Virus record (IMG/VR): IMGVR_UViG_3300020112_000604
Coordinates: 64,001-128,000 of that record
From: a virus
Lineage: Duplodnaviria > Caudoviricetes
Length of the DNA stretch: 64,000 nt
Strand: one strand, 5' to 3'
Of the stretch, positions 1 through 64,000 are shown piece after piece. How positions within the stretch are numbered: position 1 is the stretch's first letter; every line of letters begins with the position of its first letter. The notes below the pieces were generated by a model, which was not told the origin of the DNA, made no database searches, and worked only from the letters and a program-made list of their open reading frames with translations. A program made the translations under genes and the position numbers.

Positions 1-556
1 CGTTTAATGGACGTTCATTAGCATTGTATGGCTTCATAAGCAATGGCTTATTGAAGTCAACCGGTTTTGGTGGTTCATTAGATTTGAGACGATGCCAAGT
101 CTCAGCAACCTTATACGCAATACGCTTAATATTGACCGGAAGATTGAGCTTGAATCCGAAGCTGAATATATCAGCATTTCTTGCTTCATCTGTGATTGAG
201 AATGACTTAGACACATTTGCATACATATATTCAGTATATACTGCAAGGTCCACGCCGAATAAACCTTCTTCGGCTTTACGTTCTTCGAATACCTCTTTGT
301 CCAGCTGGAATATATAATTCCAACCCATTGTTTCAACGAGCAGTTCGAACACCTTTGGTGTCGATGTGTTCCACATTGTCTTGAGATGTCCTACAGGTTC
401 TTCAAAGTAATCTCTTGGATATCCGAAGAGACTTCTGTACTTCTTGTAGGCAATTGCGAGTCTTTCGATAAGCAGTTCATAGTCGGCTATTCCGGTCCAG
501 AGTACTACTACTCTAGAATAGTCGGCTATCATTTCGTTTCTTGTTAATTCGATCAT
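1..556 (-). CDS. Hypothetical early protein, runs off the left edge (MIELTRNEMIADYSRVVVLW...)
   Basis: Not in the ORF track because its stop lies outside the window. Hand translation is open from ATG 556 to base 1. AGAAAGGAAGG RBS and TATATTATA motif (610-620) upstream. Confidence 0.8.
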   Translation of the reverse strand, partial: MIELTRNEMIADYSRVVVLWTGIADYELLIERLAIAYKKYRSLFGYPRDYFEEPVGHLKTMWNTSTPKVFELLVETMGWNYIFQLDKEVFEERKAEEGLFGVDLAVYTEYMYANVSKSFSITDEARNADIFSFGFKLNLPVNIKRIAYKVAETWHRLKSNEPPKPVDFNKPLLMKPYNANERPLN

Positions 557-609
557 GGTTTGTACCTTCCTTTCTATAATGACGGATGTCGTTTACACCC
601 GTTCATCGT

Positions 610-620
610 TATAATATATA
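610..620 (-). promoter_or_regulatory. Early-type promoter motif TATATTATA
   Basis: Same motif recurs upstream of genes starting at 34099, 36773, 38381, 50182 and 56520. Confidence 0.6.
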
Positions 621-652
621 AATAAAAAGTTGATTGAATATGTAATCAGGTT

Positions 653-665
653 AACATTTTGAGTA
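653..665 (+). promoter_or_regulatory. Late-type promoter (AACA-N7-TA variant)
   Basis: AACATTTTGAGTA, one T longer than AACATTTGAGTA at 11875-11886; directly upstream of a structural operon. Confidence 0.5.
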
Positions 666-686
666 ATAACGGAGGGAGTGAATACT

Positions 687-1733
687 ATGAGTGATATACA
701 AACAACAACCTCTTCTATGATGAAATTTGCATCCGGAAGAGAATCTTTTTCTGGTTCAGTTAGTGATTTAAGTGCACCCGGAGAACGTTCATCCAGGTTC
801 AGTGAGTTTACTAACAATGCCATCAAAACCGAAAATATATTAACAGCTGACGACTTACATAAAGTAAGATTCAACCGTTTTGCTAAGGTGCCGATACTCG
901 ACCCTTGGAATCAGGCTGATATGACAAGAGACTACGTGTTCTTCACGAAGCCTGACTTGAATATATTTGCCAGTTCGGGATTTATCAATCCGGTATTATC
1001 AAATACAGATTACTTCCCGGATATGATGGAAACTCATCCTAATTCTCTGAAAGCTTTACAACAGACTTACATATCTGAAGACAACCCATACAACTACTTA
1101 CTGTCAAACTACGTTTCAGCACCAATAGATTTTCCAGGTAAATCATCAGAGACCACACAGGGCAACCAGAACTTATACGGAATAAACACATTTTATCAGG
1201 ACAACAACCGTTCTAATGAATATGGATTCGACTTCAGTGTTGAATTCACTGATACAATGTATCATGACGTTTATACGTTCTTTGAAGCATATCAGGAGTA
1301 TCGTAACTTACAGTACGAGATAGATTTATTCCCTCCAAAGGGAGAATATGCTAGAAGTAAGATACGCTACAAATCATTCTCTGTATACAAGATAACGGTT
1401 GACTCGGTCAACCGTATTTTATTCTACGGTAAGCACATTGGAATTGAACCGCTTAATACTGCGACAGATACAATAGATAGCGTGGCTAGTGGTGAAGTTC
1501 CAAGATTTACTATAAGCTTCAAGGCTTTTCATTCTGTGGTTAATAAGCCATGGATTCTTCAGGAGATTAATACAATTGCAACCAGAGCTGGATTTAGCGA
1601 CGGTAAAATATTGAACGAGTACGACAAGTCAACCGGCACCGCTAACAGAGAATGGCCGGCTGTACCAGTTATCTCCGCAGCAACCGGACAGGACGGAAGA
1701 AAAATATACTTATTGAAATGGGGGCGCATCTAA
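687..1733 (+). CDS. Virion structural protein (baseplate/tail-tube-like)
   Basis: Long ORF; ATG 687 follows GGAG RBS; YVFFTKPDLN and FSVEFTD motifs recall jumbo-phage baseplate/tube proteins; first gene of a late operon. Confidence 0.6.
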   Translation: MSDIQTTTSSMMKFASGRESFSGSVSDLSAPGERSSRFSEFTNNAIKTENILTADDLHKVRFNRFAKVPILDPWNQADMTRDYVFFTKPDLNIFASSGFINPVLSNTDYFPDMMETHPNSLKALQQTYISEDNPYNYLLSNYVSAPIDFPGKSSETTQGNQNLYGINTFYQDNNRSNEYGFDFSVEFTDTMYHDVYTFFEAYQEYRNLQYEIDLFPPKGEYARSKIRYKSFSVYKITVDSVNRILFYGKHIGIEPLNTATDTIDSVASGEVPRFTISFKAFHSVVNKPWILQEINTIATRAGFSDGKILNEYDKSTGTANREWPAVPVISAATGQDGRKIYLLKWGRI

Positions 1734-4700
1734 TGCTAAACAATGGAAATCTTATATCATCAGATATCTATGATTTAACCGAATTCGTTAAGCAGTTAAA
1801 GAAGAAATACATCCCGTTACAGGATGAAGATACTCTTTACATATCCACATTCGGTTATATTGGCGATATCGCTGCGAACTTAATGCAGAATTCTGTAATA
1901 GCTGCATCTGAATACAGTAACGAAGCTATTCCAACTCGTGCAAAGTTTGACCGTAATGTAATTATTCATGCAATGACATTAGGAATTGATAAGGTTCATG
2001 CTACACCAGCAACAATGCCGATAGTTCTGTGTATTCCTGAATCTTGTGTAGTTCAGAATCTTGGTAATAACAAAACTGGCGAACGTCAGGAAGGTGTGTT
2101 CACAATAGACCACACTATCCCGTTCACTATTGAAGGTGTCGAATTCCATCTGGATTATGATATCAATATCACCAGATACAAAAAGGAATACAAACCTACA
2201 CCAACTACAGGAGACCCAGACAATCTCACATCTGTAATTTATACAGCAAGATATGATATGTCTGTACCAAATCCGGTATCAGACATTGATAACGAAATAC
2301 TTCCTACTGTCGGTGTATTCAGATATGCAGATATCTTCCAGAACTCTCTGGCAAAGGCGGATAACGTTCTTGTTATCTATACTAAGCTCAGTCAGGTTAT
2401 GTATCATGAAGAAGAAGTTGTCGTTTCATCCGATAATGACTTACTTAATAAAACAATCAGCTTCCAGTTCAGTGACCAGTTAGCATACTTCGACGTTGCT
2501 GTATACGAGGCTAATGCAGATACGCCTAGAGTTCTTACACCAATATATGACGGATTATACAAGGATGGAGTAACTAACTACTGTTACTACAGTTATATGA
2601 ATTCTAATAGTATTCGTATACGCTTCGACAGAGATGTATATCAGCCTAGAATGAATTCTAGAGTTGTTGTTCGTATATACACAACACTTGGCTCCGGCGG
2701 TAACTTCAAATACTCCGAAAACGTAAGACTCCAGTTCCCGTCAACCTCTAAAGCAGATTACAACAGCGTGTTCGCTTTAATCCAGCAGAGAGGTGATGGC
2801 GCAACCGATGGTCTTGATAGAGCGTCTACAAAGCAGCTTCAGGAAATCATTCCTAAGGAAATGCTTTCACGAGGATTTATTACAACTAACACAGACTTAC
2901 AGAATTATTTCAATTCTTTAAGTACTGAAAACAGTATTGTCTATGTATTCAGAAAGGAAGACTCATTCCTTAAACGTACATATTATTCATATTCACTTAT
3001 GAAAGACAACGAAGGTAATATTATTCCAACAAACACAATCCCGATAGAAATTGAGGGACAGGATGTGAACTCAATAGACGTTTCGTCAATCGGATTTCTT
3101 GAAGCTGGTACCGCAGTATTCTTACCTGTGACACCGTCCACCACAGACCAGCCGGTTGTTGCATTACCAGTCAATATGAAGAATGCAATGTTTAATCTTC
3201 CTGAATATGACGAGAATGCCCGAATCACAGGTCAGATTCTGTTCAGTGATGCAAACTTTAACACATTCGCATCAAGGTCTATGGCCACTGTTGGTAATTC
3301 TGTTGTATTAAGAACTATAATCAACCACGACTACGAATTATACGAACGTGGTGAACACGAACGCATGCCGTCACATCCTATTCCGTTAAACGGTCAGGTT
3401 AATAAGTCCGACTTCACTAAGGCTTGGAACGCTAACAGTTCATTCATATATACAGTCCCATATTCAATCGTTGTATCTCAGCCTAGAGGTACATTAGGTA
3501 TGGTTCGTCCAAGATGTAGCTTTATTGTCGACACTATCGACGAAAACAAGTTTACCACATTTGAATGGATTAACGAAAAGTCAACTGTTCAGTTTATTGC
3601 TTCTAACGTAAGAGTATCAAGACCATCATTCATGTGCCATGACAGATACGTTTATTATCTTGATATTGACCTTACACCTAACCAGAACAAAGCCAATATT
3701 GACATCAACAAGATTCAGACTACAGCTGTATTCAAGATTGACGGGGAAGCTAAGGGATACGTTACCGGCTATCACATTGCCGACCTCGATGACGAAGAAT
3801 CAATACATTTCAGATTCCGTTTTGAAACTGAACCTCTTGCCACTGCATGGTATGAGAACAAGTTAAGAGTTTCAAATATCTATACACCAGGTTATACTGA
3901 TAAGAGTATTGACCCAGTAAAACTCTTCCCGGAAAAGATTGACGTTGATATCTTCACTATGTATCACTATGCTGCAGAAAGACCTTGTAAGTCAATTGGT
4001 GAATCATTCGGTGGTGGAGATCTTGAAGCCGGCGAAATTGCTATGTATCAGCCGGTTACATTTGCATATCCATTCCAGCTTAGAGATACTGACCGTGTTG
4101 GTCCTGAAGGCAAAGAATACATGAAGTACTTTGCTAAGGAAAATGACACTGACCCGTTCACCAATCCGCATCCAATCTACACAGAATATGCTACATATAA
4201 GAAGTATGCAGACTTTATTGAGGACAATCCGAGATGTGTATACGCTATGGGTAACATGGTACTCACAAATAAATACTCTATCACTAGCGGAATTAATCTG
4301 TATTATAACTATTCAGATTATATGGATTCCCATGTATCTGTATCAGAAGCCCCAGCACTTGGTCATTCATACGACTTCACACTGAATCGTATTCCAGTAA
4401 TCAGAATGGAATATCTTGAATCTGAAGAACGTGTACAGTTTACCATGAATGAATTACGTAAGGCTATGATTTATGTATCAAACAGCGTAGGAAAACTCGA
4501 AACACTCTTCGGTATAGACTTCAAGCTGTTTAACACATATGGACCATCTAAGACATACAGCATAGAAGACTCTAACGGTTCACTCTATCCGCTCAATCAG
4601 GTTAACCTTACACTCAACTTCAGAGCACAGCTTTACACCGATGCAGATAAGAATATCATTGCACAGATTAAGTCTGACATCAAGTCTTACATTGAAGACA

Positions 4701-4945
4701 TCAAGGAGATTAAGAATATCCATATGCCAAATCTTATTTCAGAGATTACTAAGAAGTATGGTGGATATCTTGTATACTTCGAATTCGTTGGCTTCCAGAA
4801 TGAAATCGGAAAGTACAATGCGTTGTATCAGCATATCATCACAAACAAGGATATGGAACAGCTTAAGGAAGTTCCGGAGTTCTTAAATATCAATTTCAAC
4901 ACATTGTCATCAGCCCCAGACATCAACATTGATATAATTGTATAA
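1733..4945 (+). CDS. Baseplate wedge-like structural protein (~1070 aa)
   Basis: TAATG stop/start overlap at 1731-1735; NEAIPTRAK, IYTTLGSGGNF, GATDGLD and ITTNTDL segments resemble T4 gp6/baseplate J-like wedge proteins. Confidence 0.7.
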   Translation: MLNNGNLISSDIYDLTEFVKQLKKKYIPLQDEDTLYISTFGYIGDIAANLMQNSVIAASEYSNEAIPTRAKFDRNVIIHAMTLGIDKVHATPATMPIVLCIPESCVVQNLGNNKTGERQEGVFTIDHTIPFTIEGVEFHLDYDINITRYKKEYKPTPTTGDPDNLTSVIYTARYDMSVPNPVSDIDNEILPTVGVFRYADIFQNSLAKADNVLVIYTKLSQVMYHEEEVVVSSDNDLLNKTISFQFSDQLAYFDVAVYEANADTPRVLTPIYDGLYKDGVTNYCYYSYMNSNSIRIRFDRDVYQPRMNSRVVVRIYTTLGSGGNFKYSENVRLQFPSTSKADYNSVFALIQQRGDGATDGLDRASTKQLQEIIPKEMLSRGFITTNTDLQNYFNSLSTENSIVYVFRKEDSFLKRTYYSYSLMKDNEGNIIPTNTIPIEIEGQDVNSIDVSSIGFLEAGTAVFLPVTPSTTDQPVVALPVNMKNAMFNLPEYDENARITGQILFSDANFNTFASRSMATVGNSVVLRTIINHDYELYERGEHERMPSHPIPLNGQVNKSDFTKAWNANSSFIYTVPYSIVVSQPRGTLGMVRPRCSFIVDTIDENKFTTFEWINEKSTVQFIASNVRVSRPSFMCHDRYVYYLDIDLTPNQNKANIDINKIQTTAVFKIDGEAKGYVTGYHIADLDDEESIHFRFRFETEPLATAWYENKLRVSNIYTPGYTDKSIDPVKLFPEKIDVDIFTMYHYAAERPCKSIGESFGGGDLEAGEIAMYQPVTFAYPFQLRDTDRVGPEGKEYMKYFAKENDTDPFTNPHPIYTEYATYKKYADFIEDNPRCVYAMGNMVLTNKYSITSGINLYYNYSDYMDSHVSVSEAPALGHSYDFTLNRIPVIRMEYLESEERVQFTMNELRKAMIYVSNSVGKLETLFGIDFKLFNTYGPSKTYSIEDSNGSLYPLNQVNLTLNFRAQLYTDADKNIIAQIKSDIKSYIEDIKEIKNIHMPNLISEITKKYGGYLVYFEFVGFQNEIGKYNALYQHIITNKDMEQLKEVPEFLNINFNTLSSAPDINIDIIV

Positions 4946-4959
4946 AAGGAGGTAGTATC

Positions 4960-6051
4960 ATGTACGAACCACTCGAATCTTATAGACAGTATAGAGAATA
5001 TCAGGATCAGCGTGATGCAGAATATGCCGAAAACCAGCAGGCTATCGGGGAAGCAGTCACTACTGAAAGATACGCAGCTTTAAGTGAAGCTTACCATTCA
5101 CCAGTCGCTACAAAGACAACTTTAAGAGCTCAGGTTGGTAAGTTCAGAAACGACGTTTATAAGTCTCTCGTTGCAGAGGCTGTATCTATTGTCGCTTCAT
5201 GTGCCGTTAAGGCGGTTAAGGATTCAGACGCATTTGACTACTCAAGAGAATCAGCTATCCTCGGACAGCTTGCAAAGTCATGGGTAGAAGAACAGTCTAT
5301 GTATGACGTTCAGTCAAAGATGAATTCTACAGTTATCCTTTCGTCATTTGATTGTGCTTGTAAGAAGTACACAGATATCATTGTAGAAAAGGCTACACAG
5401 AAGATTGACAAGGGTTCCGAGGACAAGAATTACATATTCGAAATCGAAGATGATGACCGTGAAAACTTCTACAAAGAACTTGACGCAGTCAATGCAGATG
5501 AACTCGTTTACACAATCCGTAATAGAGTATCAGACGCTTCACAGAGCTTCCTTAACGACTATGTAAAGGATAAGCTCGAAATCAAATCAATCATGCAGGA
5601 CACTAAGAATACCGTTGACGCTCTTAAGTCAACACTTCCTGGTGCTACACCAACAAATGATGCTATGGATGACGGTATCCCATCTGCATCAGAATATGAC
5701 CCATATACGTTCCACAATCCGGAAGAAGAAACTCCGGCTGTAGAAACACCTACAACAGAAAGCGTTGAAGAGTCATATATGAATATTGCAAAACGCAAGA
5801 TTCATAAGATTATGAACAAGCCTTGTATGTCAGTATACGAAGCTATGGTTCTCAATCTTTCAACCGCAGCTTATAAGAACAAAGCTCTCACTGAAGAATT
5901 CGTTACAGAAAACGCTAAGCTCGACACTGATGCGGTAAGAACACGTGCCGGTGTTATGTACACATGGCTCGAAACACTCAACACATCAGGACTCGAAAAC
6001 GTTACTGAAGAATATCTCAAGAATACTCTTGAAGAAATTAAGAATCTTTGA
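4960..6051 (+). CDS. Putative virion (head-internal) protein
   Basis: Strong AGGAGG RBS; acidic; several L/V-x-E-S/A/N sites of prohead-protease type; in late operon. Confidence 0.55.
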   Translation: MYEPLESYRQYREYQDQRDAEYAENQQAIGEAVTTERYAALSEAYHSPVATKTTLRAQVGKFRNDVYKSLVAEAVSIVASCAVKAVKDSDAFDYSRESAILGQLAKSWVEEQSMYDVQSKMNSTVILSSFDCACKKYTDIIVEKATQKIDKGSEDKNYIFEIEDDDRENFYKELDAVNADELVYTIRNRVSDASQSFLNDYVKDKLEIKSIMQDTKNTVDALKSTLPGATPTNDAMDDGIPSASEYDPYTFHNPEEETPAVETPTTESVEESYMNIAKRKIHKIMNKPCMSVYEAMVLNLSTAAYKNKALTEEFVTENAKLDTDAVRTRAGVMYTWLETLNTSGLENVTEEYLKNTLEEIKNL

Positions 6052-6060
6052 TCAAAAAAT

Positions 6061-6085
6061 CCCCGTACTCTATGAGAGTACGGGG
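6061..6085. terminator. Intrinsic terminator between convergent genes
   Basis: CCCCGTACTC-tatga-GAGTACGGGG with A-run on the left side. Confidence 0.8.
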
Positions 6086-6098
6086 AATATTATGTGTT

Positions 6099-6521
6099 TT
6101 ACTTGAATACAATTTCTACAATGTTCTCATTTGACTGAGTTATTGCGTATGTCTTTTCCACAATGGCGTCTGAATTCATATGTGCTCCCATATATGAACC
6201 ATAGAAGAGCTCATCATAAATTTCAACGATTGTATTGTGGATTGTACCATGTCCGATATAGATATCAGCCTTAGGTACGTCAATGGTAAGTACTAATTCG
6301 CCATCACGCATAGCAAGTGTCGCTGCACCCTTTACACGATAAATAGCACGAATCTTTGTCATCTCTGATGATGACAAGATTTTCGGTCCTTTAGCCTGTC
6401 CAGTTTTGTCGTTAGTTGTGGCAGCCAATTTGACTTTACTGAAGTTATTGTTATCGTACAGAAACTTGTGTATCTCCTTAAGATAATATTCCTCTGTTGT
6501 GTTATTGATTCTTGATTTCAT
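6099..6521 (-). CDS. Hypothetical protein
   Basis: 140-aa ORF with AGGAGG RBS. Confidence 0.75.
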   Translation of the reverse strand: MKSRINNTTEEYYLKEIHKFLYDNNNFSKVKLAATTNDKTGQAKGPKILSSSEMTKIRAIYRVKGAATLAMRDGELVLTIDVPKADIYIGHGTIHNTIVEIYDELFYGSYMGAHMNSDAIVEKTYAITQSNENIVEIVFK

Positions 6522-6535
6522 GTATTATCCTCCTG

Positions 6536-7000
6536 TTATTTAATATCTATTATCTTGGTCTGATTCGATGCTCGGATTGATTTACCAAACATGAATACTA
6601 CGACACTAGATATTATAGTCAAAGATATAGCAACACCAAATACCGGATTGTCTAAAGACACGTCTGCAATAGGCATTGCGTTTAATGTAGCTAAAAACAT
6701 AAGGAGACTACCAAAGTAGTAATCCTTAGTATGTCTTGGTTTAAGATCGCTGATTGATATTTCGGTCACGTGACCACAATCAGGACATTTGATTTGAACG
6801 ATATCTGCATGAGTTTTTGTAGTCTCATGTATTTCACCGCACACATTTGTCAGAAAAGTCATGTAAGAGGCGTCCTTTCCTTCTTCGAAGATGCATTTGC
6901 ATCCACAAGACTTACAACGGAATTTTATATTGCCGTCAAGCACAGGCTTTTGACAATCTCCGTGTTCTAAAACTTTCAAAGCTATCATCCTCACTTTCAT
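6536..7000 (-). CDS. Zn-ribbon protein with two C-terminal TM helices
   Basis: CKSCGC and CPDCG knuckles; hydrophobic C-terminus; ATGA overlap with upstream gene (alternative TTG start at 6979). Confidence 0.7.
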   Translation of the reverse strand: MKVRMIALKVLEHGDCQKPVLDGNIKFRCKSCGCKCIFEEGKDASYMTFLTNVCGEIHETTKTHADIVQIKCPDCGHVTEISISDLKPRHTKDYYFGSLLMFLATLNAMPIADVSLDNPVFGVAISLTIISSVVVFMFGKSIRASNQTKIIDIK

Positions 7001-7396
7001 TTTCGATTTTGATATATCATACAGCAAATATTAGCAATTGCTGACAGCATCGTCAGCAGAGACGCTAATCCAATAATCGATGTACTGTGAGGAAAATTAC
7101 AAAATGATAAATCCCAATCAATCAAAAGTAATGCTATGCTGCCAATAACCATTCCTCTGTTAAAAGCATATCGACCATCAGTTTTAGACGTCGTGTTATT
7201 AATTTGTTCGTTATTTAAACGAACCGCCGTCAGCAAACCTGTTATAACCGCCATAGCTAATAAAGGTATGATTACTATAGGAATATTTCTGAGTGCATAT
7301 ATCGCCAATATAGCAAATATTGATAGAAACAATAATATTGTTGATATTAATAATAAAATTGTTACCGCATCTAAATTTTTACGAGGGACTCTGCAT
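6997..7396 (-). CDS. Multi-pass membrane protein with apparent frameshift near the 5' end
   Basis: AGGAGG-ATG at 7396 stops after 5 codons; removing one base of the GGG at 7385-7387 gives MQSPRKNLDAVTILLL... continuous with ORF 6997..7332. Confidence 0.6.
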
Positions 7397-7409
7397 ATGT
7401 AATGCCTCC

Positions 7410-7673
7410 TTAAAATTTCATATCTGAGTATAATTCATTTTCTGTAATGGCTTTGAAGCCTTTAGAACCCTGAGTTTCAATTATATGCTTCAGCCTGGCT
7501 TTAGCCAGTTCTTCTTTGTTTATATTTGCAGTGTTCATTTTATATACAGAGCTAAGAGCTGATGGTTCTTCTTTTACCAGAGGATTGGATTTATTCGGTT
7601 TCATATCCATTAAAACCACGTCTCCTCGACGTGGTTTTGAATTTGGTTCATATGTGCGAAAATTACTATGCAT
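7410..7673 (-). CDS. Hypothetical protein
   Basis: 87-aa ORF, AAGGAG RBS, tightly packed in operon. Confidence 0.7.
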   Translation of the reverse strand: MHSNFRTYEPNSKPRRGDVVLMDMKPNKSNPLVKEEPSALSSVYKMNTANINKEELAKARLKHIIETQGSKGFKAITENELYSDMKF

Positions 7674-7674
7674 A

Positions 7675-8070
7675 TTATGTCTCCTTTGTCTTTGCTGACA
7701 TTGAAAGGTTTGCTACTTTTCTGTAACGTGGCTCGTCAACGTAAGTTCCGTTCTTAGTCTTCTCATATCCTGTCTTGACTGTAAAATCGTAATCTGTTGC
7801 CGGATGGTCTGCATCCTTAGGATATATAAAGTTTCTACGGTTCTCTTTATACCATTCGTATATTGCTTTGAATTTTACAGTCCATAAGAATAAACTGTAT
7901 GCTGTATGATTAAGAGCCGGATCTAAATGATGAATGTGTGAACGACTGCAGAATTCTTTCCACTGCACCTGGATGTCCTGAATTACAAGGAATGTAGCAA
8001 TAGCTTTTTCCTTAGTGTCAAGATGAGTGTTTTCAGCGTAGAATTCATCAAAGAAAATATAATCTTTCAT
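7675..8070 (-). CDS. Hypothetical protein
   Basis: 131-aa ORF, AGGAGG RBS. Confidence 0.75.
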   Translation of the reverse strand: MKDYIFFDEFYAENTHLDTKEKAIATFLVIQDIQVQWKEFCSRSHIHHLDPALNHTAYSLFLWTVKFKAIYEWYKENRRNFIYPKDADHPATDYDFTVKTGYEKTKNGTYVDEPRYRKVANLSMSAKTKET

Positions 8071-8090
8071 TTTTAGATTACCTCCTGTAT

Positions 8091-8453
8091 TTAGAACTGT
8101 ATTAATCCACCCTTAGCGGACCAGCATTTTACCGTAAAGACAAAACTTAGAAGCGATGAATCGAGTTTCATGTCCGAAGCTTTATATAATGCCGATATTA
8201 TCAGATTCCCTATTGCCAGTATAGAATAGTCAGCTGAACTGACATCGATTAATTCGTCCGGAGACATAATTGTTAAGCATTTAGTACTGGTTTCATAAAA
8301 CACAGTCATCGGTACTTTAAATGTATTCATGACACCGTTGTATATTTCATCAGATAACTTCTTGACGAATTCTGGGTTTTCAAGAAGTCTACGTACCTGC
8401 ATTCCTGTATCGTATATTTTGTCACTTATCGTCTGTTTGTCTTTATTAGTCAT
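8091..8453 (-). CDS. Hypothetical protein
   Basis: Start moved to ATG 8453 (MTNKDK) after GAAAGGAG RBS. Confidence 0.7.
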   Translation of the reverse strand: MTNKDKQTISDKIYDTGMQVRRLLENPEFVKKLSDEIYNGVMNTFKVPMTVFYETSTKCLTIMSPDELIDVSSADYSILAIGNLIISALYKASDMKLDSSLLSFVFTVKCWSAKGGLIQF

Positions 8454-8472
8454 ATAAAAATTTCTCCTTTCA

Positions 8473-9183
8473 TTATGTGAACTTGAGTTCGCCCTTATCA
8501 AAATATGGTATCTCGACGTTTTCTGGAAAGTCTTTGCGTCCGGTAATTGTTTTCCACTGTGGTTTAGTATAAACCGCATTTAGGAATTTTAAATCTATCT
8601 CTATTCTTGGTAATACTGAATAATACTTATTCACTATTCCGGTTACGGTCATAGCGTCATCTAACCATACATTGGCGTTATACATGTCGGAATACTTCTT
8701 TCCGATATTATCCCAGTCCGGTTTAGAAAGATGACGTATTAAACCTATCTCAGCAAGAAATGTTTGCCAAGTATTGAAACTCTTTGGTGTCTGGAAGTAT
8801 GCATTATATGTGACTATGGCAGGAGTTGTAACCAGATAATCCAGTTTGTATAACTCGTCATATGTCAACAATTCATGCATTCTCTTGTGTCCTGCCGCAG
8901 CATCTGGAGAGTATACGTGTACGAATCCATCTCTAGCCGCAGCGGCTACATTCTTTTTGGTAATGAAACGGAATCGAGGACGTTTAGCGCCCTCAGGATT
9001 CTCATATAGCGTTACCTTGTAGTCCATGTAGTACAGTTGGTCAACCATTGCATCACGATATGCAATGATATTATCGTAATCCTTAGGAGTTAAATGATAT
9101 TGACTACAAAGCCATTGCAATCGTTCATCATAATCTTTAGGAATTGAACCATACTTTTCAAGGTATTCTTTTTCGTTATACAT
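8473..9183 (-). CDS. rusA: RusA-family Holliday junction resolvase
   Basis: KRPRF, KPDWDNIGKKYSD and WLDD catalytic motifs, K-Y...PRIEI C-terminal strand. Confidence 0.85.
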   Translation of the reverse strand: MYNEKEYLEKYGSIPKDYDERLQWLCSQYHLTPKDYDNIIAYRDAMVDQLYYMDYKVTLYENPEGAKRPRFRFITKKNVAAAARDGFVHVYSPDAAAGHKRMHELLTYDELYKLDYLVTTPAIVTYNAYFQTPKSFNTWQTFLAEIGLIRHLSKPDWDNIGKKYSDMYNANVWLDDAMTVTGIVNKYYSVLPRIEIDLKFLNAVYTKPQWKTITGRKDFPENVEIPYFDKGELKFT

Positions 9184-9706
9184 TCTGTCCTCCTAAAGAG
9201 ATTTCCATCATCTTCAGTATTCTATGAAATTCCAATGTCATCTCCGCCATCTTAATCTGATATTCGTATGAAGTGAATACCATAGAACGAGAATACTTGC
9301 TGCCGATATGTCCGGCGAATCCACCTTTGTATTTGAATTTGGCTCCGATTGCGTAATAACTGTCATCATCCGATGGATAAAAGTGTGAATACTTAAAGTC
9401 AGAACCGTGTGAATCAAATACCGTGCTTAATGCCGTTATTAATTCACCATCGTCGCTAGGATGGATGAATATTTCAAATCCGAATTCTCCGCCGTCCTTA
9501 TTATCATCCATTGTAAAACTGTTTACATAGAAACCCTCATCCTCTAATGCCAGAATGAATGGAGAAATGAGTTCATTTCCTGTAACGTCTATCGTTCGTC
9601 TACCGCGACAATATTCACATGCAGGAATCATTGTGTTTTTCTTGAATCTACGTGGTTTATCACTCACGTCGAATATTAATCCGCATTCTAAACAAATTCG
9701 TTTCAT
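9176..9706 (-). CDS. Hypothetical protein with N-terminal Zn ribbon
   Basis: CLECG...CEYC; ATG 9706 after GGAGG. Confidence 0.7.
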   Translation of the reverse strand: MKRICLECGLIFDVSDKPRRFKKNTMIPACEYCRGRRTIDVTGNELISPFILALEDEGFYVNSFTMDDNKDGGEFGFEIFIHPSDDGELITALSTVFDSHGSDFKYSHFYPSDDDSYYAIGAKFKYKGGFAGHIGSKYSRSMVFTSYEYQIKMAEMTLEFHRILKMMEISLGGQNV

Positions 9707-9751
9707 AATATAACCTCCCACAAAATTTAACACGTAAGGTGAATATCACCT

Positions 9752-9763
9752 TACGTGTAAGTT
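9752..9763 (-). promoter_or_regulatory. AACT-N6-TA promoter motif overlapping a terminator hairpin
   Basis: AACTTACACGTA on the minus strand, upstream of the RusA operon. Confidence 0.5.
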
Positions 9764-9776
9764 AAGCGGTTTGTAT

Positions 9777-11843
9777 TTAGTAACGTTTGCTTAGTTTATT
9801 AGACAGATTCACGATTGTATTATCTGACATGCGCTGCCATAAGGTTGCAACGTTAGTTGGAATGTCGGTTATTCGTGAAACGATATTGAGGTCCGCATAC
9901 ATTTTAGCATAACGTGCTGCGTCAGGCACATTGTAGTTTACACCACAAAGATTTGCCAGGAAATCCATTTCCGCAATGTTGGCCATCATACCGTATTTCA
10001 TATTTGCCATAGACGTCATAGACATCTGGTTATACAAATTCTTTAAGGTCATTTGGACTTCTACAACGGTCGGTAGCCCATCTTTATTCCAACAGTTTTC
10101 TTTACCGATATTGACGTTCATATTTGTAATGATGCCCATATCGATATTGAATATACCCTTGCAGAATCCCTTTACCAAGAAAGGAGATATATAACCATGC
10201 TTGTCTGACTGCCTTGGTGAAACTAATCCCCACGCATGAATGAGTGGACATAATACATATTCCCAAATAGAAAAGTTATCTGGATCTGGAGCGACGAGTC
10301 TAAAGCTAATATTATAGGATTCACTACAGTCAGATTCGTTCCACAGTTCCGGGAACATGAGTTTACCACCGGCGATACATGTATTGATTCCGCTAACAAT
10401 CGTAGAGAATAATCCACCGCCGACAGGCAGCTTAGAAACGAAGTCGTTGAGTGAATCAATATCACCGCTTAACTGGTCTTTAAGTTCGTCGAATTTAAGT
10501 CCCATTGATGAAGACGATAAACCTAAGATATACTGAAGCTCTCTCGCCTGGTCAGACAATGCATTAATCGACGAAGCTAATTGAGACTGAGTCGTTGAGT
10601 TAGAGAACTCTCGAGATGTGGACAATTCAGCATTAGCATAGATTGGAATACTGCCTCGGTAGTATGCGACTCGTTGCATATCTTCTACCTTATCCCAGAA
10701 TGACAATTTGCCGTCTGCTCCGAGCATCTCGTCAGAACCCACCTCAACGTCTTCAGAATCAAGATAGTTCCATGCCCAGTTATATGAGTATGGTTTCATT
10801 GTTCCTCTTACCGAGTCATATATAGGATTCTCAAGTTGTAAGAATTCCGCCATAGCACGGCATGCCGGATTGACATATGAAAAGTACTTCTCGTAACAGT
10901 GTTCAACTGAATAGAGTTTACCCGAATAGTCATCCATTAAGGAATCCAATGCTGTTGTATCGGCACTGTTAGCCAATGCCTTTACATATTTTTCAAGGCC
11001 CTGTTTTCTATCCGAACCAGACAGAGACGGTAAGAATACCGGCTCGCATGGAGTCAGATAAACCAGTGGCATCTTTGAAGCGATAGATTTAAGATAATCA
11101 GTACCCATATTCTGAATACTGAAAGCATCCACACTGCTGTTATATCCTAAGCGTAAATCTGTGGATGGTAAAAACTGTGGAGGTACACCAATAATACCTC
11201 TAAGTTTTGATATTTGGTGCATGTTTTGTAATTCTGACGCCGTAAATGATGTACTCATAGCAGCAATTACTTCAGCATACTTTTCGAAGTCAGGGCTATA
11301 TCCTAAATCTTCGTCTGTAAGTAAACCGGCTTCCGTAACATCTCCGCCAACGGCTGCGTCTAAAGAATCAACAACAGCTTCATCTCCTGGAGATGAGGTT
11401 CCGTATGCTGGTGAAGCATAGCCAGTTATAGCAGTATATGTATACTGTCTAGTAAGTGAATCAACCTTAGCTGTTCTAGGGTTATCATTAGGGTCTATGT
11501 TTCCTTCTATCGTTTTACAAGACGATGCACCAACTTCAACAACAAGGGCAACGTGGTCTGCGTCGCCAGTGAAGTCATAGTCAAAATATATCAAGTCACC
11601 GATTTTAGGTTTATATCCCGAAGTACGTGGATGAAACCGATTCTTTGCTTTGAACCATTCCATCTGACTCGTGCAGTGTGTATCTTTAGGAATGCATCCA
11701 CCGTTACCGGTCTTTTGGGCAATAGTAGAAATAAATGAAGCACACCATGCATAACAACCGCCACCGAATATTTCGGTATATTCCTTGTATCCATGGCCCA
11801 AACCTTTCTTAGCCTCGGCAACTATGGCAGCGACACTTCCCAT
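9777..11843 (-). CDS. Tail/baseplate protein with N-terminal CHAP peptidoglycan hydrolase domain
   Basis: WCASFIS, GDLIYFD, DHVALV and TIEGN CHAP motifs; C-terminal part resembles baseplate hub/tube-initiator proteins; ATG 11843 after AGGAGG. Confidence 0.8.
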   Translation of the reverse strand: MGSVAAIVAEAKKGLGHGYKEYTEIFGGGCYAWCASFISTIAQKTGNGGCIPKDTHCTSQMEWFKAKNRFHPRTSGYKPKIGDLIYFDYDFTGDADHVALVVEVGASSCKTIEGNIDPNDNPRTAKVDSLTRQYTYTAITGYASPAYGTSSPGDEAVVDSLDAAVGGDVTEAGLLTDEDLGYSPDFEKYAEVIAAMSTSFTASELQNMHQISKLRGIIGVPPQFLPSTDLRLGYNSSVDAFSIQNMGTDYLKSIASKMPLVYLTPCEPVFLPSLSGSDRKQGLEKYVKALANSADTTALDSLMDDYSGKLYSVEHCYEKYFSYVNPACRAMAEFLQLENPIYDSVRGTMKPYSYNWAWNYLDSEDVEVGSDEMLGADGKLSFWDKVEDMQRVAYYRGSIPIYANAELSTSREFSNSTTQSQLASSINALSDQARELQYILGLSSSSMGLKFDELKDQLSGDIDSLNDFVSKLPVGGGLFSTIVSGINTCIAGGKLMFPELWNESDCSESYNISFRLVAPDPDNFSIWEYVLCPLIHAWGLVSPRQSDKHGYISPFLVKGFCKGIFNIDMGIITNMNVNIGKENCWNKDGLPTVVEVQMTLKNLYNQMSMTSMANMKYGMMANIAEMDFLANLCGVNYNVPDAARYAKMYADLNIVSRITDIPTNVATLWQRMSDNTIVNLSNKLSKRY

Positions 11844-11874
11844 AAACATCATCCTCCTTATTGATAGTATCAAT

Positions 11875-11886
11875 TACTCAAATGTT
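11875..11886 (-). promoter_or_regulatory. Late promoter AACA-N6-TA
   Basis: AACATTTGAGTA, matches the AR9-type late consensus. Confidence 0.65.
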
Positions 11887-11898
11887 TCAAAAAATATA

Positions 11899-11924
11899 GG
11901 GGAGGGCTTTTTACAGCCCTCCCC
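11899..11924 (-). terminator. Intrinsic terminator after the tape-measure gene
   Basis: GGGGAGGGCT/AGCCCTCCCC stem with T-run downstream on the minus strand. Confidence 0.8.
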
Positions 11925-11933
11925 AAATATTTA

Positions 11934-14900
11934 TTACTTCTTAGCTATTCTGTAGACAGCGTCGATGATTTCGGAATTATTCATATCATTGAACTGTGCG
12001 TTCATAGCGTTGAGTCCCTGACGTGTCATACCGTTAGATGCAAGTAAAGCCTTTGAAAGCTCTGCCATCACGTTAGCAGTATTAGTGTCATTAGACTTGC
12101 CGCTCTTTGTGGATTTTGAATTGTTTCCTGAACCTGTCAGCTGACATGCGTTTGAAACTGAGAGTTTTGTAACTGCTGCAACGACATCCTGAAGTTTAGC
12201 AGTGTTGCCACTGATTTCACTAAGGAGTTTAACAACAGCGAGAAGAATTTCGTTAGTAGCGTTTCCGTTTGTAGGACCACCTGTATTCTTAGTGTTTGAA
12301 CCTATTCTAGCACCTGGCTCATACTTAGAACCGGTTGAACCTGTTCCTGAAGTACTTGCCGCAGCCTTAGCTTCAGCACGTTTAACAGCGTCTACTGCAC
12401 GTGTAACAGCATTTGTTGAAACCTTCTTGAAGTTTGCTGTGCCTGATGCTCTCGAAGAATCACATGTGCCGCTTGGACGTTTACCGTTAGCAGCCTGTCT
12501 AACAAGAGCCTTATCAACAAATCCCTTACCACTCTTCTTGTTAGGAGCTGGAGGTCCAACTAGTGTTGAAGATGTAGTAGTAGTAGAACTTGTTGTATTG
12601 GTTGTTTTCTTTGTGTTATTTGGAAGTAATGGTCCCATTACATCATCTGATGATGGTACAATTCCTGCACGCTGAGCTGCAGATTTAATGTAATCACTAT
12701 AGTCGTACTTGTTAGGGTCTACGTCGGCATGCCACATATCACTAGGCTTGTTAACCTGATAATGTAAGTGAGGACCTGTAGACTGACCAGTCGTACCACA
12801 GTAACCAACCAGTGTACCACGGAATACTTCGTCACCTTCATGAACCGGAGGAAGCTGACACTGATGTCCGAAGATGTGATAGTAACCATGAGTATCCTGA
12901 ACGATTGTAAGGTTGCCGTAGCCACCTGTATTCCATCCTGCGAATACTACCGTACCATCAACTGGAGAATATAATTTGTTGCCTTCTGGAGCAGCATAGT
13001 CAATACCACTATGGTCAGATCTATCTGGCGTTCTATATCCAGAAGATACCGATGAACCTTCAAGTGTTGCTAAGAACCATGCATCGGAACCATTTTCGGA
13101 TACAGATGATAAGTAGTCCTCGTCTCCGAGAGCACCTACACCTGCAGCTGCATTACCAGTTGTTGCCGATGCTGCACCGAATATGGCGTCGTATAAACCG
13201 CCATAGAGCTTTTTCAGTACCTTAGTAACGTAAGTACCAAGCCGTCCTATGAATGTGTTATCTACGGTTGTTGTTCCGCCATCTCCGTCTACGGATGAAC
13301 CATTATATGAGCCATTAACCGTGAAATCCTTGCAAATTGTACCAGGAGTATAGTTATTGAGATCGATATTTGCGAGTTTAGCTCCTGTATCTTTGATACG
13401 ATTTACCCATGCTCCTGAATACTGGCTTCCGCATGTAGCCCACCATGAGCTTGTAGCCATACGGTTAACGACATCATTGATTTCTTCGACGCCACCCTTG
13501 TGTGAAGGTCTCCATCCATCTGCCCATCCAGTGTGAACACCAGAGTTATAGATATCAGCAGGAACGATCATTGAAAGTGGGTTCTGAAGAATGCCAGAGT
13601 TATACATTTTAAGAGGATGAACCATGTTATTTTCTCTAAAGAGTTTATATGCCATGTTTTCCTGAACGTCCTGTCCAATACTCTCGTATTTTTCAAGAAC
13701 CTTAGAAAGTTTGTCAGCTTCACTCTGAGAAATAGCACTTGTTGCACGATTTGCAATGTTTAAGAGATATGCCTTGTCATCCGCATCAGTAACACGAGCA
13801 GCCATTTCACGAAGAACGTCTGCTGCAAGTGTGGCATGGAAACCGATTGCACCGATTGAAATACCACTGCCGTTATCATCAGGACATACTGCATGGAAAC
13901 CACCGGCTGTAGCTGCTTCTCTTGATACTACACATTCATAAAGAATAGCGTAAAGATTCTTTTCCTGCTGTGGTGTGAGAGCCGGTCCTGTGCCTGATTT
14001 AACACCCTTACGATATGACAATGGAGTAATACCTCTACCACTACGTTTTCCACGTCCTGCACTAATAGCGTAGATAGAATCTCTGATAGTGTCATTTGCG
14101 TCATAAATTCTATCGCCGAATGGATCTTCAGGGTCCTGAACAACTATCTTGTTGTTCTTCATTCCTGTTGCAAGTACATAGTGAGCATTCTGATTTCCGA
14201 ACGGAGTGGTTCCTCTACCAGACTGTCCCATGAGAATTACATCTTCACCATTAGCGAGTCTACGTCTTAAGTCCGAACGTGTTCCGACGTTTGCTGTACG
14301 TACACCATTTTTGCCGAGATAGTCTCCAAAGAATTCTGGGAATGTACCAGCGTTTCTTTCCTTATAGCCAAGAGCATTTCTTGCTGCGTCTCTTACGTCG
14401 TAATTCAGTCCACGTCTAGCGAGAACTTCTGAAGCAACTACAGGACCACAACCTGAGTCAGCGATTGACTGGAAATTGCTGTCACCAGAAATATTGAATC
14501 TATCATCATAATCTCTCTGATAGAGATGTGGGTTTGCCCCACCTGAATACTGGGACTTGATGTATGATGCCTGTTCGTCATCCAGTGGTTTAGGTGGGAT
14601 TAAGTATTTAAGTTTACGATTTTTGAATTCTGAACCCTTACCAGATTTCTTCTTACCGCCAAAAAGATTACTGAAGAATGTAGCAATCTTGCCTTTCTTC
14701 TTGGTTGTTGAAGACTTAGAGGTATTTGTGTTTGTTTTCTGAATAGGTTTTGGTGTTGTCATATCGTGCATTGACTCGTGACTTACACTGTAACCTGTAC
14801 CAGAAACTTCAGTATTTGTCAGCTGTGTTGCCGATGAAGCTTCGGTATCGAATACGGAATTAATAGCGTCCTGAATGATTGTGAGTGGTGATGAAATTGC

Positions 14901-17900
14901 ACGTCTCATGAACTCGCTTAATTTGTATAAGCTTGCTGCGAATGTTGTATCATTACCTGTGTTGATATACCAGAAACGCTTATCGTTTATCTTAATCTTA
15001 CCCTCGTCAATCTGTCGTGTTGCAGACTTATTCATACTTTCGTATCTTGCCATCTGCTCAGTAATATTCTTACCACCAGATATTGAGTTGATAAGATTGT
15101 CAATAAAGTTTCCGCCAGTAGGCATAAGCATATTTAACGGAGAGAGTTTATTGTTTGCATATGCGTTTGTTGCTAAAGCTTCATCTATTGCTGTGTCTAC
15201 TGCATCTACGCCAAATGGGTCTAATCCATCGTTAACCTTTGCATTAGTTTTAACCTTTGTCTTTGATGCAGTTGATTCAACTTCTTTATCTGCCTTAGTG
15301 AACCAGCCCTTAACTGTAGATTTGATCTTCTGCCATTCTGTTGGGTTAACAGCACGGTTAAAGTCTTCAACAGTTTCGAAATCTGTTCCATTTTCAGCAT
15401 TATACATGTCAATTGCTTCGAGCGCATTATCCTGTTTAGTTTTGATTGCCTTAGCGAAGTCTGCACCTAAGAAACTGAATAAGTCGAGAAGTACGTTTGC
15501 AATGAAGTCTGCAGGAATAATTGAGCAGCAAAGACCTGATATAACGTTTGTTAAACCTGCGAAGAATCTCTCGAATACGGATACCTCTTCGTCTACTATA
15601 CCAAGTACGTTACGTGCATTATCCCAACCTGCGATGAAGTCTAATACGGCCTGAGCTATAGCGAGTATAACTGTTGCTTTGCCAAGAACCTTAGCAAGAA
15701 CTTCTACAGATTCCATACCTAATTTCTTAGCAAGATTTGCGGCGAGTTTCTCACCAGTCTTAGCAAGTCTTTCACCTAAAGCCTTCTTAGACATTCCGAC
15801 CTTTTTAGCAAGTGGTGCAATCTTTTCAACAATCTTTGAATTGCCAAACAGTTTGGTTAATACTTCTTTAAGGAATGTACCAACCTTTGCAAGAAGTTTG
15901 GCTTTCTTGTCTGCGCCTGCTGCAGATCTAACTGCTGCTGTTGCAGCTGTTTCTACAGCGTCTTCTGCTACATCGGTTGCAATATTAGCTGCAGCTCTAC
16001 CGGATGCCTTGAGAGTCCAGTCGCGGAATTTGCGTCCCACATTTGCTGGAGCATTAATTACATTCATAGCACCTTCGCCGAGACGTCCGACGATTCCAAG
16101 TCCAGGAACCTTGCTTACACCCTTGAAGATACCAGCACCAGTTTTGCCTGCTATATTGCCAAGTGCCCCCATACCAGCAGCGTTATTAAGGAATGAACGA
16201 CCTGCCATCTGGAATAAAGATTTACCCTTATAGCCAGTAGCATTAGTCTGCTGTACGTCAGCGTTTCTGATAGACTGGAATGAAGCGTTACCTGCGATTT
16301 CTTCTGCGAAGTTTTCGTCGAGATACTGGGTGCCTATTCCTCTATTAGCCAGATAGTTCTGATAGTTAGCATTGTTTATAGCTACACCTTCAGCATTTTC
16401 AGCTAAAGGACCTAATACTGAGCTCTTTGCTACATCTACAAACGCGTTGGAGTTTGAATTGTCATATGCTTCGCGTTTAAGTTTGCTTTCGTTTATTTCT
16501 GCGCCAGTTGTGCCTGTTGCTCTACGTGCTGAACTTGTGATGCTGTTGTCAGCCTTTTTATTGCCGCTCTTACCAAATCCTACCTTAGATGAAATTGTTT
16601 TAGCGCCAGACTTGATGATTTCCCACGCAGCAACTAATGCATCTTCGATTATTTCAGGAAGACGGTCAATAAGGTCATCCATTACTGTAGGTAATACATC
16701 GTCTCTGAGAGTTGCGATTCCTGTTGACCAGAGGTCTCCAAGAACACTCTTAACCTTTGGAAGAGCTGTATCTTCTACCCATGGAATTACGGTATTCTTG
16801 ATGCCATTTACAACGCCCGATGCAATACCTCCAGTGTAATTACCAGAAGAATCCTTTTCGCCAACTAACCAAGGTACAAGTTTATCTTTACAGAAAGGAA
16901 TTACCCACTTAGCCATAGCACCAACGAAGAGTGGCACACCAACCGCGAGTTTACCAATACCAAATACCTTACCGAAGAATTTCTTAATCTTTCCGAAGAA
17001 AGATTCATCTTCGTCTTCACTATCATTCTTAGGAATGATAAAGTCAGCAATAGCAGTAATCTTATTCTTCATAGTCTGGAAGATTCCAACCTTTTCAGCC
17101 TTGTCTTTCTTAGCTTCGGCTTCTTCCTTAGAACCTGCTTCAGGTCTGTTGCGTCTAGGGTCATTAGGAAGTAATACGTCATCGGCAAATTCTGAGAGTC
17201 CGTCATTTGCTTCAGCATTAGTAGGAATCTGTCTGAGTATAGCTTCAAGCTCATCTGTGGTCATAGCCTTAAGAGCCTTAACTGAATACTTAGGGTCATT
17301 CTTAAAGAAACGAGTCTCAGAAATCTTCTTAATTAAATCGTCTCTACGTTCATCCTGATTGAAATTTGAGCTTAATCTATCAAATATAGAGACATGATTT
17401 CTATCAAGTAAATTCTGGATACCCATTCTCATTGACTCACGGTTTTCTTCAGATGCGAATCTGTTTAATACCGGAATCTTTGATGCTACTGTACGTACAC
17501 CCTCATTGAAACGTCCAACTGCTCTTTCCATTCCATTGTTTGAAGCACTCCAGATATCTTTTGCACGGAATTCTTTAAACTTAGACTTGTTGTTTGAAAG
17601 TGTTGAAATATACCTCTTAAGACCAACAGAATCGTTCTTAAACTGGTTAAGTATATATACGTTTTCTTCGGAAAGAACCTTACCGAGTTTAGCAGATTCT
17701 CTCTTAGTGAGTGTACAGATTGTGTCCAGAAGTTCCTTTTTGAATACGAATTTCTTCTTACCTGTAAATTTGAAGTTAGCAATGTTATAGACTTTATTCT
17801 TGTCAGTTTCGCTTAATTCAAAGAAGTCTGTTAAAGCTTCAAGATCAATGAACCAACCTTTATCGCCCATGTCATTGAGTAATCTAATTACATCTTCAGA

Positions 17901-20900
17901 AGATACATCGAATACTAATGGGAACTTCTGTGGTGTTATCTTAGAATACAGCTTAAACTTTCTGAGTTTAGCTACATGTGTATCTAAGAATCTCTGCTGT
18001 TCTCTGTCATATACTCCGTCTGCCGCATCAAGTGCTGCATCAAGGTTATGCTGACGATTAGCAGATGAATCTTCGAATGTGTTCTGTATGTTAGAGATAT
18101 CAATAGCCTGATTCATATTAACACCATTGCCGTTATTGTAAACCGCATTGTCATTAATATTACGGAAGTTACCGATACCGTTCATGAACTTAGTCACATT
18201 CTTAAGAGCGGCAGCGAAGTCTGCAAATGCATTTGTTGACACTTCTACAGCTTCAGCATTTCTTGCGAATATGTCTGCCTGTAAATCAGCTGAACGTGAT
18301 TCAGCTTCACCCTGAGAACCGTATTTTATGGATGCAGCATTCTTAGCATTGATTTCAGCTTTAAGAGAATCCATGATAGCTCTCTTCTGTTTAGCTGATT
18401 TCTTATTGAATTTCTTGATTCCTAATTTAGAAGCATATTCAGCAACCTTTTCGTCAGTAGCCTTATATGTATCTCTCTTAGCAAGAATTTCATCACGCTG
18501 TTTGAGTAACTGCTGAACCTCTGCTATGAAAGCATCGGCTTCTTCTTTACTCATACGCTGTCCGTCCACGGTCTTGGTATTTCTGATAAGGTCAAATGCC
18601 TTTTCGTATTTACCCTGCTCAATAGCTCTGTCAATAGAACGTGCAGCATTACCGAAACGTGTTCTAAACTTTTCGGAAATCTTCTTACCAATAGCTCTAG
18701 AGTTATTGCCAATTTCCTTGTTAAGTCCACGTTCTCCGTCAATATTGAAAGCAATAGAGTTTTTGATTAATTCAAGGTCTTCAACAGAAGCTGTTTCTGA
18801 ATAAGCTGCGAGGTTCTTATCATATTCAGCATATTTATCTCCAACGAGGAATTTGCTCTTGTGTCTCTGACGGAATTCGTTTCTTTCAGCTGCAGTCATA
18901 TATGAACCAGCTCTGCCGTTTTTGATACCGGCAGTCTTAGCCATATTACCGAGTGTTCCGAATAAGCCCTTACCGATTAATTTAAATGGTAATCTTATTA
19001 TGCTTGTAGCTTTCTTAAGAATACCTGTAGTGAGTTTCTTAATAGGGTCAGCTACATAATCTCTTACGAGATTAGCTAACGGTACAGAAATGTGTTCTTT
19101 GAATGTGTCTGCAATCATGTTTGGAATGAATGTAAACATATTCTTCAGTTCAGTTGTAATTGGAGCCATTGCATCCTTGATTGGATCTAAGAAATCCTCA
19201 TGGAGGTTTTCCTTGATATCTTCAAAGAGATCTAAACCGAAGTTCTTGAGAGGTGTTACGAGATTGTCTTTTAACGCTCCAACAACACCGCCATCACGTG
19301 TTCCATCTTCATTCTTTTCGCCGAGTAATGCAGACTTAAACTTTTCTGTTGTTGTAAGGAATCCTGCACCGCCGCCGAGGAGAGCACCACCGAGTAAACC
19401 GAATGGTCCCATTAAAGCTCCAGCTGCAGCACCAATAGCTACATTAGGGAAAGCTGCCTTGATAGCCTTACGGTTATCTTCTGATAACAGCATTCCATCA
19501 CCGAATAATCTGTCCTGTACGAACTTAGTATTCTTGAGGAATCCTAAACCTGCACCTACGATAGCACCACCAACTGGTCCAAGTGGAGTTAAGAGACCGG
19601 CTACTGAACCGAGTAATCCTCCTGTCTTCATGCTTGGTAAAGCCTGCTGTACAGATTCCTTAATTAATCCATCATTAGCATGTATTGGGTTGCCATTTTC
19701 GTCATAGTCAATGATACTTCCGAATAATGCCTGATTGAGTACCTTATTAGACTGGATAAGCTGTGAGCCCATTCCGATGCCTGCACCAAGTAATGGGTTT
19801 CCAACGAGTAATCCAGCGATGCCGCCGATTGCACCCTTAGCGAGTCCCTGATATCCGATGCCCTTAGCGATTTCTCCAACACGTGTGCCAGAGAGACTAT
19901 CATTTGCTCTAGCATTAGTTAACAGTCTACGTTTGAAGTTCTTTTCGGCTGCAGCCTGTTTTGCGATTGTTGCATCGTCCGCTGGATTTATAACTGTAGA
20001 TTTTCCAGGAATAGAATATATTCCCATCTTAGGTACAGTATAAACTGAACCACCAGAAGTGATAATCTTTTCGTTAGGTGACATAATAGAGAGCATGCTC
20101 TTTGAAGACTTGTTCTTGCCACCTCTAGCGAACATAGAAGCGTTTGTGATATCGTTATAACGAGTTCTTGTTTCAGAATCAATGTCCCCAAACTCATTAT
20201 ATGCGTAGTTGCCGTCGGCGATTCTTTCAAATCTGGCTTTTAACTCAGGGTCCTGTACAGATGCAGCAAATTGTTTCATAAGCTCTTTATTTCGTGAATA
20301 CTGAGCTAAGAACTGAGCTGTCTTTGGATCAAGGTTTGCACCATATTCAGCAGAGAATAAATCGTAAGCATACTTGTCACGTTCTTCTCTAATCTTATCA
20401 CGGTCAGCTCTTGAACGATACTGTCCGTTGGCATCACGATATACAGGTGAAGACTCATCATCAGTAGCAGTATTCATCATTGAATCAAACGAATTCTCTC
20501 CATATAAAGAATACTGTGAGTTTAATCTGTCGTATCTGTCTGAACGTTCAGAGTCTAAACGTCCTACAACTGAGCTGTCGATTGTGAATCTCTTAAGCAT
20601 TGCCTCTACGTCAGAGTTAAACTTAGCGTTAGCACGGTTTACTCTTGACTGAGCTCTAGCCTTGAGACTCTTAGCCTGTGGAATATAAGTACCACGCATT
20701 TCTTCAGCTTTACCTGTTAACTCATCACGTTCAGCAATGAGCTGTGCAAGTTCTTCTGGAGAATAGTTTGCATGTGGGTCAGTTATCTTGTCGTGTAGGG
20801 CAACAGCCTGAAGATTGTACTGTTCGTACTGCTGCTGGAACTTGTCAAGATCAGCGATAGCATTAGTGAGTTCATTCTGGAATGCTTCACGCTGTTTTGT

Positions 20901-23900
20901 TGCTGCATCAAATACCGCCTGGAATGGGTTAACAGAAAGGTTATTGATTAAGTCCGCATTAGCAGAAGCCTGTTTGAGCTGTTCTTCTACATAGCTTCTC
21001 TGTTCATTGATGCTTCTGAGTTCATCTACAGATTTAGCAATGAGTTCTTCATTTTCTTTAATCTGCTGATTAATCTCAGCAACACGTTCCTTAGCCTTTT
21101 CGATTGCATCCTGACGTTCTTCATCTGTAGCATATGTACCGCCGCCATTGATAATGTCGTTATTAGCACGTAATTCACGACGAAGATTGCCTGTAGCTCT
21201 GGCTGTTGTATTGATTGTATTCTGTGTATCAAGCGTGTTGAATATTCTATTGAGTTCAGATGTCATATCTGCAGTTCTGTTTACAGATGCAAGTCTAGAC
21301 GCTGGTGAAAGAACCTTATTGATTTCATCAAGTTTTCTCTGTGCAGCTTTCTTAGCAACTTCTGAAGCATTAGGATCATCAACCACAGACTGATATTTGT
21401 CACGAAGTTTCTTAGCAGATGCTATCTTACTAGCATTGCCTCTGAAGCTTTCGAATCTAGCACGGTCAGTTTCGTTCATAGCACTAGCATGAAGTTTTGA
21501 TTCTTCTTCGGTCATAGTTAATGCTTTTCTGATTGCTTCTGGGTCCTGGGCGGATTCGAATGCCAGAATCTGGCCAATCATTTCAGGTGTTAAAGCAGCC
21601 TCTTCGACAGCAGCTCTACGTTTAGCCTTAAGCTTTTCTCTATAGTCTGTATATCCGAATGCATCAGCTAATGAACCGAATGCGTTGCCATATGCTCCCT
21701 TAATATTTCCAATCTCATTTTTGAATGCAGCCTTGAATTTACCAAGAGGAGAAGCTTCGCCCTGACTAAGACGGTCTTTGGTGTTTGCGAGCCACTGTCC
21801 GAATTTAGTCTGAGATAATTTATCCTTAGCTTTACCAAAGATATCTGTAACAGTATCTTTGATTGTGTTAAATGATTCCATTGCTTTGTACTTAAGAAGA
21901 CCCATGAATCCCTGAACTGGCTGTCCGTTGTCGTCTGTCATCTGAGTAGATGTCTTGTACAGTAAGTCAAAGATATGTCTGTCTGCGGCAAGCACAGCCT
22001 TTTCCATCATTCTAGACGGAGCATCAATCCAAGACTGAAGCTTATCCTTAACGAGGAATACTCTTTCGCCAATATTAGAAGCGGCAGCCCATTTGTCCTT
22101 GAATGAAGTGAGTTCTTTAAACTTATCTCTATTACGTTCACGTCTAGCAGCACCTTCTGTGAATATATCAATGAGTGATTCCTCTTCTTCGAGTTCCTGA
22201 CGAGCTTTTCTTCTTTCTTCAGCAGATGTCTGCTGCATATTAGCAAGGATTTCTTCCATATCCGTATTAGAGTCAACAATAATCTGTCCTGCACGGCTAG
22301 TCATGTAATCTACGTTACGTCTATGATAATCAAGGTCCTTAGCACGCTGTCTGTCACGTGCGGCAGCTTCTGTATCCGTGTTAGATACGAGTCTTGCGTT
22401 AGTAGAATTAGCACGGTCAAAGTATCCTGATGGAACGTTAGCCATACCGGCATTGTTTCTTCCGTTTACCGTCGGAATGATTGGACCATTTGGATTTGAA
22501 CCAATTGACTGTCCTCCATTGCCTATGCCCTGAGGATATGTGATCATACCATTAGTCTTAAAGAATTCAATGTTTCCATTGATTAATCTAAGATAATCGA
22601 ATATTGTCTTATTGTATTCGTCAGTAAGTTTTCCAAGATTAAAGAAGTTAGAACCCTTGTCATTATTGAGGTGTCTGTCTACTGTAGATCTGTTTCCACG
22701 GCTTCCAGACAGATCTCCTGTAAAGTCAAGGTCTTCGCCTTCGGTGAAGAGTTTATAAAGAGCTGTACCCTTTGTAATGTCCTTATACTTTCTTGTAACG
22801 GATGCTTTATTGGACTGAATCTCCGCGATGAGATCCATTACCATGTGAGGTTCCATTTCAAGCATAGCCTGACGAATGATGTTGAGATTTCGGTCTGATG
22901 ACATTCCCAAATCTCTAGCCTGTTTACCCTTAATATTAATGTCACCCTGCTTGTAGACATATTTCTTAAAGGCATCGTAGTCTTTTTCAAACTGTTTCTC
23001 ATCATCAAGATTACGGAAAGTCATACCTGATGTAGCTCTACGCACACCAGAATCAAAGTCATCATACGATGAAGAGAATGGACGTCTATACTGACTAGCG
23101 ATATCGTCCTTAAACTCTTTACGCACTTTGTTAAGTGATCTCCATTTACCAGTCTTATCATCGAAAACCATTTCGGCTTCACCGGTAAGAGCGGCAGTCA
23201 TCTTTCTGAGATAATAAGGGATTACTTCTTCAAGATAATGCTTGGATGTATCATCCCAAGCAGTAGGTACTCCCTCCAATTTCTGATACTTTATAGCTTT
23301 ATGAGCATCGGTATCAAGTCCAAACAGTTTTCCAAACATACGATTTAGAGTACCTTTAGTACTCCAAGATGAATCCTTGGCCATTGAATTCATCCTACCG
23401 ATAAATGCTGGGAATAATGAGCCTATCGAAGCATCGAACTGTTCAACAGACTTCTTAAGTGATTTCGGAAGAGCTCCGCCAACGATAGCATTCATAACAG
23501 CCTGCATTGGATTAGCAGCTGCCTGTCTAAACATTGAACCACCCATCATGCCGTCCATCTGTTTAAGGAAGTCAGGATTTAAGAATGCGCCAATCATAGG
23601 TATCTGTGATATAGCATCATTAACACCCTTGGTTTTGACTTCATTCAGGTAAGCCCTGATGTCTACAGAAGATCCCATAACAGAATCCAGTGTGTGTTTT
23701 GCTGGAGTGTATCCAGAACTAGATTTCTTTTTAGGATTAAATACTTCGTTGATAGATTCTAAGTTCTTGCTGATATTGTCAAGAGCCTCCGTAGTAGAAG
23801 TAAAGAATTTAGCCTGCTGTTCAGACATAGTCTTCGCAATGGAAGTAACGTCCTTAAAGCCAGTAACCATATTATCATTTACTGTACTTACGCTGTTGTT

Positions 23901-24446
23901 AAGCTGCCTTGTTAACTCGATATTCTGAGTATACAGCATTGAAGCTATTTCTTTATTAGCCTCTATCTGTGCCTGAGAACCTCTGAGCATAGCATTCGCA
24001 ACAGCTTTCGAAGTAATCTTGTTACTCTTAACAATAGAACGGGAAACAAGTAAGTCTCCATCCTGAAAGTTAAGGTCATCTAATCCATCCGGATCGAATC
24101 CTAATTCCGGAAGATCGAAGTCACCAATGCTGAATAAATCTCCACCGTATTTGGTTTCGTATTCTTCAACTCTGGCTTGGTTGTAGAAGTCACCGGTCTT
24201 GAGGTCTTCGATTGCATTTTTAATGAACATCGAGGATATCTCAAATGCCGGTGATTCCTTAAATCTTGTAGCAACTCGTTTAGCAACGGTTTTACGTTGT
24301 CTAATACCGTCGTATGCTGATCTAAATAACTCTGCGTTGGTTTCCGCAAAAGATGCTATATTTGAATAACTATCTTTAGTAGATTCTGCAAATGCGTAAC
24401 CTGCAGACTTAGCCACATTCTTGGCATATTCAGTTATTTTTACCAT
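11934..24446 (-). CDS. Giant tape-measure/tail-associated lysin (4170 aa) with C39-like peptidase, lysozyme-like and M23 peptidase domains
   Basis: Long coiled-coil Ala/Lys-rich body, Gly-rich hydrophobic repeats, FARGG motif; C39-like SGCGP...HYV...QDP; DDNGSGISIGAIGFH lysozyme-like motif; M23 HSGID, HIFGH, STGPHLHY. Confidence 0.85.
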   Translation of the reverse strand: MVKITEYAKNVAKSAGYAFAESTKDSYSNIASFAETNAELFRSAYDGIRQRKTVAKRVATRFKESPAFEISSMFIKNAIEDLKTGDFYNQARVEEYETKYGGDLFSIGDFDLPELGFDPDGLDDLNFQDGDLLVSRSIVKSNKITSKAVANAMLRGSQAQIEANKEIASMLYTQNIELTRQLNNSVSTVNDNMVTGFKDVTSIAKTMSEQQAKFFTSTTEALDNISKNLESINEVFNPKKKSSSGYTPAKHTLDSVMGSSVDIRAYLNEVKTKGVNDAISQIPMIGAFLNPDFLKQMDGMMGGSMFRQAAANPMQAVMNAIVGGALPKSLKKSVEQFDASIGSLFPAFIGRMNSMAKDSSWSTKGTLNRMFGKLFGLDTDAHKAIKYQKLEGVPTAWDDTSKHYLEEVIPYYLRKMTAALTGEAEMVFDDKTGKWRSLNKVRKEFKDDIASQYRRPFSSSYDDFDSGVRRATSGMTFRNLDDEKQFEKDYDAFKKYVYKQGDINIKGKQARDLGMSSDRNLNIIRQAMLEMEPHMVMDLIAEIQSNKASVTRKYKDITKGTALYKLFTEGEDLDFTGDLSGSRGNRSTVDRHLNNDKGSNFFNLGKLTDEYNKTIFDYLRLINGNIEFFKTNGMITYPQGIGNGGQSIGSNPNGPIIPTVNGRNNAGMANVPSGYFDRANSTNARLVSNTDTEAAARDRQRAKDLDYHRRNVDYMTSRAGQIIVDSNTDMEEILANMQQTSAEERRKARQELEEEESLIDIFTEGAARRERNRDKFKELTSFKDKWAAASNIGERVFLVKDKLQSWIDAPSRMMEKAVLAADRHIFDLLYKTSTQMTDDNGQPVQGFMGLLKYKAMESFNTIKDTVTDIFGKAKDKLSQTKFGQWLANTKDRLSQGEASPLGKFKAAFKNEIGNIKGAYGNAFGSLADAFGYTDYREKLKAKRRAAVEEAALTPEMIGQILAFESAQDPEAIRKALTMTEEESKLHASAMNETDRARFESFRGNASKIASAKKLRDKYQSVVDDPNASEVAKKAAQRKLDEINKVLSPASRLASVNRTADMTSELNRIFNTLDTQNTINTTARATGNLRRELRANNDIINGGGTYATDEERQDAIEKAKERVAEINQQIKENEELIAKSVDELRSINEQRSYVEEQLKQASANADLINNLSVNPFQAVFDAATKQREAFQNELTNAIADLDKFQQQYEQYNLQAVALHDKITDPHANYSPEELAQLIAERDELTGKAEEMRGTYIPQAKSLKARAQSRVNRANAKFNSDVEAMLKRFTIDSSVVGRLDSERSDRYDRLNSQYSLYGENSFDSMMNTATDDESSPVYRDANGQYRSRADRDKIREERDKYAYDLFSAEYGANLDPKTAQFLAQYSRNKELMKQFAASVQDPELKARFERIADGNYAYNEFGDIDSETRTRYNDITNASMFARGGKNKSSKSMLSIMSPNEKIITSGGSVYTVPKMGIYSIPGKSTVINPADDATIAKQAAAEKNFKRRLLTNARANDSLSGTRVGEIAKGIGYQGLAKGAIGGIAGLLVGNPLLGAGIGMGSQLIQSNKVLNQALFGSIIDYDENGNPIHANDGLIKESVQQALPSMKTGGLLGSVAGLLTPLGPVGGAIVGAGLGFLKNTKFVQDRLFGDGMLLSEDNRKAIKAAFPNVAIGAAAGALMGPFGLLGGALLGGGAGFLTTTEKFKSALLGEKNEDGTRDGGVVGALKDNLVTPLKNFGLDLFEDIKENLHEDFLDPIKDAMAPITTELKNMFTFIPNMIADTFKEHISVPLANLVRDYVADPIKKLTTGILKKATSIIRLPFKLIGKGLFGTLGNMAKTAGIKNGRAGSYMTAAERNEFRQRHKSKFLVGDKYAEYDKNLAAYSETASVEDLELIKNSIAFNIDGERGLNKEIGNNSRAIGKKISEKFRTRFGNAARSIDRAIEQGKYEKAFDLIRNTKTVDGQRMSKEEADAFIAEVQQLLKQRDEILAKRDTYKATDEKVAEYASKLGIKKFNKKSAKQKRAIMDSLKAEINAKNAASIKYGSQGEAESRSADLQADIFARNAEAVEVSTNAFADFAAALKNVTKFMNGIGNFRNINDNAVYNNGNGVNMNQAIDISNIQNTFEDSSANRQHNLDAALDAADGVYDREQQRFLDTHVAKLRKFKLYSKITPQKFPLVFDVSSEDVIRLLNDMGDKGWFIDLEALTDFFELSETDKNKVYNIANFKFTGKKKFVFKKELLDTICTLTKRESAKLGKVLSEENVYILNQFKNDSVGLKRYISTLSNNKSKFKEFRAKDIWSASNNGMERAVGRFNEGVRTVASKIPVLNRFASEENRESMRMGIQNLLDRNHVSIFDRLSSNFNQDERRDDLIKKISETRFFKNDPKYSVKALKAMTTDELEAILRQIPTNAEANDGLSEFADDVLLPNDPRRNRPEAGSKEEAEAKKDKAEKVGIFQTMKNKITAIADFIIPKNDSEDEDESFFGKIKKFFGKVFGIGKLAVGVPLFVGAMAKWVIPFCKDKLVPWLVGEKDSSGNYTGGIASGVVNGIKNTVIPWVEDTALPKVKSVLGDLWSTGIATLRDDVLPTVMDDLIDRLPEIIEDALVAAWEIIKSGAKTISSKVGFGKSGNKKADNSITSSARRATGTTGAEINESKLKREAYDNSNSNAFVDVAKSSVLGPLAENAEGVAINNANYQNYLANRGIGTQYLDENFAEEIAGNASFQSIRNADVQQTNATGYKGKSLFQMAGRSFLNNAAGMGALGNIAGKTGAGIFKGVSKVPGLGIVGRLGEGAMNVINAPANVGRKFRDWTLKASGRAAANIATDVAEDAVETAATAAVRSAAGADKKAKLLAKVGTFLKEVLTKLFGNSKIVEKIAPLAKKVGMSKKALGERLAKTGEKLAANLAKKLGMESVEVLAKVLGKATVILAIAQAVLDFIAGWDNARNVLGIVDEEVSVFERFFAGLTNVISGLCCSIIPADFIANVLLDLFSFLGADFAKAIKTKQDNALEAIDMYNAENGTDFETVEDFNRAVNPTEWQKIKSTVKGWFTKADKEVESTASKTKVKTNAKVNDGLDPFGVDAVDTAIDEALATNAYANNKLSPLNMLMPTGGNFIDNLINSISGGKNITEQMARYESMNKSATRQIDEGKIKINDKRFWYINTGNDTTFAASLYKLSEFMRRAISSPLTIIQDAINSVFDTEASSATQLTNTEVSGTGYSVSHESMHDMTTPKPIQKTNTNTSKSSTTKKKGKIATFFSNLFGGKKKSGKGSEFKNRKLKYLIPPKPLDDEQASYIKSQYSGGANPHLYQRDYDDRFNISGDSNFQSIADSGCGPVVASEVLARRGLNYDVRDAARNALGYKERNAGTFPEFFGDYLGKNGVRTANVGTRSDLRRRLANGEDVILMGQSGRGTTPFGNQNAHYVLATGMKNNKIVVQDPEDPFGDRIYDANDTIRDSIYAISAGRGKRSGRGITPLSYRKGVKSGTGPALTPQQEKNLYAILYECVVSREAATAGGFHAVCPDDNGSGISIGAIGFHATLAADVLREMAARVTDADDKAYLLNIANRATSAISQSEADKLSKVLEKYESIGQDVQENMAYKLFRENNMVHPLKMYNSGILQNPLSMIVPADIYNSGVHTGWADGWRPSHKGGVEEINDVVNRMATSSWWATCGSQYSGAWVNRIKDTGAKLANIDLNNYTPGTICKDFTVNGSYNGSSVDGDGGTTTVDNTFIGRLGTYVTKVLKKLYGGLYDAIFGAASATTGNAAAGVGALGDEDYLSSVSENGSDAWFLATLEGSSVSSGYRTPDRSDHSGIDYAAPEGNKLYSPVDGTVVFAGWNTGGYGNLTIVQDTHGYYHIFGHQCQLPPVHEGDEVFRGTLVGYCGTTGQSTGPHLHYQVNKPSDMWHADVDPNKYDYSDYIKSAAQRAGIVPSSDDVMGPLLPNNTKKTTNTTSSTTTTSSTLVGPPAPNKKSGKGFVDKALVRQAANGKRPSGTCDSSRASGTANFKKVSTNAVTRAVDAVKRAEAKAAASTSGTGSTGSKYEPGARIGSNTKNTGGPTNGNATNEILLAVVKLLSEISGNTAKLQDVVAAVTKLSVSNACQLTGSGNNSKSTKSGKSNDTNTANVMAELSKALLASNGMTRQGLNAMNAQFNDMNNSEIIDAVYRIAKK

Positions 24447-24468
24447 ATACGTACCCCTCCTTTGCTGT

Positions 24469-24480
24469 TATACTAATGTT
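24469..24480 (-). promoter_or_regulatory. Late promoter AACA-N6-TA
   Basis: AACATTAGTATA upstream of the tape-measure gene. Confidence 0.65.
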
Positions 24481-24513
24481 TTGCTTATAGTAAATGCTAA
24501 ATATGAAAAAAAA

Positions 24514-24544
24514 TATACCGGAAGGCTATAAGCCTTCCGGTATA
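24514..24544 (-). terminator. Intrinsic terminator
   Basis: TATACCGGAAGGCT/AGCCTTCCGGTATA with T8 on the minus strand. Confidence 0.8.
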
Positions 24545-24548
24545 ATAA

Positions 24549-25607
24549 TTAATTTGAATACGTTACTTTCTGACGAAGTGCTGCTAAGTCTGATGCGTCA
24601 CATACGCCATTGTTGTCCATGTCGCAAATCTTTGCACGACTTGCTGGTACTCTCTTGTCCACGAGAGCAGCTGCTAATTCTGAAAGATCTGTGATATCAA
24701 CTACACCGTTGCAGTTGTAGTCACCTTTCTTAAGTCCGAAGTTCCAGCGTGTTGAATTATCGTATATTGTGGATGTAGCCTGAATATTTTTAGCACTCAG
24801 AAGTCTCCATGTGTCATGTGTAGTAGCACCAGTCTTATACTTCGAATCAGACTTTAAAAATTGTATGAAATAATTACCTGCTGTACCATATGTATTATAG
24901 TCAGTTCCATCCCATGTCGGATCACAATTATACCATTCTCCATCAATTTTTACTTTAACCCACATGTGAGCTGAATTAACGACCAGTTCACATTCGAGAC
25001 CAGCATAATTACATATCTTGTCAAATGCTCTTCCGAATCCTTCACATACACATTTTTTATCTACTAAAGCACCGATTGCGCAACGGGCATTAGGCGCATC
25101 TGATACGTATTTAACGTTTGTAACAAGCCACTTGTTAATAGCTATAGCCTTTTCAAGATCACTCATGTTTGTTGTAGCTATAGAATTCCAAACAGCTTTC
25201 GCAGCATTGTTTTCTGCATTGTTTTTAGCAGTCCAATCACTCTTGGTGTTTTTGTATGTTATGCCGATCCGACCAATTATTATCTGTTTATTGGCATTAT
25301 ACACTGGTGAAATTGACATCGCGTCAGCGATTTCAATGTTGTTACAATCTTCAGTTATTCTCGCATCGCCCACGAGTCGGTTTATACGCTGTATTGTTGG
25401 ATCGTTTGCATCCGAAAGATTCTGGATAACCATATCACATGATGATAAATCGATCACGGTCTGACCGTTTAAGAGACCATTTCTTATAATCGACATAATG
25501 GCTTCATCCGATGCCGCTGCGGATACCGGGATTGCTGAGCAAAGTATCACTAAGCTCATGATTGCTGACAGGAATCCTGCCAGAAGTTTACTAAATCGTT
25601 TTTTCAT
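24549..25607 (-). CDS. Secreted transglutaminase-like (Cys-His-Asp) protein with C-terminal dockerin
   Basis: Signal peptide ending VSA; CVCEGF / HMWVKV / CDPTWD triad; duplicated Ca-loops GDYNCNGVVDITD and DMDNNGVCDASD. Confidence 0.88.
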   Translation of the reverse strand: MKKRFSKLLAGFLSAIMSLVILCSAIPVSAAASDEAIMSIIRNGLLNGQTVIDLSSCDMVIQNLSDANDPTIQRINRLVGDARITEDCNNIEIADAMSISPVYNANKQIIIGRIGITYKNTKSDWTAKNNAENNAAKAVWNSIATTNMSDLEKAIAINKWLVTNVKYVSDAPNARCAIGALVDKKCVCEGFGRAFDKICNYAGLECELVVNSAHMWVKVKIDGEWYNCDPTWDGTDYNTYGTAGNYFIQFLKSDSKYKTGATTHDTWRLLSAKNIQATSTIYDNSTRWNFGLKKGDYNCNGVVDITDLSELAAALVDKRVPASRAKICDMDNNGVCDASDLAALRQKVTYSN

Positions 25608-25719
25608 AGGTATAAACCATCCTTATAATATTGCGGTATGATTACCATACCAAATTCCCTAAAATACCATTTTTTGGTATCATTAGAATGTTCACAATTT
25701 GTTCACAATAAAAAAATAA

Positions 25720-25745
25720 ACGAGCAGGAAGTTATCCTGCTCGTC
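25720..25745 (-). terminator. Intrinsic terminator
   Basis: ACGAGCAGGA/TCCTGCTCGT stem with adjacent A-run. Confidence 0.75.
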
Positions 25746-25750
25746 AGCAA

Positions 25751-26176
25751 TTAGTTTGTGAGTCTGTCAAATACCGCGTCAATAACTTCGTTAGGCTTGT
25801 TCCACCACTGGTGTTCTCGTATAGCGATAGCACTCCGTACAAGTTTTCTACCGAAGTTCGGATAATAATAATCATTTACCATATACTTGACGTATGATTT
25901 CTGTGATGGTGCATCAGTTTTAATCTCATCACGCACAATCTTTATCATACCCGCATAGAGACGTGCCGCAAATTCAATCTCAGTTCTATCCTGCTGGTAT
26001 CCATACAGAATAATGTTTTCGTTATTGTTATACAGGAATTCATATATCCTATTCATTATAACTGTATTCTGAGATGGTCCGGTTGGTCTGAATGGCTTGT
26101 TATACACAGGGACATCACGATCTGGTCCCTGAGCTGTCATAAACATTAATGGACGGTTTTTATAATTACATTTCAT
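25751..26176 (-). CDS. Hypothetical protein
   Basis: 141 aa, AAGGAG RBS. Confidence 0.75.
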   Translation of the reverse strand: MKCNYKNRPLMFMTAQGPDRDVPVYNKPFRPTGPSQNTVIMNRIYEFLYNNNENIILYGYQQDRTEIEFAARLYAGMIKIVRDEIKTDAPSQKSYVKYMVNDYYYPNFGRKLVRSAIAIREHQWWNKPNEVIDAVFDRLTN

Positions 26177-26187
26177 ATTATGTCTCC

Positions 26188-26544
26188 TTAAATATCACAG
26201 TGTTCTTTTCCTTCAAAAATGATAAGCTTTATAGATTTCTTGCTTTTCCTCCAGACTGCCAGAAGAGCGTATTCCGGAAGTGCTGTGTCGTCAAATGCTA
26301 AAATCTTAACAGCGTCAACACATTCGATTCGATTTTCCCAATAGGAATGGTAGAATACGAATGGGTCCGGATTGTGTTTATCACGCATTTTGTTTTCGAT
26401 ATGCTGATAAACATCCTTGACGGTAACTACATACCTGGAATCCGTTGCAGCCTCGAAGTCGTGTAATATCGTTGCTGTGGAATCCACTGGTTCAGTTATC
26501 ATTAATGCGGTTCTCCCTAATCTGGTTGTACTTATATGGCTCAT
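26188..26544 (-). CDS. Hypothetical protein
   Basis: 118 aa, AAAGGAG RBS, ATGA overlap with upstream frame. Confidence 0.7.
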   Translation of the reverse strand: MSHISTTRLGRTALMITEPVDSTATILHDFEAATDSRYVVTVKDVYQHIENKMRDKHNPDPFVFYHSYWENRIECVDAVKILAFDDTALPEYALLAVWRKSKKSIKLIIFEGKEHCDI

Positions 26545-27357
26545 TTCATTTCTCCTTTATTATTCACGGTCTTGAAATACGATAATAAATTTTCTGAAGC
26601 GCTAACGATAGAATTAATGCATGTTCGGCAATAGTTCATTTCGGCATATGTATATGATTCATCGTCTGAGACCGAAAAATTCGTCATCACACATTTTACA
26701 TTTGCGTGTATTGTCTTCATCATCGGAAGATGTATCTGTGCTGCGAGTTATGGTATCAATGCCGTTGATCATTTCTTCAATGAAGTTCATACCGTATAGG
26801 GCATTTAATTCTTTCTTGGTGTCTCTGTCGATTCTTTTCTTAGGTTTGTCTTTGTCGAATACATCAACGTATAGCTGTTTCTGGTCGTAACGATGTCCGT
26901 CAGCTAACGCGAATATTTTCTGTAAGCATGTCGTTGCCGGAGCAGATAATTCCGGTGATGATATGCTTAATGCGAATAGCTTTATAAACTCAACGTCATA
27001 CAGTTTCGAGTCGCGATGAAAAGTTCGATTCAAATTGATTTCTACAAGAAATCTTCTGAAATCAATTTTTGTTATCATATTCATGACGATAAAGTCTTCA
27101 ATTGATTCGACATCTGTCGTAATTGTTCGATATGGAATATCGATTGCAAATGTCAGTTCAGTTCTCCCGAATGCTATAGCCACATCTATTGAATACGATT
27201 TGATATTATTTTTAGGGTTTTTTATAGCATAGATTAATTGAACAAGCTTTTCAGCAATTTCTTTTGTTGTTTTAGCTGTGCATACAGGTTCGGTGTTCAG
27301 TTCAACTGATGTATACACATTGTAACGTATTGGTTCATCGTCAATTTTAATTGGCAT
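26541..27357 (-). CDS. Hypothetical protein with C-terminal Zn ribbon, split by a frameshift at an A5 run
   Basis: ORF 26659..27357 ends CKMCDDEF; removing one base at 26675-26679 continues SVSDDESYTYAEMNYCRTC to the stop at 26541, completing CxxC...CxxC. Confidence 0.65.
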
Positions 27358-27376
27358 AGTGGTTTCCTTTCTACAA

Positions 27377-27577
27377 TCAATTGTTGTTAAGCATATTGGT
27401 TATTGATTCTGGCGTACCTTCAACCACATATGCTTTACCCGAAGTCATAATGATTCTAGTGTCTGTTGGTGTTGTTGCCTTAGCGACTGATTCGATAAGG
27501 TCTTTGTTGATTGTAACAGTTTTCTGTAACTCAGCCTTTCCTGAGATATTAGGTTCATTAAATGTAACGAATTTCAT
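27377..27577 (-). CDS. FlbD/SwrD-like small protein
   Basis: INKDLIESV...TPTDTRIIMTSGKAYVVEGTPESI follows the FlbD-family pattern; AGGAG RBS. Confidence 0.65.
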   Translation of the reverse strand: MKFVTFNEPNISGKAELQKTVTINKDLIESVAKATTPTDTRIIMTSGKAYVVEGTPESITNMLNNN

Positions 27578-27604
27578 ATTCTACATCTCCTTCATAAAAA
27601 TAAT

Positions 27605-27629
27605 CCGGGAAGTCAAAGAGACTTCCCGG
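27605..27629 (-). terminator. Intrinsic terminator
   Basis: CCGGGAAGTC/GACTTCCCGG stem. Confidence 0.75.
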
Positions 27630-27638
27630 TATAACGTA

Positions 27639-28724
27639 TTACTTGTGTGATATATAATTCTGAAGTTCGATAACGTCCATTACGTCGATGCTGCCATCGC
27701 CGTTGAAATCGGCCTCACGTTTAACAGAATTTGGAGTGTTTTTGTTTGTGGTAAAATTACGAAGATAAGATAAATCTGTAATATCTACTGTGCCGCTATG
27801 ATTAACATCTCCGCGTCTGTAGCTGCTTAAATTCCAGTTAGCGTAATCGTAGAATGTGGAATTTGTTGCTGGTAGTACTTCGTATGTAAGAGTAGCAGCG
27901 CCGTAATTTCTGTAGTATGAACACATTGTTGCGTATTTTGAACCGCTAACGAGGAAAGGTTTATATGCGTTAGCTTTATTGAACTGCTGATAGTTCTGAG
28001 CACCCTGGAGTATGTCTAACATATACCATGTGCCGTCAATCTTAACAGCGTTCCATTCGTGGTTTGAATAAGTATCGCATACCATTTTACAATCAATGCC
28101 TATCTTTTCGCAAACGAGATTTAATGCTGTTGACATTCCGCTACAAACTGCAGACTTGTTTACTAATGCGCCATATGCAAAATACATTTCATCCCAACCG
28201 TCGCTTGCTTCCGTCGTCGGAACGTTTACATTGGTGATGAACCACTTATAAACCGCCTTGATCTTTTCGAGGTCGGTGCCGTTTTTAGGAGCAACTGAAG
28301 CCACATTGTTTATTGCATTCTTGAGAGCGGTTTCACGTGTTTTATAACCTGAACTTCCTATTGGGTATCGACATTCAATGTGAACTGATTCAGACTTATT
28401 GTTATTATCGCCGCAAACACCACAACTTGTCATGCAACATGCATTCAAGGTTATGTCCATCGTTGCTGCTTCGTACAGCATAGTTGAAATCTGAAGATCA
28501 TGAATAACGTCTCCTGTAGTTCCGGCTAAGTCAGAAATAGGGATGTAGATATCTGATTTTCCTGTCATACGATTTTTAGCCGTTTCTAGGTTTTTAGTGA
28601 AGTTTGCGTTGTTTCGTGTGCTGGTTATTTCCCTGCGAGCTGCTGAAGTTGTGATTGGTGTGCACATAACCGTCACGCCAATGATTGCTGAGATAATTCC
28701 TGACAATATTTTTGTGAATTTCAT
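27639..28724 (-). CDS. Secreted transglutaminase-like protein with C-terminal dockerin
   Basis: Signal peptide; AVCSGM / HEWNAV / MLD triad; GDVNHSGTVDITD and ADFNGDGSIDVMD; paralog of 24549; ATG 28724 after AGGAGG. Confidence 0.88.
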   Translation of the reverse strand: MKFTKILSGIISAIIGVTVMCTPITTSAARREITSTRNNANFTKNLETAKNRMTGKSDIYIPISDLAGTTGDVIHDLQISTMLYEAATMDITLNACCMTSCGVCGDNNNKSESVHIECRYPIGSSGYKTRETALKNAINNVASVAPKNGTDLEKIKAVYKWFITNVNVPTTEASDGWDEMYFAYGALVNKSAVCSGMSTALNLVCEKIGIDCKMVCDTYSNHEWNAVKIDGTWYMLDILQGAQNYQQFNKANAYKPFLVSGSKYATMCSYYRNYGAATLTYEVLPATNSTFYDYANWNLSSYRRGDVNHSGTVDITDLSYLRNFTTNKNTPNSVKREADFNGDGSIDVMDVIELQNYISHK

Positions 28725-28794
28725 TTGGAACCTCCTAATAAAAATGTACATTAATAGTCGGGAGACACCGAAGTGTCTCACGAACTTTTATTTA

Positions 28795-29634
28795 TTACTT
28801 GATTGATGAATTGATGCCGGCGAACAGTGTTCTTGTATCGATTACTTCATCTAATAATGATGATGAAGTAGCACTTCTGCCATATACGAAACACCAGTTC
28901 TTTGATGAGTTTGCCGCGTAAGCTACATATGTACAAACGTACTTGTAAGTTGAATCAAATACAGAAACCTGTCTTTCATATGAACCGTCTCTGAACTTGA
29001 GTTCTGTAACAGCGATGTATACAGATTTGTTGAGTACAGTTCCATTGTAATATGTTGTAGAACCAGATGTAGATGCTGATGGTCCTATTTTGAAATACGG
29101 TACATAATCATCAAGATATCCGTATCTGTCGCTCATGCCCATGACGCGGAGGTTTGTGCTTCTGCCAAGGAACAGAGCATTGCCTGAACGTACTGAACCT
29201 GAGTATGTTGTGAATGTGTTGTCATTTGTGAAACCTGATACGATGAGGTTGCCATTTGTATCGATAGCCTGATAAATATATCCGGGTTCAGTTTCTGACG
29301 GTGTATAGACGTCAGTTCCGATTGTTGTCTTAGAACCGAGTGCATACTGAGTATCGATCTTAGAAACGATTCTTCTAAGACCTACGAGATCTGCTGTGGT
29401 GATAACACCGTTTGAATCGATATCGGCTACGCTGATATCTGCTGTTGCTCTGCCTGAGAAAACATCATTGAATTTTGAAATATCTGTGACGTCAATGACG
29501 CCATTCTTATTGATATCTCCTGTCTGCCATGTCTTTGTGAATGGAATATTAACAGCCGCTGAAGCTGCAGCAGATACTGTCATTACTGTTCCGAGCACGA
29601 GTGCTATAAATCCCGAAATAATTCTCTTTTTCAT
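28795..29634 (-). CDS. Secreted protein with N-terminal dockerin and unknown beta-rich domain
   Basis: Signal peptide; GDINKNGVIDVTD and ADIDSNGVITTAD. Confidence 0.85.
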   Translation of the reverse strand: MKKRIISGFIALVLGTVMTVSAAASAAVNIPFTKTWQTGDINKNGVIDVTDISKFNDVFSGRATADISVADIDSNGVITTADLVGLRRIVSKIDTQYALGSKTTIGTDVYTPSETEPGYIYQAIDTNGNLIVSGFTNDNTFTTYSGSVRSGNALFLGRSTNLRVMGMSDRYGYLDDYVPYFKIGPSASTSGSTTYYNGTVLNKSVYIAVTELKFRDGSYERQVSVFDSTYKYVCTYVAYAANSSKNWCFVYGRSATSSSLLDEVIDTRTLFAGINSSIK

Positions 29635-29649
29635 AGTATTGTCCTCCAA

Positions 29650-29955
29650 TTATCTTTTTGTGCAGTTTGTATATACTCGAAGTAAGTTTCCCGATGTGCT
29701 GTAAATTTCGAGCCTTCCTCCGTAGTATGTGTACATGATGTCATAGTATCTTCCCTCGACGGAGCCGTTGGAATAATACACCGTAACATTTCTTCCCTTA
29801 CGTCCCCATCCATCATTTGTAAATGATGTCTGTGAACTGATTGTTGTAGCCGCTGAAACGGTTACAGAGCTGTTAATTGATGTGTCTGGTAATACTGATG
29901 GTGCAACGCCCATCATCATTACTGCTGCAAGTAGTGAAATTAATTTCTTCTTCAT
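29650..29955 (-). CDS. Small secreted protein (paralog of 30792)
   Basis: Signal peptide ending VTVSA; shared V-Y...YT..G..LEIY pattern. Confidence 0.8.
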   Translation of the reverse strand: MKKKLISLLAAVMMMGVAPSVLPDTSINSSVTVSAATTISSQTSFTNDGWGRKGRNVTVYYSNGSVEGRYYDIMYTYYGGRLEIYSTSGNLLRVYTNCTKR

Positions 29956-30004
29956 TATGAAATCCTCCTTATAATTTATATACTAAACTGTTACTATCAG
30001 TGTA

Positions 30005-30274
30005 TTACTTTACATTATTGATGCCCCAATCAGTCTGCAGTTCAATTTTAAGTTGAACCACATCTCTGGCATCGATGACGCCGTCATTGTTGACGTCAGC
30101 TGATTCCCAGTACTCGCCGTCGAGTATGAGATTGCATAATGTATCAAAATCAGCCCAGTCGGTATAACCGTCTGTGTTGATATCTCTGTCCGCAATTCTT
30201 GTAGGTGCAGCGCCATTGAGCGTTACGGTTGAGCTAAATATTGTTGCAGATAAACAAAGTGCTACAAAATTCAT
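30005..30274 (-). CDS. Stand-alone dockerin with hydrophobic N-terminus
   Basis: RDINTDGYTDWAD and ADVNNDGVIDARD make up nearly the whole protein; ATG 30274 after GGAGG. Confidence 0.8.
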   Translation of the reverse strand: MNFVALCLSATIFSSTVTLNGAAPTRIADRDINTDGYTDWADFDTLCNLILDGEYWESADVNNDGVIDARDVVQLKIELQTDWGINNVK

Positions 30275-30278
30275 ATGT

Positions 30279-30722
30279 TTATTCCTCCATAAGATTGACT
30301 GCAAATGATTCCGGCCATGCCATCATGACATATTCGGACTGACCTAATGATGAATTGTTCACGTCAACGAATCCATTCTTTATATAGAATGACACCTTCG
30401 TATCATAGAGATATTCCTTTACAGAACCCTCTATTGAGTTATATTCTTCTTCAGATGTACATCCGACCTTTACAATTACTGGTAACTGATTTGCTGCCAT
30501 AATGCCCTGAAGCACTTTGGAACCAATTCCCACATGACGATATGCTTTATTAACTTCGATTAAATCGACATATATAAATGAACACGGTGCGTTCTTCATT
30601 GTGTCAAGATCATCCAAAAATAATTCCCGGTTCTGGCGTACGATTATGCTTTTATTAAACACGATGTACTTATAATGTACAACACCAGTGTTTCTTTCTA
30701 TTATGTCATACATTGAATACAT
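30279..30722 (-). CDS. GNAT-family acetyltransferase
   Basis: YRHVGIGSK acetyl-CoA motif A, FYIKNGF motif B. Confidence 0.82.
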   Translation of the reverse strand: MYSMYDIIERNTGVVHYKYIVFNKSIIVRQNRELFLDDLDTMKNAPCSFIYVDLIEVNKAYRHVGIGSKVLQGIMAANQLPVIVKVGCTSEEEYNSIEGSVKEYLYDTKVSFYIKNGFVDVNNSSLGQSEYVMMAWPESFAVNLMEE

Positions 30723-30791
30723 AAAGTTTTCCTCCCATAAAATAAATAGACCACAGGTTAATAACCTGTGGTCTGGTTTGTGATTAACCGA

Positions 30792-31100
30792 TTAGCATTT
30801 ACGTACGCCGTGCCAACGTGCTATCAGTCTAGCTGAATCCCAGTCGTAGATCTCTAAGCAGTCGCCGTCAAATGTGTAAAATACCTTGTTATACACGATC
30901 CAAGGTTCATTGATATGATGGAAGTAAACGGTTCTGCGGACATTTGAGTCGCTCACCATAAACTCATAATATTTAGTTGCCGCAGAAACTGAAACTGCGG
31001 TTTCGGATGATGTGTCGTTGTTTGAGAATGATGCCGCTGGAGCTGCAATCATAGTTAATGCCATCATGCCTGCTAAAAGTGTTTTGAAAACGTTCTTCAT
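30792..31100 (-). CDS. Small secreted protein (paralog of 29650)
   Basis: Signal peptide ending VSVSA; ATG 31100 after AAGGAGG. Confidence 0.8.
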   Translation of the reverse strand: MKNVFKTLLAGMMALTMIAAPAASFSNNDTSSETAVSVSAATKYYEFMVSDSNVRRTVYFHHINEPWIVYNKVFYTFDGDCLEIYDWDSARLIARWHGVRKC

Positions 31101-31123
31101 TGTGGTTTCCTCCTTATGTATAA

Positions 31124-31597
31124 TCAACGTACTTTGTCAGCTTTACAGATGTAGTCTACCGCAAATGGAAGTGGCAGCTTCATCATGACAACGTACTCTG
31201 ACTGACCGAGTGGTGTGTCACTTAAATCAACAAAACCATTGCGTTCATAGAACGGAACCTTGGTTTTTATGATATAACCTTTGACATCGTCAATATTGGC
31301 GTCGTATTCTTCTTTAGACACGCAACCAACCTTAGCAAATATCGGATACTGTCCGAGAGATGCTGCTCTGAATATTGCTTTAGTGCCGAGACCTTTACGT
31401 CTATATTCCGGTTCAATGTTTATCAGATCCAAATATACGAATCTTTCCGGGCGGTTAGTTAAACCTTCGATATCGTCGAATAGTGTTTCCTTATTTCCCA
31501 TTCCGTCTACATGGTCATAAAGATGAAACTTTAAGATTCCAGCTTCATGTCCTTTATAAAATAAGGTTGTTTCGTATGATTCTGATTTAATGTACAT
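31124..31597 (-). CDS. GNAT-family acetyltransferase (paralog of 30279)
   Basis: YRRKGLGTK, FYERNGF; shares KVGCxSxEEY and LGQSEYV with 30279. Confidence 0.85.
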   Translation of the reverse strand: MYIKSESYETTLFYKGHEAGILKFHLYDHVDGMGNKETLFDDIEGLTNRPERFVYLDLINIEPEYRRKGLGTKAIFRAASLGQYPIFAKVGCVSKEEYDANIDDVKGYIIKTKVPFYERNGFVDLSDTPLGQSEYVVMMKLPLPFAVDYICKADKVR

Positions 31598-31665
31598 AGT
31601 AACCCCTTTCTGGTTTAAAACGAATAAAGGACTGCAGTATCGAACTGCAGTCCTGAATTAGCGAA

Positions 31666-32166
31666 TTACTTCTTAAGCCATGAAGGGCAGCTTGATGAAG
31701 CTTTGATCTTGTCGAATGCAGGAATCTGCTTTTCTTCACCTGTTGATGGAACCTTTGTTGTTGATGCTTCTTTGTGTTCCATCTTAAGTGTGCACTTGCT
31801 TGTTTCTGTGTTCCAGAGAGCAACCTTTGTTCCGCTCTGAAGAGTTGTTCCAAGCCAAGCCTTTGAGATGTCTACCATATTTGCTGCTACTGATGGTGAA
31901 GGTGTGTATCCTTCAGCAAGTCCTGCAGCTTCTGTCTTTGATACTCCGCCTGCCTGTGAAAGAACCTCTGAACAAATTGATGTGAACTTTTCGTGTGGAT
32001 TTACTATATCCTTAGCATTGCCTTTTCCGTCAAATACTGTGATATTGAAATCCTTGTCTGTGATCATAGCACGCATGATTGCTGCGTTTGTCTTGTCTGA
32101 AGCCTTGTTTGAGTTTGCTTCAGCGATTTCCTTAAGTACTTCATTCATCGATTTTACTTCTGCCAT
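31666..32166 (-). CDS. HU/IHF-like DNA-binding protein with N-terminal extension
   Basis: LQSGTKVAL...KVPSTGEEKQIPAFDKIKAS resembles the HU beta-arm (xNPxTGExIxIPA). Confidence 0.6.
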   Translation of the reverse strand: MAEVKSMNEVLKEIAEANSNKASDKTNAAIMRAMITDKDFNITVFDGKGNAKDIVNPHEKFTSICSEVLSQAGGVSKTEAAGLAEGYTPSPSVAANMVDISKAWLGTTLQSGTKVALWNTETSKCTLKMEHKEASTTKVPSTGEEKQIPAFDKIKASSSCPSWLKK

Positions 32167-32323
32167 TGTCATTTACCTCCTGAATTGTTTGTGATTGTTT
32201 ACTTCTATCGAAAAGCTTTTTGACTTTTGATTTGCCATTAGCCTCGATAATCTTATTGAGTTCTTCGGCTGACATTGATGTCAGTTCTTTTAGAAAGGTT
32301 TCCTGATTATACAATTCATTCAC
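32141..32323 (-). CDS. Small hypothetical protein
   Basis: 60-aa ORF behind an AACT-N6-TA motif (32335-32346) and GGTAGG RBS. Confidence 0.55.
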   Translation of the reverse strand: MNELYNQETFLKELTSMSAEELNKIIEANGKSKVKKLFDRSKQSQTIQEVNDNGRSKIDE

Positions 32324-32359
32324 CTACCTTCTATTATTCAGTAGTTGAATGTACTGTAA

Positions 32360-33322
32360 TTATTTAAATCCCCATTCCTCACATATACGGGTAGTAGAGG
32401 AAGGGTCGACTTCTTTATTTGACGTTGTATTGCTTGGGAGTTCCCAAGTATACTGGATAACGTCAGTTTTAACCTGGTCGATTATTGATTTTGGAATGTC
32501 CGATACATCGCATATGTAACCGGCATCAATAAATGGATTCCATATTACAATACGTTTGACATTCTTATAGTGTTCAATACCTGACTGAAGACCCATTACA
32601 TACTCTGTAAGAATATGAAGTGTGTCTTTAGAATTAGGCTTTGATTTGGATAAAGAGACTCTGACTAATGCATCATCGCATAATAAGTCAGGACGTCCGC
32701 TTGTAATTGTTTCTGAATAAGCAAAGTCATTCAGATACGTTGGATAATTGATAACGTTTAAACGTTCTTTCTCGAAAAAGCCGATTGAACGCATAAGCAT
32801 TACCTCTAGGTTTCCTATGTCTTTTAAATCAGCGTTATTATATCTTGATACAACATTCGCTGGTGATTGGTCTAACATCATCTCATATGCCGTGAATGAT
32901 GCTAATAAACATATCTGGTCGTGAAAAGATGGTACAGGTGAAATTACTGATTCACATGTATTGTTTATAATCTTTGCGATACCAGATTTACGATTGTTGA
33001 AATACTTTATAGCACCATCCAGGCTCGGTGATGCATCCGGATGACGTTCTGTAATCTTAGTAAGTGTTTTAAGATCTTTGTCAATGCATTTAATGTATTT
33101 GTTTGCCCCGTCAATAGCTGGTGCTAAAACACCATATCGGTCAACAGGTTCTTTTGAACAAAAACAACGTAAGCAATAAACCATAAGCAGCCTCGAAAAC
33201 TGAGGCTGCTTGATAGCTGGTAAATTGCTCGAACAATTGGACACGGTTCTGAATAACGTGAGCGGAATAACCGCTTTCTTATTTGGTGACTTGTATTTGG
33301 CTACTCTCTGTGAAATTGTCAT
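32360..33322 (-). CDS. PD-(D/E)xK nuclease-like protein, possibly inactive
   Basis: GRPDLL motif and downstream H-I-L-x-E-Y helix and IVIWNP strand; the expected (D/E)xK reads RVS. Confidence 0.5.
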   Translation of the reverse strand: MTISQRVAKYKSPNKKAVIPLTLFRTVSNCSSNLPAIKQPQFSRLLMVYCLRCFCSKEPVDRYGVLAPAIDGANKYIKCIDKDLKTLTKITERHPDASPSLDGAIKYFNNRKSGIAKIINNTCESVISPVPSFHDQICLLASFTAYEMMLDQSPANVVSRYNNADLKDIGNLEVMLMRSIGFFEKERLNVINYPTYLNDFAYSETITSGRPDLLCDDALVRVSLSKSKPNSKDTLHILTEYVMGLQSGIEHYKNVKRIVIWNPFIDAGYICDVSDIPKSIIDQVKTDVIQYTWELPSNTTSNKEVDPSSTTRICEEWGFK

Positions 33323-33335
33323 AAGCTTATCTCCT

Positions 33336-33707
33336 TTATAATTTCGCTACATATGCAACGAATTTTTCAGGTTTGACTTCTACACAGTATTCGTCAACAC
33401 CTTTACATGAGCCTCTTAAATTAAGCTGAGCCGTTGATAGATCAAGTGCGCATTTCCACGCATACTTGGTTTTTGTTTCTTCTGACACAAGCATGTCTCC
33501 GTATCCTAAGAATCTAACCGCTTTAAACGATTTTCCGTTCTCGAGGACAACGTTGTACTTAATAGCATCATCATCTTCGTCATAATATGCTTCAATCGAA
33601 TGAAGCTTTAATAACGATGATACGCGGTTTGACTTTGGTGCATGCTTATCGACGTTATGTCTGTCGATTGTGTGGTAATGTGCAGCACCTGTTACAAATC
33701 GTTCCAT
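33336..33707 (-). CDS. Hypothetical protein (paralog of 33725)
   Basis: YHTIDRHNVD and FLGYG shared with neighbour. Confidence 0.75.
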   Translation of the reverse strand: MERFVTGAAHYHTIDRHNVDKHAPKSNRVSSLLKLHSIEAYYDEDDDAIKYNVVLENGKSFKAVRFLGYGDMLVSEETKTKYAWKCALDLSTAQLNLRGSCKGVDEYCVEVKPEKFVAYVAKL

Positions 33708-33724
33708 ACATAATTACTCCTTTC

Positions 33725-34099
33725 TCATAAGAATGTAATATGAACAGTTTTGGTTTTAGGGTATATCTCAATGATACGTTCGTCACCATCGTTCGATAAT
33801 GCCGAAATGTTATCACGACGAACATTTAAAACTCTCAACAGTTCTTTAAATGTTCCAGTATGGGTTGTAGTCAATACACCTCCATATCCTAAAAACTTCT
33901 GACAATTTAGCACAACTCCTGTATCCAGTCGTACTAAAATTACTCGGTCTCTATTACAACGGTATTCGTTGATGGAGACCACTTTACATACAGGTCTTCC
34001 TTTTTCTCTTTTAAAGGAATTCCTATCGACATTGTGTTGATTGATCTCGTGATATTGACCTGGATCAATATTATATTTACTTCCTTTACGTCTTCCCAT
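33725..34099 (-). CDS. Hypothetical early protein (paralog of 33336)
   Basis: YHEINQHNVD and FLGYG; AGAAAGGA RBS. Confidence 0.75.
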   Translation of the reverse strand: MGRRKGSKYNIDPGQYHEINQHNVDRNSFKREKGRPVCKVVSINEYRCNRDRVILVRLDTGVVLNCQKFLGYGGVLTTTHTGTFKELLRVLNVRRDNISALSNDGDERIIEIYPKTKTVHITFL

Positions 34100-34146
34100 T
34101 GGTTTTCATCCTTTCTATAGATATGAATTGGATTGCTTTCTACATA

Positions 34147-34165
34147 TATAATATATAAGTCAAAA
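34147..34165 (-). promoter_or_regulatory. Early promoter TTTTGACTTATATATTATA
   Basis: 19-nt sequence identical to 50141-50159. Confidence 0.7.
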
Positions 34166-34238
34166 TTCGACAAAAAAAAATAATGGAGAGGTATGTAACC
34201 TCTCCATTATATCCGTGTTAGCGTTTTAGTTTGCGCGA

Positions 34239-35066
34239 TTAAAGACTCATTAAATCAAGAGCTTTCCAGTATGCAGCTGCATCCGGAACTCTGCCGTATG
34301 ATTCGGTCTTATCGTATGATAACTGCGCACCGATTAAGAGATAGTCGTTTCTCAGTGTAGGCTGATATACAGAGGCTGTTACAAGAATCTGTTTTCCATC
34401 CTTGTAAATATTCTGGACTTTGTAATCGAAGCCGACACCGAAGTTTTCGGCGCCACCGTCATAATGAACTACTGTGGAGAGTATGGATACTTCACCATAG
34501 TCATCAGACGTTGCTGTAGCATACTTGTAATCGATGTCTGTGATTGAACATGACGTTGTCATAGGGATATACGCAATGTCACGTTCATCGTAGTTATCCT
34601 CGGTCATTTCATCATGAAATGCCGAGTCGCCATTGAGGTATAAGTAGTTGCCTTTTCTTATACCTTCGAATCTCCAGAATTCACCGGAGCCTTCCTGATA
34701 GATGTATCCGTCTTTTTCGACTATATCTGTATGACTTACTAAGGCTGTGAATTTGTCACACTCCTTTATGTCATAAATCGGGTACTGTGAACGTACCTTG
34801 CTTATAACCTGTCTGAGTGTTGCGAGGTCTGCAAGATTGACTTCGTCATCTCCGTCCATATCGGCTGTGGCTGCATCGATTTTGCTGAAATTGCTATCAA
34901 CGAGTGCGACAGATAATGTGGAAAGATCCGTGATGTCTACCTTACCGTCGCAGTTGACGTCGCCGGTCGAATAATATACGGCGTCCGTCTGTGCTGCTGA
35001 AACGGATGGAATTGCCATTGATACCCCCATTACGATTGCCATTGCTACTGTGATGATTCTTTTCAT
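34239..35066 (-). CDS. Secreted protein with N-terminal dockerin
   Basis: Signal peptide; GDVNCDGKVDITDLSTL and ADMDGDDEVNLADLATLRQ; ATG 35066 after AGGAGG. Confidence 0.88.
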   Translation of the reverse strand: MKRIITVAMAIVMGVSMAIPSVSAAQTDAVYYSTGDVNCDGKVDITDLSTLSVALVDSNFSKIDAATADMDGDDEVNLADLATLRQVISKVRSQYPIYDIKECDKFTALVSHTDIVEKDGYIYQEGSGEFWRFEGIRKGNYLYLNGDSAFHDEMTEDNYDERDIAYIPMTTSCSITDIDYKYATATSDDYGEVSILSTVVHYDGGAENFGVGFDYKVQNIYKDGKQILVTASVYQPTLRNDYLLIGAQLSYDKTESYGRVPDAAAYWKALDLMSL

Positions 35067-35137
35067 TTTTGATTTCCTCCTGAAAAATAATATACGGGTA
35101 GACATAGTCTACCCGTGTTTGACGTATTGAAGAGTGT

Positions 35138-35200
35138 TCATCTTCTTGGTCCTGTTGATGTGTCAGCGATAACGCCGATTACCCATAAGATAAAATCCAT
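35138..35200 (-). CDS. 20-aa hydrophobic micropeptide MDFILWVIGVIADTSTGPRR
   Basis: Strong AAAGGAGGT RBS at normal spacing; lies between two terminator hairpins. Confidence 0.5.
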   Translation of the reverse strand: MDFILWVIGVIADTSTGPRR

Positions 35201-35314
35201 GGTGTAATACCTCCTTTTGAATTACACTTACGTGATTACTATCTTTGTTCCAAGAAGACTAAATAATAACAAGTAGGGAGGAGACATTATAGCCTCCTCC
35301 CTTCGATTGTTATC

Positions 35315-36526
35315 TTATCTTACGAACATTGTGTCATCGAACCATGCATCAGATTCAATAATTAAATCAAATACTTCAGCATCTTCGACCTGTAAAATCT
35401 CAGAGTTAAATGAGAACCATCTGTTCTGAGAAGTTACAGTAATTACTTCTTCACCGGTGCAGATTACTGTTGCTGCTCTAACACCGATGAGTTCGAATTC
35501 TTTGCCGTTAAACATGTAGAGTCTTACGGACTTCATACCTGTCTTACCGGCTGTTGACGGGTTGTCAGACGCTCTTGTATCAGCAACCCACATACCTACG
35601 ATATTTCTTTCGGCATCATAGATATATTCAGCGGACTGTTTCCATGTAAGCTTTGTTGTGCCAGGAATGAATGCGATGTTACCAGCATAGTTTGTTGAAA
35701 GCTGGTCCCATGAGAATACAACGGTCTTAGCATCCTGAATTCTTGATGTATTCTTGATGCTATTGACAAAGTCGTTATGCATAATATCCATGTTCTGGAT
35801 ATTATCCGTCAGGTTTCTGTTACCCTCTGTATTCATTGCTGGAGTAACAGTGAATGATTCAGCTGAGCCAGAAGCTGCGATAGCTTTGATTGTTGTATCC
35901 ATATCGTTTCTGAAATCTTTAGATGCAGCTTTCTGTCCGAATGATACGCCCGTAACTTCAGGTTCTGTTGTTGTGACTGCAGTTGTTGTTACAGGTACTA
36001 CTTCTGTTGTAGTAACAGCTGTAGTTGTTGTAGATTCTGTTGTTGTTACAGCTGTAGTTGTTGTAGCTTCTGTTGTAGTTGTAACTGTTGTTGTTATAGC
36101 CGGTGTTGTTACTGCAGGTGTTGTAACGGCTGCTGGATTACCATAGCTATCCTTGATATCCTGAGCAGTTATCTGATGGCAGATAAACTGTCTCAGTATA
36201 GCCAGGTCAACTAATGATATAACACCATCGGAATTCAGATTTCCTACACCGTCTCTTGTGTAGATTTTGAATTCATTAATTGTCGTTTCTTCACCTATAA
36301 GATAGAGTGAGAGATAAGACAGGTCTGTTATGTCAACCACATTGTTTCGGTCGATGTCACCGATAAGCGTCATGAACGTATCGTCAGGCAAATCTGTCAT
36401 GCCTTTCGACATGTTCCACCGACATGTTGCATAATTGAATTCTGCTGCCGCTGGTCTGATGCCTGTTGTTGTTAATGCAGCTATTGCTGCTAATGTAACG
36501 ATTGCTGATGTAAATATTTTTTTCAT
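35315..36526 (-). CDS. Secreted protein: dockerin, Thr-rich linker, unknown C-terminal domain
   Basis: Signal peptide; GDIDRNNVVDITDLSYL and NLNSDGVISLVDLAILRQ; VTTT repeats as in cellulosomal linkers. Confidence 0.88.
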   Translation of the reverse strand: MKKIFTSAIVTLAAIAALTTTGIRPAAAEFNYATCRWNMSKGMTDLPDDTFMTLIGDIDRNNVVDITDLSYLSLYLIGEETTINEFKIYTRDGVGNLNSDGVISLVDLAILRQFICHQITAQDIKDSYGNPAAVTTPAVTTPAITTTVTTTTEATTTTAVTTTESTTTTAVTTTEVVPVTTTAVTTTEPEVTGVSFGQKAASKDFRNDMDTTIKAIAASGSAESFTVTPAMNTEGNRNLTDNIQNMDIMHNDFVNSIKNTSRIQDAKTVVFSWDQLSTNYAGNIAFIPGTTKLTWKQSAEYIYDAERNIVGMWVADTRASDNPSTAGKTGMKSVRLYMFNGKEFELIGVRAATVICTGEEVITVTSQNRWFSFNSEILQVEDAEVFDLIIESDAWFDDTMFVR

Positions 36527-36584
36527 AGTAATTTCCTCCTTAAATTTACGGTTAGTATTTATTATTGATTGATTCGAGCTGGGA

Positions 36585-36773
36585 TTATTCCCAGCCCATA
36601 GACTTCATCCATCGGTGACAATCATAGATGGAGCCGGATGAGAACCAGATTTTACCTTCTGGCGTAGGTATTTCATTAGCGATCTTATCATTTTCAACCT
36701 TGTAATACTTGCCTGAGCAAGTCATGCGGAAAACTATAAATGCTTCTGTTTTACTTGTGTGAATTTCGTACAT
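36585..36773 (-). CDS. Small early protein
   Basis: 62 aa, AAAGGAGG RBS, first gene after the early promoter/leader repeat. Confidence 0.75.
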   Translation of the reverse strand: MYEIHTSKTEAFIVFRMTCSGKYYKVENDKIANEIPTPEGKIWFSSGSIYDCHRWMKSMGWE

Positions 36774-36799
36774 GGTTAAGTTCCTCCTTTGAACTATAA

Positions 36800-36879
36800 A
36801 TGCCCTGCATCATAGGCGTTTTTGTATTAGATAAGGTGATGCATATTGTTCCTTATCACTATAATAATATACAATTGAA
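36800..36879 (-). repeat. Early promoter plus structured leader, copy 1 (~80 bp)
   Basis: Near-identical to 56415-56495 on the plus strand. Confidence 0.85.
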
Positions 36880-36905
36880 TATGGTGAGTTTCTCGGGTAT
36901 AGCTG

Positions 36906-36917
36906 AACATCATTATA
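36906..36917 (+). promoter_or_regulatory. Late promoter AACA-N6-TA
   Basis: AACATCATTATA upstream of the prohead protease. Confidence 0.65.
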
Positions 36918-36947
36918 AATGCACTTAAATAAAGGAGGTATTGCTAT

Positions 36948-37784
36948 ATGAATCCAAAATCGGTCGGTTATATTCTCACTGAGAATACCGTTAATTCTGA
37001 AACGCAGATTATTGGAGATGATAAAAATGGCCGTTTATTTGCTGAAGGCATTATGCAGGATCTCGATGTTGTAAATCGTAACCAGCGTATATATGCTCCA
37101 GAAGATATGGACCCGGATCTTAACTCTCCAAGAATTCAGCAGGAACTTATTCCTACTGGCAATATGAAAGGTGAAGCAAACCATCCTCTTGATAAATCCT
37201 TAGCACGTCAGCAGGTTGTAGATCTCGAGAGATCAGCAGTAGTATATCACAAGTTATGGCGTGAAGGAAATCTTATCAAGGGTCAGTTCTGCGGAACCAA
37301 TAACAACTTTGGTGATTATTTCAACAAAGATCTTGCTTCCGGATATAAGCCATCATTCTCACTTAGAGCACTTGGTTCTATCGAGAATATCGGCGGTAAG
37401 GCTTATGTAAAGAATATCCGTATCATTACCTATGACTGGGTTATTCTTCCATCACATAAGGTTGCTTACACACAGAAGCTTATTGATAAGCCGGATACTA
37501 TGGTCGGAAACATTGTGTCAACAATGCCTGATTCAATGCGTGAAGGTGCATCTCTTCTTACTGAATCAACTATTCCGATTCTTACATCACAGATTCTTGA
37601 CTTCGTTAAGACTGAATCTGCGGATATCAAATCCGTACTCGAAAACTTTGATCTTTCATATGCTTCAGCACAGCTCATCAATGAGGGTGCTTCGGTAGCT
37701 ATGACAGACTCACTTGGTACTACATTCGTAGTAAACATCGAAGACCACATTAAGCGTCAGTTCATGGACTCATTCGTAGACTAA
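36948..37784 (+). CDS. Prohead core protease (T4 gp21-like)
   Basis: NRNQRIY, GEANHP (His), FSLRALG (Ser), YDWVILPS (Asp). Confidence 0.9.
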   Translation: MNPKSVGYILTENTVNSETQIIGDDKNGRLFAEGIMQDLDVVNRNQRIYAPEDMDPDLNSPRIQQELIPTGNMKGEANHPLDKSLARQQVVDLERSAVVYHKLWREGNLIKGQFCGTNNNFGDYFNKDLASGYKPSFSLRALGSIENIGGKAYVKNIRIITYDWVILPSHKVAYTQKLIDKPDTMVGNIVSTMPDSMREGASLLTESTIPILTSQILDFVKTESADIKSVLENFDLSYASAQLINEGASVAMTDSLGTTFVVNIEDHIKRQFMDSFVD

Positions 37785-37826
37785 AAAAAAAATAAAGTGG
37801 GGACCAATGCGTGTCCCCACTTTACT

Positions 37827-38381
37827 TTAAAACGGTCTGATAATGTCATGTCCGACAGCATTTCTTACGTCGACGTTGTTAAACACGGTGTTAACCATAT
37901 CCAAGAACTTCAAGTCATAATCACCCACAGCCGGTGCAATTATAGAATAGAATCTATCCAGGAAGTGCAGCGTGTTCAGCTTAACACGAGTTTCAATTGT
38001 CATCGCGTAAGCCTTATCAGTCGCATACTTGGTTGGATCGGTTTCCAGGATAAGATGGTGCAGTTCATGAACAACGTCATCTATCATGGTTGTTATTAAT
38101 AGCTTCATATGACCTGCCGGATTAGCATCTATTTCGGCTACATATCTGGCTAAGTCTTGAGTAAACGTATAAGAGCGTTTACCGGTATTCTGTGTTATAG
38201 ACCGTTGCCTGAGCAATGTGTACGAATAATTAACACGTTCGTCATTCATAATGAACAGCCTATGGTTAAGATTTCTCTTATAAAAAGATTCAATAAGCGG
38301 TTCAACTACCTGATGCATTTGTGTGTAAATCAATCGGCACTGCTCTGTGCTTAAATCACGGTCTAAGTGGTATAAATTCAT
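37827..38381 (-). CDS. HExxH-motif protein (putative metallopeptidase)
   Basis: VVHELHH with a downstream Glu; ATG 38381 after AGAAAGGAG; early motif at 38399-38415. Confidence 0.6.
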   Translation of the reverse strand: MNLYHLDRDLSTEQCRLIYTQMHQVVEPLIESFYKRNLNHRLFIMNDERVNYSYTLLRQRSITQNTGKRSYTFTQDLARYVAEIDANPAGHMKLLITTMIDDVVHELHHLILETDPTKYATDKAYAMTIETRVKLNTLHFLDRFYSIIAPAVGDYDLKFLDMVNTVFNNVDVRNAVGHDIIRPF

Positions 38382-38442
38382 TTGACCACTCCTTTCTACA
38401 CTATAATAATATATAAACCAAATAACGATTGGAGGTTTTAAT

Positions 38443-39213
38443 ATGAATGAGATGACTAGACTCCTCAACAAGATCGAACGTCGTCTTGGTTTCAAAGCAA
38501 TTAAGCTTCCTGAAGCTATCTCTAAAGATACTTGGTGTGATGAAATCATTGCCGAAGATACAATCCCGACGTTTTCAAGATTCTTCCCTCATTGTCATAC
38601 CATATTCTTAGGAAAGTATACACCTAGGGATAAGTTCGGATATTATCTTATATCTGAAGAGATGGTTGATGGAGCTAAGATACTCGGATTCAAAGATATT
38701 GACTGGCAGAGATTCTCGCAGCCTACATTATCAGGTGCCGCATATGCTTCACTTGGAATCTACGATGAAATCAACTCAATGTCTGATTACACATTCGAAG
38801 ATGTCGGATTAACTCAGTGTACACTTGACCTTAACTCTGTATTCAATACTCAGATTGTACCGGACTTTCAGCAGCCTAACAGAGTTAGATTCATGATGTC
38901 CGGGCAGAGAATCTATGAGATTCCATACGAGCACGTTCCTGTAGAGATACTCGTTGAGCACCCTCTTAACCTTATGACAATTCCACCGACAATGATGGAA
39001 ACGTTTGAAGAACTCGCAATTGCGGATGTCGCTGCAGGTTGTTATGAATATCTCAAGTATTTCGATGGACTTGAAACTGTATTCACAAGCGTTGACCTTA
39101 AGATGGACGACTTACGTCAGAAAGCAGATAAGCGTGATGAAATCATCAACACACTTAAAGAAAGCTACATTTCTCCATCAAACAAGAATCAGCCAATCAT
39201 AATGACGATATAA
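38443..39213 (+). CDS. Virion structural protein (neck/head-completion-like)
   Basis: LLNKIERRLG, TIPTFSRFFP, FEELAIADVA pattern recalls jumbo-phage neck proteins; GGAGG RBS. Confidence 0.55.
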   Translation: MNEMTRLLNKIERRLGFKAIKLPEAISKDTWCDEIIAEDTIPTFSRFFPHCHTIFLGKYTPRDKFGYYLISEEMVDGAKILGFKDIDWQRFSQPTLSGAAYASLGIYDEINSMSDYTFEDVGLTQCTLDLNSVFNTQIVPDFQQPNRVRFMMSGQRIYEIPYEHVPVEILVEHPLNLMTIPPTMMETFEELAIADVAAGCYEYLKYFDGLETVFTSVDLKMDDLRQKADKRDEIINTLKESYISPSNKNQPIIMTI

Positions 39214-39217
39214 AAAA

Positions 39218-39245
39218 CTCCCGTAGGATTATGTCCTACGGGAGA
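39218..39245. terminator. Bidirectional terminator
   Basis: CTCCCGTAGGA-ttatg-TCCTACGGGAG between convergent genes. Confidence 0.8.
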
Positions 39246-39251
39246 TTTATT

Positions 39252-41465
39252 TTAGAATGATACCATGTTTGAATAGTTTACTTCTGTTCTGAGCTGTCTC
39301 TTAAGTCCGATATCATCACACGGGAATGCTTTCATGTTGTCGTTGATGATTTGTGTGTAGTTGATGAATGGAATGCACCAATCCGGAACCACTGAACCTG
39401 ATGGAATACCGATATAAGATATCTCGATATCCTTAGGTTTATATTTTGTATTTGGATTCTTCTTCTCTTTCTGACGTCTGAGTTCCTGCAGATACATCTT
39501 CATATTGTTATATACTTCTGGGAATGTATCCTTGATGTCATCTACGTTTTCTTCGTTGATTATAGTATTAACAAGAAGAATTGTATTACGTTCTGTAAGG
39601 TCGAGAGCTTCATCTGTTGAACGTCTTACAGTATTATACGCATAAGCCGCTCTGAATGTGTACGGAATCTCCTTTGTATAAGAACGCATTGACTTAATTC
39701 TTGCAGGTCTGTAGTAATAAGTATCACCTGAATGCAGTGTGTTATAGATTTCCTTTTCAAGAATACTTAACTTCTCAACGACTCTGAAGATATCCACATC
39801 TTCTGAGTTAAGGATATCAGAATACAGAATAGATTTAACCTTATCCTTAGTTCTCTGACATGTACATGCTTTAGTGATCATCATACCCTTGATATCAAGA
39901 CATGCATTCTCCGGAACAAGACATTCTTCCTGTCTTTCCTGTACTGTTGCATATGTCTTCGAAGTTGTCTTGATAAGTGACTTCTTAAGAGCAAACTCAT
40001 TCTTGAGAATGATAATGCAATCGGAGTCAAGTTTCTTGTTTGTCTTGTTGAAATCACCATCTACAGTATTGAACTGAGCACAATACATCTTCATGTACTC
40101 TTTCTGAATACGATAGATGATATTTGACATGATGTTTGTGATTGTAATCTTTACGCCTCTGTCGGCACAAATCTTATCAGGACGGATTGTTGTATGACGT
40201 TCGATGATTTCGTCTCTATCATAGTCGAATCCTACATTATCAGGGAAGAAGTCCTTTGCATGTGTTGGGTCAAATATATTCTCAGGGAATGCCTCTTCTT
40301 CAGCCTCTTCAGTTTCACCAGTTTCAACGTCAGTCTGAATATGACGTAACGGCATATCCATATCACCAACCATTTTGTTGATGTATCTGTACCAACCCTC
40401 AAGTGATACGAATGTAGAGTCTGTATCTGTTAAGATACTAATGTCTCTAATCATTGATCTACTTCTGTCAGTTGCATCCTGAATGATATATGGATGATAT
40501 ACGTATTCGTGAAGTAAGTTGTAGAACGCATCCATTTCTTCAGATACTTCTTTCGGTATACCGTTTGGATCCATGTATACGGCACTAAACTTACCCATGA
40601 GATTTCTTATCATATTTGTCACATACTTATTGTCACAGAAGTAATACAGATTGTTTCTATAATACAGTCTGTTCCAATCCTGCTGTGATAACTGACCAAG
40701 AATTCTTCTTAAGAGTTTGATATGCTTCTCTGTCGGAATATAGTTGAAACCACATGAAGCTACAAGCTTTGCTAAGCAAAGGTCTAAATCGATATCTTCG
40801 TCTAAGATAAGACTGTCATCATAAGTTCTCTTCTCTGTGCATACATGATGAATGAATGTAACAACCTCATTGAAGTTTTCAAACTTAACGTTGTTCGATA
40901 AGAACTCTTCAACCATCATGATTGCTGATGAAATAAGAGAACGTCCCTGGCCTGTGATTGATGTCGCCATGTAATAGCAGAAGAAGATTGATGTCTCCTT
41001 ACCTGATGCGCCATACATGGCGTTAGCACATATCTTTTCGATACTCTGGAATAGATTGTACTTAGCGAATTCGGATGAACCCTTTGGAAATGCTTTCATC
41101 ATATTCTTATAGTTTTCACGGTTCATGATGAAACCATCTATAAGGTCATAGAATGGATTTGGTACATCACCATGATGCTGAAAGATTGTGCCTGCTGCTG
41201 TAAAGATAGGCTTTCTACTAATAATGTAATTGGCCATCTTTAAAGCTGTTGTCTGTGTAGTTGTGTGAGTATAACTGTTATCCAGTTCTGCTTCTCTATC
41301 TCTAAAGTGTTTTGAAATAGAATCGTCGATTGCAAATAATAAATCGTCCCGAGTATAACCCGGTAACACTCTGTGAAGACAATCATACATCTGTTTCTTG
41401 TATTCAGTGATAGCTTCACTACTTAATATACTATTCATTTCGATTGCCGTGTACTTGTTGTTCAT
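39252..41465 (-). CDS. polB: Family B DNA polymerase, polymerase part of a split phiKZ/AR9-type enzyme
   Basis: KICANAMYG (motif B), ITGQGR, TDTDS (motif C); no recognisable exonuclease or motif A. Confidence 0.85.
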   Translation of the reverse strand: MNNKYTAIEMNSILSSEAITEYKKQMYDCLHRVLPGYTRDDLLFAIDDSISKHFRDREAELDNSYTHTTTQTTALKMANYIISRKPIFTAAGTIFQHHGDVPNPFYDLIDGFIMNRENYKNMMKAFPKGSSEFAKYNLFQSIEKICANAMYGASGKETSIFFCYYMATSITGQGRSLISSAIMMVEEFLSNNVKFENFNEVVTFIHHVCTEKRTYDDSLILDEDIDLDLCLAKLVASCGFNYIPTEKHIKLLRRILGQLSQQDWNRLYYRNNLYYFCDNKYVTNMIRNLMGKFSAVYMDPNGIPKEVSEEMDAFYNLLHEYVYHPYIIQDATDRSRSMIRDISILTDTDSTFVSLEGWYRYINKMVGDMDMPLRHIQTDVETGETEEAEEEAFPENIFDPTHAKDFFPDNVGFDYDRDEIIERHTTIRPDKICADRGVKITITNIMSNIIYRIQKEYMKMYCAQFNTVDGDFNKTNKKLDSDCIIILKNEFALKKSLIKTTSKTYATVQERQEECLVPENACLDIKGMMITKACTCQRTKDKVKSILYSDILNSEDVDIFRVVEKLSILEKEIYNTLHSGDTYYYRPARIKSMRSYTKEIPYTFRAAYAYNTVRRSTDEALDLTERNTILLVNTIINEENVDDIKDTFPEVYNNMKMYLQELRRQKEKKNPNTKYKPKDIEISYIGIPSGSVVPDWCIPFINYTQIINDNMKAFPCDDIGLKRQLRTEVNYSNMVSF

Positions 41466-41503
41466 TACGAATCATCCTTTCTATACGATTAGCTTAAATC
41501 GGT

Positions 41504-41515
41504 TATTCGAAAGTT
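41504..41515 (-). promoter_or_regulatory. AACT-N6-TA promoter motif for polB
   Basis: AACTTTCGAATA on the minus strand. Confidence 0.55.
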
Positions 41516-41533
41516 ACGGTGAGCTTATTATTT

Positions 41534-41545
41534 AACATTGTATTA
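41534..41545 (+). promoter_or_regulatory. Late promoter AACA-N6-TA
   Basis: AACATTGTATTA. Confidence 0.65.
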
Positions 41546-41606
41546 ATATAGACCATTTACGGGTCTACAATAGTACTATTGTAATAATTCGAAGGAGGAA
41601 ACTACC

Positions 41607-42104
41607 ATGGGAATTTTTTCAGAATCAAGATCATTCATGGCTAACGGTCTTTCAGACGCAGACCAGGCAATGGGTGAAGAATTAACAATCGAAGAAGCTG
41701 CTCACGTAGCAGAATATCTTTTCAATCAGCAGCTCGAAGAAGACCTTTCAACACTTACAGAGGAACAGCAGAAAGCAATCCTCGAATCAGAAGAGTACGA
41801 ACTCCTCTGTGAAACAAAGCACTTCAAGAAGAAGACAATCGTTAAGCTCAACAAGAACGATGACCTCTCAAGAAGAACATCACAGGCTGCTATCGTAATC
41901 GCAGGTGAAAAGAACGACCCTCTCTTTAAGAAGCTTGCTCTTAACAGAATGCAGGAGAAGAAGCTTCTCAAGGCTATCAAGATGAAGTACAAGACTCAGG
42001 CTATAAAGGCTGCTAAGGAGTCACAGAGAGACTACGTAAAGGATGTAAACAAGTCAAAGATGATGACTGTTGCAGACCTCAACAACAGAAACAAAGACGA
42101 ATAA
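41607..42104 (+). CDS. Putative head/core protein
   Basis: Acidic N-terminus with FSES/ILES/LCET sites, basic C-terminus; late promoter and terminator (42111-42137). Confidence 0.6.
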   Translation: MGIFSESRSFMANGLSDADQAMGEELTIEEAAHVAEYLFNQQLEEDLSTLTEEQQKAILESEEYELLCETKHFKKKTIVKLNKNDDLSRRTSQAAIVIAGEKNDPLFKKLALNRMQEKKLLKAIKMKYKTQAIKAAKESQRDYVKDVNKSKMMTVADLNNRNKDE

Positions 42105-42270
42105 TAGCACTGGAGATAGGATTATGTCCTATCTCCAAGCTTTTGTCTTTTATACTTTGTAATATTTACCCTATCACATGTCACAATATTTGACATTGTG
42201 TATACTTTTGTTAAGAACAAGGGGTCTTTGTCGTAAAAGTAATAAACTACAACTCATATAACATTTTCGT

Positions 42271-42530
42271 AATTTATACGAAAATAAGACCTAGACTTAG
42301 TCTAAGTATGACTATGCCTTAGCATAAGTCATACTAAGCTAACTAGTCTAGACCATTTTCCGTATAAACGAAAATCATCCCTATTAACGAAATAAACGCT
42401 TATCCAGTCCTGAGTCAGGACTGGATCTTTTCTTGCGTTTGTAGATAAAGAAGAAGACTGGAGCCAAGGCTTTCTAGGATGAGTTTCAACGAATAGGACT
42501 ACGCTAAGGCTACGTCCTATTCTAGGGACA
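42271..42530 (+). ncRNA. Putative structured non-coding RNA
   Basis: AACA-N6-TA at 42260-42271 directly followed by a 96-nt rod hairpin (42273-42368) and further stems; no ORF. Confidence 0.6.
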
Positions 42531-42619
42531 GACCTTTATACCTGACGTATAATGATCTCCAATTGGTATATAGATACAATCAATTTAACCTACTTATAAT
42601 AAGTCAATAGAAAGGAGAG

Positions 42620-42832
42620 ATGTTTATGAATGGAAGATGTGATATCATAGACGTTGTAGAATATATGAACTACGACTGTCATAACCTAAACTGTTTCAAA
42701 TGTAAGTATTGTTGGTTTGTATCCAGAAGAATGGAAGGACCACTATACAACGTAAAAGATGCGATAGATCCATTTGCGATGATCTATTCAGAAGGAGAAG
42801 TTGTTGACACATCTACGTCAGCAACACATTAA
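42620..42832 (+). CDS. Small Cys-rich protein
   Basis: CHNLNCFKCKYC; AGAAAGGAG RBS (start may be 42626); AACC-N6-TA at 42587-42598. Confidence 0.65.
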   Translation: MFMNGRCDIIDVVEYMNYDCHNLNCFKCKYCWFVSRRMEGPLYNVKDAIDPFAMIYSEGEVVDTSTSATH

Positions 42833-42862
42833 ACACTTTAACAATGAAAGGAAGATCAAGTT

Positions 42863-43579
42863 ATGAAGAAGAAGATTATAGCAGTAGAAGGATTAGACGG
42901 TGTGGGTAAGTTAAAATACTCAAGAACTATAGCTGCATCATGTGCAAACCGCGGTACAACTTGGGTTAAGTTTCCTAGACCAAACTCATATGCTCATCAG
43001 TACATCAAAGAAACCAAACCTAAGGATGTAAATCCAGATTTTCTTATGGAAACGATTATGACAGACATATTAATATATGTCAGGGACTTCACATACAGAC
43101 AGGAAACCATAGGCACACTGGTGTGTAACAGATTTCTCTTCTCCAACTTCTTATATACGTTATCAGGGGTAAGAGAAAATTCAGAAAATGCAATAGATGG
43201 CTGTTCACTGGAGAAGTATAAACAGATGCTTGCAACAACGTGGAAAAAGCTGGTTCCTGAGTTATCTGAAGAAAGCGACATTGACAAAATAATCAATCAT
43301 TTCTTTTCTCAGTTTACTCTGGAAACGCATTTACTTGAAATGCCGGGCACAACAAGATATGCGGTGCTGCTGAATAGATCCAGAGATAGTAAGGAACAGG
43401 ACTTCATCAATACACCAGATTATCAGGACAGACTTGACACCAGATATGACAGACTTCTTAAAGATGAAGAAGTTTGCGAGTTCTTCGGCATAGCCAACGT
43501 TGTTGGTGATTTTGATACTACCAGATATAGTTCATCAGACCCATACTGGATAGCAATTAAAACTCGTAAAGAACCGTAA
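42863..43579 (+). CDS. tmk: Thymidylate-kinase-like dNMP kinase
   Basis: IAVEGLDGVGK P-loop, KFP, and NRFLFS (usually DR..S). Confidence 0.8.
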   Translation: MKKKIIAVEGLDGVGKLKYSRTIAASCANRGTTWVKFPRPNSYAHQYIKETKPKDVNPDFLMETIMTDILIYVRDFTYRQETIGTLVCNRFLFSNFLYTLSGVRENSENAIDGCSLEKYKQMLATTWKKLVPELSEESDIDKIINHFFSQFTLETHLLEMPGTTRYAVLLNRSRDSKEQDFINTPDYQDRLDTRYDRLLKDEEVCEFFGIANVVGDFDTTRYSSSDPYWIAIKTRKEP

Positions 43580-43649
43580 TAATGTACTTTAACGGCTCAC
43601 CTGAATAGGGTGAGCCGAACTTTATATTAATCAGAAAGGAGGAATTAAC

Positions 43650-44381
43650 ATGACTGAAAACATGATTCAGTTGAGGGAAAACAAATTTCCTGATATAGAA
43701 ACCATAAATTATGGAGGAAACCCTACAATCGTTTCACCTAATGCAGACCATTGGATATCTCTTAGACAGACTCAGGAAACGCTGTGCGATGTTGATACAT
43801 ATACAGCATTGATTAAGTCTGCCGTATCACTATTCAGAGGTTCTAAATTCTATAAAGCATATAAAGCACATCTTGCTGACCTCGGGTTAAACCGTTGTCA
43901 ATATCTTTCTAATCTTCCAACCGCGGGACCTGATGATAAGGCTCCGCCAATTACAATCGAAATGAATCATGTCATACTTACAATATTTGACATAGCATTG
44001 ATAATTGCTGAACACACACTCAGGACATATGGTTCTATTAGCACCTGTGAATTGGTAATGCTGATTGAACAGGAACACGCTGAACACAGAATACCAATAG
44101 TAATGATGAGTAAGTCTGTTCACGAAGCTTATCATTCAGATCCGATGTTTTTCGTGCATCCGAACTTAGTATTTGGTAAGTGGTGGGAATTCCTCCAAAG
44201 ATATCAGTTAGGTATCATGCCAGATACTGCTGCTAAGATAAAATACTATATAGATAAAGCTGAAGAAATGAACCATTCAACTGACAATGGATTACTTCAG
44301 ATTGCCGATAACGTAATTGACTGGGGGAATAAGAATGCTGGATATATTAATCTTGACGATAGTTTTTACTCTAATTTCTAG
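43650..44381 (+). CDS. Conserved-looking jumbo-phage hypothetical protein (possible degenerate HNH-like fold)
   Basis: 243 aa; RCQY, IEMNH, H...H pattern; AACT-N6-TA at 43618-43629. Confidence 0.65.
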   Translation: MTENMIQLRENKFPDIETINYGGNPTIVSPNADHWISLRQTQETLCDVDTYTALIKSAVSLFRGSKFYKAYKAHLADLGLNRCQYLSNLPTAGPDDKAPPITIEMNHVILTIFDIALIIAEHTLRTYGSISTCELVMLIEQEHAEHRIPIVMMSKSVHEAYHSDPMFFVHPNLVFGKWWEFLQRYQLGIMPDTAAKIKYYIDKAEEMNHSTDNGLLQIADNVIDWGNKNAGYINLDDSFYSNF

Positions 44382-44748
44382 TTGTGCCTTATCATGGTTC
44401 ATTGCTGTGAACAAGGTTAGACTCGATAGAGATAAATACAATCTTGACAAATACGATTTGAATATCAATACTGATATAAAGATGGGACAACTCGATGAGT
44501 TCCTCGAATCTATAATGAACGAATACATTGCTACACATATCAGCCCGAATGAATACATTGACAATCCATCAATGAAACTCATCATGCGTGAATGTGTATC
44601 TATAATTGAAAAGAGAATGACTCAGGCTCTTAGAGATCAGATGAGCGTGTTCTACAATGAATCTGAACTGAATGATATCATTGTAAACAAAGTATTCATC
44701 TACATATCATCATTTGTCAGGGAGAAGAACGCTAATACACTGATTTAG
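44335..44748 (+). CDS. Membrane-anchored hypothetical protein
   Basis: N-terminal TM helix; ATG 44335. Confidence 0.7.
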   Translation: MLDILILTIVFTLISSCALSWFIAVNKVRLDRDKYNLDKYDLNINTDIKMGQLDEFLESIMNEYIATHISPNEYIDNPSMKLIMRECVSIIEKRMTQALRDQMSVFYNESELNDIIVNKVFIYISSFVREKNANTLI

Positions 44749-44766
44749 TAGCCAAGGAGGTGCATC

Positions 44767-47115
44767 ATGGATCAGCCAAAAATGCAATATTCGGATAATC
44801 CATATATTGATGCCATCGTGTACTATACGAAATATTTGATTACAAACTCCGTCTTGAAAGATGAGGTCGAAGCGGATAACAACGAAACGTTGTTATCCAT
44901 CAAACGTGGCGGAGAATATGTACGAAAGATAAAGTATGACCACGAAGACGATCCGGATTATATCGAAATTAACCCATATTACTCCACGTTGTGGGGTCAG
45001 CCGACTGTACCTACTATTGCCGAGATACAGGCTGTGTTTGCACATGTTCAGGATACAATGGATTTAGACTCAATAGATCCTACTATATATGCCGACATGT
45101 ACTATATTTCAATGAATCAATACGAGTTCATGATTCCGTCCGGAGTAGAGCTCGATTTGAAGAATAAGTTCTTGCATACTCTTACCGAAACCGAAGTTAT
45201 GATGTGTGAATCCTGTGGAATTATGGATGCTGTACGTAATGATTACGGTTCCGATCCTCACTACAAGTATATTGAATTCGTTGGTCATAAGATTGACCCG
45301 GTAATATCAAGAACTGCAAGCAAATTTCAGTTATTATATGTGCCACCGTTACCAGACGATGACTATAACGACTTGAAATCTAAGTTTGAGATTATATTTG
45401 AAAAGAACAAGAGATACGTTATGAGTGCTATATACAGTGATGCTATGGCATTCCAGAACGTGTACTACGATAAGTTCATAATTATTCTTCTTAAAGTCAT
45501 GACTATGATGGACATGGTCAATGACGTATTTGACTATCTGATTCATAAGGATGTCTTCGATTCAAGAACCATACGTTATCTGTTTGAATCATATGGTGTT
45601 GAATACTATTCTGAGATTCCAACAAAGTATCAGATAGCAATGATTAAGAATATGAACACTCTTCTCAAATACAAGTCAACTAACCGAAATATCGTAGACA
45701 TATGCAATCTGTTCGGATTCCCGAATGTAACAGTATTCAAATACTATCTTCTTAAGGTTCATGACCCTGAGAGCGGGTATAAATTCAATGCCGACGGAAC
45801 AGAAGACTTCTCTGAAGGATATGACCTCGAATTCGTCAAAGTACCGATTGATGGTAAACTTGATGACTATATCAACAATCCTGACTATAGAGAACCGTAT
45901 GACGACATTGCCGGAAATGACCCATTCTGGATTGCAATCAATAACAACCAGACTGACGTATTCAAGAATGCTGACGTTAATGCTCTCAAGTATGACGTTC
46001 GCCAGCAGATTATCAATACTGACTTTACTTGTGAAGAAACTAAGTATTTCTCTATTGATAGTACAGAAGACGTGGCGGCATCGTCTATCGACTTGTGCTA
46101 CTTCTACAACATGATTTACGATGGCATCATAGAAGATTTCACAATAAAGCTTCCTGATAGCATATCTGTAACACCAGTTCCGGTAGGTCAGGTATTTGCA
46201 TATATGACAGCATTAGGATATGTCTATAACGGCGTGGAAGATGACATCATTGCTGCAGACATGGAGAAGAATCTGTATATTCATGGATTCAACTTCGACT
46301 ATACGGATATTGATGCTCTTCTTATTCAGATACGTCGTGAACACACCACAATACGTGATAACTTTGATAGTCTTGATACCGGCGGTAATATGGCTATTGT
46401 CGATAACTTTGAATGGCCACCAACTGGATCATCCGGAATAGAATACACTTACGAGATATTCGAAAGAGTATTTCTCAAGGACAGAGAATTCCACGACAAG
46501 CTTCGTGAAGCCATGAAAGAGACTGATAACTATCATGTGTACTCAGGTTATGAGAAAGTGTACGACACTCTTATGACCACAAAGAATACTCTGAAGTACT
46601 TCACAAAGTTATACTTTGCTGAAGACCCAACCGCCGAATGGGATTGCTCAATCACATATACTAAGTGGTTTGACAGAGTAAACTACTCATTAGCAAAATC
46701 AATAGCCGATTGCAAGGCTATAACTAATACAGAAAAACGTACAGCCACAATATCGAATATCTTCGATGAATGTGTGTACGCTCTCAAGGATGTATTCACC
46801 AATGAACGTTTCGCAAACATATACAATGTGTTGCCGACAAAGAGTGCAGACTTCCTCATCAGCTGTATCGTTAAAGTAATTAACTTCTTCAAGTCATATA
46901 AGGCTCAGTTCATTTCATCCAGTTCAATGTTTATACTCAAAGATGATGACCAGGAAACCGGATTCCTTGAAGATACTGCTGAGAGATTTACCCTTGTATT
47001 GCCACAAACGATGTCTTTCCTTGAAGATATGGGTATAACGTACAAGGATGCAATATATGAAAAAGAGACTCTCGGTGCTCTCGAAAAAGTGTATGTTAAG
47101 GAGACAACTAATTAA
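44767..47115 (+). CDS. Baseplate-type structural protein
   Basis: 782 aa; LFESYG...NTLLKYKST...ICNLFG resembles baseplate wedge/tail-protein-I motifs; INFFKSYK near the C-terminus. Confidence 0.6.
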   Translation: MDQPKMQYSDNPYIDAIVYYTKYLITNSVLKDEVEADNNETLLSIKRGGEYVRKIKYDHEDDPDYIEINPYYSTLWGQPTVPTIAEIQAVFAHVQDTMDLDSIDPTIYADMYYISMNQYEFMIPSGVELDLKNKFLHTLTETEVMMCESCGIMDAVRNDYGSDPHYKYIEFVGHKIDPVISRTASKFQLLYVPPLPDDDYNDLKSKFEIIFEKNKRYVMSAIYSDAMAFQNVYYDKFIIILLKVMTMMDMVNDVFDYLIHKDVFDSRTIRYLFESYGVEYYSEIPTKYQIAMIKNMNTLLKYKSTNRNIVDICNLFGFPNVTVFKYYLLKVHDPESGYKFNADGTEDFSEGYDLEFVKVPIDGKLDDYINNPDYREPYDDIAGNDPFWIAINNNQTDVFKNADVNALKYDVRQQIINTDFTCEETKYFSIDSTEDVAASSIDLCYFYNMIYDGIIEDFTIKLPDSISVTPVPVGQVFAYMTALGYVYNGVEDDIIAADMEKNLYIHGFNFDYTDIDALLIQIRREHTTIRDNFDSLDTGGNMAIVDNFEWPPTGSSGIEYTYEIFERVFLKDREFHDKLREAMKETDNYHVYSGYEKVYDTLMTTKNTLKYFTKLYFAEDPTAEWDCSITYTKWFDRVNYSLAKSIADCKAITNTEKRTATISNIFDECVYALKDVFTNERFANIYNVLPTKSADFLISCIVKVINFFKSYKAQFISSSSMFILKDDDQETGFLEDTAERFTLVLPQTMSFLEDMGITYKDAIYEKETLGALEKVYVKETTN

Positions 47116-47127
47116 GGAGGTACTACT

Positions 47128-48111
47128 ATGAATTTGAATATAAAAGATATTTCTACCGTTGAAGACTCTGTTCAGTCTAACGGTGATTATAAAGCTCACG
47201 GTCATGTACAGAAGACTCGAGTTATAATCCACGAAGTTCTTCCAAGCGGAAGAAAGATATTCAGAGAACTTGGTGAGAACAAGGTAATCGTATCAGGCTC
47301 TGAATTCCATGCAAGAAAAGACTTCAATTTCGGCACAGGTACTTGCTACACTGTAGGCAATAAGGATTCATCTGGCTTCTATAATAAGCTGCCAAATATT
47401 CCTACATACGATGACGAACTCGATGCTAAGTACACATCAACATTTCCTGCAGGTGCCACAGTATACACTGGTGGACAGATGTCAGCCGAAGAAGCTCGTA
47501 AGATATATCTGTTCGGTGTAGGTATCGATGGATGTGGAATCGAAGCATCAAGACGTTTCGTTGTTGCTAAGAACGACTGGATTAAGCCATACGGTCCTGC
47601 ACCGGATGCTCTTACTCCAGAAGGCACAGAAGTTTCTACATGTCTTATCCCATTCAGATGCGTTGATACTGAAACACCAAAGTCCCCTGCTGCTATGGTA
47701 AACTCACATTACCATGGTGCATATCAGGATACAGAAAACGGCAAGACACTTTACTTCTTCAAGGAATTCGATAACGCACCTGTACTCGATTGTACAGCCG
47801 GCGGAGTTCCGATATCTGCTATCACAGGCGGCAGTATCTGGAAGTATAAGACATCAGGTGCCATTGAATGTACTGTTAAGCTTACACTCTCTGTAACAGC
47901 TGAAGACGTCAAGGAGTGGTTTGCTCTGCATGGCGAAGAATCTACTTCTAAGATTAACACAATTTCACTTATCTCTGCGGTTCCATATCTTGATTCATCA
48001 GATAATCTTTGGTATAAGGACTACCGTCCGGTTACCAAGTACAACATGACAAACAAGCCGCTCTCAGATCCAAACTCTGGACTTGAAATCACATACATTC
48101 TGTACTATTAA
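47128..48111 (+). CDS. Virion structural protein (baseplate/fibre-associated)
   Basis: ENKVIVSG, LFGVGIDG, YFFKEF, terminal YILYY. Confidence 0.55.
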   Translation: MNLNIKDISTVEDSVQSNGDYKAHGHVQKTRVIIHEVLPSGRKIFRELGENKVIVSGSEFHARKDFNFGTGTCYTVGNKDSSGFYNKLPNIPTYDDELDAKYTSTFPAGATVYTGGQMSAEEARKIYLFGVGIDGCGIEASRRFVVAKNDWIKPYGPAPDALTPEGTEVSTCLIPFRCVDTETPKSPAAMVNSHYHGAYQDTENGKTLYFFKEFDNAPVLDCTAGGVPISAITGGSIWKYKTSGAIECTVKLTLSVTAEDVKEWFALHGEESTSKINTISLISAVPYLDSSDNLWYKDYRPVTKYNMTNKPLSDPNSGLEITYILYY

Positions 48112-48116
48112 AATAC

Positions 48117-48146
48117 AAACCGTAACTCCTAGTGAGTTACGGTTTT
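48117..48146 (+). terminator. Intrinsic terminator
   Basis: AAACCGTAACTC/GAGTTACGGTTT plus T-run. Confidence 0.8.
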
Positions 48147-48153
48147 ATTTTTT

Positions 48154-48165
48154 AACAATGCTATA
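48154..48165 (+). promoter_or_regulatory. Late promoter AACA-N6-TA with no downstream CDS
   Basis: AACAATGCTATA immediately after a terminator. Confidence 0.6.
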
Positions 48166-48700
48166 ACTATATAGTAAAAAATATGACATTAACTTTAATT
48201 ATAGATGATGTACCTCCCATGCCCTCATATCCAGGAGACATGACAATTCTCCTGGATGTGAAGGTCTACATCACATATAACTAAATAGTAATATAAAATA
48301 GATATTTTCACCATCTTAAAGAATTGAAGCATTCCTTTCTGGTTCTGTAATCGGAGCTGTGACACAAACCATAGCTCCGAATATCAGAATCCATCACTAA
48401 CGAATTTTTCAAACTTTAGGTTTTCATAATTTTTTCACTCTTTTCTTCTCTATGCTAGATGTGAAAGCTCATACATCAATGAGCTTTCCTTACCTAGCAT
48501 AACAACTAAAGACATTTTCAGAAGTAATCCTTTTCCTTCACTTCTTTCTTTTCTTTCCTTCCTCAGAGAGCTATGGCCTTCGGCTTTACATAAACTTGAA
48601 GGCTACTACCTCTGAATAACAAATGACATTTTCATCATTTCCTTTCTATAAAAATAAATTAGTAAACTGGCTCACCCTAATCGGGTGAGCCGATTTACTT
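48166..48700 (+). ncRNA. Tandem array of four hairpin-plus-linker RNA units (~110-125 nt period) closed by a fifth hairpin
   Basis: Hairpins 48206-48273, 48341-48392, 48451-48501, 48563-48615; repeated AACTAA-like and GAYATTTTCA motifs; G-U pairs favour the plus strand. Confidence 0.7.
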
Positions 48701-48754
48701 GCAACTTGTATGTAAGACATAATCCTGTGTCTTGGAGGACGGATGACATAAATA

Positions 48755-48781
48755 TCCCGTGACGAGCATATCGTCACGGGA
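48755..48781. terminator. Bidirectional terminator
   Basis: TCCCGTGACGA/TCGTCACGGGA stem after the beta-prime C gene. Confidence 0.75.
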
Positions 48782-48794
48782 AGTATTTTGTCTT

Positions 48795-50027
48795 TTACTC
48801 GTCTGGGAATGCTTTGTCTAAGTCTATATCTGTATACTTAACAACACCATCGTGGAAAGCTTTCATGGCGATATTCTTAATCTTGGACTGCATTTGTGCT
48901 GTAGCAATACCAACGGCACTCATTCCAATCATATAGAAGTAGTCGCCGATACATTTATTGCAGAACTGATGAGATGGTCCAATACCTTTGCACATAGAAC
49001 AATATCTCATCTTGACGGTCTTACCCTTATATTTATCGACAGTTGTGGAATCGAGTCTTACCAGATTCTTGCCGTCTACGATATATGAGTACATCATCTG
49101 TGATAAGTACTTTCCTTTGAGTGTAACCTCGATTGTTTCTGTAGTTCCACAGTCTGAACCTTTAGGACCAAGTACCAGGTTCTGGAATGAAAGAACGTAT
49201 TTCTTTTCGTTATAACCACCGGTCATTGTCTTTCTTGCACGAGCGTATGGACCTGCAGCAAGCGAGTTGGCCATGGCAGCATATTCATCTTTGCTAACTC
49301 CATCAACGTAGTTTGACAGCATAACGTTGTACTTACCTGTGATAGGGTCTTTAACAGCTCCCTTCATAACGTATGTGTTCTTGAAGTTGTTACCCCATGA
49401 ACCTACACCGCAATCGTAGTAGTCCATAGCAGGGTCATCCTTAAAGTATTCCTTAGCATATTTAAGAAGCTCGTTTTCGAGTTCAACGCCGGCAAGTGGG
49501 TCACCTGCAGCTATTCTGTCTTTATACTTTGGAAGAAGTTCTTTCTTCTTCTTGTTTATAGGTTCGGAAGCGTTAAACATTGCTTCTGTTGTTGAAACCG
49601 CAATAGCCGATGTATAAGACATAAACTTCTGCTGCTTCTGTAAGAATTCAAGTTCTACTTCGATAGGTATCTTATCTTCGTTTACCGCGTAAGCAACCTG
49701 TTCCGATATCTTACCGATATTCTTTTTGGTAAGGTCAAAGTTTACGTAACCAACTACGTCGGTTAACTTCTCTTCGATAAATGCTTTGTTGAAAATGAAT
49801 CTGCCTACAGTTGTAAGCACATCATTCTTGTTTTTGTGTCCTTCAGGACCAAAAGTTCCTGCAGGAATTGTCATGATATCGTATGTGTTGAATCTAGGAG
49901 GCTTACCCTCGAAAGATGCAAACAAGTTCATGAAGACAGACATCTTACATGCTTCATACGGAGTGAGTTTAAGTAATTCGTCCTGTTCTTCCTGAGTGAT
50001 AACTCGAGATATTCTTTTATTATTCAT
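48795..50027 (-). CDS. rpoC: Phage RNA polymerase beta-prime C-terminal subunit (probably virion RNAP)
   Basis: TTVGRFIFN, bridge-helix-like ARKTMTGGY, DCGT, RYCSMC...CNKCIG Zn site, trigger-loop-like MKAFHDG; late promoter at 50048-50059. Confidence 0.88.
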   Translation of the reverse strand: MNNKRISRVITQEEQDELLKLTPYEACKMSVFMNLFASFEGKPPRFNTYDIMTIPAGTFGPEGHKNKNDVLTTVGRFIFNKAFIEEKLTDVVGYVNFDLTKKNIGKISEQVAYAVNEDKIPIEVELEFLQKQQKFMSYTSAIAVSTTEAMFNASEPINKKKKELLPKYKDRIAAGDPLAGVELENELLKYAKEYFKDDPAMDYYDCGVGSWGNNFKNTYVMKGAVKDPITGKYNVMLSNYVDGVSKDEYAAMANSLAAGPYARARKTMTGGYNEKKYVLSFQNLVLGPKGSDCGTTETIEVTLKGKYLSQMMYSYIVDGKNLVRLDSTTVDKYKGKTVKMRYCSMCKGIGPSHQFCNKCIGDYFYMIGMSAVGIATAQMQSKIKNIAMKAFHDGVVKYTDIDLDKAFPDE

Positions 50028-50047
50028 GGTGTCGACCTCCTTTGTAT

Positions 50048-50059
50048 TATTTTATTGTT
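50048..50059 (-). promoter_or_regulatory. Late promoter AACA-N6-TA
   Basis: AACAATAAAATA on the minus strand. Confidence 0.65.
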
Positions 50060-50140
50060 CTAATAACACATATATAACTTAACTTTAACCTTATAGAATG
50101 CATGGTGAGTTCCGTTTCGGAACCCACTTTTGTAGTCGGT

Positions 50141-50159
50141 TTTTGACTTATATATTATA
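50141..50159 (+). promoter_or_regulatory. Early promoter TTTTGACTTATATATTATA
   Basis: Identical to 34147-34165 (minus strand). Confidence 0.7.
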
Positions 50160-50181
50160 AGAGTGAAAGGAGTGAACGCTA

Positions 50182-50661
50182 ATGGCAAAGTTAAACCTTG
50201 GTGATTCAAAAGAAAAACCGGTAGAAGAACTGCCGGAAGAATCAACACCGGAGGTTTCAACACCTCCAATTAGCAGAAAGCATGTAAAACGAACCATCGC
50301 TAAAGAATCGGCAATCATTGTCGAAGACATAACGTTGGTAATCACACAGAGAGGAGAAGAAACGCCATCGATATCTTTCCAGGTTACAATGGCACCATTT
50401 GAAGATGGTACTGTACCAGAAGTATTGATAACAACACCAATCACATTAACAGATAACGGATTCAGAAAGGGTATCATCTTAGGATGCATTTCTAACGAAA
50501 TGACAACCAAGTATCCGGATAGATACATATCTGATCCAACCGTGGTTGTTAATAATTACGCAACAGAAATTAGAAAGGAAGTAGACAAGTTCGATACGTT
50601 TAAAGATGATGTGCTGTACACATTACAGTACACATTCCAGTTAGACACCGACGTAGAGTAA
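50182..50661 (+). CDS. Hypothetical early protein
   Basis: 159 aa, GAAAGGAG RBS. Confidence 0.75.
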   Translation: MAKLNLGDSKEKPVEELPEESTPEVSTPPISRKHVKRTIAKESAIIVEDITLVITQRGEETPSISFQVTMAPFEDGTVPEVLITTPITLTDNGFRKGIILGCISNEMTTKYPDRYISDPTVVVNNYATEIRKEVDKFDTFKDDVLYTLQYTFQLDTDVE

Positions 50662-50673
50662 TAGGAGGAAAGT

Positions 50674-52281
50674 ATGAATATTACTGAACAGGATATTGTG
50701 GATTACAGAAGTACGATCCGATTCACATATGCGAATGACCCACATTATGACACAGACGTTCATGTCGAGATACTCAATCTTGATGAAGAACGAGTTAAAG
50801 ACATGAACACAGGTAAGGGCATGCTTATTACACATAAGCAGTCTCTTAAGGCTAATGTCGAGAAGAATAGAAACTCTATCTTCTCATCTTACTTCTTCGG
50901 TAAGAATCTTGGTGACGTTGGTTCACCACTTGAATCAGAATACAAATGTCCATGCGGATATGTATCAGGACATCTGTATAACGGTTCTATCTGTCCTAAA
51001 TGCAGACAGAAAGTACGTAAACTTGAAACAAGCTTTGATAAGTATGGATGGATAGTAATCAGAAATTATTATCTGATTCATCCAAATTTATACAGAGCAC
51101 TCGAAACCTTCTTAGGTGCTAAGGTTCTTAACGATATATGCATGCCTCTTATCGATCTTGATAAGAACGGTCTCACAATCGTAAAAGAACAGATGCTTAA
51201 ACAGGTTGCCAAATCAGGTAAGAAGAAACTGACGAGAGAAACTAAAGCTTCACAGGAGAACCCATTCATCGGTATAGGTATGATTGAGTTCCACGATCGT
51301 TTCGATGAGATAATGAAGTATTACTACAGCAAAGCTTCACGTTCAAAGAAAGAATTGTACGAACACATAATGAATAACCGTGACAAGTTATTCACGTCAT
51401 CAGTTCCGGTATATTCACTTCAGTTACGTCCATATGAGATAACCGACAACAAGTTCGTTCTTGAATCTGTAAACAAGAACTACAACATGATGGCATCGCA
51501 TGCTAACTATGTTAACAAACAGGACTGTGCATTCCAGAATAACCGTAAGAGTAAATCGGTTCTTCTTTACAAGATGCAGCAGTGCTGGAATGATATCTAT
51601 TGTCTTACAGAGAAACGTCTCTCTGGTAAGAAGGGAGACATCAGAGAATGCATGTCATACCGTTCTAACTTCTCTATTCGTAATATCATTACTCCTGCAG
51701 TAGATCTCGAAATAGATGAAGTAAGATTACCATATGCTGCATGTATCGAACTTCTCAGATTACAGCTTATCGCTATTCTTCAGAAGACACACGGCTATTC
51801 TTATGCACAGGCCTATGCTGCTTGGTATAACGCAAAGCTTGTGCCTAATAAAGAAATGAAGAATCTTATGATGAGCATTATTAATGATTCACCATATGGT
51901 GGACTCCCTTGTTTGCTCAACAGAAACCCAACTATCAGCTTTGGTTCTATCTTATTCGTTAAGTGCGTTGGTATCAATGATAACTACGCATGTTCGGTAA
52001 GTAACCTCATTCTGAAATTGATCGCAGGTGACTTTGACGGCGACACAGTAACAATCTTGTATCTTATGAATCATGACATTATTATGAGAAGCATGATCAA
52101 CCTTAGCCCTATGAATGCGATGGTTATCAGTAAGAATGATGGCATGTTCAATGACGATGTAAATCTCCAGACCGAGGCTATTATATCTCTTAACAGCTTC
52201 AGACGTCTTGCTACACAGTACACCGAAGACGAGGAAGAAAACATTGCTCATCTCTTAACATTAAGACCTGAAGAAGAATAA
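50674..52281 (+). CDS. rpoC: Phage RNA polymerase beta-prime N-terminal catalytic subunit (probably non-virion RNAP)
   Basis: CPCG...CPKC Zn finger, LSGKKG, LLNRNPT, catalytic GDFDGD. Confidence 0.92.
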   Translation: MNITEQDIVDYRSTIRFTYANDPHYDTDVHVEILNLDEERVKDMNTGKGMLITHKQSLKANVEKNRNSIFSSYFFGKNLGDVGSPLESEYKCPCGYVSGHLYNGSICPKCRQKVRKLETSFDKYGWIVIRNYYLIHPNLYRALETFLGAKVLNDICMPLIDLDKNGLTIVKEQMLKQVAKSGKKKLTRETKASQENPFIGIGMIEFHDRFDEIMKYYYSKASRSKKELYEHIMNNRDKLFTSSVPVYSLQLRPYEITDNKFVLESVNKNYNMMASHANYVNKQDCAFQNNRKSKSVLLYKMQQCWNDIYCLTEKRLSGKKGDIRECMSYRSNFSIRNIITPAVDLEIDEVRLPYAACIELLRLQLIAILQKTHGYSYAQAYAAWYNAKLVPNKEMKNLMMSIINDSPYGGLPCLLNRNPTISFGSILFVKCVGINDNYACSVSNLILKLIAGDFDGDTVTILYLMNHDIIMRSMINLSPMNAMVISKNDGMFNDDVNLQTEAIISLNSFRRLATQYTEDEEENIAHLLTLRPEEE

Positions 52282-52291
52282 CGCAATAAAT

Positions 52292-52318
52292 GTCCGGTAG
52301 GGTAATTCCCTACCGGAC
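52292..52318. terminator. Bidirectional terminator
   Basis: GTCCGGTAGGG/CCCTACCGGAC with T-run. Confidence 0.8.
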
Positions 52319-52327
52319 TTTATTTTT

Positions 52328-53131
52328 TTATCGGATTGAGCAGAAGTTGTAAGATTCTTCTTTAGAGTCAGATTCGTCAAGATCTTTCGCTTTAGCCTTA
52401 GTGTCGATATGCTTAGCAACGTATTTCAATACGGTAATATCGTTGGCGTTCGCGTTAAGATATGCCGTCCACATAACTATATATGCACGTATTACCTTGG
52501 TCATCTTTGTCTGCATATCTTTAGTGACTTCATCTTCGTTAACAAAGAATGAACCACTTTCTACTTTCTTTATAAATTCCTTAGCAGACTTAATCTTCAG
52601 TTTATCATATCGTATCTCTGATGCTTTAGATGTATTATGATGAAACTCGAAGAAGTACTCGTCTATGTCTAAATCCGAATACTTAATGTTTCTTGTTACT
52701 GAAAGATCCATAGAGTTAAAAAGGTCAGCAACTGCAACTATTGCGTCAGAAGGTTCTTCAGCGTAACGGTTTTTCAATTCGTCGACATAATTGTAAATTA
52801 CTTCACTTAGACTGTGATGAGCCGCGAGTTCATCGTACGTATCATGTAGTTGATCTACTTTTTCTCTGAATCCTGGGGTACCGGCTGGTAACTTCTTAAG
52901 ACCCGTAATAGTTCCGTCTTCACCCTCTTTGGTGAGCTTAAAGGCGTGGCTCGATATCTTTTCATACAGTTCTTTGTATTTCTGGTCTTTTAACTTAGCC
53001 ACGATCGCCTGAATTCCATCAAGTATAATCTTAAGACGGTCAACCAGTTTCTTAAGCACGGCTTTGAACGCTTCTTTAATGCGTCCTTCGTTGACTACTG
53101 TATAGTCGAATGATTCTAAGCATATATCCAT
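52328..53131 (-). CDS. Paralog family member 4 (MDICLES...), putative head-internal protein
   Basis: N-terminal MDICLESFDYTVVNEG, C-terminal KEESYNFCSIR. Confidence 0.75.
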   Translation of the reverse strand: MDICLESFDYTVVNEGRIKEAFKAVLKKLVDRLKIILDGIQAIVAKLKDQKYKELYEKISSHAFKLTKEGEDGTITGLKKLPAGTPGFREKVDQLHDTYDELAAHHSLSEVIYNYVDELKNRYAEEPSDAIVAVADLFNSMDLSVTRNIKYSDLDIDEYFFEFHHNTSKASEIRYDKLKIKSAKEFIKKVESGSFFVNEDEVTKDMQTKMTKVIRAYIVMWTAYLNANANDITVLKYVAKHIDTKAKAKDLDESDSKEESYNFCSIR

Positions 53132-53144
53132 ATATGTAGCTTCC

Positions 53145-54334
53145 TTATCTGATTGTACAGAAATTGAATGATTCTTCTTTGATCGAATCTTCCTTTTCTT
53201 TGTATATTTCGCACAGAGTATTTTTCCAAGCTTTTTCTAACGCATTACTTATATCATAGTAGAACAATGTACACGTATGTGCACGGCGTAATAAAATAAG
53301 CGCGTCTGTAGCTATTCCGTGAAGATATAAGTAATTGTCCTTTAAAAAATCAGCACATGCATTGTCGGTAATTTGCTCACGTATGCTTTCTACACTTTTT
53401 TTGCACTTGTTTATTGCTTCGTCAAGCTCGTCTGCCATACGTGTTACTTTGGGTGATTTTATATAATATGGTATGTCGTTATCACAATACTTCATTGTGT
53501 CTATACCTTTGCTAAATCCGTAATCGTATATGATTTTGGTCAGTTTATTATCGCGGATATCGTCGTACGAATACTCAGCCTTGTTGCTCTCATTAAATTT
53601 ATCTAAAGCATTTTCAGCATCGTTAAGTGTAGTAATTTTGCTATCCGAATAATTGCTAGCAATCTTAATTAAAGTGCTTACGTGTCCATCGATGACGGAC
53701 TGACGAGCATTGCCAGATACAATAGCACACACCGCTGAAATGATGGATATAACGTCTTTAGATACATCTTCGTAATGGTCATGAAAGTATTCCATCTTTT
53801 CGATAGGCAAACAAAGTTCAATTGTCATATTCTTAAGATAATCGTCCATATGCTTGCGTATTTCTGATTCAGATGTGCTGCGCATAATCTTTACGTACTT
53901 ACGTTTAGCTGCATCGGTGTGAGTAAACACGTTATTATCGCCGTCGCCCATATATGTAGGCATGTTAGCCAAAAGCTTTTCTTCCTCCGGAGTAGTATGT
54001 GTCTGTTTAGGCGCATCATCCCTGTTTTCGTTGTCGTTGGTTTTTGCTTCTGGTGCAGACTGCGTCTGCTTAGACTTAGTCTCTTCGGTATCATTACCGT
54101 TGGATTTAGTAACTTCAGGCTTAGATGCAGAAGTTTTATTTTCACTAGATGTATTAGTTTTGGCGTTGTTCTCTTCAGATTTTCTACGTTTGTCAAGCTT
54201 CTCGCGTATCTTAGCGAACGCGGACTTTATCTTGTCGAGCAGGCCAGAAGAGCACTTTTGATCCTAGAGACAATACTTCCAATTTTACCTTCGTTGACTA
54301 CAGTATAGTCAAACGATTCTAAACATATGTCCAT
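53145..54334 (-). pseudogene. Paralog family member 3, interrupted by a one-base deletion near 54245
   Basis: ATG 54334 reads MDICLESFDYTVVNEGKIGSIVSRIKSALL then stops; the -1 frame continues GLLDKIKSAFAKIREKL into ORF 53145..53972, colinear with the 54348 paralog. Confidence 0.75.
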
Positions 54335-54347
54335 ATTATAACCTCCA

Positions 54348-55430
54348 TTATCTGATTGTACAGAAATTGAATGATTCTTCTTTGATTGAATCTTCTTTCT
54401 CGTGATATATATCAGCTATTGCTTTTTTGTAACCTGTCGCAAAAACTGCGGAAAATGACATATAATGTGTAGTAGAAGCATAGCAACTGGATAAAATGTG
54501 TAATGCCGATGTTGCTATATCGGATAAAAGCTTGAATGATTCCGTTGAACGTTCGTCCGCAGCGTCAACTTTGGCTTCTATACTTTTTATCGATGCTTTA
54601 CATTCATCCAAACATTTCTCACATTTGCCAAGCATTGCATCATTTGTATTTAGAGAACTGCAGTACGATATATCAGGTTCTCCTGCGTTATATTTTAATT
54701 TCGTAACATCATGACAATCATGTTCATATATGGTTTTATACAACGAACTGTTTTTAATTTCGCTTGCTTTGTATGTGGTCCATTTGTCATCTTCCACGAA
54801 TTTCTTCAGAGCAGTCGCAGCGTCTTCGAAGTTATTTATACTTGAATCAAAGTCACGAGCGCCGTGTATAATAGCTCCCATCATATGTTGTTTTAACCCA
54901 GCGCCAGCGCCGCTAGATAAAGCCATCGAAACCGATTTTACGATTCCTGTTACAGAGTAGCATATCTTTTTATAATTATCATGGTAGTATTCCATTTTAT
55001 CTATTGGAGCACTTAGTTTAATGTCTACTTCGTCAATGTATTTGTTTGCTCGTTTTATTATTTCTGAATCAGGGGTACTATTCATAATCTTAACAAATTT
55101 TCGTCTTGCAGTTTCCGAAGTTAAATCTAAACCGCCGTGAGATGCGCCGAATCTAATTCTTGGCACAAGACTAAGCAGCTTCTCTTCTTCGGCGGTAAGC
55201 TGTACCTGTTTAGGATTAGATTCACTATCCGATTTACCAGAAGGTGCTGTTGAATTTTCTGGTGCAGTCTTCTTCTTAGATAATTTCTCGCGGATTTTAG
55301 CAAATGCAGCTTTAATCTTGCCGATTAAAGATAATAAGGCTTCTTTTATCTTAGTAATAATACTGCCAATCTTACTTTCGTTAACTACATCGTTGTTGGT
55401 GTAGTTGAATGATTCTAAACATATGTCCAT
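54348..55430 (-). CDS. Paralog family member 2, putative head-internal protein
   Basis: MDICLESFNY...VVNES; C-terminal KEESFNFCTIR. Confidence 0.78.
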   Translation of the reverse strand: MDICLESFNYTNNDVVNESKIGSIITKIKEALLSLIGKIKAAFAKIREKLSKKKTAPENSTAPSGKSDSESNPKQVQLTAEEEKLLSLVPRIRFGASHGGLDLTSETARRKFVKIMNSTPDSEIIKRANKYIDEVDIKLSAPIDKMEYYHDNYKKICYSVTGIVKSVSMALSSGAGAGLKQHMMGAIIHGARDFDSSINNFEDAATALKKFVEDDKWTTYKASEIKNSSLYKTIYEHDCHDVTKLKYNAGEPDISYCSSLNTNDAMLGKCEKCLDECKASIKSIEAKVDAADERSTESFKLLSDIATSALHILSSCYASTTHYMSFSAVFATGYKKAIADIYHEKEDSIKEESFNFCTIR

Positions 55431-55454
55431 AATATATAACCTCCTTAAGTATTA

Positions 55455-56351
55455 TTAATCTGTGTCAGTGAATCGCCCACTTGACACGTAGTATTCACCG
55501 TTAGTTTTTGACTTCTTGGTAACGACTCTATAACACGCTATCATAATAACAGTAATATTCTTTGCATATTCTGCCACGCGTGAAAAAGTTTGTTCAGCAA
55601 AAAACTGAGTATTGGTGACATACGAGTTCAGCATAGACATGTTAGATGTAGGGATTTCTTTGTTCTTATGTTTAGCCTTTATCTTTTCGGCTTCAACAAT
55701 AAATTTATCGATACTTGATTTGACCGTAGCTTCAATCTTATCTACATGTGCGAATGAAAGCTCACGTTTATTATATTCATTGAGGTCAACAATCTCACTC
55801 AGTTTAGCACCATTTTTGAACTGAGATTCTGACCAATTAGCGTGGTCTTCGAATATGCGGTTGAATTCATCTCTTGGGTCGTCATTACTGAGACCCAATA
55901 CTGTACCACTTCCGAATTTGTCTTTGAACCATTCATTTAAGAATCCCATACGAGTAGTTGCTACAAATTTGTCATCTGACAATGTATAATTGTCAAAATA
56001 TTTATCCATATAGTCGTTTATCTCTAACAAATCCGTGCATAATTTTTCTATACCACCATTACGCATTATTATAGGACTATAAGCTGTGATGTACTTTATA
56101 GTGATATCATCATATTTATTAGGGTTTTTAAAGTATTTATTAACAGCAGCTTCAATATCTTTGCGCTGAATATTCTTAACCAAGCCATCAACTTTTGATT
56201 TGAGTTTAACAAACAATCCAGCAATCTTTTCACCAAGGTCTTTTAAAAACTGTATGAACTTAGCGAAAATGCCGTCTAAAACTTTTCCGGCCTTTTCACC
56301 AAGACCTTCGTTAACTACAGTGTAGTTAAACGATTCTAAACATATATCCAT
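55455..56351 (-). CDS. Paralog family member 1, putative head-internal protein
   Basis: MDICLESFNYTVVNEG from ATG 56351; AACT-N6-TA at 56384-56395. Confidence 0.78.
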   Translation of the reverse strand: MDICLESFNYTVVNEGLGEKAGKVLDGIFAKFIQFLKDLGEKIAGLFVKLKSKVDGLVKNIQRKDIEAAVNKYFKNPNKYDDITIKYITAYSPIIMRNGGIEKLCTDLLEINDYMDKYFDNYTLSDDKFVATTRMGFLNEWFKDKFGSGTVLGLSNDDPRDEFNRIFEDHANWSESQFKNGAKLSEIVDLNEYNKRELSFAHVDKIEATVKSSIDKFIVEAEKIKAKHKNKEIPTSNMSMLNSYVTNTQFFAEQTFSRVAEYAKNITVIMIACYRVVTKKSKTNGEYYVSSGRFTDTD

Positions 56352-56414
56352 AATATACAACCTCCTTAAGTATTCAAATACGTTATTAAAAAGTTGAAGT
56401 GGAAAGTTACGTAT

Positions 56415-56495
56415 TTCAGTTGTATATTATTATAGTGATAAGGAACAAGTGCATCACCTTATCTAATAAATTAAATCGCCTATGATGCAGGGCAT
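56415..56495 (+). repeat. Early promoter plus structured leader, copy 2
   Basis: Near-identical to 36800-36879 (minus strand). Confidence 0.85.
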
Positions 56496-56519
56496 ATATG
56501 TACTTAGGAGGTACTAATA

Positions 56520-56789
56520 ATGAAAACAGCTATCAACAACTACATGAAGAAGAATAACATCTACGGCGCTATTGCTCACTCAGAACTGAGCACCGTAAAC
56601 AAGGTGCTCGGCTGTATTTATACAGCCGTTGGTGCCGCTACAATCGGTGCAGCCATTGGCTTCATCGAAAGTGATGTACTCACAAATGACGGTAAAAACG
56701 TCAAGGCCGTTGTACATAAGACTAAGGTTATGTGCAAGAAAATAGCACAGACTACTGTAGAATACGCTAAGGAAATGAACAGAAAGTAA
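56520..56789 (+). CDS. Small early protein with one hydrophobic segment
   Basis: 89 aa, AGGAGG RBS. Confidence 0.75.
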   Translation: MKTAINNYMKKNNIYGAIAHSELSTVNKVLGCIYTAVGAATIGAAIGFIESDVLTNDGKNVKAVVHKTKVMCKKIAQTTVEYAKEMNRK

Positions 56790-56802
56790 GGAGTGTCATA
56801 CT

Positions 56803-57175
56803 ATGAAAGTAAAAATATTCACAACAAGTTCTTGGAATGCGTCAAATCTCGAAAGCGAGGCTAATCGTTGGCTCGAAAAAAAATGATGTCGACATAATCG
56901 ACATCAAAATTGCAGGAACTCAGGATAGAGCCATATTTGTATTAATGTACGAAGAGAAACCAGCAGCCTCAATGTCGGTAGAAGAAGCCATGATTGAAGC
57001 GGCACGTGCAGGAGCAATATTGACAAGGAACAATGACGTTCCGAAAGAATCACCAAAACCAAGTCCGTGCGGATTTTGTTCTCTCTGCCCGGCAGACTCA
57101 AACGTGTGTCCGATAACCGGAAAGGATATCAACAAAGTCGACACGTGTTCTGAAAAGAAAATCGACATAAAGTAA
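56803..57175 (+). CDS. Cse60-like protein with Cys-rich tail, frameshifted at an A8 run
   Basis: MKVKIF...LESEANRWLE from ATG 56803 stops after A8 (56876-56883); A7 gives KNDVDIIDIKIAG...VLMYEE, a Cse60-family-like pattern. Confidence 0.6.
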
Positions 57176-57305
57176 ACACAAAACGCAGAAGAACCGGGAT
57201 ACCTATCTAAGGTATCCCGGGTGTCTTTTGTGATATTATTTTTTTTATTTCAGCATTGTTGTGAGCTAGTCTCACATGTCATTTCCGTAATTAGAACAAT
57301 CAGAA

Positions 57306-58271
57306 TTACGCTCGATAAAAATGGTTGTACCATCCATCGCCCCACCATGAATCCGCTCCGGTTTCCCAATATCCAGAATCCCAGAAACCAGATTCTCCGT
57401 ATGTGAAGTAATAATCGATCGCGTCGCTCATAGATGAAGCTGCGACACCGCTATAATATGTGTATCCTGGGGTATATCCGTATGGTACACATGCCGTATA
57501 TATAAAAGCCTCTATAGACCAGCCATTTCTGTTACATGCGTTAAATGTTGCAGCAACAATCTTAGCACGTTCCACAAGAGACGCGCTTCCATATTCGTTA
57601 GCTATAAGACCACATAATAAGTTGTATTCGTAATCAGACATGCTAACGTTTCCACTTATATTAACCGGTTCCGGAACCGGTTCGATATATTCTATGTATC
57701 CTTCACACTGCACACCACATTCTGTGCAGAGTCTTGCTTCTAATCCATCCGCATTATCTATTTTATATGCATCGCCACAATTCCAGTGACATGTATTCTT
57801 GTGAATATAATGTGTACTTGGTTTGTATACCAAGTATTCTTCTACGATTGGTGCCGGTGTAGTCTCTTCTACGTTTCTATCACATGGTTCTGGAAGTGGC
57901 TCAGGCTTCGGAACCGGTGTAGGTGTAGCTTCCTCTCTCACCGTAGGAATATTAGTCGTAGGAACTTCTTCCTTAGAATCAGCAACAGTGGATGCTACAG
58001 CTGTTGTTGAAGTAGTAACTGCTGAGTTGGTTGTAATGCTTGTTGTTACATAGGAAGTAGTTGTTTCTTTCATTGTTGTTGATGAAGAACTTGTAACGAG
58101 ACTACCGTCGTCAGATACTGTAGTAACAGCTGTTGTTACAGTGTTACCCTTGGCACACTCTGTTGATCCGTTCTTCTTGGTTACACCTATAACAACACAA
58201 AGTATTGTTATAAATATAATTGCTGAAATAGTTATCACCTTGACAATTTTAGAATTACTACTAGATTTCAT
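57306..58271 (-). CDS. Membrane-anchored protein: Thr/Pro linker, Cys/His module, SleB-like hydrolase domain
   Basis: N-terminal TM; HYIHKNTC...CTEC; YNLLCGLIANEYG resembles the SleB catalytic-Glu helix; AACT-N6-TA at 58310-58321. Confidence 0.6.
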   Translation of the reverse strand: MKSSSNSKIVKVITISAIIFITILCVVIGVTKKNGSTECAKGNTVTTAVTTVSDDGSLVTSSSSTTMKETTTSYVTTSITTNSAVTTSTTAVASTVADSKEEVPTTNIPTVREEATPTPVPKPEPLPEPCDRNVEETTPAPIVEEYLVYKPSTHYIHKNTCHWNCGDAYKIDNADGLEARLCTECGVQCEGYIEYIEPVPEPVNISGNVSMSDYEYNLLCGLIANEYGSASLVERAKIVAATFNACNRNGWSIEAFIYTACVPYGYTPGYTYYSGVAASSMSDAIDYYFTYGESGFWDSGYWETGADSWWGDGWYNHFYRA

Positions 58272-58375
58272 TATAAACCTCCTTCTATCCCTAGGATCCT
58301 CCTAGCGATTATAGACTAGTTAGGTTTATAGTTAAAAAGTAAAAATATTACACGTTAAACTATAACATTTAAAAT

Positions 58376-58490
58376 AAGAGTGCTAGAATCTTCTCTAAAT
58401 CTCTGTTATTTCTCCAAATTTGTGTTCGGTTTCATGTAATTCCTTTCCTATGGTCCCAGTACGATTATATCGTACTGGGAATCTTTTGCG
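58376..58490 (+). ncRNA. Putative small RNA with anti-RBS segment
   Basis: AACA-N7-TA at 58364-58376; GGTTTCATGTAATTCCTTTCCC; own terminator CCCAGTACGAT/ATCGTACTGGG. Confidence 0.45.
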
Positions 58491-58549
58491 AAAAAGACCC
58501 CGTAGGCTATATTGGCCTACGGGTCTCTAATAGATGCTGTTATTTGTTT

Positions 58550-59386
58550 TTAGTTACCACTCAGGATGTCTTCACGATGTTCGTTAAAGTCCATCACTGA
58601 TGAAAGAGACATGGCTCTATCACCAACTCGCTCTTTGATAGATAAAAGTTCTTCTTTGGTCTTTTTATCCAAGAATGTGAGATAAACAAAACCTACGGTT
58701 TCACTGTTTTCGTTATAAACGGATACTGCAACTGCTGCATTAAATCCGTCTCGTTTTAACCTGGCTATTGCCATAGGGAATGCATATTCCAATGACACCA
58801 AGTCATCAATAACGAATCCACCGTCTTCGTTGATTGACGTAGATGAAAGTTCATCCATTACTGATAGTGGAACGCCTTGCTGTTCCGCGATTCTAGGAGT
58901 AACCTGTTTTTCTCTTCTTACAATTTCCTGGATACATGTATACTTATAGAACGGTAATCCATGTGATGAATGTGTACCGTTGTGGAATACATAAACTGAT
59001 ATTCTGTCTGCATCAAAATCATCTTTAGCTTTTAATAGCATTGGACGTATAGCTTTAGATATCTTATTGTAATTCGAAAGAATATCTACATTCTTTCGAG
59101 TCTCATCTTTGAATACTTTGGCAGTTTCCGCATGGACAATTTCTTCGATAAAGTGTTTAAGCTCTTCTCTAGTCATTGGTTTTTCACCATTGTCTCTAGT
59201 ATCAGAAGTCTTCGAAAGCTCGTCGAGCTTACTCCACAATCTGTCCTGCGTTTTAGTATTCTGTTTTACAAACCAAAATATACCAAATATGAGTACTACA
59301 CAACAAATAGTACCAAATCCATAACGTTCAAATACTTCGGCAAAACCTCCTAGTTCGTCGGGTGACATCATTTTTTCTATCAGCAT
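58550..59386 (-). CDS. Holin-like protein (single TM plus GAF-like domain)
   Basis: N-terminal TM; ADRISVYVFHNG...LPF GAF-like motif; architecture like T4 holin T. Confidence 0.55.
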   Translation of the reverse strand: MLIEKMMSPDELGGFAEVFERYGFGTICCVVLIFGIFWFVKQNTKTQDRLWSKLDELSKTSDTRDNGEKPMTREELKHFIEEIVHAETAKVFKDETRKNVDILSNYNKISKAIRPMLLKAKDDFDADRISVYVFHNGTHSSHGLPFYKYTCIQEIVRREKQVTPRIAEQQGVPLSVMDELSSTSINEDGGFVIDDLVSLEYAFPMAIARLKRDGFNAAVAVSVYNENSETVGFVYLTFLDKKTKEELLSIKERVGDRAMSLSSVMDFNEHREDILSGN

Positions 59387-59405
59387 GATTTAAAATCCTC
59401 CTTTA

Positions 59406-62400
59406 TTAGAATTCAGCCAACCATGAGTCGTCATCACTAGATACGAAATCTAGAAGAATTGCATTCTTTACAGCATCTTTAGAAATTCTATTTGGAAATA
59501 CTTCTTCTTCATCACCTGAAGGTTCAGTATTTGTGTCCATCAGCCAATCGAGTACTTCAGGTTCTTCCGGAACCATGTCGTCTAATTTAGACGGTGCGTA
59601 TTCGGTTAACTGATAGTCTTCGTTGGTATATAGGTAACGATAAACTTCCAGAGACAGCTCCATAGAGGCTGGGTTAGGATATTCATCTGTTACTTTAACG
59701 ATGTCTGATGAAATATCCTTTACATCATCATATGATATTTTTCTTCCATTAACAAATACAAATGATGAGTTTCTGGATATTCCTGTCTTAGTATGTGTCT
59801 TGTCGATCTTTATATAACCAGAGTTTGTTTCTGGTGTACGTTTTATAACCGATTCGTTGAAATCGACGTTCATTTCATCCGGCACATAATATATGTCAAC
59901 TACGTCACCTATTGCTAATGTAATGTTTGAATAGAATGTAATATGTCCTACCGGGTTAGATCCATGGTAATCGGCTTCAACCCAATAATATTCATGTGTT
60001 TCTGTGTTTTCTTTTGCTAAATAATAGTGATTCTGTAAGAATCCGTCGGCATCATCACCGAGATAATGATATGTCTTACCTACCATATCTGCTGTAGGAG
60101 TTGTAAGCATAACCTCTACATTTATTGGTTTGTTAACTCCAACACTTGGGGCAATAACGACATAACTTCTTGGCAGGCAACGCTGGTTAACAAACACCAT
60201 GTACTGTCTTGGGTTAGTACAGAACTTGAATGTCTCATTAAGTGAAACAGTTCTTGCTCCGAGAATCTCAATAGTAGTTCTCTGATGTCTGAACTGTCGT
60301 CTCGATGTAGTCCATCCGTTAGCATTATCCCAGAATAAGAGGTCTGATGGTGTGAGTTCAAGCTTATACATTTCCGGGTCAGGAATCAGATACCAGTCTG
60401 TTGTAGGCTCTGGATCTGGTTCTTCTGGTGGATCGTCGCCCTCCTCTTCTAGGCTATATTGATAGATGGCATCCATCAATTCCTGAATTTTGTCAATATC
60501 AGTATCTTGCACGGAGAATGTATCTGAAAGGTGAGATCTGAGCGATAATTCCGAATACATATTACTCTGGTCTGACAGACTGAAGTATTCAACCCAATTA
60601 GCCGATGCCGAGTTATACTGATAATGACGTCCGTGCTTGAATGACATATAATCATCGCCGACAAAGAATATAATCATTCCGTTAGTTGGGTCAGTTGGTA
60701 ATGAAGCATAGCTAGCTACTACTGTAGACTTAGGGAAGTCTGTCTCGTAAGCTGCGGTTGCGGCATCATGTAATATGGCGTTGATTTCCGAATCGCTGAT
60801 GTAGGTATCGATCATACCTTCAACTGCTGCTAATCCGGCTGGAGTTGTAATATTAACGAAAGCATCATAGCCAATATCAGAATCATCGAAATGAATTACT
60901 GGACCATTGATGAATTCAACACCTCCACCACTAGGCAGCGGAGTTACACCATGTCCTCTAACCCATGGGTCGGTTATGGTAAACGGAACCTGATATACCT
61001 GGTCCTGATGGTCCACCCTACCTTCCGGTGTTATATCGGACCATAACTGTACTTCAGGTTTATCATACAGGTACTTACATGTGACAACAGAGTCGTTTAT
61101 CTTTAACGGCATTATTGTATTATTGCAGTACAGATAAAAGACGATTTCAATCTTGTCTTCGTTGGCACAAATGAAGTTTGGTACCTTGAAGTATCTGTCG
61201 TGGTATGTAATCTTGTCTGCATTGGCATACAACTCACCATTTACGAAAATCATTACGTAATTCTCTCTATGGTTGGCAGGTCCACATACCATTTCAAGTG
61301 CACCTTCTGTATTGATGAAACTCTGAATAGCTTCGCCGGTAGTAACAGCACTGAACTCGAATCTAGGTAATCCACATTCAAGTTTATCTGAATCATAATT
61401 AGCAATGTATGCTATGGCAGCTAAGAAGTTTTCTTCGTAAGACTTAGTATCATAAAATACGAAGTCGAATGAATCATTGATTCCTCCCATGCCATGGAAG
61501 AATCTCGGATCTTCTTTTTCTTCATGTGAAAACATTTCCGGAAGATTCTTTCTGAGAATCCATTCATCATTATTGATGAGTCCGTCGTATTCTTCCTGAT
61601 AAGCTTCATCAACTATTCCCTTCATAACGTCACGGACTTCTTGAACGTCCTTCTCGAATATTTCTGAAATAAGATGATATAAAGCTTTCTTGGTGTCTTC
61701 GTTAGTATAAGTGATGATTTCATCCCACGGTGTAGGATATTCTTCAGCATTGTCGATATGAACGTTATGGAATTGGAATCCATACTTATCACTACGTGCT
61801 GCCATTCTATATATTTCGTCGATGAAAGTTTGGCAAGATAACTCAGTGTCATCAAGGAAGTCCTCGAATGCTGAGCCAAGTGTTTCAACGACACTATGTG
61901 CGAGTCTTAATGTATTGTCTTCGGTGTATTCAACCCTCTTGGATACTACAACCATAGCTCTAGAGTCTTCGTCAAATTCCTGATATCTTACGGAGATGAT
62001 ATTGAAGTTTCTACAGTCCACTTCAGCATCTCTGATGAGACGACCATTCTGAAAACAATATACACAATTTGGTTTTACTTTATTCTTGTAGTGTAATCCT
62101 TCTACTCTTTCGAAAAACATGGTGCCATATGTACCACGATGTGTTTCAGGATCGACAAACATTTCTTTCGAAAATACCAAAGGATCGTTGGAGTATACAT
62201 GGAAACGACGCATATCTCCTTCGGATGTAGGTGCGGAAGTAATGGAACCGTTTCCGTCGAATGTAAATATCTCGTGCTCTGTAGGTACAGGTGATAAATA
62301 TCTGTACTGAAGCATATCGAGTCTAGTGTAGTCTCTAATTAAAGTATCTCGGTTCTCCATCCAAGAAATATCAAGTAAAATATAATCATTGTATAAATCG

Positions 62401-62909
62401 GTTTTCATGCGGGTATATTCTATTGGAACGTATAACCCGTCTAGGAAGCACATAAAAGGTCTGATAATTCCGAGCTTAATTAAGTTCGGTAATGTTGCTT
62501 CCAATGTCGTGTCAATAACAACACCGTAGACGCTGGTATTAGCGTCTACAGTGATGTCTGAAGGAAATTTGTCACGATTAACTGCCATAAGAGCGGCAAC
62601 CGGAATAGAAGTGATAGCTGATATGTCATTGAACGTTTCGTTCACTTTACCCTGTAAAGTGATAGTGTTATCAATAACACTACGCTGTCTGTCCGGCATA
62701 TTGTTGAATAGTATCGATTCCGTCTGGAATATACGAACACTTGCACTTGAAGATAACACGTAGTCATCTTCAAATACATGTGTAGTAACAGGTTGAGTTG
62801 TAACACCGTCTATAAATTCAGGGACGAAAGCCTTACCCAGGCATCTGTTGACAGAGTCGGTCCTGGATCTAAGGTACTCGACCCGTTCTTTATAAGGTGG
62901 TATTATCAT
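59406..62909 (-). CDS. Large virion structural protein (tail/baseplate-associated)
   Basis: 1167 aa, acidic, repeated (M/F)-x-F-x-(N/D)-G beta motifs, late operon. Confidence 0.6.
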   Translation of the reverse strand: MIIPPYKERVEYLRSRTDSVNRCLGKAFVPEFIDGVTTQPVTTHVFEDDYVLSSSASVRIFQTESILFNNMPDRQRSVIDNTITLQGKVNETFNDISAITSIPVAALMAVNRDKFPSDITVDANTSVYGVVIDTTLEATLPNLIKLGIIRPFMCFLDGLYVPIEYTRMKTDLYNDYILLDISWMENRDTLIRDYTRLDMLQYRYLSPVPTEHEIFTFDGNGSITSAPTSEGDMRRFHVYSNDPLVFSKEMFVDPETHRGTYGTMFFERVEGLHYKNKVKPNCVYCFQNGRLIRDAEVDCRNFNIISVRYQEFDEDSRAMVVVSKRVEYTEDNTLRLAHSVVETLGSAFEDFLDDTELSCQTFIDEIYRMAARSDKYGFQFHNVHIDNAEEYPTPWDEIITYTNEDTKKALYHLISEIFEKDVQEVRDVMKGIVDEAYQEEYDGLINNDEWILRKNLPEMFSHEEKEDPRFFHGMGGINDSFDFVFYDTKSYEENFLAAIAYIANYDSDKLECGLPRFEFSAVTTGEAIQSFINTEGALEMVCGPANHRENYVMIFVNGELYANADKITYHDRYFKVPNFICANEDKIEIVFYLYCNNTIMPLKINDSVVTCKYLYDKPEVQLWSDITPEGRVDHQDQVYQVPFTITDPWVRGHGVTPLPSGGGVEFINGPVIHFDDSDIGYDAFVNITTPAGLAAVEGMIDTYISDSEINAILHDAATAAYETDFPKSTVVASYASLPTDPTNGMIIFFVGDDYMSFKHGRHYQYNSASANWVEYFSLSDQSNMYSELSLRSHLSDTFSVQDTDIDKIQELMDAIYQYSLEEEGDDPPEEPDPEPTTDWYLIPDPEMYKLELTPSDLLFWDNANGWTTSRRQFRHQRTTIEILGARTVSLNETFKFCTNPRQYMVFVNQRCLPRSYVVIAPSVGVNKPINVEVMLTTPTADMVGKTYHYLGDDADGFLQNHYYLAKENTETHEYYWVEADYHGSNPVGHITFYSNITLAIGDVVDIYYVPDEMNVDFNESVIKRTPETNSGYIKIDKTHTKTGISRNSSFVFVNGRKISYDDVKDISSDIVKVTDEYPNPASMELSLEVYRYLYTNEDYQLTEYAPSKLDDMVPEEPEVLDWLMDTNTEPSGDEEEVFPNRISKDAVKNAILLDFVSSDDDSWLAEF

Positions 62910-63859
62910 ATCAGACTTCCTCCTGTTTTAATAATTTCCTTGGCGAGCATAACCATGTTTGGACCGCAGATCTTCTCGATGGTCTTCTGGTTATTGATGT
63001 AGCATCCGACATAAGCATCTGTTACCATAGCTGCAAGAGCCGGCCAGTACTCTGTAGCGAATGCTGTCTTTGTTCCGTATATGAATAGCCATCTTTCGAT
63101 AAATGCATCGAGAGACAGTGTTGGTATCTTGAGAACGTGACCAACGAACGAAATGAATGTCTTGATATCCTTAAACGGATTAGGCATATCGCTTGTTTCG
63201 ATATACTTTTCGATGATGCCTTCTTCACGGTCTGAGAGTCCAGTCCATGATAATGCAGCATGTCTTAACTTCTTATATCCGTCTTCGATACCGCTCATAT
63301 TCTCAGCAAAGTACATGCAAGCCATAAGCTTACATCTTGCGGTGAGGTTCTTATCGAGACTTATCTTGTGAAGATAATCAACGATGTTTGTGAAGAGCGA
63401 TGCCCAGCACTGCATAGACATAGTCCTTGCTTTAGCTGTACAGATAACGGATCTGAACTTCTCATCTGAGAAAGCAAAGTTTTCTGTAGCCGCGATAAGC
63501 TGAGCTATAAGCTGGTCGATATCAACGCATTTGTATTTACCAGCAATATTGTCATAACGGATAACTCTTGACACGTCCATGAATACCTTCTTAGCATTGC
63601 CCGACTTCACATCCTTAGCAACGAATACGTTGAACTGTGTTGGAAGTGAAACCTCTGGAGCAAGTAAGATGCAGTTCTTACTCTGGAAGATAGTAATCAT
63701 CCAGTTATCCATCTGGCGATGTTTGAATTCATTTATAATGTCATCAAACTTAGGATCATTCTGATTAAGCCTTTCAGCTTTAAGCATGCATTCTACGATC
63801 TTCTTCTCGTATTCTGGATTCATAGTATACAGATACGATTCAGAATATTTTGTAGCCAT
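62906..63859 (-). CDS. Putative virion structural protein
   Basis: 317 aa, AAAGGAGG RBS, ATGA overlap with the next gene. Confidence 0.6.
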   Translation of the reverse strand: MATKYSESYLYTMNPEYEKKIVECMLKAERLNQNDPKFDDIINEFKHRQMDNWMITIFQSKNCILLAPEVSLPTQFNVFVAKDVKSGNAKKVFMDVSRVIRYDNIAGKYKCVDIDQLIAQLIAATENFAFSDEKFRSVICTAKARTMSMQCWASLFTNIVDYLHKISLDKNLTARCKLMACMYFAENMSGIEDGYKKLRHAALSWTGLSDREEGIIEKYIETSDMPNPFKDIKTFISFVGHVLKIPTLSLDAFIERWLFIYGTKTAFATEYWPALAAMVTDAYVGCYINNQKTIEKICGPNMVMLAKEIIKTGGSLI

Positions 63860-63891
63860 ATATATGTACCTCCTTTAGTAGTAAACATTGT

Positions 63892-63903
63892 TACTTGAAT
63901 GTT
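63892..63903 (-). promoter_or_regulatory. Late promoter AACA-N6-TA
   Basis: AACATTCAAGTA on the minus strand. Confidence 0.65.
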
Positions 63904-64000
63904 TAGAATTCCATCTTTTCGTTTAGTTTAGAATCCCATTCATTGTCAGGACAGTTTGTAAGAGTATAAAGACAGAGAATACCTTCTTTAGATATACTCT

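Follow-up and report, generated by a model that had tools for sequence, protein, structure and literature searches.

Results

Gene content of the island

Six genes encoding dockerin proteins lie at positions 24549–36526 of the window, the 64,000-nt stretch analysed here, which is part of a 183.7-kb virus record (~75% complete) of an AR9/PBS1-like jumbo phage. All six ORFs listed in the initial annotation were present, on the minus strand. P1 (24549–25607, 352 aa) comprises a predicted signal peptide, an N-terminal domain with a transglutaminase-like Cys-His-Asp core, and a C-terminal dockerin. Its paralogue P2 (27639–28724, 361 aa from an internal Met, 31% identity) likewise combines a predicted signal peptide, a transglutaminase-like core and a dockerin. 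P3 (28795–29634, 279 aa) carries a predicted signal peptide, an N-terminal dockerin and a β-rich X domain of ~180 aa, an arrangement repeated in its paralogue P5 (34239–35066, 275 aa). The predicted signal peptide and N-terminal dockerin of P6 (35315–36526, 403 aa) are followed by a Thr-rich linker of ~70 aa and a Y domain of ~210 aa, and P4 (30005–30274, 89 aa) consists of a hydrophobic N-terminus and a dockerin only. For four genes the true start was assigned to an internal Met with a good RBS: P2 at 28724, P3 at 29634, P4 at 30274 (GGAGG 8 nt 5′ of the ATG) and P5 at 35066. The ORF spans before this correction were 27639–28781, 28795–29649, 30005–30304 and 34239–35105, respectively.

The same strand of the island also encodes SP101 (29650–29955) and SP111 (30792–31100), small proteins with a predicted signal peptide but no dockerin. 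SP101 is a weak paralogue of SP111 and is 43–44% identical to its orthologues in related phages. Two acetyltransferase-like paralogues, GNAT1 (30279–30722) and GNAT2 (31124–31597), share 46% identity; GNAT2 is 88–98% identical in relatives. The left border is formed by the gene for a giant protein of 4170 aa that contains a Peptidase_M23 domain, a putative virion-associated lysin (11934–24446, minus strand), preceded by a strong late promoter at 24463–24486. At the right border lies the prohead protease gene (Peptidase_S77; 36948–37784, plus strand), with a late motif at 36906–36917.

Phage identity and transcription signals

Split genes for the β and β′ subunits of a multisubunit RNA polymerase were found in the record (PHROG 2962 and 2987, E = 1e-63 to 1e-65). 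The best tblastn matches of these subunits were phiR1-37, Goe21 and AR9, with PBS1 also among them, and identity to AR9, PBS1 and phiR1-37 was 28–33%. A family of 19 early-promoter sites with a common, extended, AT-rich consensus was identified in the record by PWM, and its motif fits the AR9 early consensus (PMC5312081). The record thus shares with these phages both the TATATTAT-type early promoter and the AACA-N6-T[A/G] late motif. The record is that of a phage, and its sequence features, the split polymerase and the early promoters, place it with the AR9/PBS1/phiR1-37-like jumbo phages, which have two multisubunit RNA polymerases. AR9 and PBS1 (Bacillus) and phiR1-37 (Yersinia) belong to another host group than the dockerin phage.

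All dockerin genes had been described as lying downstream of early promoters. Both of the promoters cited do belong to the 19-site family, but only P6 is directly behind one. The virion-RNAP-type early promoter at 36856–36891 (minus strand, PWM 31.4 bits) is predicted to drive g62 and P6. The second (34140–34175, minus strand, 30.6 bits) is predicted to serve four non-dockerin genes (33725–34099, 33336–33707, 32360–33322 and 31666–32172), which end at a terminator at 31654–31628. The dockerin genes are bracketed by strong hairpin terminators: one lies 3′ of P1 (24514–24544, minus strand), and similar hairpins occur at 25719–25745, 27605–27629, 30748–30774, 31628–31654, 34180–34210 and 35275–35302. 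Terminator-like sites numbered 25, against 7.6 expected. Late motifs of AR9 type precede P1 (AACA-N6-TG, 25681–25692, minus strand, 74 nt upstream; of low information content, with a weak PWM score of 9.1) and the block SP101, P3 and P2 (AACA-N6-TA, 29981–29992, minus strand, 26 nt before SP101). Uniform early expression of the dockerin set is not supported, and the term 'early' stands for P6 alone.

Dockerin modules

The Pfam profile Dockerin_1 (PF00404; gathering score 22.9 bits) matched four of the six proteins above the cut-off: P1 (28.8 bits), P2 (43.2), P4 (33.8) and P5 (36.2). P6 was borderline, just below the cut-off at 22.4 bits, and P3 scored below it in a six-frame search (19.4 bits). 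Two tandem 12-residue Ca loops (D/N at positions 1, 3, 5, 9 and 12), each followed by a helix, were nevertheless seen in all six by alignment and in the translations (12 of 12 loops). P6 has a degenerate second loop (N-L-N-S-D-G-V-I-S-L-V-D), and in the second loop of P3 position 9 is Thr. Across the 183.7-kb record, a dockerin-loop regular expression found these six genes and one single stray loop. The shared VDITDLS...ADLAxLRQ signature attributed to several members was confirmed, with VDITDLS in four of the six and DLAxLRQ in three.

The dockerin fold was examined on P3, using an AlphaFold (AF2) model with a pLDDT of 75.5. Residues 36–95 of the model matched solved dockerins with Z 8.6–9.3, among them 2ccl_B (Z 9.3), 3ul4_B (8.9) and 5nrk_B (8.9), and matched R. 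flavefaciens 5m2o_B with Z 7.0. Foldseek gave a probability of 1.00 and TM scores of 0.80–0.84 to 6kgf_B/6kgd_B, with an rmsd of 1.1 Å over 55 residues to 6kgf_B. Identification of the six duplicated-loop proteins as dockerins therefore stands, on Pfam for four, with P6 borderline and P3 assigned by predicted fold. A reading of the loops as generic EF-hands is contradicted by the dockerin fold and the Pfam matches. The initial annotation had recognised no cohesin in the window; none was detected in the whole 183.7-kb record either (PF00963, E ≤ 1), although the record is ~75% complete and the missing part could hold one.

Cargo domains and export signals

P1 and P2 matched Transglut_core (PF01841) with 37.9 and 42.2 bits, respectively (cut-off 23), and the transglutaminase-core profile matched PDB entries 9crn_A (E = 1.6e-17) and 3isr_A. 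The columns of P1 Cys188, His214 and Asp229 were invariant in a nine-sequence alignment. Judged from these data, P1 and P2 carry a transglutaminase-like/papain-like core with an intact Cys-His-Asp triad and predicted catalytic activity. Homologues of this module (P0009) bear cell-wall-binding repeats in place of dockerins. Structure comparison of the P3 model revealed no clear known fold for the X domain, and among the best 150 matches of an exhaustive search of 1.84 billion proteins the domain did not occur outside these phages. The Y domain of P6 was modelled poorly (pLDDT 39); a protein-language search gave weak CBM-like leads (CBM65, CBM27 and CBM11), with scores of 0.75–0.82 that are in the range for shuffled proteins. 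No glycoside hydrolase, esterase or CBM was significant in Pfam, in keeping with the earlier remark that no glycoside hydrolase was recognisable.

A simple home-made sequence heuristic served to recognise signal peptides; by it, P1, P2, P3, P5, P6, SP101 and SP111 each have a K/R-rich n-region, a hydrophobic core and an AxA site. The N-terminal signal or hydrophobic segment reported for all six dockerin proteins is accordingly canonical in five by this heuristic; the N-terminus of P4 is hydrophobic and has no charged n-region (no K/R). The 12-kb island holds seven of the 13 signal-peptide-like N-termini of the record.

Conservation and turnover among related phages

Two to five dockerin genes occupy the same position in at least five related lineages of phage (L034, L037/L038, L039, L040 and L041–43), assembled independently from different samples, and the giant M23 gene borders the island in every relative. 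This conserved synteny contradicts the reading of the island as a chimeric host insert. Each lineage has at least one gene that combines a transglutaminase-like core with a dockerin (TGase-Doc) and at least one that combines a dockerin with the X domain (Doc-X). The P1 orthologue is 78% identical in L037 (dN/dS 0.21) and frameshifted in L034. P2 and P4 are absent from both of these lineages; together with GNAT1 they were present only here among the relatives compared.

The measurable dockerin genes gave dN/dS values of 0.1–0.35, indicating purifying selection, and the dockerin part of P6 gave 0.06–0.15. Their dS was ~1.2–1.9 or saturated, compared with 0.1–0.5 for the flanking genes. High dS combined with gene gain and loss fits turnover by cassette exchange. 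The dockerin part of P2 had no match among 50,697 GenBank phage records.

Candidate host

Among 401 sampled Ruminococcus-family genomes, one, G132, stood out by having dockerins 53–65% identical to P5; dockerins of the other genomes were much less similar to those of the phage. The P5 dockerin is 62–66% identical to GH9-borne dockerins of G132. At least 104 dockerins of this genome fit the phage dockerin profile, and it has 22 cohesin modules. It also encodes a GH9-Doc protein and a 769-aa TGase-Doc protein, the latter 34% identical to the N-terminal part of P1. The phage dockerin class occurs in 10 of 17 species of the genus, and no other phage dockerin comes as close to those of P1, P3, P5 and P6 as the dockerins of G132 do. 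Among the best 150 matches to P5 in 1.84 billion proteins, only phage orthologues (65–94% identity) equalled or exceeded the best bacterial dockerins (≤64%). Nucleotide similarity between phage and host dockerins is low (68–80% over 55–160 nt), and none of 91 CRISPR spacers from the G132 and G345 arrays matches the phage.

By sequence comparison, the phage dockerins belong to the main dockerin class of the cohesin-bearing G132. The link to Ruminococcus-type cellulosome bacteria proposed in the initial annotation was borne out, the best dockerin matches being to cellulosome-bearing genomes of the Ruminococcus family. Dockerin similarity points to the genus of G132 as the probable host.

Discussion

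The island resembles genes of Ruminococcus flavefaciens FD-1, which has a SIGN-transglutaminase-like-Doc operon (ORF01263-01266, group 4b) and a SIGN-Doc-serpin (Rincon et al. 2010, PMC2930009). A signal peptide, a transglutaminase-like core and a C-terminal dockerin in head-to-tail genes are common to both, and N-terminal dockerin architectures occur there as well. In R. flavefaciens, dockerin groups decide whether cohesins of ScaA/B, ScaC or ScaE are bound (PMC2930009; Israeli-Ruimy et al. 2017, PMC5301203). The genes described here differ in being carried by a lytic-type jumbo phage. P1 and P2 are shorter (352–361 aa) than their homologues in G132 (769–807 aa), and the phage dockerins have a short type-I-like linker, unlike the long-linker group 1 form of R. 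flavefaciens.

Phage morons and the surface proteins of lysogenic conversion or superinfection exclusion modify the surface of the host and are encoded by units complete with their own promoter and terminator. Like them, the island lies between conserved modules, with terminators around its small accessory genes, varies among close relatives, and has products predicted to be exported. It differs in its carrier, a non-temperate AR9-like jumbo phage, and in its presumed target, an extracellular multi-enzyme scaffold that would be reached by a borrowed assembly module. That no phage dockerin arsenal had been described was nearly right: in the open literature searched, viral dockerins appear in passing mentions only, one for a jumbo phage from a brine pool that has a dockerin gene (bioRxiv 10.1101/2024.01.25.577265) and one for dockerin domains beside a NosD-like protein on a putative ANME-2 virus contig (PMC13452462). 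Those viruses too encode cellulosome-type modules on exported proteins. In contrast to these single mentions, the present set is dockerin-only (two to six genes, with no viral cohesin found), fits the principal dockerin class of a genus that makes cellulosomes, and recurs throughout a clade of phages.

The proteins' domains and export signals, their place in a phage genome, an island conserved despite turnover, purifying selection and the dockerin similarity together make it fairly likely, in our view, that the island serves as an accessory module in a clade of AR9/PBS1-like jumbo phages, with exported proteins that dock on scaffoldins of cellulosome-producing Ruminococcus-family hosts. The infected cell would export the island proteins via Sec. 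Unoccupied cohesins on the scaffoldins of that cell, and possibly of cells nearby, would then take up the type-I dockerins of these proteins, which are of host type. The cellulosome would thereby receive cargo chosen by the phage: a papain/transglutaminase-like Cys-His-Asp enzyme from P1 and P2, the phage-specific β-rich X domain from P3 and P5, and the Thr-rich linker with the Y domain from P6. P4 would act as a plug alone, with no cargo. The most likely outcome, in our view, would be a remodelled or blocked cell-surface cellulosome. A scaffoldin that was occupied or cut might, for example, no longer adsorb superinfecting or progeny phages; alternatively, the cell might be loosened from the fibre.

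Several other explanations were weighed. The dockerins could act without host cohesins, giving exported phage proteins (lysis or egress helpers, for example) a generic module for Ca binding, stabilisation or wall binding. Organisms without a cellulosome have many dockerin proteins too, control genomes of this kind also scored for Dockerin_1 in Pfam, the P0009 homologues use cell-wall-binding repeats, and the neighbours of the island include genes of lysin type (M23 and CHAP domains). We nevertheless regard this as unlikely, given that the phage dockerins track the dominant class of one cohesin-rich genus, with identities up to 66% and helix motifs in common, and show far lower similarity to dockerins from the other genomes of this family. 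Virion-associated proteins, serving as particle decoration or as receptor-binding adaptors to host-surface cohesins, would suit the position of the island between structural genes (giant M23 protein and prohead protease) and the late-type motifs before P1 and the SP101-P3-P2 block. This is improbable: the predicted cleavable Sec signal peptides would remove the proteins from the cytoplasm, where capsids and tails are assembled, PHROG and Pfam gave no structural signature, no cohesin was found in the 183.7 kb to hold them on the virion, and the genes are small, moron-like and terminator-bracketed.

It is also quite doubtful that these are auxiliary metabolic genes, whose products would help the cellulosome to bind or degrade fibre and so supply more host carbon during a long infection cycle. 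The CBM-like leads of the P6 Y domain and a Thr-rich linker of the type seen in extracellular fibrolytic proteins would agree with such a role, but those leads score no better than shuffled proteins, no fibre-active domain was significant in Pfam, and one member is a bare dockerin. Neutral passengers, host genes that a hot spot prone to recombination has captured and that do nothing for the phage, would account for gain and loss between relatives, for P2, P4 and GNAT1 occurring only here, and for the frameshifted P1 orthologue of L034. Such an origin is very improbable when every measurable gene is under purifying selection, no lineage has lost the TGase-Doc and Doc-X pair even where dS is saturated, and the X domain is confined to these phages among the best 150 matches.

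Docking on host scaffoldins thus remains our preferred reading, and a stronger version of it may be put forward tentatively. The island proteins might be viral effectors directed against an extracellular machine, with host-mimicking dockerins (the bare plug P4 and the dockerin-guided Cys enzymes P1 and P2) occupying or cutting scaffoldin cohesins. The cellulosome would then be switched off or rebuilt, so that superinfection by cellulosome-adsorbing phages would be blocked, or the cell and the progeny phages freed from the fibre; cassette exchange would track cohesin diversity.

Fibre breakdown in the rumen and hindgut is driven by cellulosomes, and a phage that placed proteins of its own in this machinery could change fibre adhesion and degradation directly, beyond the killing of cells. 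The island is a tractable example of a virus that borrows a host code for protein assembly, that of cohesin and dockerin, and supplies a natural, diversified dockerin set with X and Y cargo domains available for testing. For an uncultured jumbo phage clade, the dockerin match also provides a specific prediction of the host genus.

Dockerin modules and predicted export signals of the island proteins

All six dockerin genes of the island (24549-36526), placed on one strand by the initial annotation, are minus-strand ORFs: P1 (24549-25607), P2 (27639-28724), P3 (28795-29634), P4 (30005-30274, a dockerin alone), P5 (34239-35066) and P6 (35315-36526). In a search with Pfam Dockerin_1, P1, P2, P4 and P5 scored above the cut-off, P6 fell 0.5 bit short of it, and P3 remained below at 19.4 bits. 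Each of the six modules contained two 12-residue calcium loops, both followed by a helix, and the positions that ligand the ion are occupied by acidic or amide residues. In an AlphaFold model of P3, built from a 12-sequence alignment (pLDDT 75.5), residues 36-95 superposed on solved dockerins complexed with cohesin (2ccl_B, Z 9.3; 3ul4_B, Z 8.9), on the R. flavefaciens dockerin 5m2o_B (Z 7.0) and on dockerin 6kgf_B (rmsd 1.1 Å). A dockerin-loop pattern run over the 183.7 kb of the record returned, besides the six genes, a single isolated stray loop. The initial report of no cohesin held for the phage record, in which none was found. The linker of the phage dockerins is short, which argues against assignment to the long-linker group 1 of R. 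flavefaciens (PMC2930009).

Reading of the upstream DNA placed the starts of four genes at internal Met codons preceded by GGAGG. A classical signal peptide was predicted at the N-terminus of five of the six dockerin proteins (e.g. MKKRFSK, a hydrophobic core and VSA↓A), while P4 begins with a hydrophobic core devoid of a basic residue. Two further small proteins with a predicted signal peptide and no dockerin, SP101 (29650-29955) and SP111 (30792-31100), are encoded in the island, each after one of two paralogous GNAT-like genes. Of the genome's 13 signal-like N-termini, as scored with a simple heuristic, 7 fall within these 12 kb. A tandem-duplicated two-gene unit occupies 30279-31597, consisting of a GNAT-like acetyltransferase gene (copies 46% identical) and then a small predicted secreted protein; a bidirectional hairpin (30747-30775) parts the two copies, and relatives have one copy.

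Cargo domains

The paralogues P1 and P2 share 31% identity, and a transglutaminase-like core was identified in both using Pfam. Phage and bacterial homologues all retain the Cys-His-Asp triad of this core. A family profile matched PDB entries 9crn_A and 3isr_A ('transglutaminase-like, putative cysteine protease'); P1 as a single sequence had no PDB match. For P2, a word-based homologue search gave weak matches to the transglutaminase core alone, and tblastn against GenBank phages aligned the core with gut phage contigs lacking annotation but left the dockerin unmatched throughout.

P3 and P5 form a second paralogous pair (28% identity), with an N-terminal dockerin followed by a beta-rich domain of ~180 aa, termed X. 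No fold was given to X, since the rows for a LolA/LppX-like fold were weak (Z ≤ 5.4) and Atlas TM was below 0.35; this candidate was dropped. In P6 the dockerin is N-terminal and is followed by a Thr-rich linker of ~70 residues and a domain, Y, for which the AF2 model was unusable (pLDDT 39). Atlas feature leads from Y to carbohydrate-binding modules (CBMs) lay below the noise line and were rejected.

Phage identity and conservation of the island

The window covers bases 64001-128000 of an IMG/VR virus record that is linear, 183,720 bp long and ~75% complete according to CheckV. It encodes split RNA-polymerase beta/beta' subunits (PHROG 2962 and 2987, E 1e-63 to 1e-65). With tblastn, these subunits were 28-33% identical to their top matches, in Yersinia phage phiR1-37 and the Bacillus phages Goe21, AR9 and PBS1. 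Other window genes specify a B-family DNA polymerase, a CHAP-plus-virion protein and a prohead protease (Peptidase_S77). At the left border of the island lies a 4170-aa ORF (11934-24446) with a single recognisable domain, Peptidase_M23 (residues 3811-3900); it has the strongest late-type promoter of the region upstream and measures 4138-4174 aa in all related phages. Judged by these polymerase matches and this gene set, the source of the window is an AR9/PBS1-like jumbo phage. Ten large ORFs of the window (267-1167 aa, including 1652-4945, 44767-47115 and 59406-62909) had no Pfam match at E ≤ 0.001; seven were scanned against PHROGs and two matched, ORF 1652-4945 as phrog_18960, a family without assigned function, and ORF 44767-47115 as phrog_20751, a virion structural protein.

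An exhaustive phmmer search with P5 against 1.84 billion proteins produced 570 matches. Among the best 150 of these, all that reached into the X domain (P0012, P0013, P0051, P0097 and P0110) were encoded by related jumbo phages of other samples, within the same island. The island was present in contigs L034 (188.7 kb), L037 (268,021 bp), L038, L039, L040 and L041-43, and in each it was placed between the giant M23 gene and the DNA polymerase and prohead protease genes. A pattern scan of viral contigs with P5 gave no match, and one with the DNA polymerase gave a single near-identical contig that ended before the island; the aligned dockerins varied too much to yield a pattern. The possibility, raised initially, of a chimeric host insert is contradicted by the recurrence of the same island between the same flanks in other samples; from these comparisons, the island is neither an insert nor unique to the window. 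GC content is even across it (0.37-0.41).

Using an HMM made from the six window dockerins, three intact dockerin genes and one frameshifted gene were counted in L034, five in L037, at least four in L039, and two each in L040 and L041. Every lineage kept at least one gene for a transglutaminase-like protein with dockerin (TGase-Doc) and at least one for a dockerin with X domain. Non-dockerin island genes shared 76-100% identity with their L034 and L037 counterparts, whereas the predicted exported proteins diverged far more: identities to L034 and L037, respectively, were 83% and 59% for P6, 93% and 56% for P5, 41% and 40% for P3, and 44% and 43% for SP101. P2, P4 and the acetyltransferase-like gene GNAT1 were absent from both. 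By the Nei-Gojobori method, dN/dS of the dockerin genes was 0.1-0.35 wherever dS was measurable, and dS of P3, P5, P6 and SP101 was ~1.2-1.9 or saturated, against 0.1-0.5 in neighbouring genes. On these substitution patterns, the dockerin genes appear to be old, selected alleles exchanged through recombination, and neither decaying passengers nor merely fast-evolving copies.

Several smaller features were also observed. A 66-aa protein (27377-27577) that matched Pfam FlbD, a flagellar/swarming motility protein, above the cut-off (30.7 bits) was 97-98% identical in related phages, among the most conserved island genes. Two neighbouring early genes at 33336-34099 encode distant paralogues of 123 and 124 aa (27-29% identity). 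The P1 orthologue of L034 (17512-18571) shares 99.3% DNA identity with window 24549-25607 and has one additional A in an A6 tract directly preceding the catalytic Cys codon, splitting the gene into ORFs of 188 and 138 aa. The frameshift may reflect a sequencing error, mark a pseudogene or act as a slippage switch.

Bacterial counterparts of the phage dockerins

When GTDB species genomes were scanned with a pattern, matches of ~40% identity came from Ruminococcus MAGs, Ca. R. primaciens and R. albus. In a set of 401 genomes sampled from the Ruminococcus family, G132 (3.8 Mb) was exceptional in having numerous dockerins with 53-65% identity to P5; G254 and G345 came next at ~50%. At E ≤ 1e-8, at least 104 G132 dockerins matched the profile of the phage dockerins, and the best-matching one is carried by a GH9 cellulase. 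G132 also has 22 cohesin modules, with cohesins on contigs C13, C14, C15 and C66. This dockerin class occurred in 10 of 17 species of the genus, at 55-66% identity. P1, P3, P5 and P6 were each nearer to G132 dockerins than to any other phage dockerin, and a 15-residue helix stretch was identical between P6 and one of them. At G132:C13:65545-70620, on a contig with several cohesin genes, two tandem TGase-Doc proteins (769-807 aa) aligned with the entire N-part of P1 at 32-34% identity; they form a bacterial counterpart of P1 and P2.

Recent capture from G132 was not borne out, because phage and G132 dockerin DNA were just 68-80% identical. Four CRISPR arrays in G132 and G345 supplied 91 spacers, and against the phage these gave chance matches of ≤17 nt alone. 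The genus of G132 is thus a lead to the host, not proof.

Promoter motifs and expression timing

The genome contains 19 sites of an extended early-promoter consensus, ~GTC-N5-TTTCA-N-TT[AG]TATATTAT[AT]A-N-[AG]GTG, which resembles the AR9 early motif, AAATATATATTAT-6N-G (PMC5312081). Both early promoters initially placed in the island were found exactly there, on the minus strand, but their proposed control of all the dockerin genes was not sustained. The site at 36856-36891 precedes g62 and P6; that at 34140-34175 precedes four non-dockerin genes and then strong terminators. P5 has a bare TATATTAT-6N-G upstream, lacking the upstream consensus, and short AR9-type late motifs (AACA-6N-T[A/G]) occur before P1 and before SP101-P3-P2. 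With a late-promoter PWM, the giant M23 gene alone had a strong site, those of P1 and SP101 being weak. These motifs do not support uniform early expression of the dockerin genes, whose timing may be mixed.

Terminator-like hairpins, at three times expectation, flank P1, P5, P6 and the GNAT1-P4-SP101-P3-P2 block. The g62/P6 early promoter is followed by a structured leader (36780-36856, minus strand), with an ATAAGG/CCTTAT stem and GCATC loop, then a GCCT/GGGC stem and ATGATGCA loop.

Possible role of the phage dockerins

In full-text searches, no account of a phage dockerin set came up; the only viral dockerins met there were one listed for a brine-pool jumbo phage (bioRxiv 10.1101/2024.01.25.577265) and dockerin domains of a putative ANME virus contig (PMC13452462). 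R. flavefaciens itself has SIGN-transglutaminase-like-Doc and SIGN-Doc-serpin proteins, and its dockerin groups set the destination, either ScaA/B, ScaC or wall-anchored ScaE (PMC2930009, PMC5301203).

The simplest reading is that infected cells would export P1-P6, that their dockerins would engage cohesins of host scaffoldins, and that phage cargo would end up in or on the cellulosome. The proteins might instead have cohesin-independent roles, associate with the virion or act as auxiliary metabolic genes (AMGs). They might also be neutral passengers, against which the low dN/dS of the dockerin genes speaks, as these are not decaying. Under export and docking, the phage may gain receptor masking or scaffoldin cleavage, fibre detachment, or metabolic help. 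Since P4 is a dockerin alone and the putative Cys enzymes are conserved, we find blocking or remodelling of the cellulosome the most attractive option.

Follow-up and report, generated by a model that had tools for sequence, protein, structure and literature searches.

What occupies the 683 bases (48112–48794) between two convergent genes of a jumbo phage, and is this gap the site of a noncoding RNA? The window analysed here, 64,000 bases in length, corresponds to bases 64001–128000 of a 183.7-kb virus record with an estimated completeness of 75 %. The gene to the left of the gap (47128–48111, plus strand) has a product without a family match, and the 410 aa product of the gene to the right (48795–50027, minus strand) matches a PHROG 'RNA polymerase beta subunit' family, as does the 535 aa product of a gene at 50674–52281 on the plus strand. 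The RNA polymerase (RNAP) pieces recognised in the record are beta and beta-prime only, and these split multisubunit RNAP genes identify the virus as a jumbo phage of the AR9/phiKZ kind. Its clade has been little studied and is known here from metagenome assemblies alone, and a blastn search against GenBank phages found no DNA similar to the gap. Jumbo phages with their own RNA polymerases make small RNAs, none of which, to our knowledge, has an assigned function.

A first-pass annotation of the sequence had described the gap as about 680 bp without a real CDS, starting with a terminator and continuing with an array of four structured units transcribed from a late promoter. The absence of coding capacity was borne out. 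The longest ORF is 46 aa, none of the ORFs (≤46 aa) has a Pfam match and none is conserved in the near-identical strain L001 or in the more distant relatives L103–L105 (66 % identity). The initial terminator was also located, as a bidirectional intrinsic terminator of the upstream plus-strand gene (48117–48145), with a 12-bp stem and T-runs on both strands. When folding of the whole gap was compared with that of dinucleotide shuffles, z-scores of −11.2 for the plus strand and −14.1 for the minus strand were obtained. The four bulged hairpins that had been proposed fold as described, at −19 to −31 kcal/mol, and ACA(U/C) is found, again as described, in the apical region of every one of them. 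The box GAHWTTTTCA (also GAYATTTTCA) is present at all four of the positions where it had been reported (48301, 48402, 48511 and 48625), in each case on the plus strand, with a spacing of 101–114 nt. The array accounts for four of the five matches to this box in the window and for four of the ten in the 184-kb genome.

On the plus strand, the array opens with the AR9-late-type promoter motif AACA-N6-TA (AACAATGCTATA, 48154–48165), which has a predicted start near 48165, and with a clade-conserved 16-mer (TATAACTATATAGTAA, 48162–48177) that in this genome is unique to the locus. The repeat search returned another copy of the 16-mer, differing at one position, at 48276–48291; between the two lies hairpin 1 (48206–48273), made up of a 7-bp outer stem, an internal loop and a 3+14-bp inner stem (−30.7 kcal/mol on the plus strand and −29.1 kcal/mol on the minus strand). 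Box 1 (GATATTTTCA, 48301–48310) and linker 1 (48311–48340), with the 3′ end ATTCCTTTCT, follow. The second unit consists of hairpin 2 (48341–48392; −27.6 kcal/mol plus, −22.2 kcal/mol minus), box 2 (GAATTTTTCA, 48402–48411) and the U/C-rich linker 2 (48412–48450). Hairpin 3 (48451–48501; −23.0 kcal/mol plus, −25.9 kcal/mol minus) has the loop ACATCA and is followed by box 3 (GACATTTTCA, 48511–48520) and by linker 3 (48521–48562), a long CU tract homologous to one at 13886–13935 of the whole genome (G000). Hairpin 4 (48563–48615; −19.1 kcal/mol plus, −19.5 kcal/mol minus), with the loop ACAT, precedes box 4 (48625–48634), which has the same sequence as box 3, and a 16-nt segment (48634–48649) that was recovered in a complementarity search and is discussed below. 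Boxes 1 and 2 were detected in the motif scan, and boxes 3 and 4 in both the motif scan and the repeat search; box 3 lies inside a 20-nt repeat (AACAACTAAAGACATTTTCA) with copies at 48501 and 48615. Only imperfect repeats of 10–20 nt were returned by the repeat search of the gap. The pyrimidine tracts reported to follow the boxes are present as CU-rich linkers. The claim that stem mismatches read as G-U only on the plus strand did not survive, however, as hairpins 1 and 2 are better on the plus strand, hairpin 3 is better on the minus strand and hairpin 4 is equal on the two.

A scan for intrinsic terminators found three in the gap, at 48117–48145, 48668–48692 and 48755–48781 only. Hairpins 1–4 are not terminators because they lack U-tracts. 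The fifth hairpin (48661–48699), which had been taken to close the array, instead proved to be an ordinary terminator that has a paralog at another site of the genome. It is terminator-like on the plus strand and has a T-rich tail on the minus strand, and a terminator hairpin 92 % identical to it (48669–48692) is found at 43593–43616 of the window, indicating that terminator modules have been copied around the genome. The terminator at 48755–48781 is bidirectional and overlaps the end of the RNAP gene. Its 5-nt loop (48766–48770) is inverted in other strains, reading GCATA on the plus strand of the window and TATGC in L001, and contigs of runs X2 and X20 carry matching indels, a case of hairpin-loop flip polymorphism.

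The AR9 late promoter, used by the non-virion RNAP (nvRNAP) with its gp226-like specificity subunit, has AACA at −11 to −8, then N6 and T(A/G), transcription starting at the last base (PMC5312081, PMC5449584). The motif claimed for 48154–48165 is present and fits this consensus (PMC5312081). Genome-wide, AACA-N6-TA was found 25 times sense-upstream of genes and four times in other intergenic positions, and its density is 1.19/kb in intergenic DNA vs 0.36/kb genome-wide (3.3×). Across the window as a whole it is not enriched (46 found vs 61 expected), the enrichment being seen only upstream of genes. The likeness to AR9 thus extends to the motif, to its enrichment upstream of genes and to its presence in a phage with split RNAP genes, but the motif is here built into a longer 16-mer, which is conserved also in copies that lack AACA. 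Substitution of the first A of AACA abolished activity in AR9. The internal boxes, considered as further promoters, have GACA in place of AACA and are therefore not expected to act as such.

The 16-mer is no general promoter, with one or two occurrences in this genome and one to three in each of four complete relatives that carry it exactly and encode an RNAP piece 31–52 % identical to the one here. In these four relatives, it is found at various intergenic sites, with a hairpin of unrelated sequence directly downstream. The copies in the orthologous gap of L014/G002 and those in G001, G003 and G004 match it exactly, and those of L103–L105 differ at 1–3 positions. AACA is found at the late-promoter distance upstream of the 16-mer in the window, in G002 (with the spacing 1 base shorter) and in one G001 copy, and is absent upstream of the other copies in relatives; a late-type promoter class for the locus is therefore plausible but unproven. 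Copies were counted in demonstrably related phages only, because single AT-rich 16–17-mers have a high chance background in the viral collection; chance matches to the 16-mer were estimated by hand from base composition at about 1e-3 per genome. Scans of the collection with a 17-mer variant (>120 matches) or with two boxes about 100 nt apart (>115 seemingly unrelated matches) were uninformative. The exact 16-mer was also found, together with hairpins, upstream of a conserved 233-aa gene at G001:154815–154963 and G003:206835. The homolog of this gene in the window (8500–9171, minus strand, 52 % identity) is without the 16-mer element, and the 16-mer module hence lies at different loci in different phages.

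To examine conservation of the gap itself, viral and metagenome collections were searched with the RNAP piece, and about 70 loci were found. Among loci with the same convergent arrangement of flanking genes, the gap is hypervariable, with lengths of 55 bp to 2.5 kb, and small ORFs on either strand are often present in it. A gap of the noncoding type was found in four places, namely the window, L001, L103–L105 and L014/G002 (43–44 % identity). Only the noncoding-type gaps combine the 16-mer (0–3 mismatches), a downstream AYATTTTC(A/C) box and CU-rich words confined to a single strand (plus/minus counts of 5/0, 3/0, 4/0, 4/0 and 2/0). In L103, a perfect 13-bp closing stem (TTCTGAGGATGCT) begins directly after the 16-mer, and in L104 the closing stem is a perfect 15 bp of different sequence (CCCGAGGGAGTTGCT). 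The closing stem of L103–L105 encloses a structured domain of 180–225 nt and ends 1–10 nt before the box. Compared as sequences, these stems covary between the 16-mer and the box. The earlier proposal that structure is conserved over sequence was upheld. Unit 1 of the array (16-mer, hairpin 1 and box 1) looks like the ortholog of the single RNA of L103–L105. As the gap of the 66 % clade holds one structured domain, the four-unit array looks like a lineage-specific expansion in which units 2–4 are extra. In L002 (47 % protein identity; same contig as L112), the gap at 3956–5642 contains four tandem paralogous genes of 62–84 aa that share the motif C(S/T)MVVIP, each preceded by the early-like motif CTTATATATAAG and a AGAGAGTGAG...CTCACTCTCT hairpin.

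The locus is real, non-random and conserved. Between the window and L001, eight substitutions and one 2-nt insertion were found over 48154–48660. None of the eight substitutions falls in a main stem, where about 2.7 were expected (P about 0.04), which weakly supports selection on structure. In hairpin 4 of L001, one substitution turns a C.C mismatch into a G-C pair and the loop is also changed; the remaining changes are in loops, internal loops, boxes or linkers. An extended stem for hairpin 1 (48194–48212 with 48267–48285) was considered and rejected, as it is broken by changes in L001.

The array locus is probably transcribed. Contigs from RNA libraries of two studies cover it, at 48203–48473 and 48458–48624 in X18, at 48220–48488 in X19 and at 48074–48215, 48308–48552 and 48619–48886 in X20; they record presence only, neither strand nor level, and DNA carry-over is possible. 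The X18 and X19 contigs lie on the array and none lies on the flanking genes, missing cover not being evidence of relative abundance. The plus strand appears to be favoured by the promoter motif, the orientation of the 16-mer, the plus-facing terminators at the end of the gap both here and in L103–L105, the folding of the relatives' RNAs (the strand bearing the 16-mer folds better in nine of ten) and the paralogous unit at 58364–58487. For the array as a whole, it is the minus strand, which is purine- and U-rich, that folds better, by 17.5 kcal/mol. The plus-strand, late-promoter unit of the first-pass annotation is plausible, given the promoter motif and the plus-facing terminators, and we consider it likely that the gap is a plus-strand noncoding RNA locus of the phage. 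The paralogous unit (58364–58487, plus strand) is sRNA-like, and the genes on either side of it are on the minus strand. Its features are AACA-N7-TA, a CU-rich body in which TTTCATGTAATTCCTTTCCTAT resembles linker 4, and a terminator whose T-run is confined to the plus strand. Pairing of its RNA with initiation regions was no better than that of shuffles.

The linkers had been proposed to act against ribosome-binding sites, and their complementarity was screened against the 154 initiation regions of the phage genome. The genome has strong ribosome-binding sites, with GGAGG in 102 of the 154 genes. An AT-rich motif (TTATATATTAT) that resembles the AR9 early consensus is present in 13 copies, 10 of them upstream of genes, and in the whole genome the early-type promoter motif (A/T)CTTATATATTAT(A/T)A lies 33–100 nt upstream of 10–11 genes. 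Shine–Dalgarno (SD) sequences of the GAAAGG type were found in eight of 11 early-promoter genes vs 20 of 143 others (p=5e-5). In longest exact complementarity, linker 4 alone exceeds shuffles, with 16 nt (48634–48649) exactly complementary to the SD-to-start region of the early-promoter gene at G000:14068. In duplex energy, linkers 1 and 4 are better than composition-matched shuffles, the best duplex of linker 1 being −23.3 kcal/mol at G000:165813 (0/15 shuffles as good). Shuffles did as well as linkers 2 and 3, the 58400 RNA and the 13886 tract. Each of the four linkers forms better duplexes with the initiation regions of early-promoter genes than with the rest (p=0.002–0.02); a 16S-like control also prefers the early regions, with a weaker bias (p=0.02).

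The proposal is therefore supported in part, by linkers 1 and 4 and by the early-gene bias seen in all four linkers, and is contradicted by linkers 2 and 3 in the comparison with shuffled controls that the first-pass annotation had itself named as a refutation. Mimicry of the 16S 3′ end, which had also been claimed, was likewise seen in part, as the UCCUUUCU end of the tail is matched but the CCUCC core is not. The minus strand of 48634–48649 is a full initiation region, identical in 16 of 16 positions to that of G000:14068 and with the ATG in the same register, and 16-nt identities between the initiation regions of different genes are common in the genome. The match can therefore be explained as well by homology, the segment being a gene start copied in inverted orientation, as by selection for pairing. 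In the relatives' homologous RNAs, CU words show a mild excess (14 observed vs about 4.5 expected overall). On the sequence comparisons made here, translational silencing directed at the initiation regions of early genes is the likeliest function of the array, at well under an even chance. A paralog of the array units is found at G000:13886–13965 (plus strand), in the 3′UTR of a 68-aa gene, where TGACATTTTCAC and a CU tract are followed by a normal terminator. Immediately downstream of this paralog are the early promoter of G000:14068 and its initiation region, to which linker 4 is complementary.

Our preferred reading as a whole, which we hold tentatively and rate at somewhat under an even chance, is a late-promoted, lineage-expanded array of plus-strand noncoding RNA whose linkers dampen the translation of early genes. 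Transcription would start near 48165 from the AR9-late-type AACA-N6-TA associated with the 16-mer, cross the four bulged stem-loops, the GAYATTTTCA boxes and the single-stranded CU-rich linkers, and end at 48668–48692 or 48755–48781, giving a primary transcript of about 0.53–0.63 kb. The array would have expanded from a single structured RNA held by relatives at the same position. The exposed linkers (UCCUUUCU and a nearby CAU) may pair with GAAAGG-type SD and start regions and, since such regions mark early-promoter genes, an accumulating RNA would dampen the translation of early genes. The hairpins may make the RNA more stable and mark off its units, with the conserved box as a possible processing site. 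A stronger version, in which a multi-unit late RNA with four CU seeds acts together with the paralogs at 58364–58487 and G000:13886 to silence GAAAGG-SD early mRNAs selectively, seems unlikely; if true, a jumbo phage already in charge of its own transcription would also have a temporal switch based on RNA. Silencing of early genes by the array would more generally mean temporal control at the RNA level in a virus independent of host transcription. The locus offers a promoter-proximal element, a covarying structured RNA, a four-fold version of it and the candidate targets G000:14068 and G000:165813. With the array and the 16-mer, the annotation of noncoding RNAs in this jumbo-phage clade has a starting point.

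Several other readings were weighed against this one, and neutral debris in a variable gap is a serious rival. The locus would then be transcribed without a specific function, as a hypervariable junk or cargo gap filled with duplicated 3′UTR-plus-hairpin modules (cf. G000:13886–13965) and fragments of gene starts, and the hairpins would insulate the convergent genes. This reading fits the hypervariable gap length (55 bp to 2.5 kb) and the small ORFs, unrelated to one another and on either strand, that the gap holds in relatives. The variation in length also counts against the preferred reading, and so do the mixed G-U asymmetry of the array and the better folding of its minus strand. Junk or cargo is further favoured by the unit paralog that serves as an ordinary 3′UTR and terminator, by the copied terminator at hairpin 5 and by the two of four linkers without specific complementarity. 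It sits poorly with a 16-mer and box kept at this position in lineages of 43–66 % protein identity, with a covarying closing stem and stems spared by substitutions, with hairpins 1–4 that have no U-tracts and are not terminators, and with the non-random occurrence of [GT]ACAT and of apical ACAY, and we give it a low probability. A functional minus strand, on which each unit would read as SD, spacer, ATG and mini-ORF followed by a hairpin, either as relics of small genes downstream of the RNAP gene or as a ribosome-loading 3′ extension of the RNAP mRNA, draws on the complete initiation region in U4, on the better folding of that strand, on differences between the boxes that fall mostly at every third base and on the small gene present on that strand in L107 and L109. 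The strict initiation-region test was, however, passed by U4 only. The ATG is not kept (ATA in U1 and L103, AAT in U2), the lengths and sequences of the mini-ORFs are unrelated, no gene in the genome starts with the box mini-ORF peptide and L001 has a frame-breaking 2-nt insertion just upstream as well as a nonsynonymous change. Furthermore, promoter motifs directed that way are absent, and two terminators lie between the array and the RNAP gene. We regard this reading as rather improbable, and the mini-ORFs were rejected as genes because they are not conserved.

The remaining two readings invoke a bound protein or the DNA itself. In the former, (G/U)ACAU exposed in apical loops and single-stranded boxes would titrate or divert a host RNA-binding or RNA-cleaving factor, such as one of the MazF type, which would represent a new RNA counter-defence if the array is indeed a decoy. 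MazF-type endoribonucleases cut UACAU in Firmicutes. The motif [GT]ACAT was found seven times vs 1.5 expected (P<0.002); three apical loops and three boxes contain it. ACA(U/C) is shared by all four apical regions, and the multi-hairpin layout is similar to that of sponges of the CsrB/RsmZ type. Against this, L001 is without the UACAU of hairpin 4, (G/U)ACAU is not enriched in the relatives' homologous RNAs and no partner protein was identified. The UACAU loops, which had been put forward as MazF sites, were consequently set aside as such, and a sponge or decoy appears quite improbable. A DNA-level element, whether a replication origin of the promoter-plus-unwinding type, iterons or a recombination site, could account for an orphan promoter-like 16-mer with 1–3 copies per genome and a 10-bp palindromic core, for the repeated boxes and for the AT-rich DNA at 48166–48205. 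However, GC skew has no extreme at the locus, a box spacing of 101–114 bp is unlike that of iterons and the hairpin directly after the 16-mer in relatives leaves no room for an AT-rich unwinding region. The strand asymmetry of the relatives' folding points to RNA, and a DNA-level role is very improbable.

The preferred reading, a plus-strand noncoding RNA, was also compared with known systems, and the array is outside CRISPR, ToxI and every Rfam family. A tRNA scan of the gap found none. In Rfam 15 (including ROOL, GOLLD, ribozymes, Y RNA and tmRNA) the best match was 24.9 bits, vs a gathering threshold of 50, with E=0.11 and on a terminator; at E≤10 only chance matches were found for the gap and nothing relevant for L103–L105. 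The first-pass annotation had raised an antitoxin or a crRNA mimic as alternatives, and neither ToxI-like nor CRISPR-like repeats are present. A CRISPR array or RNA anti-CRISPR mimic has near-identical direct repeats of 24–48 nt with unique spacers between them, and the gap has only its imperfect short repeats. ToxI consists of near-identical tandem repeats of about 34–36 nt beside a gene for a ToxN-family endoribonuclease, and a phage pseudo-ToxI exists. The array resembles these in being made of tandem noncoding RNA units on a phage, but its units are dissimilar with a period of 101–114 nt, and it is flanked by an RNAP piece and a protein without a family, with no ToxN-like gene adjacent. 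CsrB and RsmZ are multi-hairpin sponge RNAs with the motif GGA. As in these, several hairpins of the array show one short motif in loops and linkers, but that motif is (G/U)ACAU rather than GGA and is not conserved in relatives.

RoxS/RsaE and Staphylococcus aureus RNAIII are C-rich anti-Shine–Dalgarno sRNAs of Firmicutes. The array is similar in that pyrimidine-rich stretches left exposed between its stable hairpins could base-pair with ribosome-binding sites rich in purines, and different in that it has U/C linkers rather than CCC loops, is phage-encoded and is four-fold. Complementarity beyond composition was found in two of its four linkers, and a promoter motif and terminators are present. 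By analogy, the array would work at most 'like' the Firmicute anti-SD sRNAs or the sponges, and it is a member of neither group. Closer counterparts are found in jumbo phage 201phi2-1, which is reported to encode eleven sRNAs, three of them intergenic, with function unassigned (PMC11512511). The sRNAs of 201phi2-1 and phiKZ are intergenic or 5′UTR-derived, with a start and a nearby terminator and with conserved position and structure (PMC11512511). They are, as is proposed for the array, small noncoding RNAs of jumbo phages that encode multisubunit RNA polymerases of their own, but they belong to another clade with a Pseudomonas host and are single units, and no sequence relation to the array was found. 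The array is the same kind of object as these jumbo-phage sRNAs, in another clade, with four units and with candidate targets. Separately from the array, a highly structured 5′ leader of about 300–360 nt was found in three copies, at 42260–42620 in the window, at G000:51177–51480 and at G000:166137–165813 (minus strand). Each copy begins with the late-type promoter AACATTTTCGTAATTTATACGA, continues with a long rod-like stem and lies upstream of a different gene.
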